Source: a bacterium
GTDB taxonomy: Bacteria; Patescibacteriota; Patescibacteriia; PEXW01
NCBI GenBank assembly: GCA_030689605.1
Contig: JAUYFT010000011.1
Location: 1 to 50,006, forward strand
DNA: 50,006 bases
Reading direction: 5' to 3'
Shown: one piece after another, positions 1 to 50,006 of the stretch
How the letters are laid out: each line of letters opens with the position of its first letter
Numbering within the stretch: position 1 is the stretch's first letter
Notes under the pieces: model-generated
Told to the model about the DNA's origin: nothing
Database searches by the model: none
The model's input: only the letters and a program-made list of their open reading frames with translations
Position numbers and translations under genes: made by a program

Positions 1-753
1 ATTACCAGCCTCGATGATTACTCCCGCAGCCTGCTTTTTGCTGAGCTCTTTGAGCGAGAATCGAGTTGGGTACATATTACGTCAATAGAATCAGTGGTTT
101 TACGGTATGGCTGTCCCTTAAAGTATTACCCTGACCAACACTCCATCTTTCGGTACGTTAGAGACCGGGACAAATTCACGCCCTGGCAAACCGCCCAGAA
201 GTTTACCGGGGAGGTGGAGACCCAATTTCAACAAGTCCTTAAAGCTTGTGGCACAGACGTTGTGTACGCCCTCTCGCCCCAGGCCAAGGGCAAGGTGGAA
301 CGGCCGTACCGCTGGCTGCAGGATCGGATCGTGAGAACCTGCGCCAAAGAGCACATTACCGAACTTAAGGATGCCCGAAAGGTTCTTCAGGCGCTCGTCT
401 ACCAATACAACCACCATTGGGTGCATTCAACCACTAAAGAAGTACCCCTGCACCGGCTAGAAACCGCTATCCAGGAAGGCAAATCGCTCTTTCGGCCGTT
501 CGCTATTTCACCGCCCTACCAATCCAGCAAAGACATTTTTTGCTTACGCAGCCAGCGGGTGGTGAATGCGTACCGGAAGATTACTTTCAAGCACGTGGAA
601 CTCACGGTACCGAAAGCACTGCCTCGGCAAACCATTGATTTACGGATTGTCCCAAGTGTTCAAAAGGGGTTGGCCGAGGTACGGATGTGGCATGAGAATA
701 CGCTCCTAAGTGTGCAACTAGCCAAGCACGAGGATTTGGGTCTGCACATCTGA
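1..753 (+). mobile_element. DDE transposase (rve/integrase-core family), C-terminal ~250 codons; 5' end lies outside the window
   Basis: Frame 1 is open from nt 1 (ITSLDDYSRSLLF..) and runs into the 94-753 ORF. DDYSR (second catalytic Asp) and SPQAKGKVERPYRWLQDR (catalytic Glu region) are hallmark rve motifs. Stop TGA at 751-753. Confidence 0.8.
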
Positions 754-754
754 A

Positions 755-786
755 AGTCCACTTTTTATCCTTCAGAGTCCACTTTT
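755..786. repeat. 11-nt direct repeat AGTCCACTTTT x2 (755-765, 776-786) right after the transposase stop; possible IS subterminal repeats
   Basis: Exact duplication read directly from the sequence. Confidence 0.4.
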
Positions 787-806
787 GAATTTTTCCTAAC
801 AGCATA

Positions 807-835
807 TTTGTAGGTTTATAACAAAAACCTACAAA
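807..835. repeat. Perfect 11-bp inverted repeat TTTGTAGGTTT-N7-AAACCTACAAA (hairpin)
   Basis: Arms at 807-817 and 825-835 are exact reverse complements. There is no clear U-tract, so its role (IS end or terminator) is open. Confidence 0.4.
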
Positions 836-959
836 CTGCCCGCCATCCCGCTTTGTGGGAAGCCAAGGCAGGCTACTGCTTGATGTCGCCGAGGACTGAA
901 TTAAGAGTTGTCATGTTCTTCCCTCTCCCCTGCCCGCCATCGCTTCGCATGAGCGAAGC

Positions 960-1718
960 TTAGGCGAGGCGGGCGGAGCCCGCCGCCTGCCTATAAGCAC
1001 AGTAATCACACTCTTCCCCAGCGACAGGAATGCTATCACCAGTTAAACACGCGTGTGCCGCAACAATGGTCGGTTCCACCCACTCATCACTCCCCACGTA
1101 CGGAATGACCTTCACATCAAACTCAAGCTTCCCATCGAAGGCTTTGGCATCACTGTCACCATTGCAGTAGACGAAGTAGCCAGTATTGGAAACTGTAAAA
1201 CCATTCTTGCGAAAGAGCCACTGGTACACTTCCATCTGCCGCTTGTACCCTATTTGCCATTCCGCATCCAGGTTCACCTCTTCCTTCTTCGATGTTGCCT
1301 TGTAGTCAACAATGAGGAGTTCACCATTCGGCTTCACCCACACATCGTCAACCCCACCGGTGATGAGCAAATTCGTGCTGCCGTGGTGGAACGTAATCCC
1401 CCGCCGCAAAGAGTCCCGCCAGGTATCGAGCTGCTCATGAGCCATGGGGATGGCGTCAATCTTGTACTTCTTCTGCAGCGGGTGCTTGGTTCCCTTTGCG
1501 CGGTGGATATCAAACTCACGCTTCAGCAGCTCGTCCACGGCACTATTGAGGGAGAATGGGTACCCCGGCGGCCGGCCGACACCCAACCGACGGTCTAGGT
1601 AGAAGCACCGTGCGCATTCAAGGAAAAGGTCAATCTTGGAGCGGGATAGCCGAAACGGCTCTTTACCAGCTGGATCGTACAGGTTCCGTGTGCGTTGGGG
1701 GTTGTAGTAGTCAGACAT
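960..1718 (-). CDS. PD-(D/E)XK nuclease, Cas4/RecB-like, with N- and C-terminal CxxC pairs
   Basis: 252-aa ORF. GGVDDV...LLIVDYKAT fits the D...(D/E)xK nuclease core. ECARCF near the N-terminus plus CDYCAYRQ near the C-terminus give four Cys, as in Fe-S cluster Cas4/AddB-type nucleases. It starts 3 nt after the upstream ORF stop. Confidence 0.65.
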   Translation of the reverse strand: MSDYYNPQRTRNLYDPAGKEPFRLSRSKIDLFLECARCFYLDRRLGVGRPPGYPFSLNSAVDELLKREFDIHRAKGTKHPLQKKYKIDAIPMAHEQLDTWRDSLRRGITFHHGSTNLLITGGVDDVWVKPNGELLIVDYKATSKKEEVNLDAEWQIGYKRQMEVYQWLFRKNGFTVSNTGYFVYCNGDSDAKAFDGKLEFDVKVIPYVGSDEWVEPTIVAAHACLTGDSIPVAGEECDYCAYRQAAGSARLA

Positions 1719-1721
1719 ATT

Positions 1722-2051
1722 CTAATGTTCTCGTACTAGCATCTTCGCATCATGATAATGCTCATACACAAAATTGTATATCTCAAATGCCTTTAGTCCA
1801 CATTCCTTTTCTGTATAAGTAGACTCTGGCAATTTCGAGTATAACAATCCATTTATAGCCTCTTTCACTTCGGCGCGATTCGTTTCAAAATCTCTCCAAT
1901 GCGGGACAAGCAAGGGCTTTAGATTTGTAAGCAATTCGTGCGATGCCCCTTTAATCGTCGCGACTTCATCAGGATTAAGGTTTTCTTTTACTAAAAAGAA
2001 TATCCACGCCACATGTAGCAGCATGCTGATAAAGATGAGTAAACTCGCCAC
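1722..2051 (-). pseudogene. Segment resembling the C-terminal helical domain of type I restriction HsdR (DUF3387-like); probably reached by frameshift from the upstream zeta-like ORF
   Basis: LNPDEVATIKGASHELLTNLKPLLVPHWRDFETNRAEVKEAINGLLYSKLPESTYTEKE... follows the pattern of HsdR C-termini (..DWr...raeVk.aI...L...lP...Y..e). The first ~25 codons of the listed ORF look non-protein-like and overlap the 1975-2313 ORF. Confidence 0.4.
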
Positions 2052-2313
2052 TGTAACCCGGAACTAACTTACGTATCTCATCGGCGTCAATACGTACCGG
2101 CTTATTCGTAAAGAGGTCATCCTCAACAAGGTTTTTAGAAACCTCTGTCTTCCCCGCTCCGGGTGCGCCAGCCATAAAAAGGGTTACTGCTTGTGGCTCT
2201 TCAATAAAATGATCTGCATTGGCGAATAACGTAATCAGTAATTTTTCATTACTCTGGATATACCGTAGTGCTGCGTCAGATATGTTTTGCTCTTCTTGGG
2301 AAAGCGTCTGCAT
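1975..2313 (-). pseudogene. Zeta-toxin-like P-loop kinase, N-terminal ~100 aa only
   Basis: Walker A FMAGAPGAGKTE is followed by VRIDADEIRKLVPGY, matching the zeta/PezT pattern (GxPGAGKS/T ... vIdaDdfR..hP.y). The ORF stops after ~112 aa, where a full zeta domain would continue, and overlaps the next ORF by 77 nt. Confidence 0.5.
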
Positions 2314-2318
2314 AATTG

Positions 2319-3041
2319 TTATGCAACATTTTCAAGCTTCTGCTCCAGCACCTTTTTGAAATCCCGCAAATGCATGACGTGGCTCGCAGGCAGAAATTGA
2401 CGCAATTCTCGGCGGAAGTCAAGCTTCGTCTCCCGCAGGAGCTTCTGCACTGCAGCCACGTACTTGGCCTCCCGGACCAGTGGGTAATCGCCAGAGAGGA
2501 GGAAGTAGTAGTCGAAGAAGTCCCGGGGCTTGTGGCGCGCGAGCAGGGCATCTAGCTTGCCTTGCACAATCGCCTCTTTGGCTAAGTGAACCAAGCTATA
2601 CTCGGGAACATACTCGTTTTCGATGAGCTTCCGGACGCCGACGATAGGTTTTCCGGTACGTAGGGAGACTTCAATTCTAATGATTATCTGCTTCCCATAG
2701 GCGTGAAAAATCGCTTCCCCCAGGTAGCCGCCGCTGGTGTTCTTTGCTTCTTCCAGCTCCACCTGCAGGCCAGTGTTTTCAACGGCTACCAACGTTTCAG
2801 TGAAAAGACCCTCGACCTCGGCTTGCGTAATGTGGGAACCGGTAAAATCCAAATCTTCGGAGAAACGCGGGCTATGGAAAACTATGCGCAAAGCCGTGCC
2901 ACCTTTGAAGAGTAGCCGCTCTGCGCCAGGTTGCTGGTACAATACCGAGAGAAAAATATGCTGGCAGTACTCCCGGATGACGTTTACCTCTGACGTCTGA
3001 CTGCGCTTAGTAAATTTTTGTAGGTTTGCGAGATTCAACAT
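2319..3041 (-). CDS. abiEii: AbiEii/AbiGii-family nucleotidyltransferase toxin (type IV toxin-antitoxin / abortive infection)
   Basis: LFKGGTALRIVFHSPRFSEDLDF is the signature NTase motif of DUF1814/AbiEii. 240 aa, directly downstream of an AbiEi-like gene. Confidence 0.8.
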   Translation of the reverse strand: MLNLANLQKFTKRSQTSEVNVIREYCQHIFLSVLYQQPGAERLLFKGGTALRIVFHSPRFSEDLDFTGSHITQAEVEGLFTETLVAVENTGLQVELEEAKNTSGGYLGEAIFHAYGKQIIIRIEVSLRTGKPIVGVRKLIENEYVPEYSLVHLAKEAIVQGKLDALLARHKPRDFFDYYFLLSGDYPLVREAKYVAAVQKLLRETKLDFRRELRQFLPASHVMHLRDFKKVLEQKLENVA

Positions 3042-3633
3042 ACACGTGACGAATGAGCTTCAGTAGACTTGGTCGTTGGAAGAGCTTGGCATATGCAAGA
3101 AGTTTCGTTTGCTTTAGCCCTTTCAATCGCAAACGGTCGTTCAGCACGCGCTGCTTGAGATCGACGAAGTAGAGGTAATCTGCCAGAGCTTTTTCTGGAT
3201 CAGCGATGAGAGCCTTGTGGCGGTCAACAACACCCAGCTGGTAACCAGTGAATGCTGGCACCTTGATTTGCTGGTAGATAAAAATGCCAATCGGCGTAGT
3301 AAATTCTCGGGCGGCTTTCGTGGTAATAGAGGTAGTTGCGTACACGACTTCCGGAATGATGCCGTAGTGAGAAAGCGCAGTTTCTAGAGAGATGTAGGAC
3401 GGCTGGTAGAGCCGCCCCGCAATGAAGGGGCGGTCGGGCAGACTATCCTTAACCAAGTAAAAACCGTTTCGGAGCTTTACGAATAAGCCACTGTGCACAT
3501 TTTTCGAAATGTAGACGCCAGCAGTGTTTGAAGAAACACCAAAAAGCCCCTGGAATTCGCGTTGACTAAATACCTCAAAACCTTCAGTTTTCAGCTTTTC
3601 TTCGATTTTTAGACGATTCAGTTTCTTTACCAT
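3007..3633 (-). CDS. abiEi: AbiEi-family antitoxin/transcriptional regulator
   Basis: SYISLETALSHYGIIPE is the typical AbiEi_4 motif. The ATG at 3633 (MVKKLNRL) is preferred over the TTG at 3642. It overlaps abiEii by 35 nt. Confidence 0.75.
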   Translation of the reverse strand: MVKKLNRLKIEEKLKTEGFEVFSQREFQGLFGVSSNTAGVYISKNVHSGLFVKLRNGFYLVKDSLPDRPFIAGRLYQPSYISLETALSHYGIIPEVVYATTSITTKAAREFTTPIGIFIYQQIKVPAFTGYQLGVVDRHKALIADPEKALADYLYFVDLKQRVLNDRLRLKGLKQTKLLAYAKLFQRPSLLKLIRHVYVESRKPTKIY

Positions 3634-3662
3634 ATTATACAAAAAGTGAAGTGACTATTTAC

Positions 3663-3691
3663 ATAGTACTATACTCTAAAACGCCTGTCAA
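3663..3691 (-). promoter_or_regulatory. Sigma70-like promoter for abiEi: TTGACA-17-TACTAT
   Basis: Minus-strand TTGACA at 3691-3686 and TACTAT at 3668-3663 with a 17-nt spacer, ~30 nt upstream of ATG 3633. Confidence 0.4.
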
Positions 3692-3708
3692 TGCCAACCC
3701 AAATCCAC

Positions 3709-5445
3709 TTATAGCTTCGACTTCGTAAGCTTCCAAACATCTTTAGCAGAATCCTTGCTAATCCCCCCAAACCCAGCGTTAAAGAGTCTCCCCGGCACCC
3801 AAATACCACGTACCCCTTTCGATAACAGTCTTTTCCACAAATCCCAATCTTGATATCTTTTTAGACTTTCATCAAAACCAATGCAATGTTCGCGGCGGAG
3901 CAGGGACATGGTCGAAATGTAGTTGGCTTCGAGCAAACGCTCGGGGTCGAAGTCGAACAAGTCAAACGTATGCCAGCCGAACTTGAAGTCGCTATAGGCG
4001 TAGCCAGCTTCGGGGTGTAGAAGGAGTGCCCGGGCCATGTTCTCCAGCATGGTCGGCTGCAGCTCCACGTCGGCATCGCAGTAGAGCACGAAGTCCCCTG
4101 TTGTCTTCGCAAACCCCACATTGCGTGCGGCGGGCGCGCCTTTGTTCTCTTGGGCGACGAGCTGCACGTCAAACTTCTTGGCAATTTCGGAAGTATTGTC
4201 GGTAGAGCCATCATCCACCACCACAATTTCTGCGGGTTTAAGGGTTTGCGCTTGCAGGTCTGTGAGCGTTCGGGCAATGATCCTGGCGCTGTTGAAGGCC
4301 GGGATGACGACGCTGATTTTTACCTTCGGCATATCGGTGATGAGGTGCAGGAGCTCGGCAATACGCCTGCGACGGGTTTCCCAGCTGAATTGCTCGTTGG
4401 CAAACTTCTTGGCCCGGTCGCTGTAGCGCTGCAAGCGGAGCGGATCTTTAAGGAATGGCTCTATAGCTTTGGCAATCTCATCGGCTTCGCCAGGCTCGAC
4501 CAATTCACCGGTAATGCCAGGGGAAATGGTCTCGGGAATCCCACCGGTGTTACTGGCCAGCACTGGTAGGCCGTGGGCTTGCGCTTCTACGCTTACCAAG
4601 CCGTATCCTTCCACGTCGCCGTTCTCTCCAGGCACGCTGGGGAAGAGGAAAAGATCAGCCGCCGCGTATACGACGCTGGTATCTTCCACGTTATTCAGGA
4701 CGTGGATGCGATCTTCTAGGGCGAGTGCAGCAATACGCTGCCGGATTTTTCCCTCTTCGGTTCCGCGCCCGACGATGTAGTAGTGCAGGTTCGGGTAGCG
4801 CGGCGCCAGGGCAGCGAACGCATCGATGGCGACGAGGTGGCCCTTGCGCGGCACGAGTCGGCCAACGGTGAGGAGGACTTGTGCGTCGAGCGGGAGGCCG
4901 AGCGTCGCCCGAGCATCGGGCTTCACCTGGATCGTGGCTGGTATGTCTGCCCCGGGGGTGAGGATGGTGCGCCGGCTCTCGGGCACACCCAAGCGCTTAA
5001 GGTGTGTGTCAGTGAACTTACTATTCGCAATGACAAGGTTTGCACTGGGTAGGTGTCGGCGCAACCACCAGCGACGCAAACCACCGGCAGTGTCATAGCT
5101 CAACACATCCATGCCATGCGTGATTACGACAACCTTTGTGCCGAACTTACTGCGGCAGCGCAAAGCCGCAGCCAGGTACGGCGCGTAGTGGCCAAGAACG
5201 ATCACGTCGTAATCGTGCTTTTCCGTATAGTGCTTGAAAGACTTGAATGTACCAAACCATCGTGGACGAACCCTGCCCGTGAGCAAGGGCGTGCGAATCA
5301 GTTTCCATCCTGCGACCACGGCAGACCCAGGTTCAGTGAGTACGTCTGCCTCAATATCTTTGCGGTCACCGAAAAGGTGCGCCAATAACCGCTCCACCCC
5401 ACCGTAGGCGGGTAGGAACGTGGTGGTTATCAGAAGGACGCGCAT
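3709..5445 (-). CDS. Bifunctional glycosyltransferase: N-terminal GT4 (group 1) domain fused to C-terminal GT2 domain
   Basis: EGYGLVSVEAQAHGLPVLASNTGGIPE (GT4 EX7E region). Then KISVVIPAFNSARII...IVVVDDGSTDNT...CDADVE (GT2 DxD-type motifs). Confidence 0.8.
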   Translation of the reverse strand: MRVLLITTTFLPAYGGVERLLAHLFGDRKDIEADVLTEPGSAVVAGWKLIRTPLLTGRVRPRWFGTFKSFKHYTEKHDYDVIVLGHYAPYLAAALRCRSKFGTKVVVITHGMDVLSYDTAGGLRRWWLRRHLPSANLVIANSKFTDTHLKRLGVPESRRTILTPGADIPATIQVKPDARATLGLPLDAQVLLTVGRLVPRKGHLVAIDAFAALAPRYPNLHYYIVGRGTEEGKIRQRIAALALEDRIHVLNNVEDTSVVYAAADLFLFPSVPGENGDVEGYGLVSVEAQAHGLPVLASNTGGIPETISPGITGELVEPGEADEIAKAIEPFLKDPLRLQRYSDRAKKFANEQFSWETRRRRIAELLHLITDMPKVKISVVIPAFNSARIIARTLTDLQAQTLKPAEIVVVDDGSTDNTSEIAKKFDVQLVAQENKGAPAARNVGFAKTTGDFVLYCDADVELQPTMLENMARALLLHPEAGYAYSDFKFGWHTFDLFDFDPERLLEANYISTMSLLRREHCIGFDESLKRYQDWDLWKRLLSKGVRGIWVPGRLFNAGFGGISKDSAKDVWKLTKSKL

Positions 5446-5449
5446 GGGT

Positions 5450-7009
5450 CTAGGCCGTTCCGCTACTATGCGACGCAGTGGGCCCGCCGCGACTCGACGA
5501 GTGCGGCGAGGCGGGTTTGCGACGAATGATGCGCCAGAGGGCCGTGAGTTCTTCCCGCTTCACACCCTTGATGAGAATGAGGCCAACGACGTAGATGGTG
5601 ACGAAGACCAAAATCCAACCCAGAACATCAGCCCGGCGGCCGTGGAAAAATATAGGTACGGTATTGCGGAATGGAAAAATGATGAGAGCCGCGACCGCGG
5701 CGGCCGCGTACACGCGCAGGAAGCGGGAAACCAAGCGCTGCCAGGGCACGGTGATGACGTCGCGAATCCAATACAGACCCATACCGAAGAGCACGGTACC
5801 GCTGACGAGCGTGGCCAAGGCGGCACCCATGTAGGAGAAGCGGTTGATAAGCAGGGCGTTGAGGGAAATGTTCACCAACACGGTTATACCCATGCTGATG
5901 GTGTTGTACTTGGTGCGGTTACTGGCATTAAGTAGCGTGCCCACCGGGAAGTTCATGAAGATGACGGGCAGGCTAAGGATAAGGATACGCAAGGGGTTGG
6001 CGGCGGCGGCAAAGAACTCGTTGAAGGCCAGGCCAACTAAACTATTCGCCAGGACGAAAATCCCCAACGACATGGGCACGCTGATGATGATCATGTACAC
6101 CAGGGAGCGCTCGAAGGTGTCGGTGAGTTTCTCCTTGGAGCTTAGGTACAGGTTGCTCATAGCAGGGTACAACCCAGCAGCGAAGGCCGAGGGCAGGAAC
6201 TCCAAGGCGAAGGTGAGCTTGTGTGCCACGCTGTAGAAGCCCACGGCCGAAGGGCCTTTGAAGAGCAACAAGAGGTAGCGGTCGGTATACGTGTACACCT
6301 TCACCAGCATAGCGGCGATGGCGAAGGGCAGAGCCATTTTCAAGAATGAAACAATAAGCTTGGCATCCCACATAAGCTTTGGCCACAGCTGCGCAATGCG
6401 CCGGAGGGCGAAGATAGACCAGCTAAAGTTTACGGCGCTACCCAGCATGGTGGCGAAGAAGATGCCCCGCAGCCCCAGGTTGTACCGTAGGGCCACGTAG
6501 CCAGCGCTGACGGCAATGACTTGATTGAGAATCATGCCGATTGCTTCCAGCTTCATGTTCTGCAAACCCCGGAGCACGGCGAGAAAGGTGAGCGTGAAAG
6601 AGTCAAAGGCGACAATGATCGCCACAAGATAGAGTGACGACTGCACATCCTGCGAGAAGTTGCCGAAGTTCGTGACAAAACCGAACACCGTCAGGACGAT
6701 AACGGCGAAGAGCAGCTTAATGCCCAAGACGTTTGCCAGGATGGACTTGGCACTCTGCGGCCTACGAGCGACCTCACGGGTTATAACAGCCGAGAGCGAG
6801 AAGTCGATGAGGATGAGCGCGATGGGGATAAGCGACTTCAGCGGGTCGTACTGGCCGGTGCGGGAGACGCCAATCTTGTTGGCGATGACCGTGTAGTACA
6901 AGAACGAGATGAGCTTCTGCACCACGAAAGCCCCCGTGAGGTACGAGGCATTCCGGAGAATCTTCGATTGGCCGGCGCTCACTTCGGTCGTTGGTTCGGG
7001 CTTGACCAT
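5450..7009 (-). CDS. Polysaccharide/oligosaccharide flippase (Wzx-like, MOP superfamily)
   Basis: Multi-pass hydrophobic protein with the typical N-terminus KILRNASYLTGAFVVQKLISFLYYTVIANKIG. The start was trimmed to ATG 7009 (MVKPEP) because the longer ORF would overlap rpsI. Confidence 0.65.
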   Translation of the reverse strand: MVKPEPTTEVSAGQSKILRNASYLTGAFVVQKLISFLYYTVIANKIGVSRTGQYDPLKSLIPIALILIDFSLSAVITREVARRPQSAKSILANVLGIKLLFAVIVLTVFGFVTNFGNFSQDVQSSLYLVAIIVAFDSFTLTFLAVLRGLQNMKLEAIGMILNQVIAVSAGYVALRYNLGLRGIFFATMLGSAVNFSWSIFALRRIAQLWPKLMWDAKLIVSFLKMALPFAIAAMLVKVYTYTDRYLLLLFKGPSAVGFYSVAHKLTFALEFLPSAFAAGLYPAMSNLYLSSKEKLTDTFERSLVYMIIISVPMSLGIFVLANSLVGLAFNEFFAAAANPLRILILSLPVIFMNFPVGTLLNASNRTKYNTISMGITVLVNISLNALLINRFSYMGAALATLVSGTVLFGMGLYWIRDVITVPWQRLVSRFLRVYAAAAVAALIIFPFRNTVPIFFHGRRADVLGWILVFVTIYVVGLILIKGVKREELTALWRIIRRKPASPHSSSRGGPTASHSSGTA

Positions 7010-7070
7010 AGGGGTGTTGCCTCGCCCCCGCTGCAGCACACCGTAGTGTGCCTGACGGAGTCCGTTGACG

Positions 7071-7628
7071 TTAGCGCTTCTGCCACTGCGGCGCACGACG
7101 GGCACGCTTCAGGCCGTACTTCTTCCGCTCCTTCACCCGGGCGTCACGGGTGAGGAAGCCCAGGGGCTTCACCACCGGTCGCAGGGCAGGCTCGAGGAGG
7201 ATGAGCATGCGGGCAATGCCGTGGCGGATAGAGTGTGCCTGGGCGTGCTTCCCACCGCCTTGAGTCTTAATAGACCAACGGCCTTGAACCCAACCAGTCT
7301 TCAGCAGCGGCGAGCGGGCTTCCTCCACCCACGGCAGGTAGCCGAAATACTTCTCCAGGGTCATGCCGTTCACCACAATTTCACCCGTGCCGAGCTTGTA
7401 GTAGCGGACGCGTGCAATAGCGGTCTTACGCTTGCCCACGGTGGCCTGGTACTTCTCGAAGCTCCGAACCGCAGCGGCGATATCTGGGGCGGACGGCGCG
7501 ACTGACGCGACGTGCGCTTTCTGAACAACGTGTTTGGGAGCAGGCTTGTGCACTGCAACTTTTTTTACAACGGGTTTCTTGGTTACAGGCTTCTTGGCGA
7601 TTTTCTTCGCTGTAGATTTTGTCGGCAT
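7071..7628 (-). CDS. rpsI: 30S ribosomal protein S9 with a ~55-aa Lys/Pro/Val-rich N-terminal extension
   Basis: Core GKRKTAIARV...GGGKHAQAHSIRHGIARML...RDARVKERKKYGLKRARRAPQWQKR. Extension KKIAKKPVTKKPVVKKVAVHKPAPKH. Confidence 0.95.
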   Translation of the reverse strand: MPTKSTAKKIAKKPVTKKPVVKKVAVHKPAPKHVVQKAHVASVAPSAPDIAAAVRSFEKYQATVGKRKTAIARVRYYKLGTGEIVVNGMTLEKYFGYLPWVEEARSPLLKTGWVQGRWSIKTQGGGKHAQAHSIRHGIARMLILLEPALRPVVKPLGFLTRDARVKERKKYGLKRARRAPQWQKR

Positions 7629-7632
7629 GGAT

Positions 7633-7998
7633 TTACGGTTTGACGGTGAGGCGCGTGAGCAAAATTTTACGCGTTCGGTTGTCTGGCAGCATGCGCTTCA
7701 CGGCCAGGGTGAAAAGGCCGACCGGGTCTGCCTTCAGCTTCTCGCGGAAGCTGGTGAGCCGAAGGCCGCCGGGGTAACCGCTAAAGTGCGCGTACATCTT
7801 AGTCGTGGCTTTGGTGCCAGTTACGCGAATGCCGCTGGCGTTGGTGACCACGACCTTCCCGCCGCTAATGACGTCGGGACGGAAACTGGGCAAGTTTTTG
7901 CCCCGGAGGGCGATAGCAACCTGCGAAGCTAAGCGCCCCAGGACTTTACCGTCGGCGTCGAACGTGACTGTGGTGGTTGGTGGGGTTGGCTTACGCAT
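7633..7998 (-). CDS. rplM: 50S ribosomal protein L13
   Basis: DADGKVLGRLASQVAIALRGK...YAHFSGYPGGL is typical L13. It lies immediately upstream of rpsI. Confidence 0.9.
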   Translation of the reverse strand: MRKPTPPTTTVTFDADGKVLGRLASQVAIALRGKNLPSFRPDVISGGKVVVTNASGIRVTGTKATTKMYAHFSGYPGGLRLTSFREKLKADPVGLFTLAVKRMLPDNRTRKILLTRLTVKP

Positions 7999-8003
7999 GG
8001 GGG

Positions 8004-8351
8004 TTAGACAAGTTCTAAGATGGCCATCTGGGCGCGGTCGCCCTGGCGCTGGTTGGAGAGGATGCGACGGGTATAGCCGCCCTGGCGATCCTTGTACTTG
8101 GGTGCCAAATCTTTGAGAAGCTTATTAGTCGCTACTTCGGTGAACGAGCGCATAAGCTGGCGTCGCGACTGCAGCGTACCAACTTTAGCCGTGGTAATTG
8201 CCCGCTCCACGATTGGGCGAACAGCCCGAACCTTTGCAATGGTGGTCTGTACCCGACCGTGCATCACCACACTAATGGCCAAGCTTCGCAGCATGGCGTT
8301 GCGCGGGGCGGCTTTACGGTCGAGGGTAGGTCGGGTCTTACGGTGGCGCAT
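8004..8351 (-). CDS. rplQ: 50S ribosomal protein L17
   Basis: MRHRKTRPTLDRKAAPRNAMLRSLA...GGYTRRI matches L17, and it follows rpoA. Confidence 0.9.
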   Translation of the reverse strand: MRHRKTRPTLDRKAAPRNAMLRSLAISVVMHGRVQTTIAKVRAVRPIVERAITTAKVGTLQSRRQLMRSFTEVATNKLLKDLAPKYKDRQGGYTRRILSNQRQGDRAQMAILELV

Positions 8352-8372
8352 AAAATAAGCGGCGAGACGAGA

Positions 8373-9131
8373 TTAGTCTTCCTTCTTTTCTTTCTTCGCG
8401 GGCTTCTTCTTGGCTGGCTTGGCTTCCTCGGTAGGCGCGTCAGCTGGCACGGCCTCCATGAGGTGCTGGAAGTGCTCGGTTAGTATCTGCGAAGACTCGC
8501 GGAAGGCGGCGGCTGGAGTAATGGTGCCGTCGGTGCGAACCATGAGCGTGACCTTGTCGTAGTTGGTCATCTGACCCACGCGGACGTTCTCCACGCGGAA
8601 ATTCACGTTACGGACAGGGGTGTATATGGCATCCACGGCAATGACGCCCAGGTCGAGACGTTCTTTGTCGCGCTGCTCCACGGGGATGTAGCCACGACCG
8701 ATACCGATGGTGAGTTCCATCTCCAGATCAGCATTCTTGTCGGTCAGGTGGCAAATGACGTGCTCGGGATTACGCACCTCGACGTTCGACGGGCATTTAA
8801 GGTCGCCAGCGGTGAGCACCTTCTCGCCCTTGCCCTTCACCATAATGGTGGCAGTCTCGCCTTCGAACATCTTCAGGCGCAGACCCTTGAGGTTGAGGAT
8901 TAGATCCACGATGTCTTCCTTCACGTGCGGCAGGGTGGTGAACTCGTGGGTGGCGCCAGTGATCTTCACGCTGGTAATGGCCGCACCGGAGAGGGACGAA
9001 AGTAGGACGCGGCGTAGGGCATTGCCCAACGTCGTCCCGTAGCCGGGGTAGCAAGGCTCAATAATTATGGAGGCTTCGTTCTCTCCAGCATCGGTGAGCG
9101 TGACTTTCGATGGCAGGGCAATACGTTCCAT
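8373..9131 (-). CDS. rpoA: DNA-directed RNA polymerase alpha subunit, N-terminal domain only (252 aa, Lys-rich tail, no alpha-CTD)
   Basis: EPCYPGYGTTLGNALRRVLLSSL...AVDAIYTPVRNVNFRVENVRVGQMTNYDKVTL is the alpha NTD. The protein ends ...EEAKPAKKKPAKKEKKED, and rplQ begins 22 nt later. Confidence 0.9.
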   Translation of the reverse strand: MERIALPSKVTLTDAGENEASIIIEPCYPGYGTTLGNALRRVLLSSLSGAAITSVKITGATHEFTTLPHVKEDIVDLILNLKGLRLKMFEGETATIMVKGKGEKVLTAGDLKCPSNVEVRNPEHVICHLTDKNADLEMELTIGIGRGYIPVEQRDKERLDLGVIAVDAIYTPVRNVNFRVENVRVGQMTNYDKVTLMVRTDGTITPAAAFRESSQILTEHFQHLMEAVPADAPTEEAKPAKKKPAKKEKKED

Positions 9132-9152
9132 ATGGGTAGGGGGCTAAAAAAA

Positions 9153-9761
9153 TTATCGCGAGTAATGCTCAACAATGAGCTGCACGTTGAGCGGCTGATT
9201 AACGTCGGTGTGCTCGGGCAGACGGGTGACCGTTCCAGACATACCTTCCACGTCGCGGGTGAGCCAGCTCGGCACTTCCTCGTGGGCGCCCTTTAGCCGC
9301 TCTGCTATTTGCGCGCGAATCTTCTGCTTGTCGAAGACGCTGACCACGTCCTTGGGCTTCACGCTGAAGGACGGGATGTTCACGCGCTTGCCGTTCACCT
9401 TTATGAGACCATGGGTGACGAACTGCCGCGCTTGGTTATGCGTGGCCGCAAAGCCCAGACGAAAGACGACATTATCCAGGCGCTGCTCCAAGAGCTGCAG
9501 GAGGATCTGCCCGGTGTTGCCCTGCTTGCGCTTGGCGCGGGCGTAGTACGCCGCGAACTGACGCTCGAGCAAGCCGTAGATGATTTTGGCCTTCTGCTTC
9601 TCGGCCAGCTGAATGCCGTACTCCGAAAGCCGGGGTGTGCCCTTGGGGCCGTGCTGACCAGGAGGGTACGGCCGACGGACAACTGGACACTTTGCCGCAT
9701 CACACAGTTTCACACCGTAACGGCGGCAGCGAGTATGTTTTGGACCAATGCGACGTGCCAT
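9153..9761 (-). CDS. rpsD: 30S ribosomal protein S4
   Basis: MARRIGPKHTRCRRYGVKLC...SEYGIQLAEKQKAKIIYG...VTHGLIKVNGKRVNIPSFSV. Confidence 0.95.
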   Translation of the reverse strand: MARRIGPKHTRCRRYGVKLCDAAKCPVVRRPYPPGQHGPKGTPRLSEYGIQLAEKQKAKIIYGLLERQFAAYYARAKRKQGNTGQILLQLLEQRLDNVVFRLGFAATHNQARQFVTHGLIKVNGKRVNIPSFSVKPKDVVSVFDKQKIRAQIAERLKGAHEEVPSWLTRDVEGMSGTVTRLPEHTDVNQPLNVQLIVEHYSR

Positions 9762-9769
9762 AGAATTGA

Positions 9770-10273
9770 TTAAACGCGACGAACTTTCTTCTGCCGCACC
9801 CCGTTGTGCGGGATGGGTGTAATGTCTTTGATTGAGGTAACCGTGAGACCCGCCCCAACGAGCGCACGAATGGCGGCTTCGCGGCCGCTGCCAATGCCCT
9901 TAACGCGCACGTCTACCTGCTTCAGGCCCACGTCGCGAATGCGCTCCAGCAAATTCCGGACGACCACACCGGCGGCGTAGGGTGTGCCCTTCTTCGGGCC
10001 GCGGAAACCTTGGGCGCCTGCCGAGCCCCAACCAATGACGTTGCCATTTAGATCGGCTAAGCTCACGATGGTGTTGTTGTAGGTAGCTTGAATGTGCGCC
10101 ACGCCGTGCTGCACGAACTTCTTCCCCTTCTTACCCTTCTTCTTTTTCTTCGGGGCTTCAGCGGCATCAGCGTTCCCCGCCAGAGGCGGGTCCGCCTTTG
10201 GCGGAGGCGCCCCCGCGAGTGCGGCGTTGCTATCGAGGAGTTGGTCGAGCTTCTTGTCTTTATCGTCCATCAT
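9770..10273 (-). CDS. rpsK: 30S ribosomal protein S11 with ~40-aa N-terminal extension
   Basis: GVAHIQATYNNTIVSLADLNGNVIGWGSAG..GFRGPKKGTPYAA...IKDITPIPHNG. N-terminal extension ..APKKKKKGKKGKK. Confidence 0.95.
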   Translation of the reverse strand: MMDDKDKKLDQLLDSNAALAGAPPPKADPPLAGNADAAEAPKKKKKGKKGKKFVQHGVAHIQATYNNTIVSLADLNGNVIGWGSAGAQGFRGPKKGTPYAAGVVVRNLLERIRDVGLKQVDVRVKGIGSGREAAIRALVGAGLTVTSIKDITPIPHNGVRQKKVRRV

Positions 10274-10278
10274 AGTCG

Positions 10279-10668
10279 TTAGGTCTTTTCACTGGCAGAC
10301 TTACGTCCGCTGCCCATGGTGCGGCGAGTATTTCCACGCACGGTGCGGGAGTTGGTCTTGGTGCGCTGGCCGCGGACGGGCAGGTTGCGGCTATGGCGCA
10401 TACCCGTGTAGCAGTTAATTTCTCGCTTGCGCTTAATATTGAGCAGCACCTCACGGCGTAACTCACCTTCCACCTTGTGGCCCTTCTCGATAATGTCCTT
10501 GAGCCGGTTCACCTCTGACTCGGTGAGGTCATTCGGCCGCTTCTGCGGATCCAGCTTGGCTAGCTCGGCAACCTTGATCGCCAAGGTCGGCCCAATGCCG
10601 TAAATGTAGCGCAGGGAAACGCGGAGGGGTTTGTTCGGGAGGATGATACCGGCGATACGTGCGGGCAT
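10279..10668 (-). CDS. rpsM: 30S ribosomal protein S13
   Basis: MPARIAGIILPNKPLRVSLRYIYGIGPTLA...RGQRTKTNSRT. Confidence 0.95.
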   Translation of the reverse strand: MPARIAGIILPNKPLRVSLRYIYGIGPTLAIKVAELAKLDPQKRPNDLTESEVNRLKDIIEKGHKVEGELRREVLLNIKRKREINCYTGMRHSRNLPVRGQRTKTNSRTVRGNTRRTMGSGRKSASEKT

Positions 10669-10672
10669 AGGC

Positions 10673-10786
10673 TTATCCTTGTCGCTGTTTATGCTTGGGA
10701 TTGCTGCAGATCACGAGCAGCTTCTTGCCCCGGCGAATAACGCGGCACTTGGGGCAAATCGGCTTGACGGAGGATCGAACTTTCAT
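10673..10786 (-). CDS. rpmJ: 50S ribosomal protein L36 (zinc-ribbon type); absent from the supplied ORF track
   Basis: Hand translation of the minus strand gives [40 protein letters not shown] at 10786-10784, TAA at 10675-10673. Confidence 0.9.
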
Positions 10787-10856
10787 AGTTTCGCTTCTGA
10801 CGGACTTCAGTCCGGTGGGACGCAGCGCGACTAAGGTCGCTTAGAAAGTTGAAAAG

Positions 10857-11114
10857 CTACTTACGGAATGTGATGCGGCCTTTCTTGAGGTCGTAGGGGG
10901 TCATTTCCAAAATTACGGTGTCGCCCGGCAGGATCTTGATGCGGTTCATGCGCATTCGGCCGGAGAGGTGCGCCAGCACGAGGTGGTCGCCCGCGAGTTT
11001 GACGCGGAAGGTGGCAGAGGGCAGGAGCTCTTCCACAATGCCTTCAACTTCCAAGAAACCTTTCTTGTTCACGCCCCGTGCTTCTGGCTTGGGGCGATCT
11101 GTGCGTTGCGCCAT
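10857..11114 (-). CDS. infA: Translation initiation factor IF-1 (with short N-terminal extension)
   Basis: [63 protein letters not shown]. Confidence 0.95.
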
Positions 11115-11123
11115 TGCTTTTGA

Positions 11124-11155
11124 GAAAAAATATATCCCCGCTTAAAACTGCGGGG
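11124..11155 (-). terminator. Intrinsic-terminator-like hairpin CCCCGC-N8-GCGGGG followed by AUAUAUUUUUUCU, ending ~10 nt before the infA ATG
   Basis: Stem arms at 11136-11141 and 11150-11155. The plus-strand A/T run 11124-11135 gives a U-rich tail on the minus strand. Confidence 0.55.
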
Positions 11156-11326
11156 CCTGCGCAACTATCCCCCGGAATACTCACCTTTTCAGGATGAGCG
11201 GAAGGGGTAATCAGTACGCAGCGGATCGAGACAGAGTCGTGAGCAACAGGAACCAAATTGTTGAGCCCGCTAGGGCGAAACCCCGCACCGAGCCGCTTTG
11301 CGGATCTGGTGCGCGGGTGACTACCG
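11156..11326 (-). ncRNA. Candidate structured leader or small RNA between alaS and infA (family not recognised)
   Basis: It lies between a good promoter (11356-11328) and a terminator hairpin (11155-11124). It contains a long hairpin with a GAAA tetraloop (11169-11207) and a possible closing helix between its ends. No ORF. Confidence 0.35.
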
Positions 11327-11327
11327 A

Positions 11328-11356
11328 ACTGTACCAAGAGGCTGGATGGGTGTCAA
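11328..11356 (-). promoter_or_regulatory. Sigma70-like promoter TTGACA-17-TACAGT
   Basis: Minus-strand TTGACA at 11356-11351 and TACAGT at 11333-11328 with a 17-nt spacer, just downstream of the alaS stop. Confidence 0.45.
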
Positions 11357-11378
11357 GACTAGCCTCCGGGAAATCCTT

Positions 11379-13223
11379 TTACTTCCCCACCGTCGCCTTA
11401 ATGCGGCGAATGCCGGCGGAGACGGACTTTTCGGAGATAATCTTGAAGCTCCCCAGCTCCCCGGTGTGCTGCACGTGCGGGCCGCCGCAGAACTCCTTGG
11501 AGTAATCCCCCACGCTGTACACCTTCACCGGGTCGGGGTACTTCTCCTTGAAGAACGCAAGGGCGCCAGAGGCTTGCGCCTCTTTCAATGGCATTTCTTG
11601 CATGGTCACCGGCAAATCCTCGGCAATTTTCCCGTTCACAATAGTTTCCACTTTCAAAATTTCATCAGCCGAGAGCTTCTCGGGGTAGGTGAAGTCAAAG
11701 CGCAAGCGCTCGGGGTTTATGTCCGATCCATCCTGGTGAACCTCTGGCCCGAGGACGTCGCGCAAGGCTTGGTGCAGCAAGTGCGTGGCCGTGTGCATGC
11801 GGGTCATCACCGCGCGCTCGTCGTCGGTGAGCGTGGCGCTGTTCAAACCATGCCCGCCGAACTTCGCGGTGGCTCCGGCGCGGGATGTTGCCCGGTGCTT
11901 GTCCAGCTCGGCTTCCACCTCGGCATCGTCAAAGGTAAAACCCTTCTGTTTTAGCTGGTCGAAGGTGGACCCGTAGGTTGTAAAAAGTTGCACCGCAGCT
12001 TTACCCGTAATGTGAATCTTTGACACACCCTGTTGCACCTCCTGCTGACTCAAAATATCTTCCTTCGGCAGCTGCTTCACCAGCTTGCCAATGTCCATCA
12101 TACGCACCTTCTCGTAGTTGCCATACTCCTTCTGGAAGTCTTCCAAAATTGCCGCGCGCTTCTCTTTGAGCTCGGGGTAGGCCTCGCCGTACTCGTGGAT
12201 AATGGCGTCAATAACCGGCTCGAATGTGCAGCCGGGGTGCAGGTACTGGTCGCAGGCGCGGCGGAACACCCGACGCAAAATGTAGCCCTGCTCCTTGTTG
12301 CTGAAGCGCACTTCATCGGCGCGTAGGAACATGGCGGCTTTGAAGTGGTCGCTGGCAATACGCAAACGACGCTCGTCCTCCAGCACTTCGCCGGTGGAAT
12401 CGAAACGCTCGTCCTGCTGAATGGTTTCGATGATGTGAGTGAAGGCTTCGGTTTGGAACACACTCTGCTTGTCCTGCAGAACCATGGCCAAACGTTCCAA
12501 GCCCATGCCGGTGTCAATGTTCTTCTGCGGCAATTCTTGGTACTCCCCGGTCTCGGTCTTCTGGTACTGCATGAGCACCAGGTTCCAAATTTCGACGAAC
12601 CGCCCGCAATCGCAGTTCGGTAGGCACTTGGCTCCAAGGTCGCAGGGCTTTCCCGTACGGTCGTAGTGCAGCTCGGTGGATGGTCCGCACGGTCCGGTCT
12701 TGCCCGGTGGACCCCAAAAATTCTCATCGTGGCCGAAGCCCGCGATGCGCTCCTTGGGTAAGTGCGCCTGCCAGTACTTCACCGATTCGGTGTCTGAAGG
12801 GATGCCAAGATTCTTCTTCCCGCGGGTCGTCTCGGCGTGGTAGTACGTTGCCCACAGCCGGTCAGAGTGAAGGTACACGACCTTGGTGCAGAACTCCCAT
12901 GCTAGGTCAATCACTTCCTTCTTGAAGTAGTCACCTACGCTGAAGTTACCCAGCATCTCGAAGAAGGTCAGGTGCGTGGCATCCCCCACCTCGGTAATAT
13001 CGGACGTGCGGAAACACTTCTGCACGCTGGTGAGCTTCCGACTCTTGAGATCTGCCTCCACATCCCGCTCGCCCAGGAAGTACGGTTTGAACTGCTGCAT
13101 GCCCGCGGTGGTGAGCAGCACGCTAGCGTCGCCCACCGGAATAAGCGATGACGACCGAATGGCCACGTGGCCTTTGGTGGTGAAGAAGTGCAGGAATTTG
13201 GAGCGGATGTCGCGGAGGTGCAT
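11379..13223 (-). CDS. alaS: Alanine--tRNA ligase, short form (614 aa: catalytic + tRNA-recognition + editing domains, no C-Ala/DHHA1-like C-terminal domain)
   Basis: MHLRDIRSKFLHFFTTKGH...TTAGMQQFKPYFLG (class II AlaRS N-terminus). Editing-site motifs HTATHLLHQALRDVLG and CGGPHV. The ORF stops shortly after ..GIRRIKATVGK. Confidence 0.9.
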   Translation of the reverse strand: MHLRDIRSKFLHFFTTKGHVAIRSSSLIPVGDASVLLTTAGMQQFKPYFLGERDVEADLKSRKLTSVQKCFRTSDITEVGDATHLTFFEMLGNFSVGDYFKKEVIDLAWEFCTKVVYLHSDRLWATYYHAETTRGKKNLGIPSDTESVKYWQAHLPKERIAGFGHDENFWGPPGKTGPCGPSTELHYDRTGKPCDLGAKCLPNCDCGRFVEIWNLVLMQYQKTETGEYQELPQKNIDTGMGLERLAMVLQDKQSVFQTEAFTHIIETIQQDERFDSTGEVLEDERRLRIASDHFKAAMFLRADEVRFSNKEQGYILRRVFRRACDQYLHPGCTFEPVIDAIIHEYGEAYPELKEKRAAILEDFQKEYGNYEKVRMMDIGKLVKQLPKEDILSQQEVQQGVSKIHITGKAAVQLFTTYGSTFDQLKQKGFTFDDAEVEAELDKHRATSRAGATAKFGGHGLNSATLTDDERAVMTRMHTATHLLHQALRDVLGPEVHQDGSDINPERLRFDFTYPEKLSADEILKVETIVNGKIAEDLPVTMQEMPLKEAQASGALAFFKEKYPDPVKVYSVGDYSKEFCGGPHVQHTGELGSFKIISEKSVSAGIRRIKATVGK

Positions 13224-13447
13224 GGGCCTAGTGTAGCGGAAAGCGAAAGCCCTCGCTAGGGGAAATGCTTGACAAAATTAAGATTTTCTGTAAGGATCGG
13301 CTATTCAAACAAAAATCTAGTACGCTCAGAAAGGAGACCGGGCGTGTAGTGGAAACTATAGGAAATGGTCATTGAAAATTGAATCGAAGAACGAGTGCGA
13401 AAGCACGTAAAGTGAGTAACTAATAACCACGTATTCGGAGGAGAAAC

Positions 13448-15370
13448 ATGGACTCTCTGCAAACAGTACCTGTGCTCGGTATCGTTATCGGTGCTATCGG
13501 GCTCATCGTCGTGCTCTTCATTCTCACAGGATTGAAGCTCATCCGCGACGACCAGGTTGGTATCGTTACGAAGAAAATGTTCGGCACGCCAATGCCCCCC
13601 GGGCAGGTCATTGCCGGCCATGGGCAAATCGGTGTCCAGGCGCGCACCCTCATGCCTGGGCTCTACTGGTTCATGCCGTTCATCTACGTCATTTCGAAAG
13701 TGAACGTCATTGAAATCGGTACGAATGAGATCGGCATCGTCGAAGCAATCGACGGTGACCCGATACCGCAAGGTCGCATCTTGGCCGAGGAAGTGCACTG
13801 CAACACGTTCCAGGATGCGGAAGCCTTCCTGTTCCCTGCCAGCGGTGGCAAGCGTGGGCAGAAAGGCCCGCAGGTTGGCATTGTGCGGCCAGGGACGTAC
13901 CGCATCAACACCTCATTATTCTCGGTCACGCGACGGCAGGTAACGAAGATTGTCGAGAAGAAGCTCGGCGTCGTCGTTGCCCTAGACGGCGTACCGCTGC
14001 CTTCGGGCTACATCATAGCTCCCAAGCCGACGGCGGGCGCGGGCGTGGATGACCACAACTTCTTCCAGAACGGCCAAGCCTTCCTGGACAAGGGTGGCTA
14101 CCGCGGCCCGCAACTGGATACACTGCAACCCGGCAACTACTACATCAACCCCTTGCTGTTCGAAGTGAAGGAGTACGACCAGGCTGAAGTGAAGCCTGGC
14201 TACGTGGCTGTGCTGCGCTCGAACGTTGGCCTCGAGCTGACCAAGGACGTAAGCAAGCCAGCACCTACCGGTGGCGAACCCACGCTCGCTGGGCCGGTGC
14301 ACGACGCCGAAGAAGTGGTACTCAACACCGACCAGCTGCAGCGCGGTATCTACCGCCAGCCAATTGCGCCGGGTATCTACAACATGAACCCCTTGGCCTT
14401 CACCCCGTACCTGGTGCCCACGAGCGCAGTCACCATTGACTGGGCAAGCAACACCGAGCTACGGGAAGAGCGACAGTTCACTGACGACTCGATTAAAGGC
14501 ATGGCGCAGATGAACCCGGTCGATGGCGTGAAGGCGAAGGAATTCTTCAAATTTGCGGAACTCACGGTGACCTCGAAAGACGGCTTCACGCTGAACGTCG
14601 ATGTCCGCTTGATCATCCGCATTCAGCCGCAGCACGCGGCCTTCGTCATCGCGCGGTTCGGTTCGGTCCGCAACCTCATCGAGCAGATTGCGCACCCGCT
14701 CATTGACTCGTCGTTCCGGAACAAGGCCGGCGAAGCCAAGGCAATTGAGTTCATCCAGGGCCGCACTGAGCTGCAACAAGATGCACTCAAACGCGCCCAG
14801 GAAGAGTTCAAGAAGTACCACGTGGACGTGCAGAACCTCCTCATCGCCTACATCAAGGTCGACGAGAAGCTGCTCGCCACGCAGACCGAGAAGGAAATCG
14901 CCATGCAGCAGGAAGCGCAGTACACCCAGCAGGCACTGGCCGAGGTGAAGCGCTCTGAGCTGCAGGAGAAGAAAGCTCGTGCCGATAAGCAGTCCGAAGT
15001 CGTCGCTGCGAAGCTCTCGATTGACATCGAGAAAGACAAAGCCGACGCCCTCCGGCAGACCGCTAAAGGTGAGCGCGATGCTACCAAGACCCGTGCTGAC
15101 GGAAAGGCGTACCAAGAGAAAGCGGTTGGCGAAGGTACCGCTGCTGGATACAAAGCGCAGTCCGAGGTCCTCGGTGCTGGCAACTTGGCAGCAATTAAGA
15201 TCGTCGAACAGGTGGGGATCAACAAGGTCAAGATCGTTCCGGATTTATTAATCACCGGTGGTGGTTCTGGATCCGGTGATCAGAGTGGCCTGCTCCTCAC
15301 TGGGCTGCTCTCCACTATCCTCGCGGACAAGGTCAAAGAGACGTCGACGATATCACCGAAGGTCTCGTAG
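13448..15370 (+). CDS. SPFH/band-7 (flotillin-like) membrane protein with long C-terminal coiled coil
   Basis: N-terminal TM helix (VLGIVIGAIGLIVVLFIL), LIRDDQVGIVTKK, and a Glu/Lys/Ala/Gln-rich coiled-coil region. Strong SD GGAGGAG precedes the ATG. Confidence 0.7.
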   Translation: MDSLQTVPVLGIVIGAIGLIVVLFILTGLKLIRDDQVGIVTKKMFGTPMPPGQVIAGHGQIGVQARTLMPGLYWFMPFIYVISKVNVIEIGTNEIGIVEAIDGDPIPQGRILAEEVHCNTFQDAEAFLFPASGGKRGQKGPQVGIVRPGTYRINTSLFSVTRRQVTKIVEKKLGVVVALDGVPLPSGYIIAPKPTAGAGVDDHNFFQNGQAFLDKGGYRGPQLDTLQPGNYYINPLLFEVKEYDQAEVKPGYVAVLRSNVGLELTKDVSKPAPTGGEPTLAGPVHDAEEVVLNTDQLQRGIYRQPIAPGIYNMNPLAFTPYLVPTSAVTIDWASNTELREERQFTDDSIKGMAQMNPVDGVKAKEFFKFAELTVTSKDGFTLNVDVRLIIRIQPQHAAFVIARFGSVRNLIEQIAHPLIDSSFRNKAGEAKAIEFIQGRTELQQDALKRAQEEFKKYHVDVQNLLIAYIKVDEKLLATQTEKEIAMQQEAQYTQQALAEVKRSELQEKKARADKQSEVVAAKLSIDIEKDKADALRQTAKGERDATKTRADGKAYQEKAVGEGTAAGYKAQSEVLGAGNLAAIKIVEQVGINKVKIVPDLLITGGGSGSGDQSGLLLTGLLSTILADKVKETSTISPKVS

Positions 15371-15397
15371 CCTCGCCGAGCAATGTCGTTCATTCCT

Positions 15398-15430
15398 GCG
15401 CCCAACCATACCAAGGTTGGGCGCTTTTCT
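15398..15430 (+). terminator. Terminator hairpin GCGCCCAACC-loop-GGTTGGGCGC + TTTTCT between convergent genes
   Basis: 10-bp GC-rich stem followed by a T-run, located 28 nt after the SPFH stop codon. Confidence 0.7.
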
Positions 15431-16310
15431 ATTCCAGTAAGTGCGTGCGAAAGAAGTCGATAATCTTGCGCGCGTACCGCTCCATCCCATCGGTGTACGT
15501 CCCTTTGTGCCCGGCACCTGCCACGACCATGAGTTCGGCTGGACCGGTGGCACTGGCGTGTAGGCGCATAGCATCCCAGACTGGCACGGTGTGGTCCTTC
15601 ATCCCGTGGATGAAAAGCAGCGGCACGTGCTGCAACGTATCCATGTGCCGGAGCGGTCGCACGTCTTCCACGTACGCGCCGGTGCGCACCTTGATGATGT
15701 AGAGCACGAGCGTACCGAAGGGGAAAAATGGCAAGCGGCCGAGGTACTCGCGGAAGTTGCCTTCGATGAGCGAGCGGAACTCGGCGTAGCTAGAGTCCAC
15801 GACAATAGCCTGAATCTCGTGGAGGTCGCCGCTCTTCAACAACGCCACGGAACCACCCATAGAGTAGCCGAGGATACCAATGCGCTTGTGATCCACGTCC
15901 TGGCGCGTGTGCACGTAGCGCACAGCGCCCGCTAAGTCCCTAGTCTCCTCTTCCCCGAAAGTAATGAAATCACCGCCGCTCTCGCCGGAACCGCGAAAAT
16001 CGAAGAGGAAGGTGTTGAACCCAGCCTCGTTGAGCAGCTTGGCCTGCGGAATAAGCTGCGTCTTGGAATGACCATAACCGTGCAGCAGAATGACGGTGGC
16101 GCGGTTCGTACCCGGGATAAACGCGCCCGCGAGCGGCACCCCATCTGTCGCTTGGAAGCGCACGAACTCTGTGTGCAAGCCAGCTTTGCCCCAGTCGTCT
16201 GGACGCAATTCTCGGGGGCTCTGGATGATGCTGTCTGCAACTTTCCACGCGGCCGCAATGAAAACCACCGCCCCCACGATGAATGCGATAAAGAGGAAGT
16301 TCAGGAACAT
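15429..16310 (-). CDS. Alpha/beta-fold hydrolase with N-terminal membrane anchor
   Basis: LLHGYGHSK (oxyanion region), nucleophile elbow GYSMGGS, and a C-terminal ..AGHKG.. His region. N-terminal hydrophobic helix. Confidence 0.75.
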   Translation of the reverse strand: MFLNFLFIAFIVGAVVFIAAAWKVADSIIQSPRELRPDDWGKAGLHTEFVRFQATDGVPLAGAFIPGTNRATVILLHGYGHSKTQLIPQAKLLNEAGFNTFLFDFRGSGESGGDFITFGEEETRDLAGAVRYVHTRQDVDHKRIGILGYSMGGSVALLKSGDLHEIQAIVVDSSYAEFRSLIEGNFREYLGRLPFFPFGTLVLYIIKVRTGAYVEDVRPLRHMDTLQHVPLLFIHGMKDHTVPVWDAMRLHASATGPAELMVVAGAGHKGTYTDGMERYARKIIDFFRTHLLE

Positions 16311-16314
16311 ACGT

Positions 16315-16713
16315 TTACGTGGCGTCGAGCGCAGCGTTCACGAGCGCATCAGCGTGGGCGTTCTGCTCGCGCGGGATGTGGCTGAAGGTGACCCGTTGGA
16401 AATCGTGCGTGAGGTTCCACACCTTGGTGAAAAGCTTGGCCAGGTTAGCGTCTTTTACTTTGTAGTTGCGGTTGAGCTGCTCTACCACGAGCAGGCTATC
16501 CAACTTGCACGCTACTGTTAGCGCGCCAAGCTTTTTTGCGTGCGTCAAACCGCGGAGCAAGGCCGTATACTCCGCTACGTTGTTCGTCGCCTGGCCAATG
16601 GTTTCCCCACGTTCAGCCAGAACCGTGCTGCCGTCAATAATGACGTAGCCAATTGCCGCCGGTCCAGGGTTCCCCCGTGCCCCACCGTCCGTGAAGAGCG
16701 TGCATGCATCCAT
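16315..16713 (-). CDS. rnhA: Ribonuclease HI
   Basis: FTDGGARGNPGPAAIGYVI, NNVAEYTALLRGL, DSLLVV and REQNAHADALVN supply the DEDD catalytic pattern of RNase H type 1. Confidence 0.85.
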   Translation of the reverse strand: MDACTLFTDGGARGNPGPAAIGYVIIDGSTVLAERGETIGQATNNVAEYTALLRGLTHAKKLGALTVACKLDSLLVVEQLNRNYKVKDANLAKLFTKVWNLTHDFQRVTFSHIPREQNAHADALVNAALDAT

Positions 16714-16719
16714 GGGGAA

Positions 16720-16728
16720 ATTCTACCA
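16720..16728 (-). promoter_or_regulatory. Extended -10 element TGGTAGAAT placed 6 nt upstream of the rnhA ATG (leaderless configuration)
   Basis: The minus strand reads TGGTAGAAT-ttcccc-ATG. There is no room for an SD. Confidence 0.45.
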
Positions 16729-16775
16729 TAGAACGTAAAAACGCAATCACTTAAAAGGACGTTCGTTACTACTGT

Positions 16776-17306
16776 TTATACTTGGTACACTCGAATCCTA
16801 CTAGATTTGGGGTTACTTGGGTTTAGCACAATCTCTTTTAATTCCTTTTCGCCATCAATTTTGTCCCCAAGTGTGATCACAATAGTCCCGGGTTCACACT
16901 CTTTTCTAATTTTAACCCACGTCTTATCTAACACTGGTTTGACGAGAAAAAGGTAGATCATTGTTGCCCGAGAAATATTCACAGTGAAAAAATCTTGACG
17001 GACAAACGTTATCTTCGATTTGATAAATTTTGCTTTTAGTCGAGCATACCAAACATGCAAAGGGGAAAGCTCAACCCCAATGATTTCCTTAGGACGATAC
17101 TTTTCAGCTTCAAATAGGAAATCACCTTTACCGCAGCCAAGGTCAAACAATACTGTTTGCGAGGTAATCTGCACTTCTTTAAAAATAATCGGGACGTAAC
17201 GCCGAGCGGTCGCAATAAACGGTACGTGGGCTCGAAAGTAAAGAGCCACCAGGTACAACAGGTACAGAGGCAGCAACGAAAATATAATGTAGATCGCGAG
17301 CTTCAT
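16776..17306 (-). CDS. Membrane-anchored class I SAM-dependent methyltransferase
   Basis: VLFDLGCGKGDFLFEA (motif I) follows an N-terminal TM helix. The start was trimmed to ATG 17306 (MKLAIYIIF). The gene is visibly more AT-rich than its neighbours. Confidence 0.65.
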   Translation of the reverse strand: MKLAIYIIFSLLPLYLLYLVALYFRAHVPFIATARRYVPIIFKEVQITSQTVLFDLGCGKGDFLFEAEKYRPKEIIGVELSPLHVWYARLKAKFIKSKITFVRQDFFTVNISRATMIYLFLVKPVLDKTWVKIRKECEPGTIVITLGDKIDGEKELKEIVLNPSNPKSSRIRVYQV

Positions 17307-17335
17307 AAAATAATTTTGAGAAAACTCTACTTTTA

Positions 17336-19057
17336 CTAAGAAATATGCAAATCCACAACCTTCAGCTGCAGCTCGGCGGTACCGTTCCACTCGTTCCGGT
17401 CCACGGTGAAGACGGCATCAATCTTGTCGCCAATGGTAATCGTCTTACCGTACTTCTCTCCCCCACCGAATGAAATGAATTTGCGCGGTTCGGGTACGGT
17501 GTGGTTCACGACAATGCGCAAGTGCTTGCCTTCCTTACCCACGGGCTGAAGCTCGGTTACGATCATGCCCCGACAGCTGAATGTTGGTTTGGGGTTACCT
17601 TCACCGTACGGTTCCAGTAGTTCTATCGTGTCGAGCAGTGACCAGGTGACATCCGGCAAGGCGAGATCAATATCGACACGCACAACATCCTGCAAGTCTT
17701 TCTCGGTAAGCCGCTTCGCAGCATCTTCCTCCATACCTTTCACAAAGGCGGGCGCGTTCTCCGCGGGCATGGTAAAGCCGCACGCCCCAGCATGGCCGCC
17801 GAACCGCGTGAGCAACTGTTTGTGCCGGAGCAGTGCGTCAGTAATGTCGTAGCCCGGGATGCTGCGGCCCGAACCGACGACTTCCTCACCTTGTTTGGCC
17901 ATAACCAGCACTGGCCGGTGGTTCGCATCTGCCAACTTCCCAGCGACGAGGCCGACGACGCCGACTGGCCACCCTTCCCCTACAGCCGCGAGCAGCTTCC
18001 GCGCTGGGGTGACGGTGCCGATGGACTTCTTCGCTTGGTTGACGATTGTCTCCGTGAGTTTCTGCCGGTCGACGTTTGACTGGTTCAACGCCGCCGCTAT
18101 AGCCGTCGCCTCTTCCGCGTCCGTGCTAATGAGCAAACGGAATGCCGTGCTGGCATGATCCATCCTGCCTGCTGCGTTCAGACGCGGGCCAATTTGGAAG
18201 CCAATGGTCGTGGTGTCAAAATTCTCCTGCCGCGAGCTCATGGCTTCGGCGAGGGCGCGGATCCCTGGCCGCGGCGACTTGCGCAGCACGACCAAGCCGT
18301 ACTTCACCAGCGTCCGGTTCTCCCCAACGAGCGGCATGAAATCGGTCACGGTACTAATGGCTACGTAATCCAGCAGCCACTTCTCAAAACCTTCTTTCGT
18401 TTGGCCGCCAACGGTCTCGCCGACAGAACTCCGAATCAAAGCCTGGGCAACTTTGAACGCCACACCTGACCCAGCCAAGTGCGGGAAGGGGTAGCCACTG
18501 TCTTTGAGCTGCGGATTGATGATAGCGAACGCGGCTGGCCGCTTGGCTGGTTCGTGATGGTGGTCAGTGATGATGACGTCCATGCCCAACTCGGTCGCCC
18601 GCGCAACTTCATCGTGGTTGCTGGTGCCGCAGTCGCAGGTGATAATGAGGTTTGCCTTGTGGACGTCGTGCAGGTGATCGATGGTCTGCAGGTTCAAGCC
18701 GTAGCCTTCCCGCTCGCGGTGCGGCAGGTACACGTCAACATCAGCCCCTAGCGCCCGAAGCGTCGTGATGAGCACGGCCGATGAGCAAACGCCGTCGGCA
18801 TCGTAGTCGCCGTGAACTATAATCTTCTCCTTGGCGGCAATGCCAGCGAGGATGCGGTCGACGACTTTCCGCATCTGGGTGAAGAGGAATGGATCGTGGA
18901 TGTCCCCGCCCCAGTCCGGGTTCAGGAACTCATCAATCGCCGTTTGTTCACGCAGACCACGGTTCCACAAGAGTTGCAGGGTTATGGGATTGAGTTCCGG
19001 AAACTGCGATTTGAACTCGGTCGATACCAGCTCGGCGACACGCCAGACTTTTTCCAT
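17336..19057 (-). CDS. recJ: Single-stranded-DNA-specific exonuclease RecJ
   Basis: DHH-family motifs VHGDYDADGVCSS, ITCDCGTS, ITDHHHEP, and the DHHA1 region GGHAGACGF. 573 aa. Confidence 0.9.
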   Translation of the reverse strand: MEKVWRVAELVSTEFKSQFPELNPITLQLLWNRGLREQTAIDEFLNPDWGGDIHDPFLFTQMRKVVDRILAGIAAKEKIIVHGDYDADGVCSSAVLITTLRALGADVDVYLPHREREGYGLNLQTIDHLHDVHKANLIITCDCGTSNHDEVARATELGMDVIITDHHHEPAKRPAAFAIINPQLKDSGYPFPHLAGSGVAFKVAQALIRSSVGETVGGQTKEGFEKWLLDYVAISTVTDFMPLVGENRTLVKYGLVVLRKSPRPGIRALAEAMSSRQENFDTTTIGFQIGPRLNAAGRMDHASTAFRLLISTDAEEATAIAAALNQSNVDRQKLTETIVNQAKKSIGTVTPARKLLAAVGEGWPVGVVGLVAGKLADANHRPVLVMAKQGEEVVGSGRSIPGYDITDALLRHKQLLTRFGGHAGACGFTMPAENAPAFVKGMEEDAAKRLTEKDLQDVVRVDIDLALPDVTWSLLDTIELLEPYGEGNPKPTFSCRGMIVTELQPVGKEGKHLRIVVNHTVPEPRKFISFGGGEKYGKTITIGDKIDAVFTVDRNEWNGTAELQLKVVDLHIS

Positions 19058-19066
19058 AGTGTAGAT

Positions 19067-19075
19067 AGTATAGCA
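19067..19075 (-). promoter_or_regulatory. Extended -10 element TGCTATACT, 9 nt upstream of the recJ ATG
   Basis: The minus strand reads TGCTATACT-atctacact-ATG. Confidence 0.35.
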
Positions 19076-19092
19076 AAGACCGGACTACCCCG

Positions 19093-19123
19093 AAAAAAAC
19101 CCGCTGCTCTACCAAGTAGCGGG
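19093..19123 (-). terminator. Intrinsic terminator CCCGCU-loop-AGCGGG + U7 closing the acd-kor operon
   Basis: Stem within 19100-19123. The plus-strand A7 run 19093-19099 gives U7 on the minus strand. It begins 1 nt after the stop of the 60-aa ORF. Confidence 0.75.
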
Positions 19124-19124
19124 T

Positions 19125-19307
19125 TCAGGTAGGGGCACAATGACCTGACTGAATGTACAGCAACATACCATCAATACCCTTCTCTGCAACTTCAGCTGCG
19201 GCGTCGGTAAATGTCGTGGCCTTAAGCTGGATAGACTTCTGGCCATGACCAGTATCGACAACGGCGAAGAACGTATCGCCCTCTGCGCACATGCCGGGTG
19301 GGCACAT
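19125..19307 (-). CDS. Small (60 aa) Cys-containing protein of unknown function, last gene of the kor operon
   Basis: MCPPGMCAEGDTFFAVVDTGHGQKSIQLKATTFTDAAAEVAEKGIDGMLLYIQSGHCAPT. Strong SD AGGAGGA (19319-19313) 5 nt before the ATG, and a terminator right after the stop. Only the last 60 codons of the listed 114-aa ORF are used. Confidence 0.5.
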   Translation of the reverse strand: MCPPGMCAEGDTFFAVVDTGHGQKSIQLKATTFTDAAAEVAEKGIDGMLLYIQSGHCAPT

Positions 19308-19326
19308 TGGAATCCTCCTGTGGGTT

Positions 19327-20193
19327 TTAGGTAAAAGACTGGAGCGTTTTTGAAATGTCGATTGTATCAATCCGCCGGGTGGCCAGCGGTTCGCCGTCAA
19401 GCTCGTGGACACGGTCAACCCACGTTGGTCGGATTTCCCGATACAGCAAGCCAGTGGGGATTTTATCACCCCACTCTAGCGCTCGGGCAAAGGCTTCGTA
19501 CTTGTTGCTGAAGTCGTGCTGCACCGACTCGACCTTGTAGACGCGCTTGAAGAACCAGCTAAAGGTATTGTGGTGGTTGAACGTCACGCACGGCTGCAGC
19601 ACGTTTACGTGGCTAAAGCCCGGGTGCTTCACCGCGTCGACGATGAGCTGGGTAAGCTGGCCGACGTCACCGGCAAAGCCCTGGCTGACGAACGACCCGC
19701 CGGCAGCAATGGCTAAAGCGACCGGATTGAGTGCTTGATCGACGGTGCCTTCGGGTGTGCTGGATGTGGGTTGGCCAAGCTCGGTGGTGGGCGCCATCTG
19801 CCCTTTCGTCAAGCCGTACACCTGGTTGTCATGGACAATGTAGGTAATATCAACGTTGCCGCGGAGCGCGTGGATAAAGTGGTTGCCACCTTCGCCGTAG
19901 CCATCACCATCACCACCCACGACAATAACCTTAAGATTCTTGTTAGCTAATTTCGCGCCAATTGCTGCTGGCAGCGCTCGGCCGTGTAAACCATGGAAGC
20001 CGTACGATTTTATGAAGCTAGACATGTTGCCGGAGCAGCCAATGCCGTAGACAATGAGCACGTTCGAGGGCTTCATCTCCAGTGCCGCAAGCGCGTTCTT
20101 CAAAGCCGTCCAAATGCCAAAGTCGCCGCAGCCCGGGCACCACGTGGGAAAATGTGTAGTATTAAAGTCCGTGTTCTTGAGCGGCGTGGTCAT
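19327..20193 (-). CDS. korB: 2-oxoacid:ferredoxin oxidoreductase, beta (TPP-binding) subunit
   Basis: TWCPGCGDFGIW and the TPP motif VVGGDGDGYGEGGNH. The start was trimmed to ATG 20193 (MTTPLKN), 2 nt after the korA stop. Confidence 0.85.
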   Translation of the reverse strand: MTTPLKNTDFNTTHFPTWCPGCGDFGIWTALKNALAALEMKPSNVLIVYGIGCSGNMSSFIKSYGFHGLHGRALPAAIGAKLANKNLKVIVVGGDGDGYGEGGNHFIHALRGNVDITYIVHDNQVYGLTKGQMAPTTELGQPTSSTPEGTVDQALNPVALAIAAGGSFVSQGFAGDVGQLTQLIVDAVKHPGFSHVNVLQPCVTFNHHNTFSWFFKRVYKVESVQHDFSNKYEAFARALEWGDKIPTGLLYREIRPTWVDRVHELDGEPLATRRIDTIDISKTLQSFT

Positions 20194-20195
20194 AT

Positions 20196-21947
20196 CTAGT
20201 GCAGTGAAGTCACAAACGAAACAATGTCTTCTGGCCAGAACGGCCGACCGTCGAACTTCAGCAGTTGGTGGTCGCACCGCTTGCCCGTGTACCCGGCGAT
20301 GACGCTGCCCAGCTGGCCGCTGCTGTTTGTCTCGACGAGGATCGTGCGCTTGGCACTAGCGAAAGCTTTAGTCACCTCCTCGGTTGGGAAGGGTAAAATG
20401 TATAGAATTTGCAGGATGTTTGCCGTGACCCCAGCCGTGCGGAGCTTCCGCAGGGCTTCGCGGCAGGAAATCGTCGTAGAACCCCAGGTGACGAGTGTCA
20501 CGTCTGCGCCAGGCTCGCCCCACAGGATGGTACGCGGCGGCAGGTGTGGCAAGGCTGATTCAAGCTTGCGATTCCGTTTCGCCACTTGCATCAGACGATT
20601 TACAGCCGTTTCATCAGCAAATCCGTACTGGTCATGCTCATCCGAGTTTGCCAAGAACACTCCGCCAGCCTGACCAGGCACCGGTCGGGGCGTGACTCCG
20701 CTTGGCGTGTCGGCGTAACGACCGTACCAGTCTTTGCCCTGGTGCTCGTGAGGAGCCACGAAGCCGCCGCGCTGCATCGGCACGGCGCCGCGGTCGAACA
20801 GCGGCGTGCTCCAGTGACCTTCGGCTAGGTACTTATCGGTAAGGATGATGACGGGGAGATGATAGTGCTCGGCTAACTGCAGCGCCCGCGCCGACTCGGT
20901 GAAGGCTTGGGTTGGGTCTCCTGGTGCCACGACAATACGCGGGAAGTCTCCTTGCGAGGCGTGCATGACAAAACGGAGATCGCCTTGCTCGGTCCACGTT
21001 GGCAAACCAGTGGCTGGCCCTGGCCGTTGCGCATTCACAATGACGAGCGGCGTCTCGGTAATTGCGGCCAGACCCAAGCCTTCCACCATGAGCGAGAATC
21101 CCCCACCGGATGTGCCGCACGCGGCTCGGCTGCCAGCGAATGAGGCACCAATGGCGTTGTTCACCGCCGCAATTTCATCCTCGGCATGCTTGGCCACAAT
21201 ATTGTACTTCGGGGCCAGCTCGGCGAGCGTCGTAAGAATTGATGACGCCGGGGTCATGGGGTAAGCAGAGTAGAAGGTCAACCCACCCTGCAGGAAGCCG
21301 AGCGCAATGGCACTGTTCCCATCGATGACCATGCGCGGCTCTTGCGGCTTGGGCATGATGCTCCACGGGAACTTCGCCGGGTGCTGCTCGCGGACGTGCG
21401 CATAACCGGCTTTGCAAATCTTCTGGTTGAGCTGCACCACGGCATCCCCTTTCTCACCAAAGGTGTCTTTGAAAATTTCATCCATCAGATCCATGGGTGC
21501 GTCGAGTAAAGCCAAGGTCGCGCCGAGCGCCACCGTGTTCTGCATTAAATCTTTGCCGCCTTCTTGCAACGCCAGCTTCACCAACGGCACCGGCACGAGC
21601 TGGATGTCCTTGCGGCCGCCGAGCATGGCGTCGTTGATGGTGAGCCGGTCGGGGTCGAAAATTATGGCACCCTGCGAGGACATTTCGGCCACATGCTTGC
21701 GGACCGTGTCCTCGTTGAGGGCCACGAGGATTTCATTACCCTGGTCGTGCGAGAAAATTTGCTCGTCGTCAACCTGGACGACCTGGACGTTATGCCCGCC
21801 ACGGATGAGGCTGGGGTACTCGCTGTAGTCCACAGACCACAAGCCCGCCCGCGTCACGTACTTCGCGAGCATTGCGCCCGTCACCATAATGCCGTTCCCT
21901 GCTGCCCCGCCAATTTTCCAGGTGAATTTGTTGACGGTTGGTTTCAT
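20196..21947 (-). CDS. korA: 2-oxoacid:ferredoxin oxidoreductase, fused gamma-alpha subunit
   Basis: N-terminal gamma-like KIGGAAGNGIMVTGAML...YPSLIRGGHN, followed by the alpha domain GNSAIALG..YPMTPAS..AEDEIAA. 583 aa. Substrate (pyruvate vs 2-oxoglutarate vs broad) is not assignable by eye. Confidence 0.85.
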   Translation of the reverse strand: MKPTVNKFTWKIGGAAGNGIMVTGAMLAKYVTRAGLWSVDYSEYPSLIRGGHNVQVVQVDDEQIFSHDQGNEILVALNEDTVRKHVAEMSSQGAIIFDPDRLTINDAMLGGRKDIQLVPVPLVKLALQEGGKDLMQNTVALGATLALLDAPMDLMDEIFKDTFGEKGDAVVQLNQKICKAGYAHVREQHPAKFPWSIMPKPQEPRMVIDGNSAIALGFLQGGLTFYSAYPMTPASSILTTLAELAPKYNIVAKHAEDEIAAVNNAIGASFAGSRAACGTSGGGFSLMVEGLGLAAITETPLVIVNAQRPGPATGLPTWTEQGDLRFVMHASQGDFPRIVVAPGDPTQAFTESARALQLAEHYHLPVIILTDKYLAEGHWSTPLFDRGAVPMQRGGFVAPHEHQGKDWYGRYADTPSGVTPRPVPGQAGGVFLANSDEHDQYGFADETAVNRLMQVAKRNRKLESALPHLPPRTILWGEPGADVTLVTWGSTTISCREALRKLRTAGVTANILQILYILPFPTEEVTKAFASAKRTILVETNSSGQLGSVIAGYTGKRCDHQLLKFDGRPFWPEDIVSFVTSLH

Positions 21948-21953
21948 AACAGC

Positions 21954-21962
21954 AGTATACCA
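21954..21962 (-). promoter_or_regulatory. Extended -10 element TGGTATACT, 6 nt upstream of the korA ATG (leaderless configuration)
   Basis: The minus strand reads TGGTATACT-gctgtt-ATG. Identical 9-mer to the one before acd. Confidence 0.45.
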
Positions 21963-21968
21963 CGCCCC

Positions 21969-22253
21969 TCACCCAACAATGGCATCTTTTATCCGCTGCA
22001 TCTCGGCCTCGATGAGCGGGCCATCGTACTCGCCGGCGTGCGCGCTCGTGCCCTCGTAGGTCGGCGCTTTGGCGTCCAGGTGGACGCTCACCCGAATCTG
22101 CTCGCCCTGCACCTCGGCGTACACGTGGTAACGCGGAAAGGTTCCAGGCCCGGCGCGCTTGGCATAGCTGCCATTCCGCTCCAGGTGGTAGCCCAGACGC
22201 GTGAAAAAAACTCGAATGTTACCGAGGCTGGTAATTGAAAACTTGGCATTCAT
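21969..22253 (-). CDS. Hypothetical 94-aa protein, translationally coupled to acd
   Basis: ATG 22253 overlaps the acd TGA (ATGA). MNAKFSITSLGNIRVFFTRLGYHLERNG...HVYAEVQGEQIRVSVHLDAKAPTYEGTSAHAGEYDGPLIEAEMQRI. No family recognised. Confidence 0.5.
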   Translation of the reverse strand: MNAKFSITSLGNIRVFFTRLGYHLERNGSYAKRAGPGTFPRYHVYAEVQGEQIRVSVHLDAKAPTYEGTSAHAGEYDGPLIEAEMQRIKDAIVG

Positions 22254-24304
22254 ATTTTTATGAACGTCAGACGCGCGTCGATAATGGTCGCGCTGCTGTG
22301 CGAGACGAGGACGGGGTTGCAATCAACTGACTGTACCTCTGGTCGGACGGCAATGAAGTTGCTCAAATTGACAATGAGTTTCTGGAGTGAATCATTTGCG
22401 AAGGTTTGCCCGCGCACGCCGCGTAAAATTGCCCACACCTTGCTCCGTTCCAGAAATACTTTCGCATCGGCGAGCGTCATGGGTGCGCACGCGTAGGTCA
22501 CGCTCCGGAGCGCTTCCACGTAAATACCACCGAACCCCAGGACGATAATTGGGCCGAACTGCGGATCACGGATTGCGCCGAGGAATACTTCCACACCGTG
22601 GGAACGTTGATCTTGGATGACGATGTGGCTCTCGGGCTTCTTGAGCTCAACCTTGAACTTCTTCGCGAAGCGCAGGTACGCCGTGCGAACCATGGCCGGG
22701 GTGTACAAATCGACGGCGACAGCACCGCGGTCAGTCTTGTGGAGTACTTTCGCCGCGTCGAGCTTTATTACCGCTGGGAAGCGTAATCGCGTGGCGACGC
22801 GCACAGCATGGTCAGCCGACTTTACAGAAAACGATGGTAAAACGGTGATGCCACCAGCGCTCAAGAACTTCCGAGCCTGCTCACCAACGGCTGTATTCTC
22901 GTGGGTTCGGAACGGCGCAAGTGAAGCTGGTAGGATTCGGATTGGTAAACCGCTTGGTCGAGTACCAACCACAAGTGCGTGCGCAGCTTTCACTGCGGCT
23001 TCAGGGAATGGGAACGTTGGGATATTCGCTTTCTGTAACTGTCGAACCGCAGCCGAGACACCTGCACCGCCAATGAATGATGTGAGGATAGGCTTCTTGG
23101 ACTTTCGTGCAATCGCTATGACTGCCTTGGCCACAGCAGTACTGCGCGTGGTGAGCTGTTCGGTGAGGACGAGCACGAGGATGTCAACGTGGGGGTCGAT
23201 GGCCAGAATTTTCAAGGCCGCGGCATACCGCTCCGGCGGCGCATCGCCTATAACGTCCACGGGATTGTGGATTGCGGCTGCTGCTGGCAGAACGCGCTGA
23301 AGTTTCTGGAGAGTGTTTTTCGATAGTTGCGCGAGTTGAAGCACCGTACCAGCAAGTGCGTCGGTGGCGAGAATGCCTGGGCCACCAGCGTTCGTGAGGA
23401 TGGCGAGGCGATTCCCCTTGGGTCGTGGCGCATTGCTGCACACCGCTGCAAGGTTGAACCACTCTTCCATAGTGTCTACGACAATGCATCCAGCTTGTCG
23501 GAGGAGTGCATCAGTGACCACGCTACTCCCCGCAAGTGCTCCGGTATGGGACTGCGCCGCTTTCGCCGCTGCAACACTCCGCCCAGCGCGCAGAACAATA
23601 ATCGGTTTCTTCGCTGCCACGCGCTGCGCCACCTGCATGAACAGCCGACCGTCGCGAATGTCTTCCAGGTAGAAGAGGATGACCTTCGTGCCTGGGTCAG
23701 CGGCAAAATATTCTAGAAGGTCAACTTCGCCGAGCATGGCCTTGTTGCCCAAACTAACGATTGCCCGAAAGCCCAGGTGCTTGCTCGCTGCCCAATCCAT
23801 CTCCGCGACGGCAATGGCACCCGACTGTGAGAGGATAGTTACGCCACCTGTTGTTGGTAGTCCTGCGCCGAACGAGGCATTAAGCTTGAGGTGCGGAAGG
23901 ACGATGCCAAGGCAGTTCGGCCCGAGCAACGGGAGACGGCCGCGCTTCGCAATGGCAATAACCTGCTGCTGTAACTTCTTCCCCTGCTCCCCTGTCTCGC
24001 CAAATCCTGCGCTAATGACCACCGCGCTCCTCGCCTTAGCGCGAACAGCGTCGACAATGACCGCTGGCACGACCGCGGCTGGCGTAACTACAATTACCAA
24101 ATCAACCTTGCGCGGCAGAGCCGTGAGGCTGGAATACGCCCGTTGCCCTTCCACGCGCTGCGCCTTTGGGTTCACCGCAAAAACCTTGCCCCGGAAACCG
24201 AAGCGCGTACAGTTTCGAAAAATGACGTTGCCGAGCTTCGACCGATCACGCGAAGCACCCACAACAGCAATGGTGCGCGGGTTGAAGAGTGGTCGAAGAT
24301 TCAT
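22250..24304 (-). CDS. Acetate--CoA ligase (ADP-forming), fused alpha/beta (CoA-binding + succinyl-CoA-synthetase-like + ATP-grasp)
   Basis: PRTIAVVGASRDRSKLGNVIFRN (CoA-binding Rossmann), ..GPNCLGI.., ..SQSGA... and a C-terminal ATP-grasp region. 684 aa. Confidence 0.85.
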   Translation of the reverse strand: MNLRPLFNPRTIAVVGASRDRSKLGNVIFRNCTRFGFRGKVFAVNPKAQRVEGQRAYSSLTALPRKVDLVIVVTPAAVVPAVIVDAVRAKARSAVVISAGFGETGEQGKKLQQQVIAIAKRGRLPLLGPNCLGIVLPHLKLNASFGAGLPTTGGVTILSQSGAIAVAEMDWAASKHLGFRAIVSLGNKAMLGEVDLLEYFAADPGTKVILFYLEDIRDGRLFMQVAQRVAAKKPIIVLRAGRSVAAAKAAQSHTGALAGSSVVTDALLRQAGCIVVDTMEEWFNLAAVCSNAPRPKGNRLAILTNAGGPGILATDALAGTVLQLAQLSKNTLQKLQRVLPAAAAIHNPVDVIGDAPPERYAAALKILAIDPHVDILVLVLTEQLTTRSTAVAKAVIAIARKSKKPILTSFIGGAGVSAAVRQLQKANIPTFPFPEAAVKAAHALVVGTRPSGLPIRILPASLAPFRTHENTAVGEQARKFLSAGGITVLPSFSVKSADHAVRVATRLRFPAVIKLDAAKVLHKTDRGAVAVDLYTPAMVRTAYLRFAKKFKVELKKPESHIVIQDQRSHGVEVFLGAIRDPQFGPIIVLGFGGIYVEALRSVTYACAPMTLADAKVFLERSKVWAILRGVRGQTFANDSLQKLIVNLSNFIAVRPEVQSVDCNPVLVSHSSATIIDARLTFIKI

Positions 24305-24310
24305 ACCTGC

Positions 24311-24319
24311 AGTATACCA
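24311..24319 (-). promoter_or_regulatory. Extended -10 element TGGTATACT, 6 nt upstream of the acd ATG (leaderless configuration)
   Basis: The minus strand reads TGGTATACT-gcaggt-ATG. Confidence 0.45.
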
Positions 24320-24359
24320 AAGAACGCCGCAGGCTGCTGCGCCGTCCTTTTCAAAATAC

Positions 24360-25037
24360 TTACGCGTTCAAACCGTCCTTTAGCTGGATGGTTTTCTTGC
24401 AAGCGTTTGCCACTTCCATGTTGTGCGTCACCATCAGGAAGGTTTGGTTGTTCTCGCGGTTAAGTTTCTTCAACAGCTCAATAATTTCAAGGGAGGTGGC
24501 GCTATCGAGTTCACCGGTTGGCTCGTCGGCAAGGATAATTGCGGGCTTGTTGACTAACGCCCGGGCAATTGCCACGCGCTGCTGCTGACCACCCGAGAGT
24601 TCGTTGGGCTTGTGGTCCATACGGTCGTGGAGGTTCATGAGCTCCAGTAACTCTTCGGCGCGGGCCTTCCGCTGCTTCAGGTTCATGCCGCCGTACTTCC
24701 CGGCTTGCATGACGTTCTCTTTCGCGGTCAACGTCGGGATGAGGTTGAAACCTTGGAAAATAAACCCAAGCTTCTTCGCACGGATGACGTTCGCCTCACG
24801 CTCTTTCATTTTCATAACGTCAATGCCGTCGAGCGTGTACTGACCTTCGTCAGGGGTATCCAGCAGACCAAGGATATGCAGGAGTGTGGACTTGCCACAG
24901 CCGGACGGACCAATGATGGCCGAGAAGTCCCCTTCAAACACGTCAATGTTCACCCCGCGCAGGGCGTGGACCGCATTCGTCTTCGTGAGCTGGTAGTGCT
25001 TCTTGAGGCCGGTGGCGTGAATGAGAACTTTAGGCAT
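24360..25037 (-). CDS. ABC transporter ATP-binding protein (MacB/LolD/FtsE-like)
   Basis: Walker A GPSGCGKST, signature LSGGQQQRVAIARAL, Walker B ILADEPTG. Confidence 0.9.
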   Translation of the reverse strand: MPKVLIHATGLKKHYQLTKTNAVHALRGVNIDVFEGDFSAIIGPSGCGKSTLLHILGLLDTPDEGQYTLDGIDVMKMKEREANVIRAKKLGFIFQGFNLIPTLTAKENVMQAGKYGGMNLKQRKARAEELLELMNLHDRMDHKPNELSGGQQQRVAIARALVNKPAIILADEPTGELDSATSLEIIELLKKLNRENNQTFLMVTHNMEVANACKKTIQLKDGLNA

Positions 25038-25049
25038 AGGGGCTGAAAA

Positions 25050-26339
25050 TTAAAGTTCGCGAATGGCATCCACGACATTCATGCGGGAGGCGCGGAGTGC
25101 CGGCAAGAGGCCAGCTATAATACCCAGGACGAAAGAGAACGCCACGACGCCAACCATGAAGACTGGGCTGAGCAAAAATATTTCTGCCCCGCTGGCTGCG
25201 GTTTTCGAATTGATGATGACAATAGTGAGCGTGCCAATGCCCAAGCCGATAATGCCACCGACAATGCCAATCACCCCAGCTTCCAGTGTGTAGTCAAAAG
25301 CAATAGAACGGTTGGAAGCACCCAACGCCTTCTTAATGCCAATCTCCCGCTTCCGCTCCGAGATGGACATGACCATAGTGTTAATTATGGAAAACCCGCC
25401 GACCACCAGGGCAATAACCGCGCTCCCAAGGATAATCGCGTTGAAGATTGCCGACGCTTTATCAATGGTCTCACCGAGCTTAGTTGGCGAGAGCACCAGG
25501 ACGTCATCTTTGAACTGCTCTTTAATGCGGTTAGACACCACATCAGGATCCTGCCCATCCTTCCAGGAGGCGGCAGCAAGTTGCGAAACATCGGAGAGCT
25601 TAAAGGCGCGGGCTTCCAGAAGTTGCTTACGGGTTTCCGCAGAGAGCTTCGCCAGGTCGGCATCAGTAATCTTTCCTGCCTCGTCGGCGCGGTCCTTGAG
25701 CGACTTCAGAAACGGATTGGACGCAATCAGCAGCTCCCGTGCCGCAGTGATGGGCATGAACACGTACTGATCTGGTCCGGTGAGCGTCTGATCCACAATT
25801 CCGACGACTTTGAAATCACGCTTGCGGATGGTGAACGTATCACCGACGTTGAGCTTGTTGTCGGCCGCGATGGTGTAACCAACAGCGACAGTGTTATCCG
25901 AATCACCTTTCTCAATCATTCGTCCGGCTTTCATGTTTAGGGTTTGCCAGTTCCGGTTCTTGTAACTGGACTGTAAATCCATGCCTTCAATGGTTGGGGG
26001 TGGACCAAAGGATGCACCACCAAATGGATTATCTGGGTCTGGTTCTTCTAACGCCAGTTCAACCCCGCCGGCGACTGCGGCCACGCCCTCAACTTTTTCA
26101 ATGCGCTGAAGCACATCCAGCGGCAACAGTGCGCCACCCGAACCCGTCGTGAAACTCGTCCCCTTGGGCATGAGGGTAATCTGCCCGGTCACGTAAAGTT
26201 TCCCGCCGCTAATCATCTTGTTGAAGCGCAAGGCCATGGAGCCCATAACCGTAAACGCGAAAATACCAACGGTGATACCGGTGACCGTGAGAATGGTTCG
26301 CCCCTTGCGGCGGAGCATGTTACGTAGGATTTCCATCAT
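25050..26339 (-). CDS. ABC transporter permease, FtsX/MacB-type with large periplasmic domain
   Basis: N-terminal RRKGRTILTVTGITVGIFA, a long extracytoplasmic segment, and a C-terminal FtsX domain (ERKREIGIKKALGAS...). Start trimmed to ATG 26339. Confidence 0.8.
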   Translation of the reverse strand: MMEILRNMLRRKGRTILTVTGITVGIFAFTVMGSMALRFNKMISGGKLYVTGQITLMPKGTSFTTGSGGALLPLDVLQRIEKVEGVAAVAGGVELALEEPDPDNPFGGASFGPPPTIEGMDLQSSYKNRNWQTLNMKAGRMIEKGDSDNTVAVGYTIAADNKLNVGDTFTIRKRDFKVVGIVDQTLTGPDQYVFMPITAARELLIASNPFLKSLKDRADEAGKITDADLAKLSAETRKQLLEARAFKLSDVSQLAAASWKDGQDPDVVSNRIKEQFKDDVLVLSPTKLGETIDKASAIFNAIILGSAVIALVVGGFSIINTMVMSISERKREIGIKKALGASNRSIAFDYTLEAGVIGIVGGIIGLGIGTLTIVIINSKTAASGAEIFLLSPVFMVGVVAFSFVLGIIAGLLPALRASRMNVVDAIREL

Positions 26340-26347
26340 ATTTGGAA

Positions 26348-26375
26348 AGTGTAAGTAATTACTACAAACAGTCAA
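26348..26375 (-). promoter_or_regulatory. Promoter TTGACT-16-TACACT, with the -10 box 8 nt upstream of the permease ATG
   Basis: Minus-strand TTGACT at 26375-26370 and TACACT at 26353-26348. Confidence 0.4.
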
Positions 26376-26417
26376 CCCCTCACCACTTTTTACCTCCAAA
26401 AAGTGGTGAGGGGTCAA
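26373..26417 (-). terminator. Long near-perfect hairpin (19-nt arms, about 17-18 bp) directly after the stop of the Ig/C39-like gene
   Basis: CAACCCCTCACCACTTTTT-ACCTCC-AAAAAGTGGTGAGGGGTC. There is only a weak U-tract on the minus strand, so terminator function is tentative. Confidence 0.4.
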
Positions 26418-26419
26418 GA

Positions 26420-28327
26420 CTACTCCACCACCACCGCCATATTCCCGAGGAGCGCCCAGTCAGCCAGAAACGCTGCACGAGTGAAACGCTTCTCACCGTA
26501 GAGCGGGTCTAAGGTGACGATTGTGGACGGATTGCTCACGCTCCCAACAAAGCCAATGACGACGCGCGTGTGCTCGCCAGCAATTGCCCGGACGGTCTTC
26601 CCCGTTGGGGTCTTCCAGTCTACCCGCTGACCGGTCGAGGCATTACCCCACACAATCACCGGATTTCCAGCTTGCACTTGGGTGAGCACGTCCTGCAGCG
26701 TCGCCCCATCGAGGACCCGGGTCGGTCGGTATGCGCTTCCGGCTTTGGCAATGGGCACCGCGTACACACCATAGCCCGTGCCGGGTTGCTGGCCATCAAT
26801 ATCGCCGACAAAGGCGATGTCCGGATCACCCCACACCCCGTTCTTCTTTGGCGTCGGGTCAAAGCCTATAGCGTCAATAATTGGCTGCTCACCAATGTCG
26901 ATACCGCGGTACCGTAAGGCCATGACGAGCGTGGCAGCTTCGCAGCTCAGCTTGTAATCCTGCCGGTGAAACGGAACAGCCAAGCGCGTCACGGCCTGCT
27001 CGGTGGTAAAGCGAAGTGTCAGGTTGTTCAGCGCCGGCAAACCTTGGAGGGGTTTAAGTGCCTTGGCAACCGTCAGTGTGTAAGGCGTCCCGAAGGCGAG
27101 CGCGAGCACAGGGGTGAAAACGAGTTCATCCCCCACCCACTTCCACACCCCTTTTACGGGGGGAGAAAATTTCAACTGAGCCGAAACGCCTTCATGCTGC
27201 ACGGGCTGGTTGAAGGTCAGGCGGACGGTTTGGTTTACGCGCACCCCCTTCGCCTCCGCGGCCGGCGACGTCGTCGCGAGTGCAATCGGCTCCACGGTTC
27301 GGAACTGCGCCCGGACGTCCGTTTCGAGCACGCCGCCGCTTTTGGTCCGTAAACCACTTGGGATAGTGAGCGTATACGTCGTCGCCGTATGTAAATCGCT
27401 GGGTTGCATGGTGAAAATTTTGTTATCAACGCTCGTCCACGCCCCAACCAAAGGTGGCGCCAGTTTCACCTGGGCAGAAAATGCTACAGCGTCCACGGGT
27501 TCTGCAAAGCTAACAGTCAATGAAGTATCGAGCGCCACCCCTGTCCCGCCGGGCGTGATGGTGGTAATCCCGGGTGGCTCGCGCACGCTCCAGCTGCCCT
27601 GAAATATTTCTTGCGGCTCACCCAAGACGGCAACTTCGTTGGTACCGAACGTCAACTGCTGCGGTGCCCGGGTAATATGAAGGACGTACTGCTTACCTTG
27701 AGCCAAGAACTGATTCGGTCGCAACGTGAGGACAGTATTGTCTGCGCTCCAGGTTTGTGTGAACTCCACGTACGGTTCCAACCGCGCCGCAACTGCAGCC
27801 GATGGACTCCGCGGTGCATCGAACCCAACAACCCACGCAGCGTCAGCGACAATCGTGCTCTCGGCTTTCGGCAGTACGCTCGTGAGCGCCGGCAACGACT
27901 CGGTGGTGAAAGAAAGGCTCACGTCAGACGCGCGGGAGGTGATGTGCGTCGCGCTCTCCACGTCTGTGAGAGTAAGGATGTACGTCGTACTCGGCTGCCA
28001 GGTTCGGTCGGGTACGAAGACCAACGTACGGACGAGCCGGTTCTGAACCAACGCATCCTCGAATACAACTTGCCCTTCAACGTGCGGCGTCACCTGCACG
28101 TCCAGCGCTCGGGAAACTGGCCAGGAAAACCCAACCTTCAGCGCTGTGGCGAGCGGCTGTTGACCCTCGGCATTCAACGAACGCAGATGGGCTGTTGGCC
28201 TGATAAGCCCAACCCCAAGGACGCCGATGAGTACAATTGGCAAAGCTAAAAGTAATCGAAGTGCCGCGTGGTGACGGCGGACGTGGGCGTGCGCAGGTAA
28301 CTGGAGCGGCAGGGCAACGCCATCCAT
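26420..28327 (-). CDS. Membrane-anchored surface protein: Ig-like (SbsA/Big-type) repeats plus a C-terminal C39-like (YvpB-type) cysteine peptidase domain
   Basis: N-terminal anchor LRLLLALPIVLIGVLGVGLI. Repeated ~90-aa beta-rich segments. C-terminus VPFHRQDYKLSCEAATLVMAL...AGEHTRVVIGF fits the Cys/His pattern of Peptidase_C39_2. Confidence 0.6.
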   Translation of the reverse strand: MDGVALPLQLPAHAHVRRHHAALRLLLALPIVLIGVLGVGLIRPTAHLRSLNAEGQQPLATALKVGFSWPVSRALDVQVTPHVEGQVVFEDALVQNRLVRTLVFVPDRTWQPSTTYILTLTDVESATHITSRASDVSLSFTTESLPALTSVLPKAESTIVADAAWVVGFDAPRSPSAAVAARLEPYVEFTQTWSADNTVLTLRPNQFLAQGKQYVLHITRAPQQLTFGTNEVAVLGEPQEIFQGSWSVREPPGITTITPGGTGVALDTSLTVSFAEPVDAVAFSAQVKLAPPLVGAWTSVDNKIFTMQPSDLHTATTYTLTIPSGLRTKSGGVLETDVRAQFRTVEPIALATTSPAAEAKGVRVNQTVRLTFNQPVQHEGVSAQLKFSPPVKGVWKWVGDELVFTPVLALAFGTPYTLTVAKALKPLQGLPALNNLTLRFTTEQAVTRLAVPFHRQDYKLSCEAATLVMALRYRGIDIGEQPIIDAIGFDPTPKKNGVWGDPDIAFVGDIDGQQPGTGYGVYAVPIAKAGSAYRPTRVLDGATLQDVLTQVQAGNPVIVWGNASTGQRVDWKTPTGKTVRAIAGEHTRVVIGFVGSVSNPSTIVTLDPLYGEKRFTRAAFLADWALLGNMAVVVE

Positions 28328-28330
28328 AGC

Positions 28331-29935
28331 CTAGCTTAGTAAGTTCCGACCGGTCATCTCCTCGGGTACGGGCAGGCCGAGCGTCTCGAGCACTGTCACC
28401 GCCACGTCAGCGAGGATGCCGACGGGCTGAACGGTATTGAGGGCTTCCACCCCGCCGGGCAGCTGGTACGGTGACGTATCTTTCCAGCCATTCGCTACCG
28501 CCAGAAAAGGCACCGGGCTGGTGGAATGCTCTTTATCGATAGTGCCGTTTTGAAGGTTGAGAAGCTCTTCGGCGTTGCCGTGGTCAGCGGTAATGTACAG
28601 CACGCCATTCACACTGATAATCGCCTCAACAACTTGCTTCAAACAGTCGTCCACAATCTCCAGCGCCTCAATTGTTGCTTGAAAGTTCCCGGTGTGCGCC
28701 ACCATGTCTGGCCCGGCGTAGTTCACCACGTAGAAGTCGTACGTGCCCTTGGCCAGCTCCTTCACCAACCGGTCGGTAATTTCCCGCGCGGCCATGGCCG
28801 GTTTCTGGTCGTAGCTGGAAACGTGAGGGCTGGGGATGAGCACGTGGTCTTCACCCGCGTAGAGTTGCTCGTGTCCACCGTTGAAAAAATACGTCACGTG
28901 GGCGTACTTCTCGGTCTCCGCCATGTGCAGTTGCTTGAGGCCAGCGTCGGCCAGCACCTTTCCCACGGGATTGGTTATGGCTTCGGGTGGGTAGGCGACG
29001 GTCACGGGCAGGTCGCGGTCGTACTCGGTCATGGTCACAAAGCAGAGATCTTTCAGGTACGTACCGCGATTGAACTTCTCAAAGCCGGGCAATACAAAGG
29101 CCTTAGTAATCTGCCGCATGCGGTCGGGCCGGAAGTTGAAGGTAATTACCGCGTCCTTGTCCTGGATAGTAGCGACGGGTTTGCCGTCAGCCCCGGTGAT
29201 AATTGTGGGTACGAACTCTTCGTCATACACACCCTTGGCATAGCTAGCTCGAATGAGCGCCAGCGGGTCTGGACCGGTGACGTCAGCTTTGCCGAGCACT
29301 AGTGCCGCGTAGGCTTTCTCCTCGCGTTCCCAGCGGTTATCGCGATCCATGCCCCAGAACCGCCCGCCGAGACTCGCAATCTTCCCCACCCCAACTTCGG
29401 CCATGTGACTCTGTAGTTTCGAGATGAAGTTCTCGGCACTCTTCGGGGGCGTGTCGCGGCCGTCGAGGAAGGCGTGGACATACACCTCGGTCAGCCCCTC
29501 TTGCTTCGCCAGTTCCAGCAAGGCGTACAGGTGCTCGTTGAAGCTGTGTACCCCACCCGAGCTCACCAAACCCATGAGGTGGAGTCGGGTGCCATGCTTC
29601 TTCACGTGCTCAATCGCCGTTTTGAACGCCGGATTCGTGAAGAAGCTCCCATCGGCAATAGCGCGATTAATACGCGGCAAACTCTGGTACACAATTTTCC
29701 CAGAGCCGAGGTTGATATGGCCAACTTCGGAGTTACCCATCTCGCCCCACGGCAAGCCAACAGATTCGCCAGAAGCCTGCAGGGTCATAGCCGGGTAATG
29801 CGCCACGAGGTCATCGTAGGTCGGGAGTTTGGCAATGCCAAAGGGGTTGCTGCGCGATGGCGGTGCCACGCCCCATCCGTCCAGAATTAGCAGGACGACC
29901 GGCCGAACGCGGGCGGCAAAGGGTTGGTCAGGCAT
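28331..29935 (-). CDS. gpmI: 2,3-bisphosphoglycerate-independent phosphoglycerate mutase (canonical copy)
   Basis: VLLILDGWGV, MGNSEVGHINLGSG (catalytic Ser), SSGGVHS, DGRDTPP, ITADHGN. Confidence 0.9.
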   Translation of the reverse strand: MPDQPFAARVRPVVLLILDGWGVAPPSRSNPFGIAKLPTYDDLVAHYPAMTLQASGESVGLPWGEMGNSEVGHINLGSGKIVYQSLPRINRAIADGSFFTNPAFKTAIEHVKKHGTRLHLMGLVSSGGVHSFNEHLYALLELAKQEGLTEVYVHAFLDGRDTPPKSAENFISKLQSHMAEVGVGKIASLGGRFWGMDRDNRWEREEKAYAALVLGKADVTGPDPLALIRASYAKGVYDEEFVPTIITGADGKPVATIQDKDAVITFNFRPDRMRQITKAFVLPGFEKFNRGTYLKDLCFVTMTEYDRDLPVTVAYPPEAITNPVGKVLADAGLKQLHMAETEKYAHVTYFFNGGHEQLYAGEDHVLIPSPHVSSYDQKPAMAAREITDRLVKELAKGTYDFYVVNYAGPDMVAHTGNFQATIEALEIVDDCLKQVVEAIISVNGVLYITADHGNAEELLNLQNGTIDKEHSTSPVPFLAVANGWKDTSPYQLPGGVEALNTVQPVGILADVAVTVLETLGLPVPEEMTGRNLLS

Positions 29936-31493
29936 AGGGACTGCACAGCAAGCTATGCCCGGTCATTTCTTTGGGCTTGGGAATATTCATAATGTTTAGC
30001 ACGGTCGGGGCAATGTCCGCGAGCTTGCCCGTCTTGCGGAGGCACAACTTGCGGTAAAGGTCATTCACGAAAATAAAAGGTACAGGGTTTGCCGAATGTT
30101 CGGTATCTACTTCGCCCGTTCGAACGTTCTTCAGCTCCTCGATATTTCCGTGGTCGGCGGTGATGAGGAGCGTACCATGAACCTGGCGGACGGCTGCCGT
30201 CAGCAGACCGAGCGCCCTATCCACTGCCTCCACGGCTTTAACCGCCGCGTGCATGTGGCCGGTATGCGCCACCATATCCGGCGCCGCGTAGTTCAGCGCG
30301 ATAAAATCGTGTGCCCCTTTTCGAATGTCCCGGCTGACATACTGCGTAACCTTAGCCGTAGACATAGCCGGTCGGCGATCGTACGTCGATACCATGGGTG
30401 AGGGAATGGAGACGCGATCTTCACCAGCCACAGGGTGGTCGTATCCGCCGTTGAAAAAGTAGGTCAGGTGGGCGTACTTCTCGCTCTCCGACACGTAGAG
30501 TTGCCGAAAAGCCTTAAGCGCCATGGGAAGAGTCTGGTTTATGTCCGGGCTCGGGTAGGCGGTAAGCACGCCCGGCAAGTCGGGACCAAAGTCCGTCATG
30601 GCCACGAACACTAGATTTTTTAAAACTTTATTCCGACGGAAGCCAGAGAATTTCGGCTGCACGAAAGCCTTTGTGAGTTGTCGCGCCCGGTCGCTGCGGA
30701 GGTTGAAGAAGATTATGGAATCATTGTCGCTTATCACGCTCGGCCGTTGCCCGTCGGGCACCACCACCGTTGGCTGGATGAATTCGTCGCTCTCGTTCCG
30801 GTTGTACGCTTCCATAATTGCCGCATCGGGATTCCTTGCACGCAAACCTTTCCCCAAGGTGAGAAGGTCATAGGTCTGCTGGATACGGTCCCAATGGAGT
30901 GCGCGATCCATGGCGTAGTACCGCCCGGTCACGGACGCGATGCGAGTGTTCGCCAGCTCTTTCTCCAGCTTCTTCAACATTTTGATTGCTGCGTACCGCG
31001 GGCTATCTCGACCATCGGTAAAAATATGCAAGGTTACGTGTGGCAGCTTCATGAGCCGGACGAACGTCAGCAGAGCTAGGAGGTGGTCAGGGCTGGAGTG
31101 AGCACTCTGGCTGTTACCGAGCATGCCAATGAGGTGGAGCGTGGAGTTGTGCTTCTGCACATGCCGCTGCGCCCGGATGAACGCCGGGTTACGGAAAAAT
31201 GCACCCGTAGTAATGGCGCGGGAAATTTGCACTTCGTCCTGCAGCACCACGCGGCCAGCGCCGATGTTCATGTGGCCGGCTTCGCTGTTCCCGTCCTGGC
31301 CACGGGAAAGGCCAACGGCTTTACCGCCAGCTTCCACGGACGTGTTTGGGTAGCGTTTTAGGAGCGCCTGGTAGTTCGGTGTCTTAGCCTGGGTGATGGC
31401 GTTCCACGGTCCAGGTTTGCCAATTCCCCAGCCATCCATAACCACCAGGACGACCGGTAGCTGTGGCTTCAGGATGGGGCAGCGCTCACGCAT
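29928..31493 (-). CDS. Divergent iPGM paralogue (alkaline-phosphatase superfamily)
   Basis: VVLVVMDGWGIG, DGNSEAGHMNIGAGR, TDGRDSP and ITADHGN are retained, but the SDGGVHSH box reads MLGNSQSAHSS. The start was trimmed to ATG 31493. There are 8-nt overlaps with eno (ATGCGTGA) and with gpmI (ATGCCTGA). Confidence 0.8.
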   Translation of the reverse strand: MRERCPILKPQLPVVLVVMDGWGIGKPGPWNAITQAKTPNYQALLKRYPNTSVEAGGKAVGLSRGQDGNSEAGHMNIGAGRVVLQDEVQISRAITTGAFFRNPAFIRAQRHVQKHNSTLHLIGMLGNSQSAHSSPDHLLALLTFVRLMKLPHVTLHIFTDGRDSPRYAAIKMLKKLEKELANTRIASVTGRYYAMDRALHWDRIQQTYDLLTLGKGLRARNPDAAIMEAYNRNESDEFIQPTVVVPDGQRPSVISDNDSIIFFNLRSDRARQLTKAFVQPKFSGFRRNKVLKNLVFVAMTDFGPDLPGVLTAYPSPDINQTLPMALKAFRQLYVSESEKYAHLTYFFNGGYDHPVAGEDRVSIPSPMVSTYDRRPAMSTAKVTQYVSRDIRKGAHDFIALNYAAPDMVAHTGHMHAAVKAVEAVDRALGLLTAAVRQVHGTLLITADHGNIEELKNVRTGEVDTEHSANPVPFIFVNDLYRKLCLRKTGKLADIAPTVLNIMNIPKPKEMTGHSLLCSPYA

Positions 31494-32745
31494 GGGTTGG
31501 GCGCCAAATAGCGAGGAGGCGGTTGTACTTGGCAAGCCGTTCACTTCGGGAGAGTGACCCTGTCTTGATGGCGTCGGCACCTACAGCAATGGCTAAGTCT
31601 GCAATGGTCGTATCGCACGTCTCCCCCGAGCGGTGCGAGACGATCACCTTGTACCCGTGCGCCTGCGCGAGCTTGATTGCCTCGACGGTCTCGGTGAGCG
31701 TCCCAATTTGGTTTAACTTGATGAGGATGGCATTACCGACCTGCGCGTCAATCCCGCGCTGCAGCCGTTGGACATTTGTCACGAACAGGTCATCGCCAAC
31801 GACCCACATATTTTTCGCAGCGAGCGCTTTAGTATGCGCTGGCCAGTGATCCCAGTCATCTTCTGCTAACCCATCTTCCACCGAAACGAGGTGGTACTTC
31901 TCGTGCCACTCCAAATACAGCGCCGTCAGCTGGTCTGCCGACAAGCCTTTACCCTCGAGTGCGAGTGGGTACGTTCCATCAGCTTTCGCAAACTCGCTCG
32001 CGGCGGCGTCCATGCCCAGCAGTACCTCCTGCCCAAGGGTGTAACCAGCGTTTGCCACAGCTTCGCTAATGAGCTGAAGCGGCTCTTCATTAGAGCGCAA
32101 CCGCGGCGCGTAGCCACCCTCATCGCCGACGAGCGTAGAGAATGCCCGGCCTTTGATTACGGCACCGAGCGCATGAAAAACTTCTGCCCCGCACCGAATC
32201 TGCTCCGGCAAATCTTTCTGCTGTGGCAGAATCATAAACTCCTGAAAACTCAAACCTGAATCAGCGTGCACCCCACCGTTTATGACGTTACACATGGGCG
32301 TGGGAAACCGTTCCCCAGCGTTGGCAAACCCAAACTGACTGGCAATGGATTGCCACAGCTCTTGCTTCGACGCTTTGGCGTTGGCATGGGCAATGGCAAG
32401 CGACGCACCGAGGATCGCGTTCGCCCCGAGCTTCGACTTGTTCGCTGTTCCGTCGAGCTTGATGAGTATTTTGTCTACCAACTGCTGCTCGCTAACGTCT
32501 TTTCCTTTGAGCGACTGGGCAATAACATCTTCAACATTCTGCAGTGCTCGCAGTACGCCTTTACCGCCGTAGCGTTCCGCATCGTTGTCACGGAGCTCTA
32601 AAGCTTCGTGGGTTCCGGTTGACGCACCAGAGGGTACGCTCGCTGTGCCGACGCTGCCGTCATCGAGTATCGCCGTGACCTGCAATGTAGGGTTACCGCG
32701 GGAGTCGAGTATTTCGAGCGCGTGGAGTTTCGTGAGGATTGCCAT
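31486..32745 (-). CDS. eno: Enolase
   Basis: ILDSRGNPTLQV...SVPSGASTGTHEALELRD...SHRSGETCDTTIADLA. Confidence 0.95.
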   Translation of the reverse strand: MAILTKLHALEILDSRGNPTLQVTAILDDGSVGTASVPSGASTGTHEALELRDNDAERYGGKGVLRALQNVEDVIAQSLKGKDVSEQQLVDKILIKLDGTANKSKLGANAILGASLAIAHANAKASKQELWQSIASQFGFANAGERFPTPMCNVINGGVHADSGLSFQEFMILPQQKDLPEQIRCGAEVFHALGAVIKGRAFSTLVGDEGGYAPRLRSNEEPLQLISEAVANAGYTLGQEVLLGMDAAASEFAKADGTYPLALEGKGLSADQLTALYLEWHEKYHLVSVEDGLAEDDWDHWPAHTKALAAKNMWVVGDDLFVTNVQRLQRGIDAQVGNAILIKLNQIGTLTETVEAIKLAQAHGYKVIVSHRSGETCDTTIADLAIAVGADAIKTGSLSRSERLAKYNRLLAIWRPTHA

Positions 32746-32749
32746 AGTG

Positions 32750-33922
32750 TTACGAGGTCTTGAGAAGTGGAGTAATGCCGGGCATGGGCTTGCCTTCCAA
32801 AAACTTCAGCATGGCGCCGCCGCCCGTGGAGAGGAAAGTGAATTTACTCCCGAGTTGCAAGGCGTTAATGGCGTCCAAGGTCTCGCCACCACCAGCAATG
32901 GTAACCGCGTGGGTCTCGCTCACCAGCTTCGCCAGGTTATCTGTCCCTTTCGCAAATTCCGGCAGCTCAAAGTAGCCCATGGGCCCGTTCCACACAATCG
33001 TCCCCGCAGTCTTGACGATCATGGCATACAAATCCAACGTCTCCGGACCAATATCCAAGATAAGCTGGTCATCAGGAACATTCGCCACCGCGGTTGTGGT
33101 CACGGGCACGCCGGCTTCGGGCCGCACAGCCATCACCACGTCAATAGGCACGCGCAATTTGTTCGTCGTCAGCGATAGATCTTTCACGTCAGCAACCATA
33201 CTCTCCTCAATGAGTGACTTACCCACCGCAATGCCCTGCGCCTTCAGCATGGTGTTTGCTAGGGCGCCGCCCAGAAGCACGTAGTCGCAGTGCTGCAGCA
33301 AGGCGCGTATGACGGGAAGCTTGGTAGAAATTTTTGCCCCACCGATGATGGCGACGAGTGGCCGCTTCGGCTTGGCAATCGCGCTGCCGAGGAAGGTAAC
33401 TTCCTTCTCGAGTTGAAAACCAGCGGCAGATGGGAGTAATGTGAGGAGTGTTGAGACCGAAGCAGCCTTGCGATGGGAAACCGAGAACGCATCATTCACC
33501 ACCACGTCACCTATAGCCGCCAAGCTGGCAGCGAAAGCTGGATCATCCTTGGCCTCACCAGGATTGAAGCGGAGATTCTCGAAGAGCACCACGTCACCTT
33601 CGCGTATGGCTTTGCTGCGGGTTATGGCCTCGGCAGTTCCAGGGATCTGCGGGGCGAACTGTACACTCGGCAGGCGCTCGGCTAGGTAGTCGAAAACTTG
33701 GCGGAGACTCAAGTGCACGTCGTGCGCGTTGTTTGGCTTGCCCAGGTGCGTGAGGAGGACGATGCGGCAGCGCTGGGACTTCAGGTACTCAATCGTCGGC
33801 AGTGCGGCCTTGATACGTGTCGCATCGCAAACCTTTCCGTCGCGGCACGGCACGTTGAAATCCACGCGAACAATAACCTGCTTCCCAGCAACGTCAAGAT
33901 CCTTCAGCGTGCGCAGTTCCAT
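32750..33922 (-). CDS. pgk: Phosphoglycerate kinase
   Basis: VIVRVDFNVP, ..LTHLGKP.., ..GGAKISTK.., ..GGGA... ATG 33922 (MELRTL) is preferred because a TGGTATAAT box sits 6 nt upstream. An alternative ATG is at 33940. Confidence 0.9.
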   Translation of the reverse strand: MELRTLKDLDVAGKQVIVRVDFNVPCRDGKVCDATRIKAALPTIEYLKSQRCRIVLLTHLGKPNNAHDVHLSLRQVFDYLAERLPSVQFAPQIPGTAEAITRSKAIREGDVVLFENLRFNPGEAKDDPAFAASLAAIGDVVVNDAFSVSHRKAASVSTLLTLLPSAAGFQLEKEVTFLGSAIAKPKRPLVAIIGGAKISTKLPVIRALLQHCDYVLLGGALANTMLKAQGIAVGKSLIEESMVADVKDLSLTTNKLRVPIDVVMAVRPEAGVPVTTTAVANVPDDQLILDIGPETLDLYAMIVKTAGTIVWNGPMGYFELPEFAKGTDNLAKLVSETHAVTIAGGGETLDAINALQLGSKFTFLSTGGGAMLKFLEGKPMPGITPLLKTS

Positions 33923-33928
33923 ACTGTT

Positions 33929-33937
33929 ATTATACCA
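33929..33937 (-). promoter_or_regulatory. Extended -10 element TGGTATAAT, 6 nt upstream of the pgk ATG (leaderless configuration)
   Basis: The minus strand reads TGGTATAAT-aacagt-ATG. Confidence 0.5.
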
Positions 33938-33961
33938 CAAAAATCACACTTTGGTGGCTAA

Positions 33962-34001
33962 TACGAATTACGAAAAAAGATACGAATATACGAAATACGA
34001 A
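33962..34001. repeat. Five copies of TACGAA within 40 nt (spacing 7, 12, 8, 7 nt) just upstream of the pgk promoter
   Basis: TACGAA at 33962, 33969, 33981, 33989 and 33996. It reads TTCGTA on the pgk strand. Confidence 0.6.
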
Positions 34002-34366
34002 TGGGAGCATGTACACCTTGCTCTCTCACCTTGGGGAGAGAGTGCCCGAAGGGCGTGAAAGGGGTACCTCGAGTTCATCGAGGGACGGGGTGGTAATTAT
34101 CTGTCATGCCGTAGAGCCCATCCGGCCTGCCTACCGGCGAGGTAGGCATCTTACGGCTGACTTACGAACGGCTAGCGAGAATTACCCCCAGAGTCGGTGG
34201 AAGGAAATCTGTTCTTACTCCCCCTTAATCAAGGGGGAGAGGCAAAAAGAGATCAGGTTAAGCCTCCCCTCCTCGATTGAGGAGGGGCGGAATCAAGGCT
34301 AGATTCAATACAAATATCTCTTCAGTTATGAAGTGTCGACTCTATTCCAATATTTGGGGTGGTAAT

Positions 34367-34396
34367 TTACTCCTCCTTCGCCCCAATAGGCTTGTC
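34367..34396 (-). pseudogene. 30-nt relic of the 3' end of a sugar-1-phosphate nucleotidyltransferase gene (encodes DKPIGAKEE*)
   Basis: The reverse complement gacaagcctattggggcgaaggaggagtaa translates to DKPIGAKEE*, identical to the C-terminus of the intact gene at 35298-35327. An in-frame stop lies two codons upstream (one extra Glu codon before it), so only a 10-codon relic is open. Confidence 0.7.
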
Positions 34397-34492
34397 TTCT
34401 TACATTGCCTAAACATTCAAACTCATCACTAGCTCCTACACTTCATAGTTGTTCGGTACTACATTAACTAGTACACTTTAGTCAGTACTCAG

Positions 34493-35293
34493 ATGCCAAT
34501 ATATATGCAGAAGAGTCGAACCCTCGCCCAACTCGTTGCAGGCCTCCAACGCTCCCCAAGAGTGAGGGGTATTTTCTATACTGGTTCAACAGCAACGCAC
34601 ATAAGCAAGACAAGTGACATTGACCTCGTAATCATCCTCGATCGAAATACAAAGCAACTGCGATCCATCTACACAATGGTTCAAGGTCATTTTGCAGATA
34701 TTTTTTTCTTTGATCTACCTTTCCTCAAGACGCTCCAAAAAAAGAAAATCTTCTCAGCAAATACACTTGACGGCATCTTCGTAACCTGGCTTCGTCAGGG
34801 GAAAATCATGTACGACCCCACACACAAGCTTCAGCGTTTGCAAGCCACGTTGAAAAAACGTCAAACTTTCATTGTAAGTGAACAGGAAAAATTAGAATGG
34901 TGGGTAAAAATAAATTACAACCGGATCGCCAACGAACGCTACGCCCGCTCATCGAAGGATGTATACAAGAGGGCTCTCGAGCTACGGCTTCTGTATAGCG
35001 TGACAGAGTTGACGACTGCCTACTTTGCGTTTCGGGGAATACCTTGGCGAGGGGAAAAAGCGGCCTTCGCGTACCTGGCGAAGCATGATTCGCGCTGGGT
35101 AGCTACATTCAGTACGTTTGTGAAGAGCGCGAAGGTGCAAAAGAAAATGCAGGCCTATCGTAAACTCTTCGCGTACACTTGTACGAAGCAATTCGGTACT
35201 TGGGGCAAGCAGTTTTTCATACCCATGAATGCACAAGGTCAGTACGACAAATCCCTCGTGCCGTACTGGAAGGCACTCCAGCGAAAACCCTAA
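34493..35293 (+). CDS. Pol-beta-superfamily nucleotidyltransferase with C-terminal helical (KNTase_C/HEPN-like) domain; aminoglycoside/lincosamide-NTase-like architecture
   Basis: GIFYTGSTATHISKTSDIDLVIIL fits the G[SG]-x(9-12)-DxD minimal NTase motif, followed by a ~150-aa helical C-terminal part. The gene is more AT-rich than the flanks. Confidence 0.6.
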   Translation: MPIYMQKSRTLAQLVAGLQRSPRVRGIFYTGSTATHISKTSDIDLVIILDRNTKQLRSIYTMVQGHFADIFFFDLPFLKTLQKKKIFSANTLDGIFVTWLRQGKIMYDPTHKLQRLQATLKKRQTFIVSEQEKLEWWVKINYNRIANERYARSSKDVYKRALELRLLYSVTELTTAYFAFRGIPWRGEKAAFAYLAKHDSRWVATFSTFVKSAKVQKKMQAYRKLFAYTCTKQFGTWGKQFFIPMNAQGQYDKSLVPYWKALQRKP

Positions 35294-35297
35294 GTCG

Positions 35298-36056
35298 CTA
35301 TTCCTCTTTCGCCCCTATTGGCTTATCCAGTTTCCCCTGCTGCCGCCACTGCTGTGCCAGGAGGGATGCCTTCATGAGCGAGTCGAATGATTCGCCGCCG
35401 TCGCCCCACGCGCCGGTGAGCGTCTCAAAGGTCATGGTGCCTTGTTGCACGTAATAGTTATTCAGATCCGTCACTTCCAATTCTCCACGCGCTGAAGGCT
35501 TCAGCGTTTTCACTACCTTAAAGACTTGCCCGTCGAACATATACACGCCAATCACGGCAAGGTTGCTCTTCGGCTCTTTCGGCTTTTCCACGATGCTCAC
35601 AATCTTTGCGCCATCAACTTCTGCAATGCCAAATGACTTTGGGTTGTCCACTTCCTTTAGAAAAATCTTCGCGCCTTGCTCCTGCGCCGAGAAATCCTGC
35701 ACGGCTTTGGCAATACTATCCTCCAAAATGTTGTCACCCAAAATGACGACAACTTTCTCACCATCGGCGAAGTCTTCGGCCAAACTCAACGCCTGGGCAA
35801 TGCCGCCGGGTTTCTCCTGCACGCCGTACGAGAGCCGGACGCCGAACGCGCTGCCATCACCGAGCAATTCCAAGAAACCACCGGCGTGGCCTTTGCCTGA
35901 GACAATCATCACTTCTTTGATCCCTGCCTGCACCAACGTCTGCAGCGGGTAGTAAATCATGGGCCGGTCGTAGACGGGCAGCAAGTGCTTGTTTGTGACG
36001 CGCGTGAGTGGGAAGAGGCGGGAACCTGTACCACCAGCGAGGATGATGCCTTTCAT
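35298..36056 (-). CDS. Sugar-1-phosphate nucleotidyltransferase (short-form glucose-1-phosphate thymidylyl/uridylyltransferase-like)
   Basis: MKGIILAGGTGSRLFPLTRVTNKHLLPVYDRPMIYYPL is the signature GGxGxRL region. Start trimmed to ATG 36056. Confidence 0.85.
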   Translation of the reverse strand: MKGIILAGGTGSRLFPLTRVTNKHLLPVYDRPMIYYPLQTLVQAGIKEVMIVSGKGHAGGFLELLGDGSAFGVRLSYGVQEKPGGIAQALSLAEDFADGEKVVVILGDNILEDSIAKAVQDFSAQEQGAKIFLKEVDNPKSFGIAEVDGAKIVSIVEKPKEPKSNLAVIGVYMFDGQVFKVVKTLKPSARGELEVTDLNNYYVQQGTMTFETLTGAWGDGGESFDSLMKASLLAQQWRQQGKLDKPIGAKEE

Positions 36057-36090
36057 AGGGGTATGCGTTAATAGCAGCACGTACAGCATA

Positions 36091-36126
36091 CGCTGTTCGA
36101 GAAAAGAAAAGCAAGGCACCGAGAGT
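36091..36126 (-). terminator. Intrinsic terminator GCAAGGCACC-loop-GGTGCCTTGC + UUUUCUUUUC
   Basis: 10-bp stem at 36101-36126. The plus-strand A-rich run 36091-36100 gives the U-tract on the minus strand. It lies 22 nt after the GNAT-LOG stop. Confidence 0.75.
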
Positions 36127-36148
36127 GGTGCCTTGCGAAATGAACGTG

Positions 36149-37210
36149 CTACGGCGAAGCGAGTGCGAGCACCAGCGCAACAATTTCCTCGGGAGTTGCG
36201 GCGCCAGCAATGGTAACCAACTGCAACCGATCCAAGCTCTTCCCAACGAGGTCATCGAAGGTTGAATGGAAGCCGGTCGCGACGACCATTGGCTTCTTAT
36301 ACCGATACGCGAGTGCGACCTCGGCCAGCGTTCCGGCCCCACCAGGGAACACCACCAGTGCCTCGGTGCTGGGTATCCCTACGAATAGGTAGTCACCAAC
36401 ATTGATTGGCGTGTTTATCTCAATGGTGACGTAGGGATTGCAGGATCCAGGAATTGGCCCGGGTGTGCCAATAGTCTCACCACCAGCGTAGAGCGCACCG
36501 CGACTTGCAGCCTCCATGACACCGTCTGTACCACCGGTGACGACAATCGCACCTTGCTGAGCGAGCGCGTACCCTACAGCTTCGGCACACTGCAGCAAGC
36601 GTGCAGCGAGCGCTGGATCTTCGGGCAAATTCCCAGTGCTGGCACCGAGCACGCCAATACGCAAACGGCGTGGCGCAGTGACCATGTACCAGAACTGATG
36701 TTGCATGCCAGGCGTAAGGCTACAGGGTTGAAAAACACCCGTTTGGCGCATACCGAGGTTCTGATTTAGTGTGCGAATCCGAACGTTATCCTCACGCATA
36801 CGTGTCATAACCAGAACGCGCTTCGGTGTTTTCCGTATCTGCTCAAGGGCCTCGACTTTTAGCTGCCGAGCTACACCACGTTCTTGAGATTCAGGATCAA
36901 CAATTGTCTCCCAGATCCAAACGAAGTGTCCATGCGGAATATTGAGAATGAAGTTTCGGAGAGTTGTTGCACTTGCATGGCGTTCTGTAACTGCATCTAA
37001 CGACATGTCACTCCACCACGTAGCGCCGATAACTTTTCCATTATTCGTTGCTACGACGCAATGAACATTAGAAAAGCTCTTTTGCTCTTCCCAACGACGT
37101 TGCACTTCCGAAAACTTGAGCGTTTCCTTCCACGGTTCACCCGCGAATGCTCGCTGGTATGTATCGAGAATCTCGGGAAGATCTTCTGGAACGAATTTTC
37201 GAATAACCAT
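36149..37210 (-). CDS. Fusion protein: N-terminal GNAT acetyltransferase + C-terminal LOG/TIGR00725-type Rossmann (SLOG) domain
   Basis: The GNAT core is ..VVATNNGKVIGATWW...VDPESQERGVARQLK... The C-terminal half has TGGTDGVMEAASRGA and FPGGAGTLAEV, the GGxxGxM and PGGxGTxxE motifs of LOG-family proteins. SD GGAGGT precedes ATG 37210. Confidence 0.65.
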   Translation of the reverse strand: MVIRKFVPEDLPEILDTYQRAFAGEPWKETLKFSEVQRRWEEQKSFSNVHCVVATNNGKVIGATWWSDMSLDAVTERHASATTLRNFILNIPHGHFVWIWETIVDPESQERGVARQLKVEALEQIRKTPKRVLVMTRMREDNVRIRTLNQNLGMRQTGVFQPCSLTPGMQHQFWYMVTAPRRLRIGVLGASTGNLPEDPALAARLLQCAEAVGYALAQQGAIVVTGGTDGVMEAASRGALYAGGETIGTPGPIPGSCNPYVTIEINTPINVGDYLFVGIPSTEALVVFPGGAGTLAEVALAYRYKKPMVVATGFHSTFDDLVGKSLDRLQLVTIAGAATPEEIVALVLALASP

Positions 37211-37321
37211 GTTACCTCCATCTATGTTTGCTTGTTGTATTCTCCGTAACCTAACACACCGAAGTGCAGCGTCAAATGGGGTGGGTAAAATGCTAAGCGA
37301 ACTCCTTGGCAGTAGGTGAAG

Positions 37322-37349
37322 TTGACGCCCGCAACCTATGACATAGACT
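37322..37349 (+). promoter_or_regulatory. Possible promoter TTGACG-16-TAGACT for hutH
   Basis: TTGACG at 37322-37327 and TAGACT at 37344-37349, 28 nt before the ATG. Confidence 0.3.
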
Positions 37350-37377
37350 GCAAGTACCACATCTAAACCATGACGCT

Positions 37378-38919
37378 ATGCCTACCTACACGTTGAACGC
37401 AGGGCATGTACGCATTGAGGACATCGTACGCATCGCGCACGATCCTGCGGAGCACATCGCACTCGCGCCAGAAACACTCGCTGCAATTGAACGTTCGCGG
37501 GCAACGGTGAACGCCCTCACCGAGAAGCGAGCAGTCGTGTACGGCCTCACGACAGGTTTTGGCAAATTCAAAGATCGCTTCATCGATGGCGACCATATTG
37601 CGGAGCTGCAGGTGAACTTACTGCGCAGCCACTCGGTTGGCGTCGGTATGCCATTCCCGCTCCCCTGGGTGCGCGCCATGATGGTCATTCGCCTCAACTC
37701 GCTTGCCCGAGGGTTCTCTGGCGTACGTCCAGAATTGCTCAACCTCCTGGTGGGCATGCTGAATGCGAACGTCACACCTGAAGTACCGTCGAAAGGTTCA
37801 GTTGGCTCATCCGGCGACCTCGCTCCGCTCTCGCACATGGGGCTCGTGCTCATGGGTGAAGGTTTCGCTTGGTACAAGGGTGAGCGCCTCATTGGTGCCG
37901 AAGCCCTGAAGCGCGCCGGCTTGCAACCAATCCAGTTCGCCTCAAAGGAAGGACTCGCCTGGAACAACGGCACGTCGGTGCAGACTGGCGTGGGAACACT
38001 CGCCACGCACCTCGGAGTTCGGCTGACGAAGATTGCTGACATTGCCGCCGCGCTCTCTATGGAGGCGCACAACGGTCTCACCGCGGCGTACGACCCACGC
38101 CCGCACCAGCTCCGCGGGCATGAAGGTCAGATCGTGGCAGCTGCCAACATCCTGGAACTCCTCAAAGGCTCAACTTACATCAACAGCGGTACTGCAGCGA
38201 AGCGCGTGCAGGATGCCTACAGCCTACGTTGCGCCCCGCAGGTCCACGGTGCCACACGCGAAGCAATCCGCTACGCCGAGCACGTCATGAGTACGGAGGT
38301 GAACGCAGTCACCGATAACCCGCTCATCTTCGCCGATACCGCCGAAGCAATTTCCGCTGGGAACTTCCACGGCGAACCAGTCGCCATTGCCATGGATACG
38401 CTCGGCATTGCCGTTTCGGAACTCGCGAACATTTCCGAGCGGCGCACCGCGAAGCTCCTCGACTCGGCAACGAACGAGGGCTTGCCCATGTTCCTCATCC
38501 CGCCGGAACGCGGCGGGCTGCACAACGGCTACATGATTGCGCAGTACACCGCCGCCGCGCTCGTTTCAGAGAATAAGGTGCTCGCCCATCCCGCATCGGT
38601 CGACTCCATTCCAACGTCAGCCAACCAGGAAGACCACGTGAGCATGGGTACCATTGCGGCTCGCAAGGCCATGGAAATTGCGGGCAACGCAGTGGACGTC
38701 TTCGCGATCGAATTCATGTGCGCGACACAAGGTGTAGACCTACGCGAGAAAGCGCAGCTCGGCGTCGGGACGAGAGCAGCGTACGATGTCATTCGCGGCC
38801 GGGTGCCAATGCTCGATGGTGACCGCATCCTCGCGCCGGATATGCAAGCAATCGCCGAGCTCATCCGTGATGGCAGCATCGAAGCAGCCGTCGTGAAAGC
38901 TGGCGTGCAGCTGGGCTAA
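37378..38919 (+). CDS. hutH: Histidine ammonia-lyase (MIO-dependent aromatic amino acid lyase family)
   Basis: YGLTTGFGKF, LQVNLLRSHSVGVG (the Ser-His pair typical of HAL rather than TAL/PAL), and the MIO segment GSVGSSGDLAPLSH. 513 aa. Confidence 0.85.
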   Translation: MPTYTLNAGHVRIEDIVRIAHDPAEHIALAPETLAAIERSRATVNALTEKRAVVYGLTTGFGKFKDRFIDGDHIAELQVNLLRSHSVGVGMPFPLPWVRAMMVIRLNSLARGFSGVRPELLNLLVGMLNANVTPEVPSKGSVGSSGDLAPLSHMGLVLMGEGFAWYKGERLIGAEALKRAGLQPIQFASKEGLAWNNGTSVQTGVGTLATHLGVRLTKIADIAAALSMEAHNGLTAAYDPRPHQLRGHEGQIVAAANILELLKGSTYINSGTAAKRVQDAYSLRCAPQVHGATREAIRYAEHVMSTEVNAVTDNPLIFADTAEAISAGNFHGEPVAIAMDTLGIAVSELANISERRTAKLLDSATNEGLPMFLIPPERGGLHNGYMIAQYTAAALVSENKVLAHPASVDSIPTSANQEDHVSMGTIAARKAMEIAGNAVDVFAIEFMCATQGVDLREKAQLGVGTRAAYDVIRGRVPMLDGDRILAPDMQAIAELIRDGSIEAAVVKAGVQLG

Positions 38920-40001
38920 CGCTTGAAGCAGGCGGCGAACAGTTCTGCTGAGCCATAGCCAAGGCCTGGCGCATCTGGTGCGTGCATGCTCCCGCCTTGC
39001 ACGGCTGGGCCGAATGCTTTCGGATCGTCAATGAAGGTGAACGCGTTCAATGCCGTCGTGCGCACTGCGTGCGTGGCGGCGAAGTGCACGCCAGCGTACG
39101 TCCCCAGTGCGCCTTCAATCATAGAGCCAAGCATGTAGCCAGCGTTGTGCGCAGTGGCAGCATTTGCGAGTTCGTGCGCACCCCAAACCCCGCGAGACTT
39201 GGCCAGCTTAATGTTGAAGAGCTGCGCTGCGCCTGCGGTTGCTGCGGCGGCCGCATCTTCTGCAGTGTAGGTTGATTCGTCGAGCATGATTTGCATGCCC
39301 GTACGCTCATGCAACGTGCGGAAATCTGCTGGGGTACAGTTTGCAGGAAGTGGTTGCTCCACCCACGCCAAATTGGCGTCAGCGAATGTGGTTAACGCCT
39401 GTACTGCAGCGTCGACCGTCTTCCAACCCTGATTTGCATCCACGAAGAGTGTACGCTCTGGCCCAATCACTGCACGCACCGCTTGCAGGAGTTCATGCTC
39501 ACGGTCCACGTCCATGCCCACTTTCACTTTGAAAACTGTTATCCCCTGGTCAACGGCGGTCGCAACGAGTGCATTCGCCTGCGCCAAATCAACCATGGGA
39601 ATAGCAGCCTCTACAGGTACTGATTTTGCAGGACCGTAGTAGGCGTACACTGGCTTGCTCTCTTCTTGCCCCAGCGCGTCATGCAAGGCAACGTCAATGC
39701 CACAGGCCGCGGCGTACGCTGTCGGGATGATCGTAGCGAGAACCTTGCCCCACTGTTCGGGCTGCTGGTACTGCTGCCCAGCAATTACACCAGCTGCCTG
39801 CTGCCCAGCGGCAATGGTAGAAGCCTGCGTTTCACCTCGCGGTTCCCAGTACGCTGGGCACTCGCCGTACCCAACCACGCCAGCTTCGGTACTGACGCGC
39901 ACAATTGCATAGTCCAGCTGCACGAGCCGGACACCAGAGTACACGAACGGGTGCTTCAGCTTGTACGTCAAAGGCGCAACGTCGACACGGGTAATTTTCA
40001 T
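38916..40001 (-). CDS. Enolase-superfamily enzyme, muconate-lactonizing subgroup (dipeptide epimerase / N-acylamino-acid racemase-like)
   Basis: KxK motif FKVKVG, metal ligands DANQGW / WVEQP / MLDES, and the second catalytic Lys in FNIKLAKSRG. Its ATG overlaps the stop of the upstream M20 gene (ATGA). Confidence 0.75.
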   Translation of the reverse strand: MKITRVDVAPLTYKLKHPFVYSGVRLVQLDYAIVRVSTEAGVVGYGECPAYWEPRGETQASTIAAGQQAAGVIAGQQYQQPEQWGKVLATIIPTAYAAACGIDVALHDALGQEESKPVYAYYGPAKSVPVEAAIPMVDLAQANALVATAVDQGITVFKVKVGMDVDREHELLQAVRAVIGPERTLFVDANQGWKTVDAAVQALTTFADANLAWVEQPLPANCTPADFRTLHERTGMQIMLDESTYTAEDAAAAATAGAAQLFNIKLAKSRGVWGAHELANAATAHNAGYMLGSMIEGALGTYAGVHFAATHAVRTTALNAFTFIDDPKAFGPAVQGGSMHAPDAPGLGYGSAELFAACFKR

Positions 40002-41119
40002 AGATTGGGCAGGAGCAAGAATGTCCGGTAGAGTGCCACGCCTCGGTCTAACGCCGTGAGCGCAATGCTCTCATCAACTTGGTGGATCGTTGATGAATCG
40101 CCGGGTCCCAGGACGAAAACTCGGCCCCAGCGTGTGAACAGCGACGCTTCGGTCCAACCGGGTGCGTACATAATTTCTGCAGGTGCGCCGGTCTCCTTGC
40201 GGATAACCTGCAAGCAGTACTGCACCCACGCCTCACTACGAGCCGTGAAGAAACCATCGCCGCTGAATGGGAAGGTAACCTGAGCGCTGGCATCAACCCG
40301 CCGAACAAGTGCGCGCAGCGCACGCTTCTCCTCAGCGAGTTTTTCCTGCGGCACGAGGCGCCGATTCACCGCGAGCGTCGCCAACGGCGCAACGGTATTC
40401 ACGCCAACGCCACCGCTCATCGTGCCGTACGATAAGGTTGCCCGACCGAACGCTGGGTGCCGGCGCGCGTCAATGCGCTTCTCGTACACGCGTAAGGCTT
40501 GGAGAACTTTTGCCAATTTCAGGATTGCGTTCTCCTGGCCGTTCGTGGCGTACCGCACACGGCTTGCGTGCTTGCCGATACCGGTCGTGGTGATGCACGC
40601 GTCGAAGCAGGCCTTCTGCCCCAAGCGCACTCGGTTGTCGGTCGCTTCACCCACAATGATGGTTGCCGAACGTGCTGGCCGCTTCTGCGCGAGCAGTGCG
40701 CCACCAACAGCATGTCCTTCCTCGTCGCCATCGAGGAGGATAGTTACAGGGCGCTGGATACGCTTATGCGTCTCGGCGAACGCCGTAGTGAAAGCAGCAA
40801 TACTGCTCTTCATATCCGAAATCCCTAAGCCGTAGAGGCGTTTTCCCCTCCCAACGACTTTCACTGGCGGGGTCGCCCAGCTCCCATGGACATTCGCAGT
40901 ATCGGTGTGGCCAGAGAAGACTAGAGGCCGACCTGGAAGATTCTGACCGTACTCTGCCCGCACGTTCCACCGTCGTACACCGTCGCTCTGGTAGGCAGTC
41001 ATGCGCACGCGCGCACCCAAGCGAGCGTACGTCTGCGCCAGAACCTTCGCCACCTGTTGGTTCGAAATCTTCAACTGGCTATCGGTACCGACGAGCGTGC
41101 GGAGGAGAGGGATGAGCAT
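39998..41119 (-). CDS. M20-family metallo-amidohydrolase (ArgE/DapE/N-acyl-amino-acid deacylase-like), copy 1
   Basis: FSGHTDT, GLGISDMKS, LDGDEEG, VGEAT and a C-terminal ..STIHQVDE.. give the His/Asp/Glu/Glu/His metal-ligand pattern. ATG 41119 sits 7 nt after a TATACT box. Confidence 0.8.
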   Translation of the reverse strand: MLIPLLRTLVGTDSQLKISNQQVAKVLAQTYARLGARVRMTAYQSDGVRRWNVRAEYGQNLPGRPLVFSGHTDTANVHGSWATPPVKVVGRGKRLYGLGISDMKSSIAAFTTAFAETHKRIQRPVTILLDGDEEGHAVGGALLAQKRPARSATIIVGEATDNRVRLGQKACFDACITTTGIGKHASRVRYATNGQENAILKLAKVLQALRVYEKRIDARRHPAFGRATLSYGTMSGGVGVNTVAPLATLAVNRRLVPQEKLAEEKRALRALVRRVDASAQVTFPFSGDGFFTARSEAWVQYCLQVIRKETGAPAEIMYAPGWTEASLFTRWGRVFVLGPGDSSTIHQVDESIALTALDRGVALYRTFLLLPNL

Positions 41120-41142
41120 ATGCCCTAGTATACACTGCACTC

Positions 41143-41180
41143 AATAAGAAAACACCTCGTTCGGAACGGACGAGGTGTTC
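41143..41180 (-). terminator. Intrinsic terminator AACACCTCGT-loop-ACGAGGTGTT + UUUCUUAUU
   Basis: 10-bp stem at 41151-41179, with a U-rich tail on the minus strand. It lies 36 nt after the stop of the racemase-GNAT gene. Confidence 0.7.
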
Positions 41181-41215
41181 ATAAGGTGCTTTCGCAATAG
41201 AGCAGCTGGGCTGCG

Positions 41216-42706
41216 CTACTTAATCTTCTTGACAAGGAACAGTCGTGGATCAGGCATGTCGACGATTTCACCAGTCTCAGGTTTGAGCTTCTTGGAAATA
41301 GTCTCCTGCCGAACGCCATCGAGCTCGTGGTAGCCGCGGCTCTCGCGGTAGAGGTGTTGCGTCGCAGTGTTATCCACGGACGTGCGAACCACCACCGTGT
41401 CGAAACTATCCGGCAGCGCTTCGAGTCGCGCGTCAATGAGCTTATGGCTAAGATTGCGCCCACGATACGCTGGCGCCACGCCGAGCTCGGCCATGTAGTA
41501 GGACGACGCCACTGGTATGTACGCCGAAACATACGGGACGATATCCTCGTAGCGATCCACTGGAACCGCGCCACTGAAACCAACCACGGTGTCACCGTCC
41601 AACGCCAGGAACAGCAACCCTTGCGGGTCGGCAGCAATCTTGCGGAGGTCGGCAGCACCGTCTTCACTCTTGAAACGCTCGTTGTACGGAGGATCGTAGA
41701 ACACCCGAGCGTAGAGAGTACCGACAGCTTGCGCGTACGGCTCGAATGCCTCGGCCGAGGTAATGCGGTGAAGGCACACCGTATCGTCCAGCAAGCGATC
41801 GCCGACCTCCGCAGTGCCATCATCGTACAGCACTTCAATGGGACCGCTGATGCGCGCCCCAGCGAATTCCTTGCCGTCGTAGGCAACGGAAATGCTAATG
41901 GGTAAACCGCTCGGCTGCATCACCGAAAGGTTCACCGGGCCGCCGGCGTCAAGCGCGCACTTCACTCCTAACGCTGTTGTTCCCGTACCGCACGCTGTCT
42001 CGGCGTACATGGTGTTGGAATCCCGCACGAACACGTAGGGGTCAATAGCGTACTGACCATCGTGTTCCGTGTAGAAAATCACACCCGCCGCTTCGAGGTC
42101 GCGCAACTTCTCTTCGGTGAGAATCCGCTCAGCGTGCTGCATGCGTGCGTCGCGATTCAACCCCGCAATGCCGTCACTCTCCGGAATCAGCAGGTGGCTG
42201 ATGCCGTACAAGTGCACGAGCGTTGCGTCGAACGGCTTCCCGTTCACCGTGGGCTGGCGCTTCTCTGTGCAGGTCGCCTCAGGGCGCACAGGCATAGTGG
42301 CGAAGATGTCCAGGATGTGATTCTGGTCATCCAGCACGACTTCAGCATGGAGTACGCCATCGAAGCCCGAGACTTCCATTGGCACATCCAGACGATTCCA
42401 TGAACGCGTAATGTGCTCGAGGGCGAATGGATTCAATCCGACATCACCAGTAAGGAACGCCTTCGTGATGAGCATAACGGTTGATCGCGTGGCGTTGCCA
42501 CAGAACTCGCCACCCATCATCTGCAGGCGGCAAACCGTTTTGGGCAGCGTCGACAATTCCAAGTACCCTACCTGCTCGCCTTTCTCATCCTGCTTCAGGA
42601 TGACTTCTTTGGCGATTTCCCCGTGGTACTGCCGGGGAATCAGGTCGTGAACCAAGGCGGTATTGTTCCCGCCTGGTTTCACCATTGTGAAACGAATGAG
42701 ACCCAT
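41216..42706 (-). CDS. Fusion protein: N-terminal DapF-fold PLP-independent racemase/epimerase (CntK-like motifs) + C-terminal GNAT N-acyltransferase
   Basis: VKPGGNNTALV, MMGGEFCGNATRS (first catalytic Cys) and ETACGTGTTALG (second catalytic Cys) define the two-Cys DapF fold. The C-terminal ~170 aa (LLFLALDGDTVVGF...YYMAELGVAPAYRGRNLSHKLI) is a GNAT. SD GAAGGAGG precedes the ATG. Confidence 0.7.
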   Translation of the reverse strand: MGLIRFTMVKPGGNNTALVHDLIPRQYHGEIAKEVILKQDEKGEQVGYLELSTLPKTVCRLQMMGGEFCGNATRSTVMLITKAFLTGDVGLNPFALEHITRSWNRLDVPMEVSGFDGVLHAEVVLDDQNHILDIFATMPVRPEATCTEKRQPTVNGKPFDATLVHLYGISHLLIPESDGIAGLNRDARMQHAERILTEEKLRDLEAAGVIFYTEHDGQYAIDPYVFVRDSNTMYAETACGTGTTALGVKCALDAGGPVNLSVMQPSGLPISISVAYDGKEFAGARISGPIEVLYDDGTAEVGDRLLDDTVCLHRITSAEAFEPYAQAVGTLYARVFYDPPYNERFKSEDGAADLRKIAADPQGLLFLALDGDTVVGFSGAVPVDRYEDIVPYVSAYIPVASSYYMAELGVAPAYRGRNLSHKLIDARLEALPDSFDTVVVRTSVDNTATQHLYRESRGYHELDGVRQETISKKLKPETGEIVDMPDPRLFLVKKIK

Positions 42707-42945
42707 GGGTCCCTCCTTCGGGTTGCATGCATCGCGTACCCAATGTACGCGAAGCTTTCCGTTTTCAACGTACGTTTGGCATAAACGTCTGTTTCACCCA
42801 AGCCTAGCAGAGGGTCATGGGGTGTCAAACTCCTTCTCGTTTTGGAAATTTGCCAAAATGGAAACCCCATGGTAGGACAGTGAGGAAAAGCCAGCACTCA
42901 GCGGAGGGTTGGGAAATTGTCACTTTGAAAAAACAAGGAGAGAAC

Positions 42946-44187
42946 ATGCAGAAACTTACGGAGCCAGTGCTCCCATTGCTCCAGCAGCTCTGCGCGTTGC
43001 CATCATGGTTTGGAACTTTCAACGACCGTGCAGCCGACGAAGTTAGCTACGCGCAATTCGTTGAAGACTACCTCGCCACGCACGTGCCAACCCTCAAACT
43101 ATCCCGCGTACCACTCGAAGACGGTTCTGGACGGTACTCGGTTCTCGCGAAAACCCCTGGGCCAGACATTGAGCTCCTCGTTGCGGTGCACCTGGATACC
43201 GTGCTGCCTTCAACGCAGATCGATTCGTCTGGAGCATGGGTTGATAACTTCACTATCGGAGATCGGTATCACGATCAAACCTACCTCCGTTTAGGGGCAG
43301 CGGACAACAAAGGTGGTGCAGCGGCATTGCTCACTGCGCTTCAGAGCGTCACGCTGAAAAAGGTCGCTGCGCTTTTCTACGTCGATGAAGAGCGCTACTT
43401 CGCTGGCATGGAAGCGGTGCTCGCAGCCCAGCCATCCTGGGGTTGGAAACCGAAACGAGTGCTCATCATCGAGCCAACTGGTTTGGAAATTCGCAACACC
43501 CACCGTGGGTGCGTAGAATTCAAAGCCCGTGTTCAGGGCGCTTCTGCCCACGCGGCGTACCCAGAACTTGGCAAGCACGCATTCGAAGCATTCCTGAAGG
43601 CGTACACCGCTTTCAGGAATCGTATCGACAACGCTGACGCGGTGCGTCGATCCGTTCATCCGAACCAGCAACTCACGGCAGTGAACGTCGCGGGCATTAC
43701 CTGTGGCCAACGTGACGCCGACGCAATGGCGCTTCCGGGCAATGCGAAAACGAACTGCCTGACACCGGTACGGGTGGTACCGAACAAGAAAGCTGATTTC
43801 GTCGAGGTCGTATTCGATATCCGGCCTGGCGACCTAACGGCGAGTGCGAGCGACCTCACGAGACTCTTCACCGACTGTGTTGCAACGACGAATTGCACGG
43901 CCGACATTGTGAGCGTGGCGATCGATAAGGTTGGCATGAATACCAAGGCTATTGACTTCAGTGACCTTGGCGCAATTGTTGCCGACGTTACTGCTGCTAC
44001 ACCGAAATTCGCCTACATGAACGGCTACGGTGAAGGCGCAATGATCGCTCAACAGTGGGGCGTACCTGTTGCGTACTTTGGACCGAAGGGCGAAAACACG
44101 CATGAGTTTGGTGAGTGGGTGCTCATCCCATCACTGGATGTTGCGGCAGAGGCGTACGCTCGCTTGCTCTCGAGCTTCATCTCGTAA
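42946..44187 (+). CDS. M20-family metallo-amidohydrolase, copy 2 (divergently transcribed from the racemase-GNAT gene)
   Basis: VAVHLDTV, LGAADNKGG, YVDEERY, IIEPT and ..NTHEFGEWV. SD AAGGAGA precedes ATG 42946. Confidence 0.8.
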   Translation: MQKLTEPVLPLLQQLCALPSWFGTFNDRAADEVSYAQFVEDYLATHVPTLKLSRVPLEDGSGRYSVLAKTPGPDIELLVAVHLDTVLPSTQIDSSGAWVDNFTIGDRYHDQTYLRLGAADNKGGAAALLTALQSVTLKKVAALFYVDEERYFAGMEAVLAAQPSWGWKPKRVLIIEPTGLEIRNTHRGCVEFKARVQGASAHAAYPELGKHAFEAFLKAYTAFRNRIDNADAVRRSVHPNQQLTAVNVAGITCGQRDADAMALPGNAKTNCLTPVRVVPNKKADFVEVVFDIRPGDLTASASDLTRLFTDCVATTNCTADIVSVAIDKVGMNTKAIDFSDLGAIVADVTAATPKFAYMNGYGEGAMIAQQWGVPVAYFGPKGENTHEFGEWVLIPSLDVAAEAYARLLSSFIS

Positions 44188-44197
44188 TTTCATTCTT

Positions 44198-44229
44198 GGA
44201 CTGGCACGTACCGCCAGTCCTTTTTATTT
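44198..44229 (+). terminator. Intrinsic terminator GGACTGGC-N7-GCCAGTCC + TTTTTATTT
   Basis: 8-bp GC-rich stem plus T-run, 10 nt after the M20 stop. Near-identical to the terminator at 45094-45125. Confidence 0.75.
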
Positions 44230-44295
44230 GCCTTCTCACCGAGCAGCGAGTAAGCTGTTTATCGTTTCCAAGAACACCAACAGAGGAGGATACCT

Positions 44296-45087
44296 TTGAA
44301 AAGACCACGCTTGATCGTCTCCGACATCGATGGGGTAATGGCGATTGATGGGGAACTCGATGCGACAGTACTGCGTGCGCTGCACGCGCTCCAGAAACGT
44401 CGCGTGAAGTGCACGGTCGCTACAGGACGCGGGTACTTCCGGCTCCAGAAATGCCTGGGCAGTGCCTTCACCCCAAACTTTCCCATGATCCTGGAGAATG
44501 GGGGCAGGATATGCAAGGCCAATGGCAGCCCGCTGCTGGCTCGTCCAGTAGCGCCACGAACCTTCCCTATCGTCCGGAAGTTCATGTTCCCAAGGTACGT
44601 GCGGGGCGTAGACTTCTTCCAGCTCGAGGACAACAAGTACGTCGTCCTCGAGCACCCAGGAATGCAGACCTCCCCAGGGAAAGTATTCCTCGCCGAGAAG
44701 TTCGTTGCCGCGCGGTACGACAACGTCGATGCCTTCATGGCGCACGTCACCGCATCCCGCTGCTGCAAGCTCACGTTCTTCCCGAAGGATGAGAAAAAAA
44801 TCCCTTTCCCGAAGTGTGTGAATGCTTCTCGCAACGAGAGCTACGAGACAGTCATGCGTCGGCACGTGTCGAAGGGAGCGGCACTTCGCCAGCTCTGCGA
44901 AATGTCTGACATTCCCCTCTCCGAAACGCTCATTGCCGGCAACGACTACAACGACGTGAAGCTCTTCGAGCTCCCGGCGCGGTGGCGTATCGCCGTTGGG
45001 AATGACTGCCCTAAACTGCAAAAACGTGCCACCTGTGCAGTCGCGACGCCGACGGCATTCGGAGAGCTCTTGCAAACCTTCATCTAG
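44296..45087 (+). CDS. HAD-superfamily phosphatase, Cof/IIB type (TTG start)
   Basis: LIVSDIDGVM (motif I), VATGRG (motif II), IAGNDYNDVKLF (motif IV). SD GAGGAGGA lies 5 nt before TTG 44296. Confidence 0.8.
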   Translation: MKRPRLIVSDIDGVMAIDGELDATVLRALHALQKRRVKCTVATGRGYFRLQKCLGSAFTPNFPMILENGGRICKANGSPLLARPVAPRTFPIVRKFMFPRYVRGVDFFQLEDNKYVVLEHPGMQTSPGKVFLAEKFVAARYDNVDAFMAHVTASRCCKLTFFPKDEKKIPFPKCVNASRNESYETVMRRHVSKGAALRQLCEMSDIPLSETLIAGNDYNDVKLFELPARWRIAVGNDCPKLQKRATCAVATPTAFGELLQTFI

Positions 45088-45093
45088 CACCGA

Positions 45094-45125
45094 GGACTGG
45101 CCCGCTCGCCAGTCCTTTTCTATTT
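45094..45125 (+). terminator. Intrinsic terminator GGACTGGC-N6-GCCAGTCC + TTTTCTATTT
   Basis: Same stem sequence as the terminator at 44198-44229. It lies 6 nt after the HAD stop. Confidence 0.75.
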
Positions 45126-45216
45126 GACTAAACCCGGACTTCTGCTAGGATACCCCAAAGCTCGTTCCCAACCGAATACTAGGAAAACACGTGAATATAG
45201 TGAAAGGAGTCACCCC

Positions 45217-46614
45217 ATGGGTGCAGACAAGAAACTCATCAAGCCCACGCAGCCAAGTGGCGTGAACGACTACTTGCCGCAGGAAATGCTCCCGCGACAG
45301 AAGATGCTCGACGCCATTCGAACGGTCTTCGAACGCTTCGGCTTCGTCCCGCTCGAAACGTCATGCATGGAGCGTCTGGAAGTGCTCACTGGCGGCGATC
45401 CGTACTTCAAAAATGAAATCTACATCGCCCGCGGCACGTCCGAGCACATCCGCTCGCACGATGAGCACACGCGCGCGCTCCGCTTCGACCTCACCGTCCC
45501 GCTCGCACGCGTCGTTGCCGCGAACCCAGGCTTGCCCATGCCGTTCAAACGGTACCAGATGGGCAAAGTATTCCGTGGCGAGAAGGCACAGGCCGGACGC
45601 TACAACGAGTTCATGCAGTGCGACGTAGATACCGTCGGCACGTCCAGCATGGCCGCCGACGCGGAAATCGTCGCGATCATGTACGCGGTCATGCAGGCTC
45701 TCAAGGTGCCCAACGCCCGCACACGCGTGAACAACCGGAAGATTCTCAACGGCCTCTCGGCGTTCGCCGGTTTCTCAGCGGAGAAGAACGCTGACGTCCT
45801 GCGGGTCCTCGACCGGCAAGACAAGGTTGGCAAAACCAAAGTGCTCGACCTGCTCGAGAACGGCGATGCCACACTCGGCATCGAGAAGCTCCTCACCGTA
45901 GCCGAAGCGCAGCAAGTCGGGAAGTTCCTCGATCTCATCGCCGAGGGGAAAGAGCCGCTACTCGATGCAGTCGACGCGCTCATGGGGCACATCCCCATTG
46001 TCCGCGAAGGCACGCAGGAGCTCCGACAGGTCATCACGCACGTCCGGAACCTACGGGTACCGGAGTCGGCGTGGACGATCGATCTCTCCGTGGCGCGCGG
46101 CTTAGGTTACTACACTGGTCCGGTCTTCGAGACCATCAGCCTCGACCTCCCCAGCATTGGCAGCCTCTTCTCTGGTGGTCGGTATGACGACCTCGTCGCC
46201 CGATTCAGTCCGAACAGTTACCCTGCAACTGGAGCGTCAGTCGGTCTCGACCGGCTATTCACTGCGATGCAACAGCTCGGTTGTATTACGCCAGTAAGCA
46301 CCATGACGAACGTCGTCGTTGTGCCATTGGAAGATACGTCTGAAGTAAATGCAATGTGCGAGGAACTCGTCACGGAATTTCGTATGGCTGGTTTGAATGC
46401 TGAATTTCTCTTCACTTCTGGGACGGTGCGCGACCGTATTTCGCAAGCAGTGAAACGCGGTGCACCCCTAGGCGTACTTATTGGCTCTACAGAAGTCCAA
46501 AACCAATCACTCACTATTAAAGATTTCCGAACAAAAACACAGATAAATGTTCCCCTCCTTGGCACCCCGCCATGGAGTGGGGCTTTACAGGAAATCACAC
46601 GCATGCTAGGGTAA
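45217..46614 (+). CDS. hisS: Histidine--tRNA ligase (archaeal/eukaryote-like sequence type)
   Basis: RALRFDLTVPLAR, KRYQMGKVFRGEKAQAGRYNEFMQCDVD (motif 2), GGRYDDLV...ATGASVGLDRL (motif 3), and a C-terminal anticodon-binding domain. SD AAAGGAG precedes ATG 45217. Confidence 0.9.
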   Translation: MGADKKLIKPTQPSGVNDYLPQEMLPRQKMLDAIRTVFERFGFVPLETSCMERLEVLTGGDPYFKNEIYIARGTSEHIRSHDEHTRALRFDLTVPLARVVAANPGLPMPFKRYQMGKVFRGEKAQAGRYNEFMQCDVDTVGTSSMAADAEIVAIMYAVMQALKVPNARTRVNNRKILNGLSAFAGFSAEKNADVLRVLDRQDKVGKTKVLDLLENGDATLGIEKLLTVAEAQQVGKFLDLIAEGKEPLLDAVDALMGHIPIVREGTQELRQVITHVRNLRVPESAWTIDLSVARGLGYYTGPVFETISLDLPSIGSLFSGGRYDDLVARFSPNSYPATGASVGLDRLFTAMQQLGCITPVSTMTNVVVVPLEDTSEVNAMCEELVTEFRMAGLNAEFLFTSGTVRDRISQAVKRGAPLGVLIGSTEVQNQSLTIKDFRTKTQINVPLLGTPPWSGALQEITRMLG

Positions 46615-46631
46615 CTTACTAAAACAAAAGT

Positions 46632-46706
46632 GGGTACGTAGCTCAGCCCGGTTAGAGCATCTGACTGTGAATCAGAGGGTCGTGGGTTCAAATCCCATCG
46701 TACCCC
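46632..46706 (+). tRNA. tRNA-His (anticodon GTG at 46667-46669), discriminator C73, no genome-encoded G-1, CCA not encoded
   Basis: Hand-folded cloverleaf. Acceptor GGGTACG/CGTACCC, D arm GCTC/GAGC, anticodon stem TCTGA/TCAGA with loop CTGTGAA, T arm GTGGG-TTCAAAT-CCCAT. The base at -1 is T. Confidence 0.9.
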
Positions 46707-46718
46707 CAATCTTTTTTA

Positions 46719-46750
46719 GGGCCTGTACATCTGTACCGGTCCTTTTTTTA
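46719..46750 (+). terminator. Terminator-like hairpin GGCCTGTACA-TC-TGTACCGGTCC + T7 after tRNA-His
   Basis: Imperfect ~10-bp stem followed by TTTTTTT at 46743-46749. Confidence 0.55.
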
Positions 46751-47131
46751 TTTAACCCATATAAGTGCGGCCTTTGCACAAATCGTCACCGCATCGTACA
46801 GCGGCAGGGTAATATGCTCTTGCTGCAAGAAGAGCGGCAGTTCCGTGCAGCCGAGGACTATAGCTGAGGCGCCCTGCGACTGGAAGTCATTGCATATTGC
46901 TTGCAGCGCTTGCACATCAGCTGAGTTCTGCAGCCCTGCCATAACGTGCGTGATGACTTCGGTAATACTGTCTTGCTGTACCACTGTTAGGCTAATCGGT
47001 ACGGCACCCTGACCTTTCAGAGCGTCCACGTACAAGCCAGACTTCGCCGTCGTTTCAGAAGAGAGGACGCCAACCGTTGCATGACCAAAAGCCGCATGTC
47101 GAATTTTTCTACCGCTTCCTGTAATATTTAT
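46748..47131 (-). pseudogene. Aspartate/glutamate racemase family gene, 5'-truncated (C-terminal ~125 codons remain)
   Basis: Open frame ..HATVGVLSSETTAKSGLYVDALKGQG...ASAIVLGCTELPLFL carries the second-Cys GCTE motif. The N-terminal half with the first catalytic Cys is missing. The frame is closed by a stop at 47132-47134, where the sequence turns AT-rich. Confidence 0.6.
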
Positions 47132-47245
47132 TCAAAAAAATAAATTATAATCTTCATCGTCATTAAAAATCTGTACTCGAGCATTCGCTCTATTAAAAAT
47201 ATGATACACTTTCCCGCCAACATCCGTCCTTGTTACTCTTGACAC
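47132..47245 (-). mobile_element. Relic (37 codons) of an IS200/RayT-type Y1 (HUH) transposase N-terminus
   Basis: VSRVTRTDVGGKVYHIFNRANARVQIFNDDEDYNLFF* matches the conserved start of Y1_Tnp proteins (..g.YHv.nRgn.r..iF.dd.Dy..f). It terminates prematurely. Confidence 0.5.
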
Positions 47246-47301
47246 AAATTCATCGTATCATAAACCAAAATTCAAATAAATGGTGGCTGACCCCATTTTC
47301 T

Positions 47302-47921
47302 CTAAATTTTATTTTCCGATTTTATAATTGTCCAAACATCTTCGCCAATTTGATCTGGTTTTTTTGCTAAAATTGTTTTCATCCCCAATTTTTCAGCTGG
47401 TAAAAGATTATTCTCATTGTCATCGATAAATATACACTCGCCCGGTAGTACGAGAAGATCTTTGACAGCCAACTCATAAAATTCTTTTTGCGGTTTTACA
47501 AAACCAACTTCGCAGGACAAATAAACTTTATCGAAATAATCATAGCCATTACGTTCACGAGTAATATCGGCCATATAAGGGAAAGTGTCCGATAAAACTG
47601 CTGTAACATACCCATTGGTTTTCAAATTTTTAAGCATATTAACAACCTCTTCATAAAGTTCGAAATGTTCATTAAATAATTTGCGAGCCAGCTCCTTCAC
47701 ATTTACCGGCATTGATTTATTTATACGTTGCGAAAATTTCAACCAGAAACTATCTTCATTCAATAAACCCTTATCGAATTGTTCAAAAAGATCGCGAGTC
47801 ATTTTTTTGCATCTTCTTTTTCTTCCGCAGATAGACTAAATATTGACTCTACATCATCAAAAAAATACTTATTTATTGCTTTAACCACCCCATTATAATC
47901 AAATATAATTGCTTTTATCAT
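47302..47921 (-). pseudogene. HAD-IA hydrolase split by a frameshift in an A-run (N-terminal 40 codons 47921-47799, remainder 47802-47302)
   Basis: Hand translation upstream of the listed ORF gives MIKAIIFDYNGVVKAINKYFFDDVESIFSLSAEEKEDAKK* (HAD motif I) in another frame. The two frames meet at GCAAAAAAATG (47800-47810). The downstream part has VLSDT and FIDDNENN motifs. Confidence 0.6.
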
Positions 47922-47959
47922 AATAATAATTATAATTATTCTTTTGTATTGTAATTATA

Positions 47960-48236
47960 TTAATACTCTTTACATTTTTTAAGACAACTAATTATTTTAT
48001 CATTTTGTTCCGGTTTTCCAATCGTCAATCTCAGGGAATTTTCTTCTTCATAATATCGAGGGAATATTCGACATTGCTCTAAATAATTCTTCATTTTTGA
48101 AAGACTTCCATTTACCTTTATAAATAAAAATGTCTTCATATTCAAAAAAGGGAATATAAAAACAATTTTCAATCAGCCTGCCGATATAAGATTTACCTGC
48201 AGCTATCGCACCGACCAAAACAAATACGTCCTTCAT
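47960..48236 (-). pseudogene. Two overlapping gene fragments: a P-loop NTPase N-terminus (48236-48048) and a class II aminotransferase-like C-terminus (48172-47960)
   Basis: MKDVFVLVGAIAAGKSYIG (Walker A), preceded by SD AGGAGG. The other frame ends ..NSLRLTIGKPEQNDKIISCLKK, resembling HisC/CobD-type C-termini. Neither is full length. Confidence 0.4.
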
Positions 48237-48291
48237 TACAACCTCCTGTAAATATACAGTCTTTAGATTTATCGAGTTTTCAGAGAGTCGT

Positions 48292-48545
48292 TTGCCTGGC
48301 ATAAGGCCACGTTCTTGCGGCTTATGCAGAACGGTCGTTAGTGTGGGTTTGTGCCCCCTGGTTTACCACCTTAGCAGCAGGACGTCAACAGTGGAGGTGT
48401 GGGATAAAAAAACAACCTCTGCGAGGTTGCTTGCTCCTACCCACGAATATGGATTAGATCATTCTGTTCACGAGCACGTGCAGGCAACCTCGGGGGTGAG
48501 GTTGCGACGACGAATCGATGGTGACTGTAAGTCGTGAACGGTCAT
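48292..48545. other. GC-rich non-coding stretch with nested helices and two hairpins sharing the stem GCAACCTC/GAGGTTGC; candidate structured RNA or repeat elements
   Basis: Hairpins at 48299-48327, 48367-48399, 48413-48429 and 48484-48505. Long-range pairing GTGGGT (48343-48348) with ACCCAC (48439-48444). Direct repeat GAACGGTC at 48329 and 48536. The only ORF here (81 aa) looks non-protein-like. Confidence 0.3.
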
Positions 48546-48588
48546 ACAACAACAATAATTGAAATTCTGTACAATGCGTTTTGATCAT

Positions 48589-49761
48589 CTAATATACACG
48601 ATAGTAAAATGGAAGTTTTTCCGCATCTCCAGAGACATAGATTTTACTTATCGAACGATTCTCCCACCGGAGGTCATCGAGGTACCGGATAGAAAAACAT
48701 TTTCGTTTCGTATCGTACACGGGCACGCCATGTGTTGGGAGAATCTGCGTCGCACGGTTAATCGGTAACACGCCAAGCCGTCCTTGTTTCGGTGAAACAG
48801 TGAGCGGAAGTGCATGCGGGACTGCACGAGGAATGAGCCGAAACTCATCGCGAAGACGGAGGTACGCGAAATACTGAATAAGCGCGCGTGTCGTCTGCAC
48901 CGTCAATCGGCGCAACAATTTATTCGCCTCTCTCGAGATTGGCCGTTGTCCATCGTAAGCACGGTACGCTGCACGTACCATTCCTTCCGGTACGTTGCGG
49001 ACGTTCACTATGTGAAAGACTGAGGAGAAAGCACTACTGTATTTCTTCATGAAGTCACGCTCTTTACGAGCATGCAGTGCTGCAAACTCTTGACACTTCT
49101 GCGTGAATGCTTTCCGAAATCCCGGAACTCTACGCTCGGAGGAACCAAGATCAATTATCCGTAGGGTGTCCGTCAGGCTGAAAATTTTCGCAAGGTACTG
49201 AAGGGAGCGCTGGTACCGTCGCGCTTCGCCAGGGGTAACGTGTGCGAACGGGGCGAAAGGACCTTCGGTGAAAACGGTGAGCCGGCAGCCCTTCGGGTAC
49301 ACTTTGCCCACCAGATTCGTAATTATGTGCAAGCGCTGAAGCATTAATACCTCACCCAAATCAGGTAGAGTACGATTCGTTTTGAGTGTAACTGGCGTCT
49401 TGAATGGAAAACCGAGAATCGTGAGTTCAATGCGCTTCTTCCGTTTGGTGAAATAGCGAATCCGATCGAGCCATTCAGCACGACTATTAACAATGAACGA
49501 CTGCGGTCCAAAACGAATATTCGGGTTGAGAAAAATTGCTAAAATTCGATCCTCAAGACTTCCAGAACGGCGCGGGATTTTCGGCGTCGAGACCTTTAGG
49601 AGTTCACGTGCTACCTCATGCATGCTCAAATATATGTCTTTTGCAAATCGAACCTTCGTCTTGCGATCCTGCAAGTTCCGAAATGGGGTATACGGGTAGA
49701 CGTACGGATTAGATTGCATAGGGAAAGAAAAATGAGCAAAGTGTGGAAGCACTTTGCTCAT
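48589..49761 (-). CDS. DIT1/PvcA-family protein (isonitrile synthase-like), divergent
   Basis: ELTILGFPFKTPVTLKTNRTLPDLGEVLMLQRLHIITNLVGKVYPKGCRLTVFTEGPF parallels the family pattern fvLPaFPfKSpN..K.lg.lPDlgE..aL..L......iYpPGa...I.SDG.vF. The C-terminal LTVSPKQGRLGVLP....LPTHGVPV parallels RLSIHp...K.gi.L....tPWH..v. Confidence 0.5.
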   Translation of the reverse strand: MSKVLPHFAHFSFPMQSNPYVYPYTPFRNLQDRKTKVRFAKDIYLSMHEVARELLKVSTPKIPRRSGSLEDRILAIFLNPNIRFGPQSFIVNSRAEWLDRIRYFTKRKKRIELTILGFPFKTPVTLKTNRTLPDLGEVLMLQRLHIITNLVGKVYPKGCRLTVFTEGPFAPFAHVTPGEARRYQRSLQYLAKIFSLTDTLRIIDLGSSERRVPGFRKAFTQKCQEFAALHARKERDFMKKYSSAFSSVFHIVNVRNVPEGMVRAAYRAYDGQRPISREANKLLRRLTVQTTRALIQYFAYLRLRDEFRLIPRAVPHALPLTVSPKQGRLGVLPINRATQILPTHGVPVYDTKRKCFSIRYLDDLRWENRSISKIYVSGDAEKLPFYYRVY

Positions 49762-49925
49762 TGTAAAAGATGCAAACTTATGAAAACTGCTCAGGCAATG
49801 TACAGTTGTACGCTAGCATATTTTCAGCTGCAGCGCAGCTATCCCCTCTTGGGCGAACGTCTTACATAAGACCCACTGCCCAAACCCCATTCCGCCAGAC
49901 ACCTCAAAGCGGGTGCTTGCTTGAT

Positions 49926-50006
49926 TTACGCGTGCCGCAGATTGTAGAGACCTACCACCGTCTTGAAGATATCATTGTAATCGGAGAGGGTGCTCCTGAA
50001 TCGGTG
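49926..50006 (-). CDS. 3' end (26 codons) of an unidentified gene running off the window edge
   Basis: The minus-strand frame HRFRSTLSDYNDIFKTVVGLYNLRHA* is open to nt 50006. Too short to classify. Confidence 0.25.
   Translation of the reverse strand, partial: HRFRSTLSDYNDIFKTVVGLYNLRHA

Follow-up and report, generated by a model that had tools for sequence, protein, structure and literature searches.

The window, that is, the whole stretch of 50,006 nucleotides that was analysed, comes from a lineage of the Patescibacteria, tiny and host-dependent bacteria. ORF calling and profile searches located nine genes in the region under study and confirmed the open reading frames, coordinates and folds listed in a preliminary description of this DNA. 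Gene A (36149-37210, minus strand) encodes a fusion of a GNAT and a SLOG/LOG-like domain (PF18306, TIGR00725), gene B (37378-38919, plus strand) the histidine ammonia-lyase HutH (HAL; TIGR01225), gene C (38916-40001, minus strand) an MLE-subgroup racemase of the enolase superfamily (MR_MLE_N and MR_MLE_C), and gene D (M20a; 39998-41119, minus strand) an ArgE/DapE-type metallo-amidohydrolase (Peptidase_M20 and the M20 dimerisation domain). Gene E (41216-42706, minus strand) encodes a fusion of a two-cysteine racemase and a GNAT (CntK/HisR models, Acetyltransf_1), gene F (M20b; 42946-44187, plus strand) a second, diverged M20 amidohydrolase (Peptidase_M20), gene G (44296-45087, plus strand) a Cof-type HAD-IIB phosphatase (Hydrolase_3) and gene H (about 45214-46614, plus strand, with a possible start from 45124) the histidyl-tRNA synthetase hisS (HisRS; TIGR00442), and a tRNA-His(GTG) gene lies at 46632-46707 on the plus strand. 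It was confirmed that D and C overlap by ATGA, as noted in the earlier description, and these two genes are translationally coupled. A hairpin with a T-run is located between E and D. The core of the cluster consists of E, D and C.

Protein E is bifunctional, with the racemase at residues ~1-300 and a GNAT N-acyltransferase at residues ~310-496 (Acetyltransf_1, E-value 1.2e-10). By its profile matches and predicted structure, the N-terminal half is assigned to the PLP-independent two-cysteine racemases of the HisR/CntK (histidine racemase) type, and the fusion claimed in the preliminary description was thereby borne out. The racemase half scored 69.8 bits with the NCBIfam model for CntK (NF033599, cutoff 300) and 65.7 bits with that for HisR (NF052224, cutoff 400), both below the cutoffs, and it is a distant subfamily of HisR/CntK and not an equivalog. 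The Pfam profile search gave no match to this half at E <= 0.01, and hence none to DAP_epimerase; a match to PF26317 (CntK_N) in the precomputed annotation was counted toward its membership of the HisR/CntK family. When the AF2 model of E (pLDDT 92.8) was submitted to Foldseek, the top matches were CntK 6jis and HisR 9cr6 (E 1e-20, TM 0.77-0.80) and ranks 1-9 were all CntK/HisR (E 1e-20 to 2e-15, TMt 0.76-0.80), whereas proline racemase and DapF were weaker (~1e-14). An assignment of E as DapF was rejected, since histidine racemases match it best in both sequence and fold, and HisR, CntK and proline racemases all come ahead of the DapF structures in the ranking.

With HisR of Fusobacterium nucleatum and CntK of Staphylococcus aureus, E shares the DapF-like two-domain fold, the two catalytic cysteines and the conserved Asn and Glu residues, although the identity in the structural alignment is only 20-23%. 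The catalytic cysteines C69 and C239 are invariant among 25 homologues, as are N14, E44, E67 and E236, and the residues N14, E44, E67, C69, E236 and C239 align with N18, E49, E65, C67, E206 and C209 of HisR, respectively. A set of Asn and Glu residues contacting the amine and the imidazole was proposed to bind histidine in HisR, the gene of which sits in an 'orphan operon' (PMC11602996), and every one of these proposed residues is retained in E. Unlike HisR and CntK, E is fused to a GNAT and is found in the context of HisRS, HAL and amidases; as a further difference from the staphylopine cluster CntKLM, neither CntL (nicotianamine-synthase-like) nor CntM (opine dehydrogenase) was found in the cluster of the window or in the Pfam-annotated related loci. 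Fusions of the E type are common to many Patescibacteria.

For protein C, the catalytic set K158-x-K160, K265 and the metal ligands D188/E215/D241 is invariant. The profile of this clade had its best PDB match in 2p88 (216.6 bits), followed by the dipeptide epimerases 3jva (200 bits) and 1jpm (187 bits), while the single-sequence search gave 129 bits for 2p88, pointing to a low sequence identity. The NSAR/OSBS structures (1sja, 1r0m, 2zc8) scored 50-60 bits with C and 91-94 bits with the clade profile, and C is placed in the AEE/BC0371-like branch and not in NSAR/OSBS. An identity as OSBS (MenC), on which the earlier interpretation would have foundered, was rejected: the best MenC model (TIGR01928) gave 97.6 bits where the cutoff is 200.65, C sits beside 2p88 and the dipeptide epimerases, and no men genes occur among the annotated related loci. 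The entries 2p88/2p8b/2p8c we take to be Bacillus cereus BC0371, an N-succinyl-Arg/Lys racemase reportedly described by Song et al. in 2007. The substrates of BC0371 are N-acylated basic amino acids (PMC2948282). The motif DxD of the dipeptide epimerases (D321-x-D323 in YkfB, D-L-D in 3jva) aligns with A-L-N in C; all nine aligned members of the C clade have A-L-x, whereas the canonical homologues in the same alignment (A2) keep D-L-D, and 2p88, in which DxD is likewise lost, has E-L-T. This motif, after the eighth strand, is said by Lukk et al. 2012 to bind the N-terminal ammonium group of the dipeptide. Nearest to 2p88 and lacking DxD, C would not be a dipeptide epimerase, and the salvage of murein peptides, one of the options offered earlier, loses ground because of this absence. 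The clade differs from BC0371 in its low identity and in being a separate small group of Patescibacteria (~16 proteins at >=45% identity, all adjoining E homologues where the context is known) with a putative substrate. We infer that C, as a core gene, encodes an N-acyl-histidine racemase.

The two M20 proteins are assigned by sequence to the M20 ArgE/DapE superfamily and to nothing narrower. The best equivalog score of D was 152 bits (TIGR01910) and that of F was 78 bits, each against a cutoff of 217.6; the best PDB matches of D were DapE and ArgE (~70 bits), and F scored 43.6 bits with Peptidase_M20 and 47.7 bits with ArgE 7rsf. Both were thus rejected as DapE or ArgE, being far below all the equivalog cutoffs for these enzymes, and neither E nor the M20 proteins fell into the DapF/DapE clades, a placement that would, according to the earlier description, have been fatal to its proposal. 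The alignments contain the H/D/EE/E/H metal and catalytic motifs in D and the metal motifs in F, and F has a ribosome-binding site (AAGGAG) six bases before its ATG. D, a core gene, is a presumed N-acyl-L-histidine deacylase, and F is predicted to be an accessory deacylase. The succinylase branch of DAP/lysine synthesis (DapD, DapC, DapE, DapF) resembles the cluster in its acyl protection and deprotection, its M20 deacylase DapE and its DapF-fold epimerase, but differs in that E is not DapF by HMM or fold ranking, that D and F are under the DapE cutoffs, and that the cluster has histidine genes as neighbours and lacks DapD, DapC and other lysine genes.

At least seven other contigs carry the gene set again, in shuffled order and with protein identities of 37-89%, so the arrangement is not due to chance, and the co-localisation in related genomes that the preliminary description had called for was found. 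E, M20 and MLE genes are adjacent in the window and in L001, L002, L084, L085, L086 and L095, and the order E-M20a-MLE is kept in L001, L084 and L095. The F-type M20 gene is divergent from E in L001, L002, L085 and L086, is missing in L084 and L095, and also adjoins unfused racemases (L012, L024, L083). Across many phyla, 35/88 racemase loci have HisRS or HAL at a distance of no more than 5 kb (HAL in 18/88; HisRS in 24/88, and in 14/24 among the racemase-GNAT fusion loci), and the histidine link is strongly supported by these neighbourhood statistics. In 18 of the 24 loci with a racemase-GNAT fusion, the next gene downstream, on the same strand, encodes a VanX-like M15 peptidase; in the remaining six, which are the window's own clade, the MLE racemase and the M20 deacylase occur in its stead. 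Each of the 24 loci has exactly one of the two alternatives. Since the six loci form one clade, this complementarity reflects a single evolutionary event. The M15 proteins are very divergent (40-60 bits against cutoffs of 176-320). A GNAT was also fused, independently, at the racemase N-terminus (P0292, P0345, P0321, P0362), and the racemase is fused to M15 in P0335 and to M20 in P0094 and L059. Pairs or fusions of the racemase with M15 or M20 but without GNAT were found in L016, L019, L049, L058, L061, L071, L075, L012, L059 and P0335.

The HAL (648.6 bits with TIGR01225, over the cutoff of 539) and the HisRS (338 bits with TIGR00442, over the cutoff of 286.75) both consume L-histidine, and the latter is an ordinary Patescibacteria HisRS with thousands of homologues there at ~50% identity. 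The tRNA-His (ARAGORN; Rfam, 71.8 bits) has G1-C72, C73 and T as base -1, and consequently no genome-encoded G-1. HAL and HisRS are adjacent also in the close relative L089, which is without E, C, D, F and G, and the block is dispensable because it is absent there. The histidine-specific neighbours had been regarded as part of the system; the link to histidine stood, but HAL, HisRS and tRNA-His are pre-existing ancestral neighbours outside the inserted block. Likewise, the GNAT-LOG gene and the duplicated deacylase are present as described, but they are variable extras, the former being absent at this position in L001 and the latter in L095.

Taken together, we favour, with a probability of about 0.4, a histidine-specific module of inversion, acylation, re-inversion and deacylation, in which E would make N-acyl-D-histidine and C and M20 would return L-histidine; such a module would be a variant, for histidine, of the Geobacillus route of acylation, racemisation and deacylation. 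The interpretation given earlier was partly supported: the checks on DapF/DapE, on OSBS and on co-localisation all failed to overturn it, and its account of the neighbours and the extras was corrected. Among its options, an N-acyl-D-His-type metabolite gains most, because of the complementarity of M15 with MLE and M20. The chemistry that we infer, including the choice of acyl donor and acceptor and the stereospecificity of each step, would be as follows. The N-terminal domain of E would racemise free L-His to D-His by a two-thiol mechanism, as suggested by the fold, the conserved residues and the genomic context, and the fused GNAT would N-acylate D-His at once by using acyl-CoA, by which the conversion would become irreversible. 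Acetyl-CoA is the most likely donor, because PFOR and an ADP-forming acetyl-CoA synthetase are encoded 15 kb upstream and no pointer to succinyl-CoA was found in the window. C would then turn N-acyl-D-His into N-acyl-L-His via a Mg-stabilised enolate and two lysines, and D, plus F where present, would hydrolyse the latter to L-His, which could feed the neighbouring HisRS/tRNA-His and HAL. In most other Patescibacteria, one VanX-like M15 amidase would replace the last two steps, after which the racemase would run backwards. If so, histidine would be parked as N-acyl-D-histidine, out of reach of HisRS, HAL and ordinary peptidases and recoverable later, and this could serve as a reserve for a histidine auxotroph, as an imidazole pH buffer or osmolyte, or as an exported metal-binding compound. 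Such inversion, acyl capping and later recovery of histidine by a conserved gene set is probably a pathway not yet described. A synthase beside its own degradative branch is, however, a futile cycle unless regulated, and separate control is hinted at only by the hairpin with the T-run between E and D and by the divergent promoter region of E and F. Since the VanX-type M15 enzymes characterised so far act on dipeptides whose N-terminus is free, the shared substrate could be an Xaa-D-His dipeptide and not an N-acyl amino acid, although the M15 proteins found here are very divergent.

A less probable reading, and on balance an unlikely one, is that the genes serve salvage without any product synthesis, in that L-His for translation and HAL would be obtained from D-His, N-acyl-His or His-terminated amides of external origin. 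It amounts to the D-to-L route of Geobacillus kaustophilus, for which Sakai et al. 2006 reportedly described a GNAT N-succinyltransferase, an NSAR and an M20 L-desuccinylase: the GNAT would acylate imported D-His, C would invert it and M20 would free L-His, with the fused racemase as a parallel, reversible shortcut. Patescibacteria are generally amino-acid auxotrophs, both neighbouring enzymes draw on L-His, and the racemase-M15/M20 pairs and fusions without GNAT fit a logic of hydrolysis followed by inversion. The D-amino-acid conversion operons of Sakai 2006, cited in PMC12006748, provide a precedent for this reading as well as for the favoured module. The cluster and the Geobacillus route share the GNAT, the MLE-subgroup racemase and the M20 deacylase in one cluster as well as the sequence of acylation, racemisation of the N-acyl amino acid and deacylation; they differ in the racemase (AEE/BC0371-like here, NSAR/OSBS there), in the presumed substrate histidine and the probable donor acetyl-CoA, in the M15 amidase that replaces the racemase and M20 pair in sister lineages, and in that a cofactor-independent histidine racemase carries the acyltransferase as a fused domain, suggesting N-acyl-D-His synthesis from L-His and not only D-to-L salvage. 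Against salvage alone, L-His too would be drawn into the acyl-CoA-consuming loop by a free racemase covalently linked to a D-selective acyltransferase. The M15 amidase of the 18/24 fusion loci gives no inversion route together with GNAT, as nothing is won when one enantiomer is acylated and deacylated again. The GNAT-racemase fusion has also arisen two or more times, with the domains in either order, which speaks for the importance of the acylated product.

Considerably less probable is a recycling of dipeptides or murein peptides, by which C would epimerise L-Xaa-D/L-His or similar, D and F (M15 elsewhere) would be dipeptidases and the GNAT would be unrelated or regulatory. Dipeptide epimerases (3jva, 1jpm, 3q45) are the next-best PDB matches of C, VanX-type M15 and many M20 enzymes are dipeptidases, and TM0006 of T. 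maritima is a family member preferring a C-terminal His (PMC2948282), but the substitution of A-L-x for DxD throughout the C clade, the absence of murein-recycling genes from all the loci and the recurrent GNAT fusion, left unexplained, weigh against it. The adjacency of HAL, HisRS and tRNA-His without the cluster in L089 and the resemblance of the M20 proteins, among solved structures, to DapE and ArgE would suit a reading in which no dedicated system exists and genes for housekeeping or the lysine pathway (DapF-like, DapE/ArgE-like, HisRS) adjoin by chance. This is by far the least probable reading, and synteny and gene fusions already contradict it: the gene set persists from contig to contig in spite of rearrangements, the racemase is fused to GNAT, M15 and M20 and is of the HisR/CntK and not the DapF type, and the DapE/ArgE scores are far too low, with no other dap or arg genes nearby.

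As a functional analogy to the favoured N-acyl-D-histidine module, N-acetyl-L-histidine is synthesised in vertebrates by HisAT/NAT16 and hydrolysed by a specific acylase (PMC12219266, PMC4496688). In both, a GNAT uses or would use acetyl-CoA to form N-acetylhistidine, histidine is or would be regained by a dedicated amidohydrolase, and the purpose is or would be a non-proteinogenic pool of histidine, but the proteins and organisms are unrelated, and in vertebrates the L-enantiomer is cycled and no racemases take part.

The proposed module leaves A and G unaccounted for. A (PF18306, 85.8 bits; TIGR00725, 85.3 bits) carries the LOG-type motif PGGxGTxxE and a ribosome-binding site (GGAGGA) before its ATG, and its PDB matches are 1rcu, Moco carrier protein and LOG enzymes. 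It is peripheral and its membership of the cluster is uncertain: it is not present between HAL and RmlA in L001, and the cluster of L002 contains SLOG and GNAT as separate genes. A and E share the motif Y-x-x-[VI]-F-x-x-x-P-[WY]-x-E, and their GNAT domains belong to the same subfamily. G (Hydrolase_3, 77.4 bits) has no counterpart in L084, L085 and L089. The HAD gene keeps company with HisRS and the E racemase family, as it adjoins HisRS in L001, L002, L095 and the archaeal-labelled L087 and directly follows an unfused racemase in L023.

The cluster at 36149-46706 was examined by profile searches, and all the open reading frames of the preliminary description, which had proposed an amino-acid stereo-inversion or N-acyl-amino-acid system of histidine flavour, were found at the coordinates given here, with every domain assignment upheld. 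The minus strand carries a GNAT protein with a SLOG/LOG-like domain (A, 36149-37210; PF18306, 85.8 bits), an enolase-superfamily protein with MR_MLE_N and MR_MLE_C (C, 38916-40001), an M20 protein (D, 39998-41119) and a HisR/CntK-like racemase fused to Acetyltransf_1 (E, 41216-42706). The plus strand carries histidine ammonia-lyase (B, HAL, 37378-38919), which exceeds the hutH equivalog cutoff, a diverged M20 protein (F, 42946-44187), a Cof-type HAD protein (G, 44296-45087), HisRS (H, about 45214-46614), which exceeds the hisS cutoff, and tRNA-His with a GTG anticodon (46632-46707). The ATGA overlap from which translational coupling of D and C had been read was found; E and F are divergent with 239 bp between them, both with good ribosome-binding sites, and the GC content of the cluster (0.55-0.60) is the same as that of the remainder of the window. 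The intergenic stretch from E to D contains a GC-rich hairpin of 9 bp (41150-41185, minus strand) with a T-run, TTTCTTATT, after it; the hairpin was missed by the consensus scan because its loop exceeds 8 nt, and it may be a terminator or attenuator separating the expression of the racemase-GNAT gene from that of the M20-MLE pair. Rfam gave just the tRNA, and no T-box or other riboswitch control.

For the N-terminal half of protein E, no Pfam match was obtained at E <= 0.01 and hence no DAP_epimerase, and the sole NCBIfam matches were CntK (69.8 bits) and Fusobacterium HisR (65.7 bits), both scores lying under the equivalog cutoffs of these two histidine racemase models. The top PDB sequence matches were likewise HisR (9cr6, 9cr1) and CntK (6jis, 6l4l). 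An AlphaFold model built from 25 homologues (pLDDT 92.8, pTM 0.84) was searched by Foldseek, and the best nine structures were CntK and HisR (E 1e-20 to 2e-15, TM 0.76-0.80), with proline racemases and DapF about six orders of magnitude worse. The reading of the cluster as canonical DapF/DapE of the lysine pathway or as OSBS was ruled out by the HMM cutoffs and this fold ranking. Histidine racemases have been characterised in only three cases; in HisR, Cys67 and Cys209 are proposed as catalytic, Asn18 and Glu206 as ligands of the amine, and Glu65 (or Glu49) and Glu206 as ligands of the imidazole (PMC11602996). The counterparts in E (C69, C239, N14, E236, E67 and E44) are invariant in 25/25 aligned homologues. 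The GNAT half is a standard Acetyltransf_1 domain, and the CoA-binding R-x-x-G-x-G/A/S is present in the homologues, with N in place of the G in E of the window; a tRNA-dependent (Fem-like) role was disfavoured on account of this domain type and motif. A staphylopine-like metallophore cluster was rejected, as no CntL or CntM was found in the window or in the homologous loci L001, L002 and L084-L086. Neither the GNAT fusion nor this gene context was found in that part of the histidine-racemase literature which was searched for them.

An exhaustive HMMER search with the racemase gave 2026 representative clusters (50% identity) at E <= 1e-3, a number that falls to 868 at E <= 1e-10. The annotations of the homologues are limited to 'GNAT family N-acetyltransferase', 'hypothetical' and, from JGI, 'histidine racemase'. 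Many Patescibacteria carry the racemase-GNAT fusion, the named sources including Roizmanbacteria, Levybacteria, Gottesmanbacteria, Saccharibacteria, Peribacteria and Gracilibacteria. For the neighbourhood statistics, 80 loci from species-representative genomes were combined with contigs carrying closer homologues to give 88 non-redundant loci, all ORFs of which were scanned with profiles from the window proteins and their neighbours. Within 5 kb of the racemase, HisRS was present in 24/88 loci, HAL in 18/88 and either of them in 35/88; among the 24 fusion loci, the same distance held HisRS in 14 and HAL in 7, and a TrpR-like regulator lay within 3 kb in 11. By a rough estimate, a single-copy gene of a 1-Mb genome is expected by chance at such proximity in about 1% of loci, and the histidine link of the family is thus real and independent of its similarity to HisR and CntK.

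Other arrangements were recorded around the racemase. EamA-family transporter genes recur after the racemase-GNAT, M15 and HisRS genes (L009, L037 and L093, after HisRS; L084, 14228-15214; L086, 7236-7649); EamA proteins are exporters of amino-acid derivatives, and these neighbours are consistent with export or uptake of a product. At L031 (8236-13414) and L048 (Clostridia-labelled), the fusion lies between two gene groups, with a short, HisZ-like paralogue of HisRS on one side, together with an ORF of 211 aa that we take for a hisG-sized gene, and a full-length HisRS and an M15 gene on one or the other side; this arrangement would tie the fusion there to the regulation of histidine biosynthesis. 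P0369 (1105 aa), a class I aminoacyl-tRNA synthetase with tRNA-synt_1 and Anticodon_1, matches a racemase-like (CntK/DapF-fold) segment at residues 328-628, presumably roughly at the expected editing (CP1) insertion site, and a racemase fold within such an enzyme would be unusual.

The fusion is accompanied by one of two gene sets. Immediately after the fusion, three distant Patescibacteria loci with Pfam annotation have a Peptidase_M15 (VanX-like) gene. An M15 gene was found in 18 of the 24 fusion loci (16 directly downstream on the same strand, 2 at about 2 kb), and the other six are exactly those with a homologue of C (MLE) and M20. Both sets occur together in 0/24 loci and neither in 0/24 (Fisher p = 7e-6), a complementarity that counts as a single replacement event, the six loci with MLE being all of one clade. 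The relationship of the M15 proteins to D-Ala-D-Ala dipeptidases is remote (40-60 bits vs cutoffs of 176-320). Thus an amidase family cutting before a C-terminal D-residue can replace an N-acyl-amino-acid racemase together with an L-specific M20, and judged from these family assignments the simplest common substrate would be N-acyl-D-histidine; the literature searched gave no mention of N-acetyl- or N-succinyl-D-histidine. Fusions in reverse order (GNAT-racemase; P0292, P0345, P0321 and P0362), of racemase with M15 (P0335) and of racemase with M20 (P0094; L059) argue that the racemase works directly with an N-acyltransferase and an amidase. The archaeal-labelled L087, with an MLE 37% identical to C, has the order GNAT (E subfamily)-MLE-M15-aminotransferase and, in the vicinity, HAD and HisRS; the 285-aa gene upstream of this MLE, considered as a CntK relative, proved to be the GNAT.

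The gene set of the window, for which synteny in related genomes had been put forward as a check, was found to recur in several loci. With M20a and M20b denoting the homologues of D and F, the orders were as follows: HisRS-HAD-M20b, then E-M20a-MLE, then HAL in L001 (E 59% identical), where the GNAT-SLOG gene is absent between HAL and RmlA; HAL, MLE, M20a, E, HAD and HisRS, without M20b, in L095 (HisRS 85% identical); HisRS, HAL, M20b, E, MLE, a second HisRS, HAD, SLOG, PRTase-like, GNAT, M20a and GNAT in L002/L003 (E 39%); HAL (broken), HisRS, methyltransferase, E, M20a and MLE in L084 (E 38%); M20b, E, MLE, HisRS and HAL in L085 (E 39%); and M20b, E and MLE in L086 (E 40%). The invariant core is therefore E, MLE and one M20. 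L089 is a close relative (HisRS 85% identical; the same iPGM-iPGM-enolase-PGK-RmlA upstream) without E, C, D, F and G, from which it follows that HAL, HisRS and tRNA-His are ancestral neighbours and the racemase block is an accessory module. In place of E, C, D, F and G, L089 has three genes at 5930-7918, adjoining HAL and HisRS: one codes for an N-acyl-amino-acid deacylase of AstE/AspA type (70 bits with the aspartoacylase model), one for a TrpR-like regulator, and the third for a separate GNAT that belongs to the E subfamily and contains a Cys-rich insert. An acyltransferase/deacylase pair is thus present beside the histidine genes even where the racemase block is missing, and the trio is possibly a racemase-free version of an N-acyl-histidine cycle.

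Protein C has the MLE-subgroup catalytic set (K158-x-K160, K265, D188/E215/D241). Its top PDB match was 2p88/2p8b/2p8c (129 bits by single sequence, 216.6 bits by clade profile), 2p88 being, as we assume, B. cereus BC0371; the clade profile next matched the dipeptide epimerases 3jva (200) and 1jpm (187), with NSAR/OSBS structures at about 91-94. BC0371 is an N-succinyl-Arg racemase that groups with Ala-Glu epimerases without three of their typical residues (PMC2948282). C scored under the cutoffs of all OSBS, muconate cycloisomerase, DgcA and AEE equivalogs. Its clade has few members, with about 16 proteins at >=45% identity. The organism belongs to the Patescibacteria (CPR); Patescibacteria or Parcubacteria-group names are borne by a 69%-identical homologue of C and by the HisRS homologues. 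D and F keep the M20 metal-binding and catalytic motifs, and their closest solved structures are DapE and ArgE, with every equivalog cutoff far above their scores; by sequence, they are predicted to be N-acyl-amino-acid or dipeptide amidohydrolases.

The most coherent reading is a four-step model, in which the racemase domain of E would convert L-His to D-His, its GNAT domain would trap D-His as N-acyl-D-His, C would invert this to N-acyl-L-His, and an M20 would free L-His for HisRS and HAL. The acyl donor is probably acetyl-CoA, given the PFOR (20196-21947) and ADP-forming acetyl-CoA synthetase (22250-24304) genes nearby. In sister lineages, M15 would free D-His and the racemase would turn it back to L-His, the net result being a reversible, energy-driven pool of N-acyl-D-histidine. 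Such a pool would be formally like the Geobacillus pathway as summarised in a secondary source (Sakai 2006, via PMC12006748), and it also recalls the vertebrate N-acetyl-L-histidine cycle (PMC4496688, PMC12219266). Folds, conserved residues, neighbourhood statistics, fusions and complementary distribution were observed; all substrates of this model, its acyl donor, the stereospecificities and the physiological purpose are our inferences. The main weakness of the model is the risk of a futile cycle, as the genes for making the compound and those for recovering histidine from it are neighbours. Among the rivals, chance juxtaposition is contradicted by the data. Recycling of dipeptides would suit the ranking of dipeptide epimerases next for the clade of C. 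The DxD motif (D321-x-D323 in YkfB, D-L-D in 3jva) is kept in the canonical dipeptide-epimerase homologues of the alignment; at this position C has A-L-N, nine of nine clade members A-L-x and 2p88 E-L-T, and this speaks against a substrate whose N-terminal ammonium group is free, i.e. a dipeptide. Pure salvage of exogenous D-His or N-acyl-His is the other rival.

With the N-acyl-D-histidine pool as the preferred reading, we tentatively propose, at a probability of about 0.35, that Patescibacteria widely make and recycle N-acetyl-D-histidine or a close N-acyl analogue, the maker being the HisRS-adjacent racemase-acyltransferase and recovery being by a D-specific M15 or by an N-acyl-amino-acid racemase with an L-specific M20. 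For these ultra-small, auxotrophic symbionts, the compound would keep histidine in a protected store, act as a buffer through its imidazole or, once secreted, bind metal. If the proposal is true, M15 vs racemase and M20 would be a textbook non-orthologous displacement, a natural example of one D-specific amidase swapped for a racemase and an L-specific amidase. Through its fusions and neighbourhoods, a large, unannotated racemase family of about 2000 clusters gains testable partners (GNAT, M15, M20 and MLE) and a candidate substrate, N-acyl-D-His, and the enolase-superfamily N-acyl-amino-acid racemase pathway would be extended to a basic amino acid and a new phylum. In Patescibacteria, whose tiny genomes contain few genes recognisable as metabolic, the investment of several conserved genes next to HisRS in the stereochemistry of histidine points to a need or product that has gone unrecognised. 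The fusion is present in MAGs of Saccharibacteria, some of which grow in co-culture, so the metabolite would be directly searchable if a cultivated strain has the gene.

An orthogonal HisRS/tRNA-His pair dedicated to the cluster, suggested by the presence of two such pairs in L002 and by the missing encoded G-1 in the window, was rejected on two grounds: the cluster-free L089 has the same kind of G-1-less tRNA-His together with a HisRS of 85% identity, and the HisRS of the window has homologues by the thousand in Patescibacteria, at about 50% identity. The tRNA-His genes of the window lineage have no genome-encoded G-1, the base at -1 being T or C. G1-C72/C73 was found in the window, L001 (262-339), L089 (11402-11478) and the second copy in L002 (14452-14526), A73 in L085 (11400-11475), and G1-U72/A73 in two tandem copies of L084 (3840-4021), the last resembling the G-1-less alphaproteobacterial type (PMC3064791). 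The HisRS motif-2 loop is FRGEKAQAGRYNEF in the window vs FRHERPQKGRYRQF in E. coli. In the window lineage, G-1 would be either added after transcription or dispensable for recognition. L002 has two HisRS/tRNA-His pairs inside its racemase cluster (5312-6807 and 13004-14526), one with a PRK12420-like HisRS and a canonical tRNA-His (G-1, C73, CCA) and the other with a window-type HisRS and a G-1-less tRNA-His, and the two may be mutually orthogonal.

The GNATs of A, E, L089 and L087 have Y-x-x-[VI]-F-x-x-x-P-[WY]-x-E in common, and the SLOG half of A has the LOG-type PGGxGTxxE motif; a literature search on LDcluster4/TIGR00725 found nothing. The HAD gene adjoins HisRS in L001, L002, L095 and L087, and directly follows an unfused racemase once (L023). 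At 14640-17209 of L002, HAD, SLOG (LDcluster4) and PRTase-like genes stand in a row within the cluster, and in P0302 (654 aa) a PRTase-like region is joined to a racemase domain; these hint at a ribosyl- or nucleotide-linked step, and this may also account for the presence in the window of A, with its GNAT-SLOG fusion, and of the HAD protein G.

Upstream of the cluster, two tandem iPGM paralogues (28331-29935 and 29928-31580), enolase (31486-32745) and an ORF read as PGK (32750-33940) follow the acetyl-CoA genes, and 20196-33940 is fermentative core metabolism, including lower glycolysis, in one block; in L089, a PGK gene follows enolase at the matching position and the tandem iPGM pair is likewise present. 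Directly past tRNA-His, GC falls from about 0.57 to 0.39-0.47 (46708-50006), and this segment, which looks like foreign DNA integrated at the tRNA gene, carries a fragment (46748-47035) corresponding to the C-terminal half of an Asp/Glu racemase, a HAD hydrolase (47302-47802) and a DIT1/PvcA-like protein of the isonitrile-synthase family (48589-49761).

Follow-up and report, generated by a model that had tools for sequence, protein, structure and literature searches.

A racemase–GNAT fusion gene

The window analysed here, a stretch of 50,006 nucleotides from contig JAUYFT010000011.1 of a patescibacterial assembly (GCA_030689605.1), carries on its minus strand a gene in which a racemase domain is joined to a GNAT acyltransferase domain. 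The gene and its signals are as follows.

41216..42706, minus strand: whole fusion gene, 496 aa, stop codon at 41216-41218 (ORF list, full-length homologues, AF2 model with pLDDT 92.3)
41813..42706, minus strand: racemase domain of the CntK/HisR type, aa 1-~298 (NCBIfam CntK/HisR models, PDB alignments, Foldseek)
41219..41779, minus strand: GNAT acyl-CoA N-acyltransferase domain, aa ~310-496 (Pfam, domain model, Foldseek)
42712..42717, minus strand: Shine-Dalgarno sequence AGGAGG, strong, 5 nt 5' of the ATG (read in sequence)
41141..41179, minus strand: intrinsic-terminator-like hairpin and tail, with an 11-bp stem at 41151-41179 and a U-rich tail at 41141-41150 (folding)

An earlier sequence-only reading had described a single ORF of 496 aa here, without stating its strand. 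We found this ORF, starting with ATG, together with the three motifs quoted for its racemase half: KPGGNNTALV (aa 10-19), GGEFCGNATRS (aa 65-75) and ETACGTGTTALG (aa 236-247). The same reading had called the gene monocistronic on the grounds of its own Shine-Dalgarno sequence and terminator. Both were located, the latter as the 11-bp hairpin followed by UUCUUAUU (fold z-score -2.9), which was found by folding and missed by a simple consensus terminator scan. A hairpin and U-tract directly 3' of the fusion gene were also present in three related loci (L003, L004 and L001). The term monocistronic holds for transcription but not for function, as the gene is part of a conserved neighbourhood of several histidine-related genes. 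Rfam searches for a riboswitch or T-box over the window and five related loci returned tRNAs only.

The objection that the two halves are separate genes merged by a sequencing error fails. We found 34 full-length homologues from independent assemblies, and a homologue search returned more than 100 clusters of the same architecture, so the fusion is not an assembly or frameshift artefact. A 50%-identity library contains racemase-GNAT clusters (at least 33) as well as clusters of the reverse, GNAT-racemase order (about 19), and both subfamilies also occur as adjacent separate genes. That the two domains are coupled in these three ways supports a functional coupling. The fusion family is found mostly in tiny-genome bacteria. 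Racemase-M20 fusions exist elsewhere, and racemase-M20 and racemase-M15 pairs were also found without any GNAT, which indicates that the GNAT step is not universal. At L007 the ORF 3' of a racemase-M20 fusion proved not to be a GNAT; the surrounding genes of L007, L016 and L063 are unrelated (HAD, nucleoside hydrolase, GntR and ABC transporter).

The sequence-only reading knew of no characterised enzyme with this architecture, and none emerged from the source annotations or the literature. Source databases give family members no names other than 'GNAT family N-acetyltransferase', 'hypothetical' or, in JGI, 'histidine racemase'; look-ups of cluster names returned almost none. Searches of the literature for a CntK-type racemase with a GNAT, or for a D-histidine racemase with an acetyltransferase, found nothing relevant. 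The published HisR similarity network was confined to proteins of 250-308 aa (PMC11602996), and this size limit explains why the fusions are missing from it. The racemase-GNAT fusion is thus an enzyme family without a characterised example, and its present label, 'GNAT family N-acetyltransferase', conceals the racemase half.

The N-terminal half resembles histidine racemases

We compared the N-terminal half with profile models and structures of the DapF-fold enzymes. It matched the NCBIfam models of CntK (NF033599; E 2.6e-19, 69.8 bits against an equivalog cut-off of 300) and HisR (NF052224; E 5e-18, 65.7 bits against an equivalog cut-off of 400). By these scores it is a distant relative of CntK/HisR and no equivalog, and as they lie far below the cut-offs they do not establish that the fusion is specific for histidine. 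The AlphaFold model of the whole fusion (pTM 0.82), with its two-lobed, DapF-like fold, gave 6jis (CntK, E 3e-20), 6jiw and 9cr6 (HisR) as its top Foldseek matches; their E values ranged from 3e-20 to 1e-17 and their target TM-scores from 0.76 to 0.80. The closest matches in both sequence and structure are therefore CntK and HisR, the only two proven histidine racemases.

The active site of the racemase half is intact. In HisR of F. nucleatum the catalytic residues are C67 and C209, and N18, E65, G68, N69 and E206 have been proposed to bind histidine (PMC11602996). The predicted catalytic residues of the fusion, C69 and C239, lie one in each lobe and align with the two HisR cysteines; they are invariant in the 34 fusions and kept in the permuted and split forms. 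The putative histidine-binding residues N14, E67, G70, N71 and E236, which correspond in this order to those of HisR, are likewise present and invariant in the 34 fusions. CntK (S. aureus, 6jis), HisR (F. nucleatum, 9cr1/9cr6) and the fusion thus have in common the DapF-like fold, two catalytic cysteines, the proposed histidine-binding residues and the motifs EFCGN and E-x-x-C-G/A-S/T-G. They differ in that identity is only about 20-23% and that CntK and HisR each consist of the racemase alone (about 270 aa), with no GNAT, in contrast to the 496 aa of the fusion. CntK supplies D-histidine to CntL and CntM for the synthesis of staphylopine, to our knowledge the only established use of D-histidine, whereas the window has no CntL or CntM homologue. 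A staphylopine-type CntKLM cluster was rejected because Pfam searches of the large ORFs in the window revealed no nicotianamine-synthase-like and no opine-dehydrogenase gene.

The substrate might instead be another amino acid, either because the protein is a divergent, DapF-like epimerase that cooperates with an acyltransferase and a DapE-like M20 enzyme in the metabolism of diaminopimelate, lysine or cell-wall amino acids, or because it is some other amino-acid racemase. The diaminopimelate pathway combines acylation, deacylation by an M20 enzyme and epimerisation; the DapF fold is common to both families, and the M20 neighbours described below are similar to DapE and ArgE. However, Pfam DAP_epimerase matched with E 0.1 and 13 bits against a cut-off of 34.7, no DapF equivalog appeared among the NCBIfam matches, and DapF was rejected as an identity. 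The EFCGN and ETAC motifs agree with CntK and HisR, and the glutamate two residues before the first cysteine corresponds to alanine in DapF (PMC11602996). Across the loci of the family, neighbouring genes encode histidyl-tRNA synthetase (HisRS), histidine ammonia-lyase (HAL), hisZ, hisG and hisIE, with no dap, lys or mur gene. We therefore consider a substrate other than histidine very unlikely. On grounds of sequence and neighbourhood the case that histidine would be the substrate is strong.

The C-terminal half is a GNAT domain

The call of a complete GNAT domain at the C terminus was also correct. Acetyltransf_1 (Pfam) covers aa 339-459 with 42.1 bits against a cut-off of 20.7, so that, of the two halves, the GNAT passes its Pfam threshold and the racemase matches the CntK/HisR models below theirs. 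A model of the GNAT domain alone (pLDDT 95.7) matched PaiA, TTR, Naa60, RimI, BAR, ArsN and YncA in Foldseek, that is, GNATs that use acetyl-CoA, with E values of 1e-10 to 1e-7. Several of these transfer the acetyl group to the alpha-amine of a free amino acid or an analogue of one (BAR/PAT, ArsN, YncA and TTR), and others to that of a peptide (Naa and RimI). The subfamily has its own motifs, F..PPYxE, ELGV..YRxxGxx, RTSxxN and DxRxFL, which are common to the permuted and split forms, and most members keep the CoA-binding motif [RQ]xxGx[GAS], for example as RRFGLG or RGKGIA. These features make a fairly strong case, from sequence, that acyl-CoA would be the donor.

It is conceivable, if quite improbable, that the GNAT acts on a protein or RNA such as HisRS or tRNA, or that it serves as a regulatory or ligand-binding domain of the racemase. 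By sequence the domain comes closest in the PDB to enzymes that acetylate the N termini of proteins (Naa30, E 0.012), the Foldseek matches include RimI, the protein acetyltransferase HP0935 and a tRNA cytidine acetyltransferase, and HisRS is often encoded nearby. Matches of the Naa30/RimI type are, however, generic to the GNAT fold, and the strict and repeated coupling to a racemase, in both orders and in split form, together with the coupling to amidohydrolases, argues for a shared small-molecule substrate.

Partner enzymes in the window

To the two sides of the fusion gene lie the following genes.

39998..41140, minus strand: M20 deacylase of the ArgE/DapE family, partner; real start probably ATG 41122 (Pfam; NCBIfam DapE-ArgE below cut-off; PDB matches DapE and ArgE)
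38916..40001, minus strand: enolase-superfamily enzyme (MLE subgroup), partner (Pfam MR_MLE; best PDB 2p88/2p8b/2p8c)
37378..38919, plus strand: HAL (hutH equivalog cut-off passed, 648.6 against 539 bits; conserved in the clade)
36149..37210, minus strand: second GNAT, fused to an SLOG cluster-4/TIGR00725 domain (Pfam, NCBIfam)
42817..44187, plus strand: second M20 hydrolase of the ArgE/DapE family, divergent; real start probably near 42946 (Pfam, NCBIfam; conserved in L001 and L003)
44296..45087, plus strand: Cof-type HAD phosphatase (Pfam, NCBIfam; conserved in L001 and L003)
45217..46614, plus strand: HisRS, 465 aa as called (hisS equivalog passed, 338 against 287 bits)
46632..46707, plus strand: tRNA-His with GTG anticodon (ARAGORN, Rfam)

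The partner M20 gene also adjoins the fusion in L003 and L004, and a GNAT, an MR_MLE enzyme and an M20 enzyme are encoded together in the window, L001, L003 and L004. The second GNAT belongs to the same subfamily as that of the fusion (hhalign probability 89.5%, E 2e-6), a link made by profile comparison only, as BLASTP between the two gave no match.

In the alignment of the window's MR_MLE enzyme the catalytic K-x-K and the metal ligands are present, and no NCBIfam equivalog was matched. Its best PDB relative is 2p88 (E 1.7e-36), which, with 2p8b and 2p8c, we take to be BC0371 of Bacillus cereus. The DxD motif of dipeptide epimerases, which binds the free amino terminus of the dipeptide, is replaced by A-L-N in this enzyme and likewise in three orthologues. 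BC0371 is an N-succinyl-Arg/Lys racemase that clusters with Ala-Glu epimerases without having their signature residues (PMC2948282). From this sequence relationship, the window's enzyme is probably an N-acyl-amino-acid racemase; the likeness to BC0371 belongs to this partner and not to the fusion protein.

The proximity of HisRS raises another reading of the GNAT-fold domain, namely that it uses an aminoacyl-tRNA such as His-tRNA to form an X-D-His dipeptide, which M15 or M20 peptidases and the enolase-type epimerase then degrade. The adjacent HisRS and tRNA-His genes, the extra HisRS copies at some loci (L001) and the derivation of the partners from dipeptidase and dipeptide-epimerase-related families would fit. 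Yet the relatives of the domain are classical GNATs that use acetyl-CoA, and most family members keep the CoA pyrophosphate loop; the fusion has a single GNAT domain, unlike Fem-type transferases; the HisRS of the window is a normal hisS product; and the DxD motif is absent from the enolase enzyme. We regard this reading as barely credible.

Partner enzymes and histidine genes elsewhere

Among 23 GNAT-linked loci, all but one had an amidohydrolase gene within 3 kb of the gene, and in the remaining one (L052) it lay 3.4 kb away. The type of amidohydrolase varies: most lineages have a VanX-type M15 peptidase and no enolase-type racemase, whereas the M20 and MR_MLE enzymes are those of the window's clade, so the trio found there does not hold for loci of the M15 type. 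The M15 partner retains the VanX motifs SxHxxGxAxD and ExxH and shows a distant resemblance to VanX and DdpX, at about 40 bits; by analogy with these we assume it to be D-specific. At 15 of these 23 loci, HisRS or HAL was encoded no more than 5-7 kb away. In one lineage (L035 and L052) the gene lies inside a his operon, in the order hisZ-hisG-[fusion]-hisIE-hisS-M15, and stand-alone racemase relatives in Clostridia lie about 2.6 kb from HAL. With an amide-cleaving enzyme always nearby and histidine genes usually nearby, the product would most likely be an N-acyl-D-histidine.

In most lineages the M15 gene comes immediately after the racemase gene. This arrangement, like the racemase-M15 pairs that have no GNAT, could also mean that the GNAT acylates L-histidine to N-acetyl-L-histidine while the racemase takes in D-histidine that M15 has freed from a D-histidine amide. 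The racemase-M20 fusions, which tie the product or substrate of a hydrolase straight to the racemase, are in keeping with this. Against it, N-acetyl-L-histidine as an end product needs no racemase on its synthase, and the enolase-type racemase and L-type deacylase of the window's clade are sensible only with an N-acyl-D-amino acid. We know of no source of D-histidine amides. Acylation of L-histidine is, in our judgement, improbable.

A stronger competitor, which we still hold to be unlikely, is that the system salvages D-histidine for a histidine auxotroph, with the racemase merely speeding equilibration so that scavenged histidine reaches HisRS as the L-form. Patescibacteria are generally regarded as auxotrophic, and the fusion lies next to HisRS and tRNA-His genes, the window's HisRS having its closest relatives in Parcubacteria/Patescibacteria at about 50% identity. 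D-Histidine is, however, rare in nature. The direct racemase would also render an acyl route redundant, because use of L-histidine alone would pull D to L, and a racemase-GNAT fusion would channel L-histidine to the site of D-acylation. Furthermore, an enolase-type racemase is missing from most lineages, which have the M15 peptidase, and the position of the gene within his operons in L035 and L052 implies that those organisms make their own histidine. In favour of salvage, a pathway of GNAT succinyltransferase, N-succinylamino acid racemase (NSAR) and M20 L-desuccinylase has been described (bioRxiv 10.1101/2022.03.03.481873), and in the window's clade genes for each of its three enzyme types lie side by side. 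The same three superfamilies and the same logic of acylation, racemisation and deacylation recur here, with the differences that the GNAT is joined to a direct amino-acid racemase, that the window's enolase enzyme is closer to the BC0371/dipeptide-epimerase branch than to the NSAR/OSBS branch, and that most family members have an M15 peptidase and no enolase enzyme.

A possible cycle through N-acyl-D-histidine

The explanation that we favour, to which we give somewhat less than an even chance, is that the fusion is a bifunctional histidine racemase and acyltransferase that traps D-histidine as N-acyl-D-histidine, in a manner that its partners can reverse. The N-terminal two-cysteine, cofactor-independent racemase would interconvert L- and D-histidine, and the C-terminal GNAT would transfer an acyl group from acetyl- or succinyl-CoA to the alpha-amine of one of the two, D-histidine being the likelier. 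The choice of D-histidine as the trapped enantiomer carries moderate weight. Free histidine would drain into N-acyl-D-histidine, which is not expected to be a substrate of HisRS, HAL or an ordinary L-specific peptidase, and the partner amidohydrolase would be able to undo this parking. In most lineages the VanX-type M15 enzyme may deacylate N-acyl-D-histidine directly; in the window's clade the MR_MLE enzyme would turn it into N-acyl-L-histidine, from which the ArgE/DapE-type M20 enzymes would free L-histidine.

The sequence-only reading had proposed that trapping one enantiomer as its N-acyl derivative pulls the racemisation in one direction. The trapping is plausible, and the partner enzymes, which fit an N-acyl-D-amino acid, lend it indirect support, but because they would close a cycle back to L-histidine a simple one-way pull is not the whole story. 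Racemase, acyltransferase and return enzymes would together form a closed loop that consumes acyl-CoA, so a benefit would need either regulation or a product with a role of its own. Further points count against our explanation: the CoA loop of the window's protein reads R-G-R-N-L-S, in contrast to the canonical R/Q-x-x-G-x-G/A; the conserved terminator stands between the fusion and the downstream M20 gene; the scores against the CntK and HisR models are low; the D-specificity of the M15 partner is assumed from a distant likeness; and some racemase-M20 and racemase-M15 pairs have no GNAT.

We speculate, with more doubt than for the enzymatic scheme itself, that Patescibacteria and other host-dependent bacteria with small genomes make N-acyl-D-histidine as a metabolite in its own right. 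They might use it to store histidine, to buffer pH through its imidazole group or to bind metals, and would recover the histidine by the matching M15 or MR_MLE-plus-M20 route. As translation and catabolism could not touch it, the compound might act as a protected store; a reserve or buffer role is a weak suggestion. If true, a dedicated N-acyl-D-histidine would also hint at roles for D-histidine and for stand-alone HisR-type racemases. The complete conversion of an L-amino acid to an N-acyl-D-amino acid by one protein would, if it occurs, be a natural dynamic kinetic resolution of interest for biocatalysis. The metabolism of candidate-phyla-radiation bacteria has mostly been deduced from annotation, and the fusion family and its fixed partners define in them a testable D-histidine pathway beside the HisRS gene.

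Related systems combine similar elements in other ways. In VanC-type enterococci, VanT joins a serine racemase to an acyltransferase-like membrane domain near a gene for a VanX-type D,D-peptidase and serves the synthesis of cell-wall precursors. The racemase of VanT depends on PLP and has an unrelated fold, and the membrane domain, with a presumed function in uptake, comes from an acyltransferase family that is likewise unrelated. In the DgcN/DgcA pathway to D-glutamate, N-acetylation is followed by racemisation at the level of N-acetyl-D-glutamate, and this detour over an N-acetyl compound makes the 'racemisation' irreversible (PMC12363236). This pathway differs in acting on acidic amino acids and in having no direct racemase, and the window's MR_MLE enzyme matched DgcA below threshold (105 bits against a cut-off of 400).

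Elsewhere in the window are genes for a 2-oxoacid:ferredoxin oxidoreductase and an ADP-forming acyl-CoA synthetase, a possible supply of acyl-CoA.

The fusion gene and its expression signals

The sequence-only reading had proposed a single ORF with its own Shine–Dalgarno sequence and terminator. The ORF is real and lies on the minus strand, and the three motifs quoted from it are all found in its translation:

41216–42706, minus strand, racemase–GNAT ORF, 496 aa, ATG start

Both expression signals were located: AGGAGG lies 5 nt 5′ of the ATG, and a GC-rich 11-bp hairpin is found 36 nt past the stop codon, with UUCUUAUU after it. The hairpin has a fold z-score of −2.9; a simple consensus terminator scan did not detect it. 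Since three relatives in other assemblies also have a hairpin and U-tract immediately 3′ of the gene, each of different sequence, transcriptional separation of the fusion from the downstream gene looks like a conserved feature.

A histidine racemase-type domain joined to a GNAT domain

HMM matches bear out the two-domain assignment. The C-terminal domain exceeded the Pfam GNAT cut-off (Acetyltransf_1, aa 339–459), and the N-terminal domain matched the NCBIfam models for CntK (E = 2.6e-19) and Fusobacterium HisR (E = 5e-18), both well under the equivalog cut-offs. Precomputed domains on homologues in a large protein collection were PF26317 (labelled CntK_N) and PF00583. A DapF reading fails this direct test, as Pfam DAP_epimerase gave only a marginal match (E = 0.1); a staphylopine-cluster reading likewise fails direct tests of the window ORFs.

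An AlphaFold model of the fusion built from 34 homologues was confident (pLDDT 92.3, pTM 0.82), dipping only in the linker at approximately residues 301–310. When this model was compared with solved structures, the top PDB matches were CntK and HisR, followed by proline racemases, hydroxyproline epimerases and DapF. Proposed histidine-binding residues of HisR are N18, E65, G68, N69 and E206, with C67 and C209 catalytic; the E65 position is alanine in DapF and leucine in hydroxyproline epimerase (PMC11602996). In a HMMER alignment, the fusion counterparts are N14, E67, C69, G70, N71, E236 and C239, all invariant in 34 fusion proteins with identity down to 28%. A substrate other than histidine is less well supported.

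A separate model of residues 305–496 (pLDDT 95.7) resembles many acetyl-CoA-bound GNATs, including PaiA, tabtoxin-resistance protein, Naa60, RimI, BAR/PAT, ArsN and YncA. The closest solved GNATs by sequence are N-alpha-acetyltransferases, and a GNAT target other than an amino acid is a less well supported reading. Invariant GNAT residues in the 34 fusions are P340-Y341-x-E343, Y404, R441-T442, N446 and D486-x-R488. The CoA loop is a canonical [RQ]xxGx[GA] in most family members and R-G-R-N-L-S in the window protein. A second GNAT in the window, fused to a SLOG cluster-4/TIGR00725 domain (36149–37360, minus strand), belongs to the same subfamily (profile comparison, hhalign probability 89.5%) and has the motifs F..P[YW]xE and R..DN in common with the racemase-fused GNAT. 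At L001, a related locus in another assembly, the cluster includes a SLOG gene that stands alone and GNATs that are separate.

Two domain orders and a split form

A word-indexed search found more than 100 clusters (90% identity) with the racemase–GNAT architecture, which counters the possibility, raised earlier, of a frameshift. Those with organism names are mostly Patescibacteria (Roizmanbacteria, Microgenomates, Gracilibacteria), and the only labels that databases give are ‘GNAT family N-acetyltransferase’, ‘hypothetical’ and, in JGI, ‘histidine racemase’. In an exhaustive profile search covering 1.84 billion representatives, 1304 proteins reached E ≤ 1e-30; of the top 150, approximately 33 matched end to end as racemase–GNAT and approximately 19 matched in two stretches with the racemase C-terminal. 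ORF inspection confirmed the latter order as single ORFs of 443–503 aa at five loci (L019, L050, L079, L082 and L085) in Saccharibacteria, Microgenomates and a Micavibrio MAG. An Erysipelotrichaceae MAG (L025) has a split form, in which separate genes encode a GNAT of 177 aa and, after it, a racemase of 269 aa. The subfamily motifs recur in the GNATs of each of the three arrangements, and every racemase retains both cysteine motifs. The two domain orders and the split form argue strongly that the racemase and GNAT activities serve one pathway.

We found no description of the covalent pairing, the conserved partners or the HisRS link in the searchable literature, and no characterised racemase–GNAT, in line with the earlier reading. 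Both domains are of known kinds. The similarity network of the HisR study covered only 250–308 aa and so excluded the fusions (PMC11602996).

Association with histidine genes

We surveyed 85 distinct loci and the window with tblastn probes. HisRS or histidine ammonia-lyase (HAL) lay within 5–7 kb in 15 of the 23 GNAT-linked loci, a rate far above chance for genes such as hisS that are usually single-copy per genome. Two uncultured Clostridia MAGs carry the fusion within an operon for histidine biosynthesis, with gene order hisZ-hisG-[racemase-GNAT]-hisIE-hisS-M15:

L035, 8236–14120, his operon with the fusion inside it
L052, 335–6284, his operon with the fusion inside it

Stand-alone relatives in Clostridia and Tissierellia lie approximately 2.6 kb from HAL. 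The HAL and HisRS neighbours in the window exceed their equivalog cut-offs, and tRNA-His comes after HisRS. Given this setting, tRNA-dependent peptide formation may be considered; it is less well supported.

The window HAL (37378–38919, plus strand) has a Ser-Ser-Gly MIO-forming triad (GSVGSSGDLAPLSH) rather than the usual Ala-Ser-Gly and still passes the hutH equivalog cut-off. L001 has two full-length HisRS genes (5506–6807 and 13004–14404; 433 and 466 aa) less than 8 kb from the fusion, and the window HisRS is more like the 466-aa copy. In the Micavibrio MAG, a 695-aa HisRS with an approximately 260-aa N-terminal extension (L019, 7772–9859) directly precedes the GNAT–racemase fusion and genes for an M15 peptidase and for a class I/II aminotransferase.

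Amidohydrolase and enolase-type partners

An amidohydrolase lay within 3 kb of the gene in 22 of the 23 GNAT-linked loci and 3.4 kb away in the other (L052). In most Patescibacteria, the next gene downstream encodes a VanX-type M15 peptidase with intact zinc and catalytic motifs. The window's clade (the window, L001, L003 and L004) instead has one or two ArgE/DapE-type M20 deacylases and an MLE-subgroup enolase-superfamily enzyme. Racemase–M20 fusions occur at L007 (protein P0094) and L063, and neighbouring racemase and M20 genes at L016. Many Patescibacteria loci (L005, L006, L007, L010, L012–L015, L041, L050, L079 and L082) encode a TrpR/YerC-like HTH protein of approximately 100 aa directly 5′ of the racemase gene; it is absent from the window's clade and may be a dedicated regulator.

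The top solved relative of the enolase-type partner is 2p88/2p8b/2p8c (E = 1.7e-36), which we take to be Bacillus cereus BC0371. BC0371 is an N-succinyl-Arg racemase that groups with Ala-Glu epimerases without having their signature residues (PMC2948282). The dipeptide-epimerase DxD motif (D-F-D in YkfB) is replaced by A-L-N in the window enzyme and is likewise missing in three orthologues. Together with the BC0371-type relative, its absence makes an N-acyl-amino-acid racemase more likely than a dipeptide epimerase.

A proposed N-acyl-histidine cycle

We propose that the racemase site would equilibrate L-His and D-His and that the GNAT would trap one enantiomer as N-acyl-His. The partners indicate which: some lineages have a VanX-type hydrolase, D-specific by family, and others instead a putative N-acyl racemase with L-type deacylases. 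Because both solutions would act on an N-acyl-D-amino acid, we favour N-acyl-D-His as the predicted product; acylation of L-His is less well supported. The enantiomer trap envisaged from sequence agrees with the partner enzymes, but its one-way pull does not, since the partners would turn the product back into L-His. The module would thus park and later retrieve histidine in a cycle, or pair synthesis of the product with its recovery. Speculatively, N-acyl-His might store histidine, buffer through its imidazole group or act as a metal ligand.

The main rival is a D-to-L salvage specific to histidine. The enzyme types of the window's clade are akin to those of a Geobacillus D-to-L conversion pathway, which consists of a GNAT succinyltransferase, NSAR and an M20 L-desuccinylase (bioRxiv 10.1101/2022.03.03.481873), and D-Glu has a comparable known route by way of N-acetylation (PMC12363236). 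However, an acyl route would be redundant given a direct racemase, and some carriers synthesise their own histidine.

The window also encodes a two-subunit 2-oxoacid:ferredoxin oxidoreductase (19327–21947, minus strand) and an ADP-forming acyl-CoA synthetase (22250–24304, minus strand). These show that acyl-CoA is available, and the two could jointly supply acyl-CoA and conserve ATP.

Source organism and other genes in the window

The window HisRS is nearest to Parcubacteria/Patescibacteria sequences at approximately 50% identity, with only four relatives above 57%, and no close relative of the fusion was present in a collection of genomes at species level. The window probably comes from a sparsely sampled, Patescibacteria-like lineage; GC content, estimated by eye, is approximately 55%.

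A DIT1/PvcA-family protein (isonitrile/dityrosine biosynthesis family; 48589–49761, minus strand) is unexpected in a small-genome organism of this kind. Two cofactor-independent phosphoglycerate mutase paralogues, in tandem and overlapping (28331–29935 and 29928–31580, minus strand), adjoin enolase (31486–32745) and phosphoglycerate kinase (32750–33940). Just past tRNA-His, an Asp/Glu racemase ORF (46748–47035, minus strand) covers only the C-terminal half of its Pfam profile (positions 124–211) and a HAD hydrolase ORF (47302–47802, minus strand) only the C-terminal part of its own; they may be gene remnants or have mis-called starts. An AbiEii-type nucleotidyltransferase toxin (2319–3041, minus strand) and an overlapping upstream ORF with no Pfam match (3007–3642, minus strand) may form a type IV toxin–antitoxin pair, and a PD-(D/E)XK nuclease is encoded nearby (960–1718).
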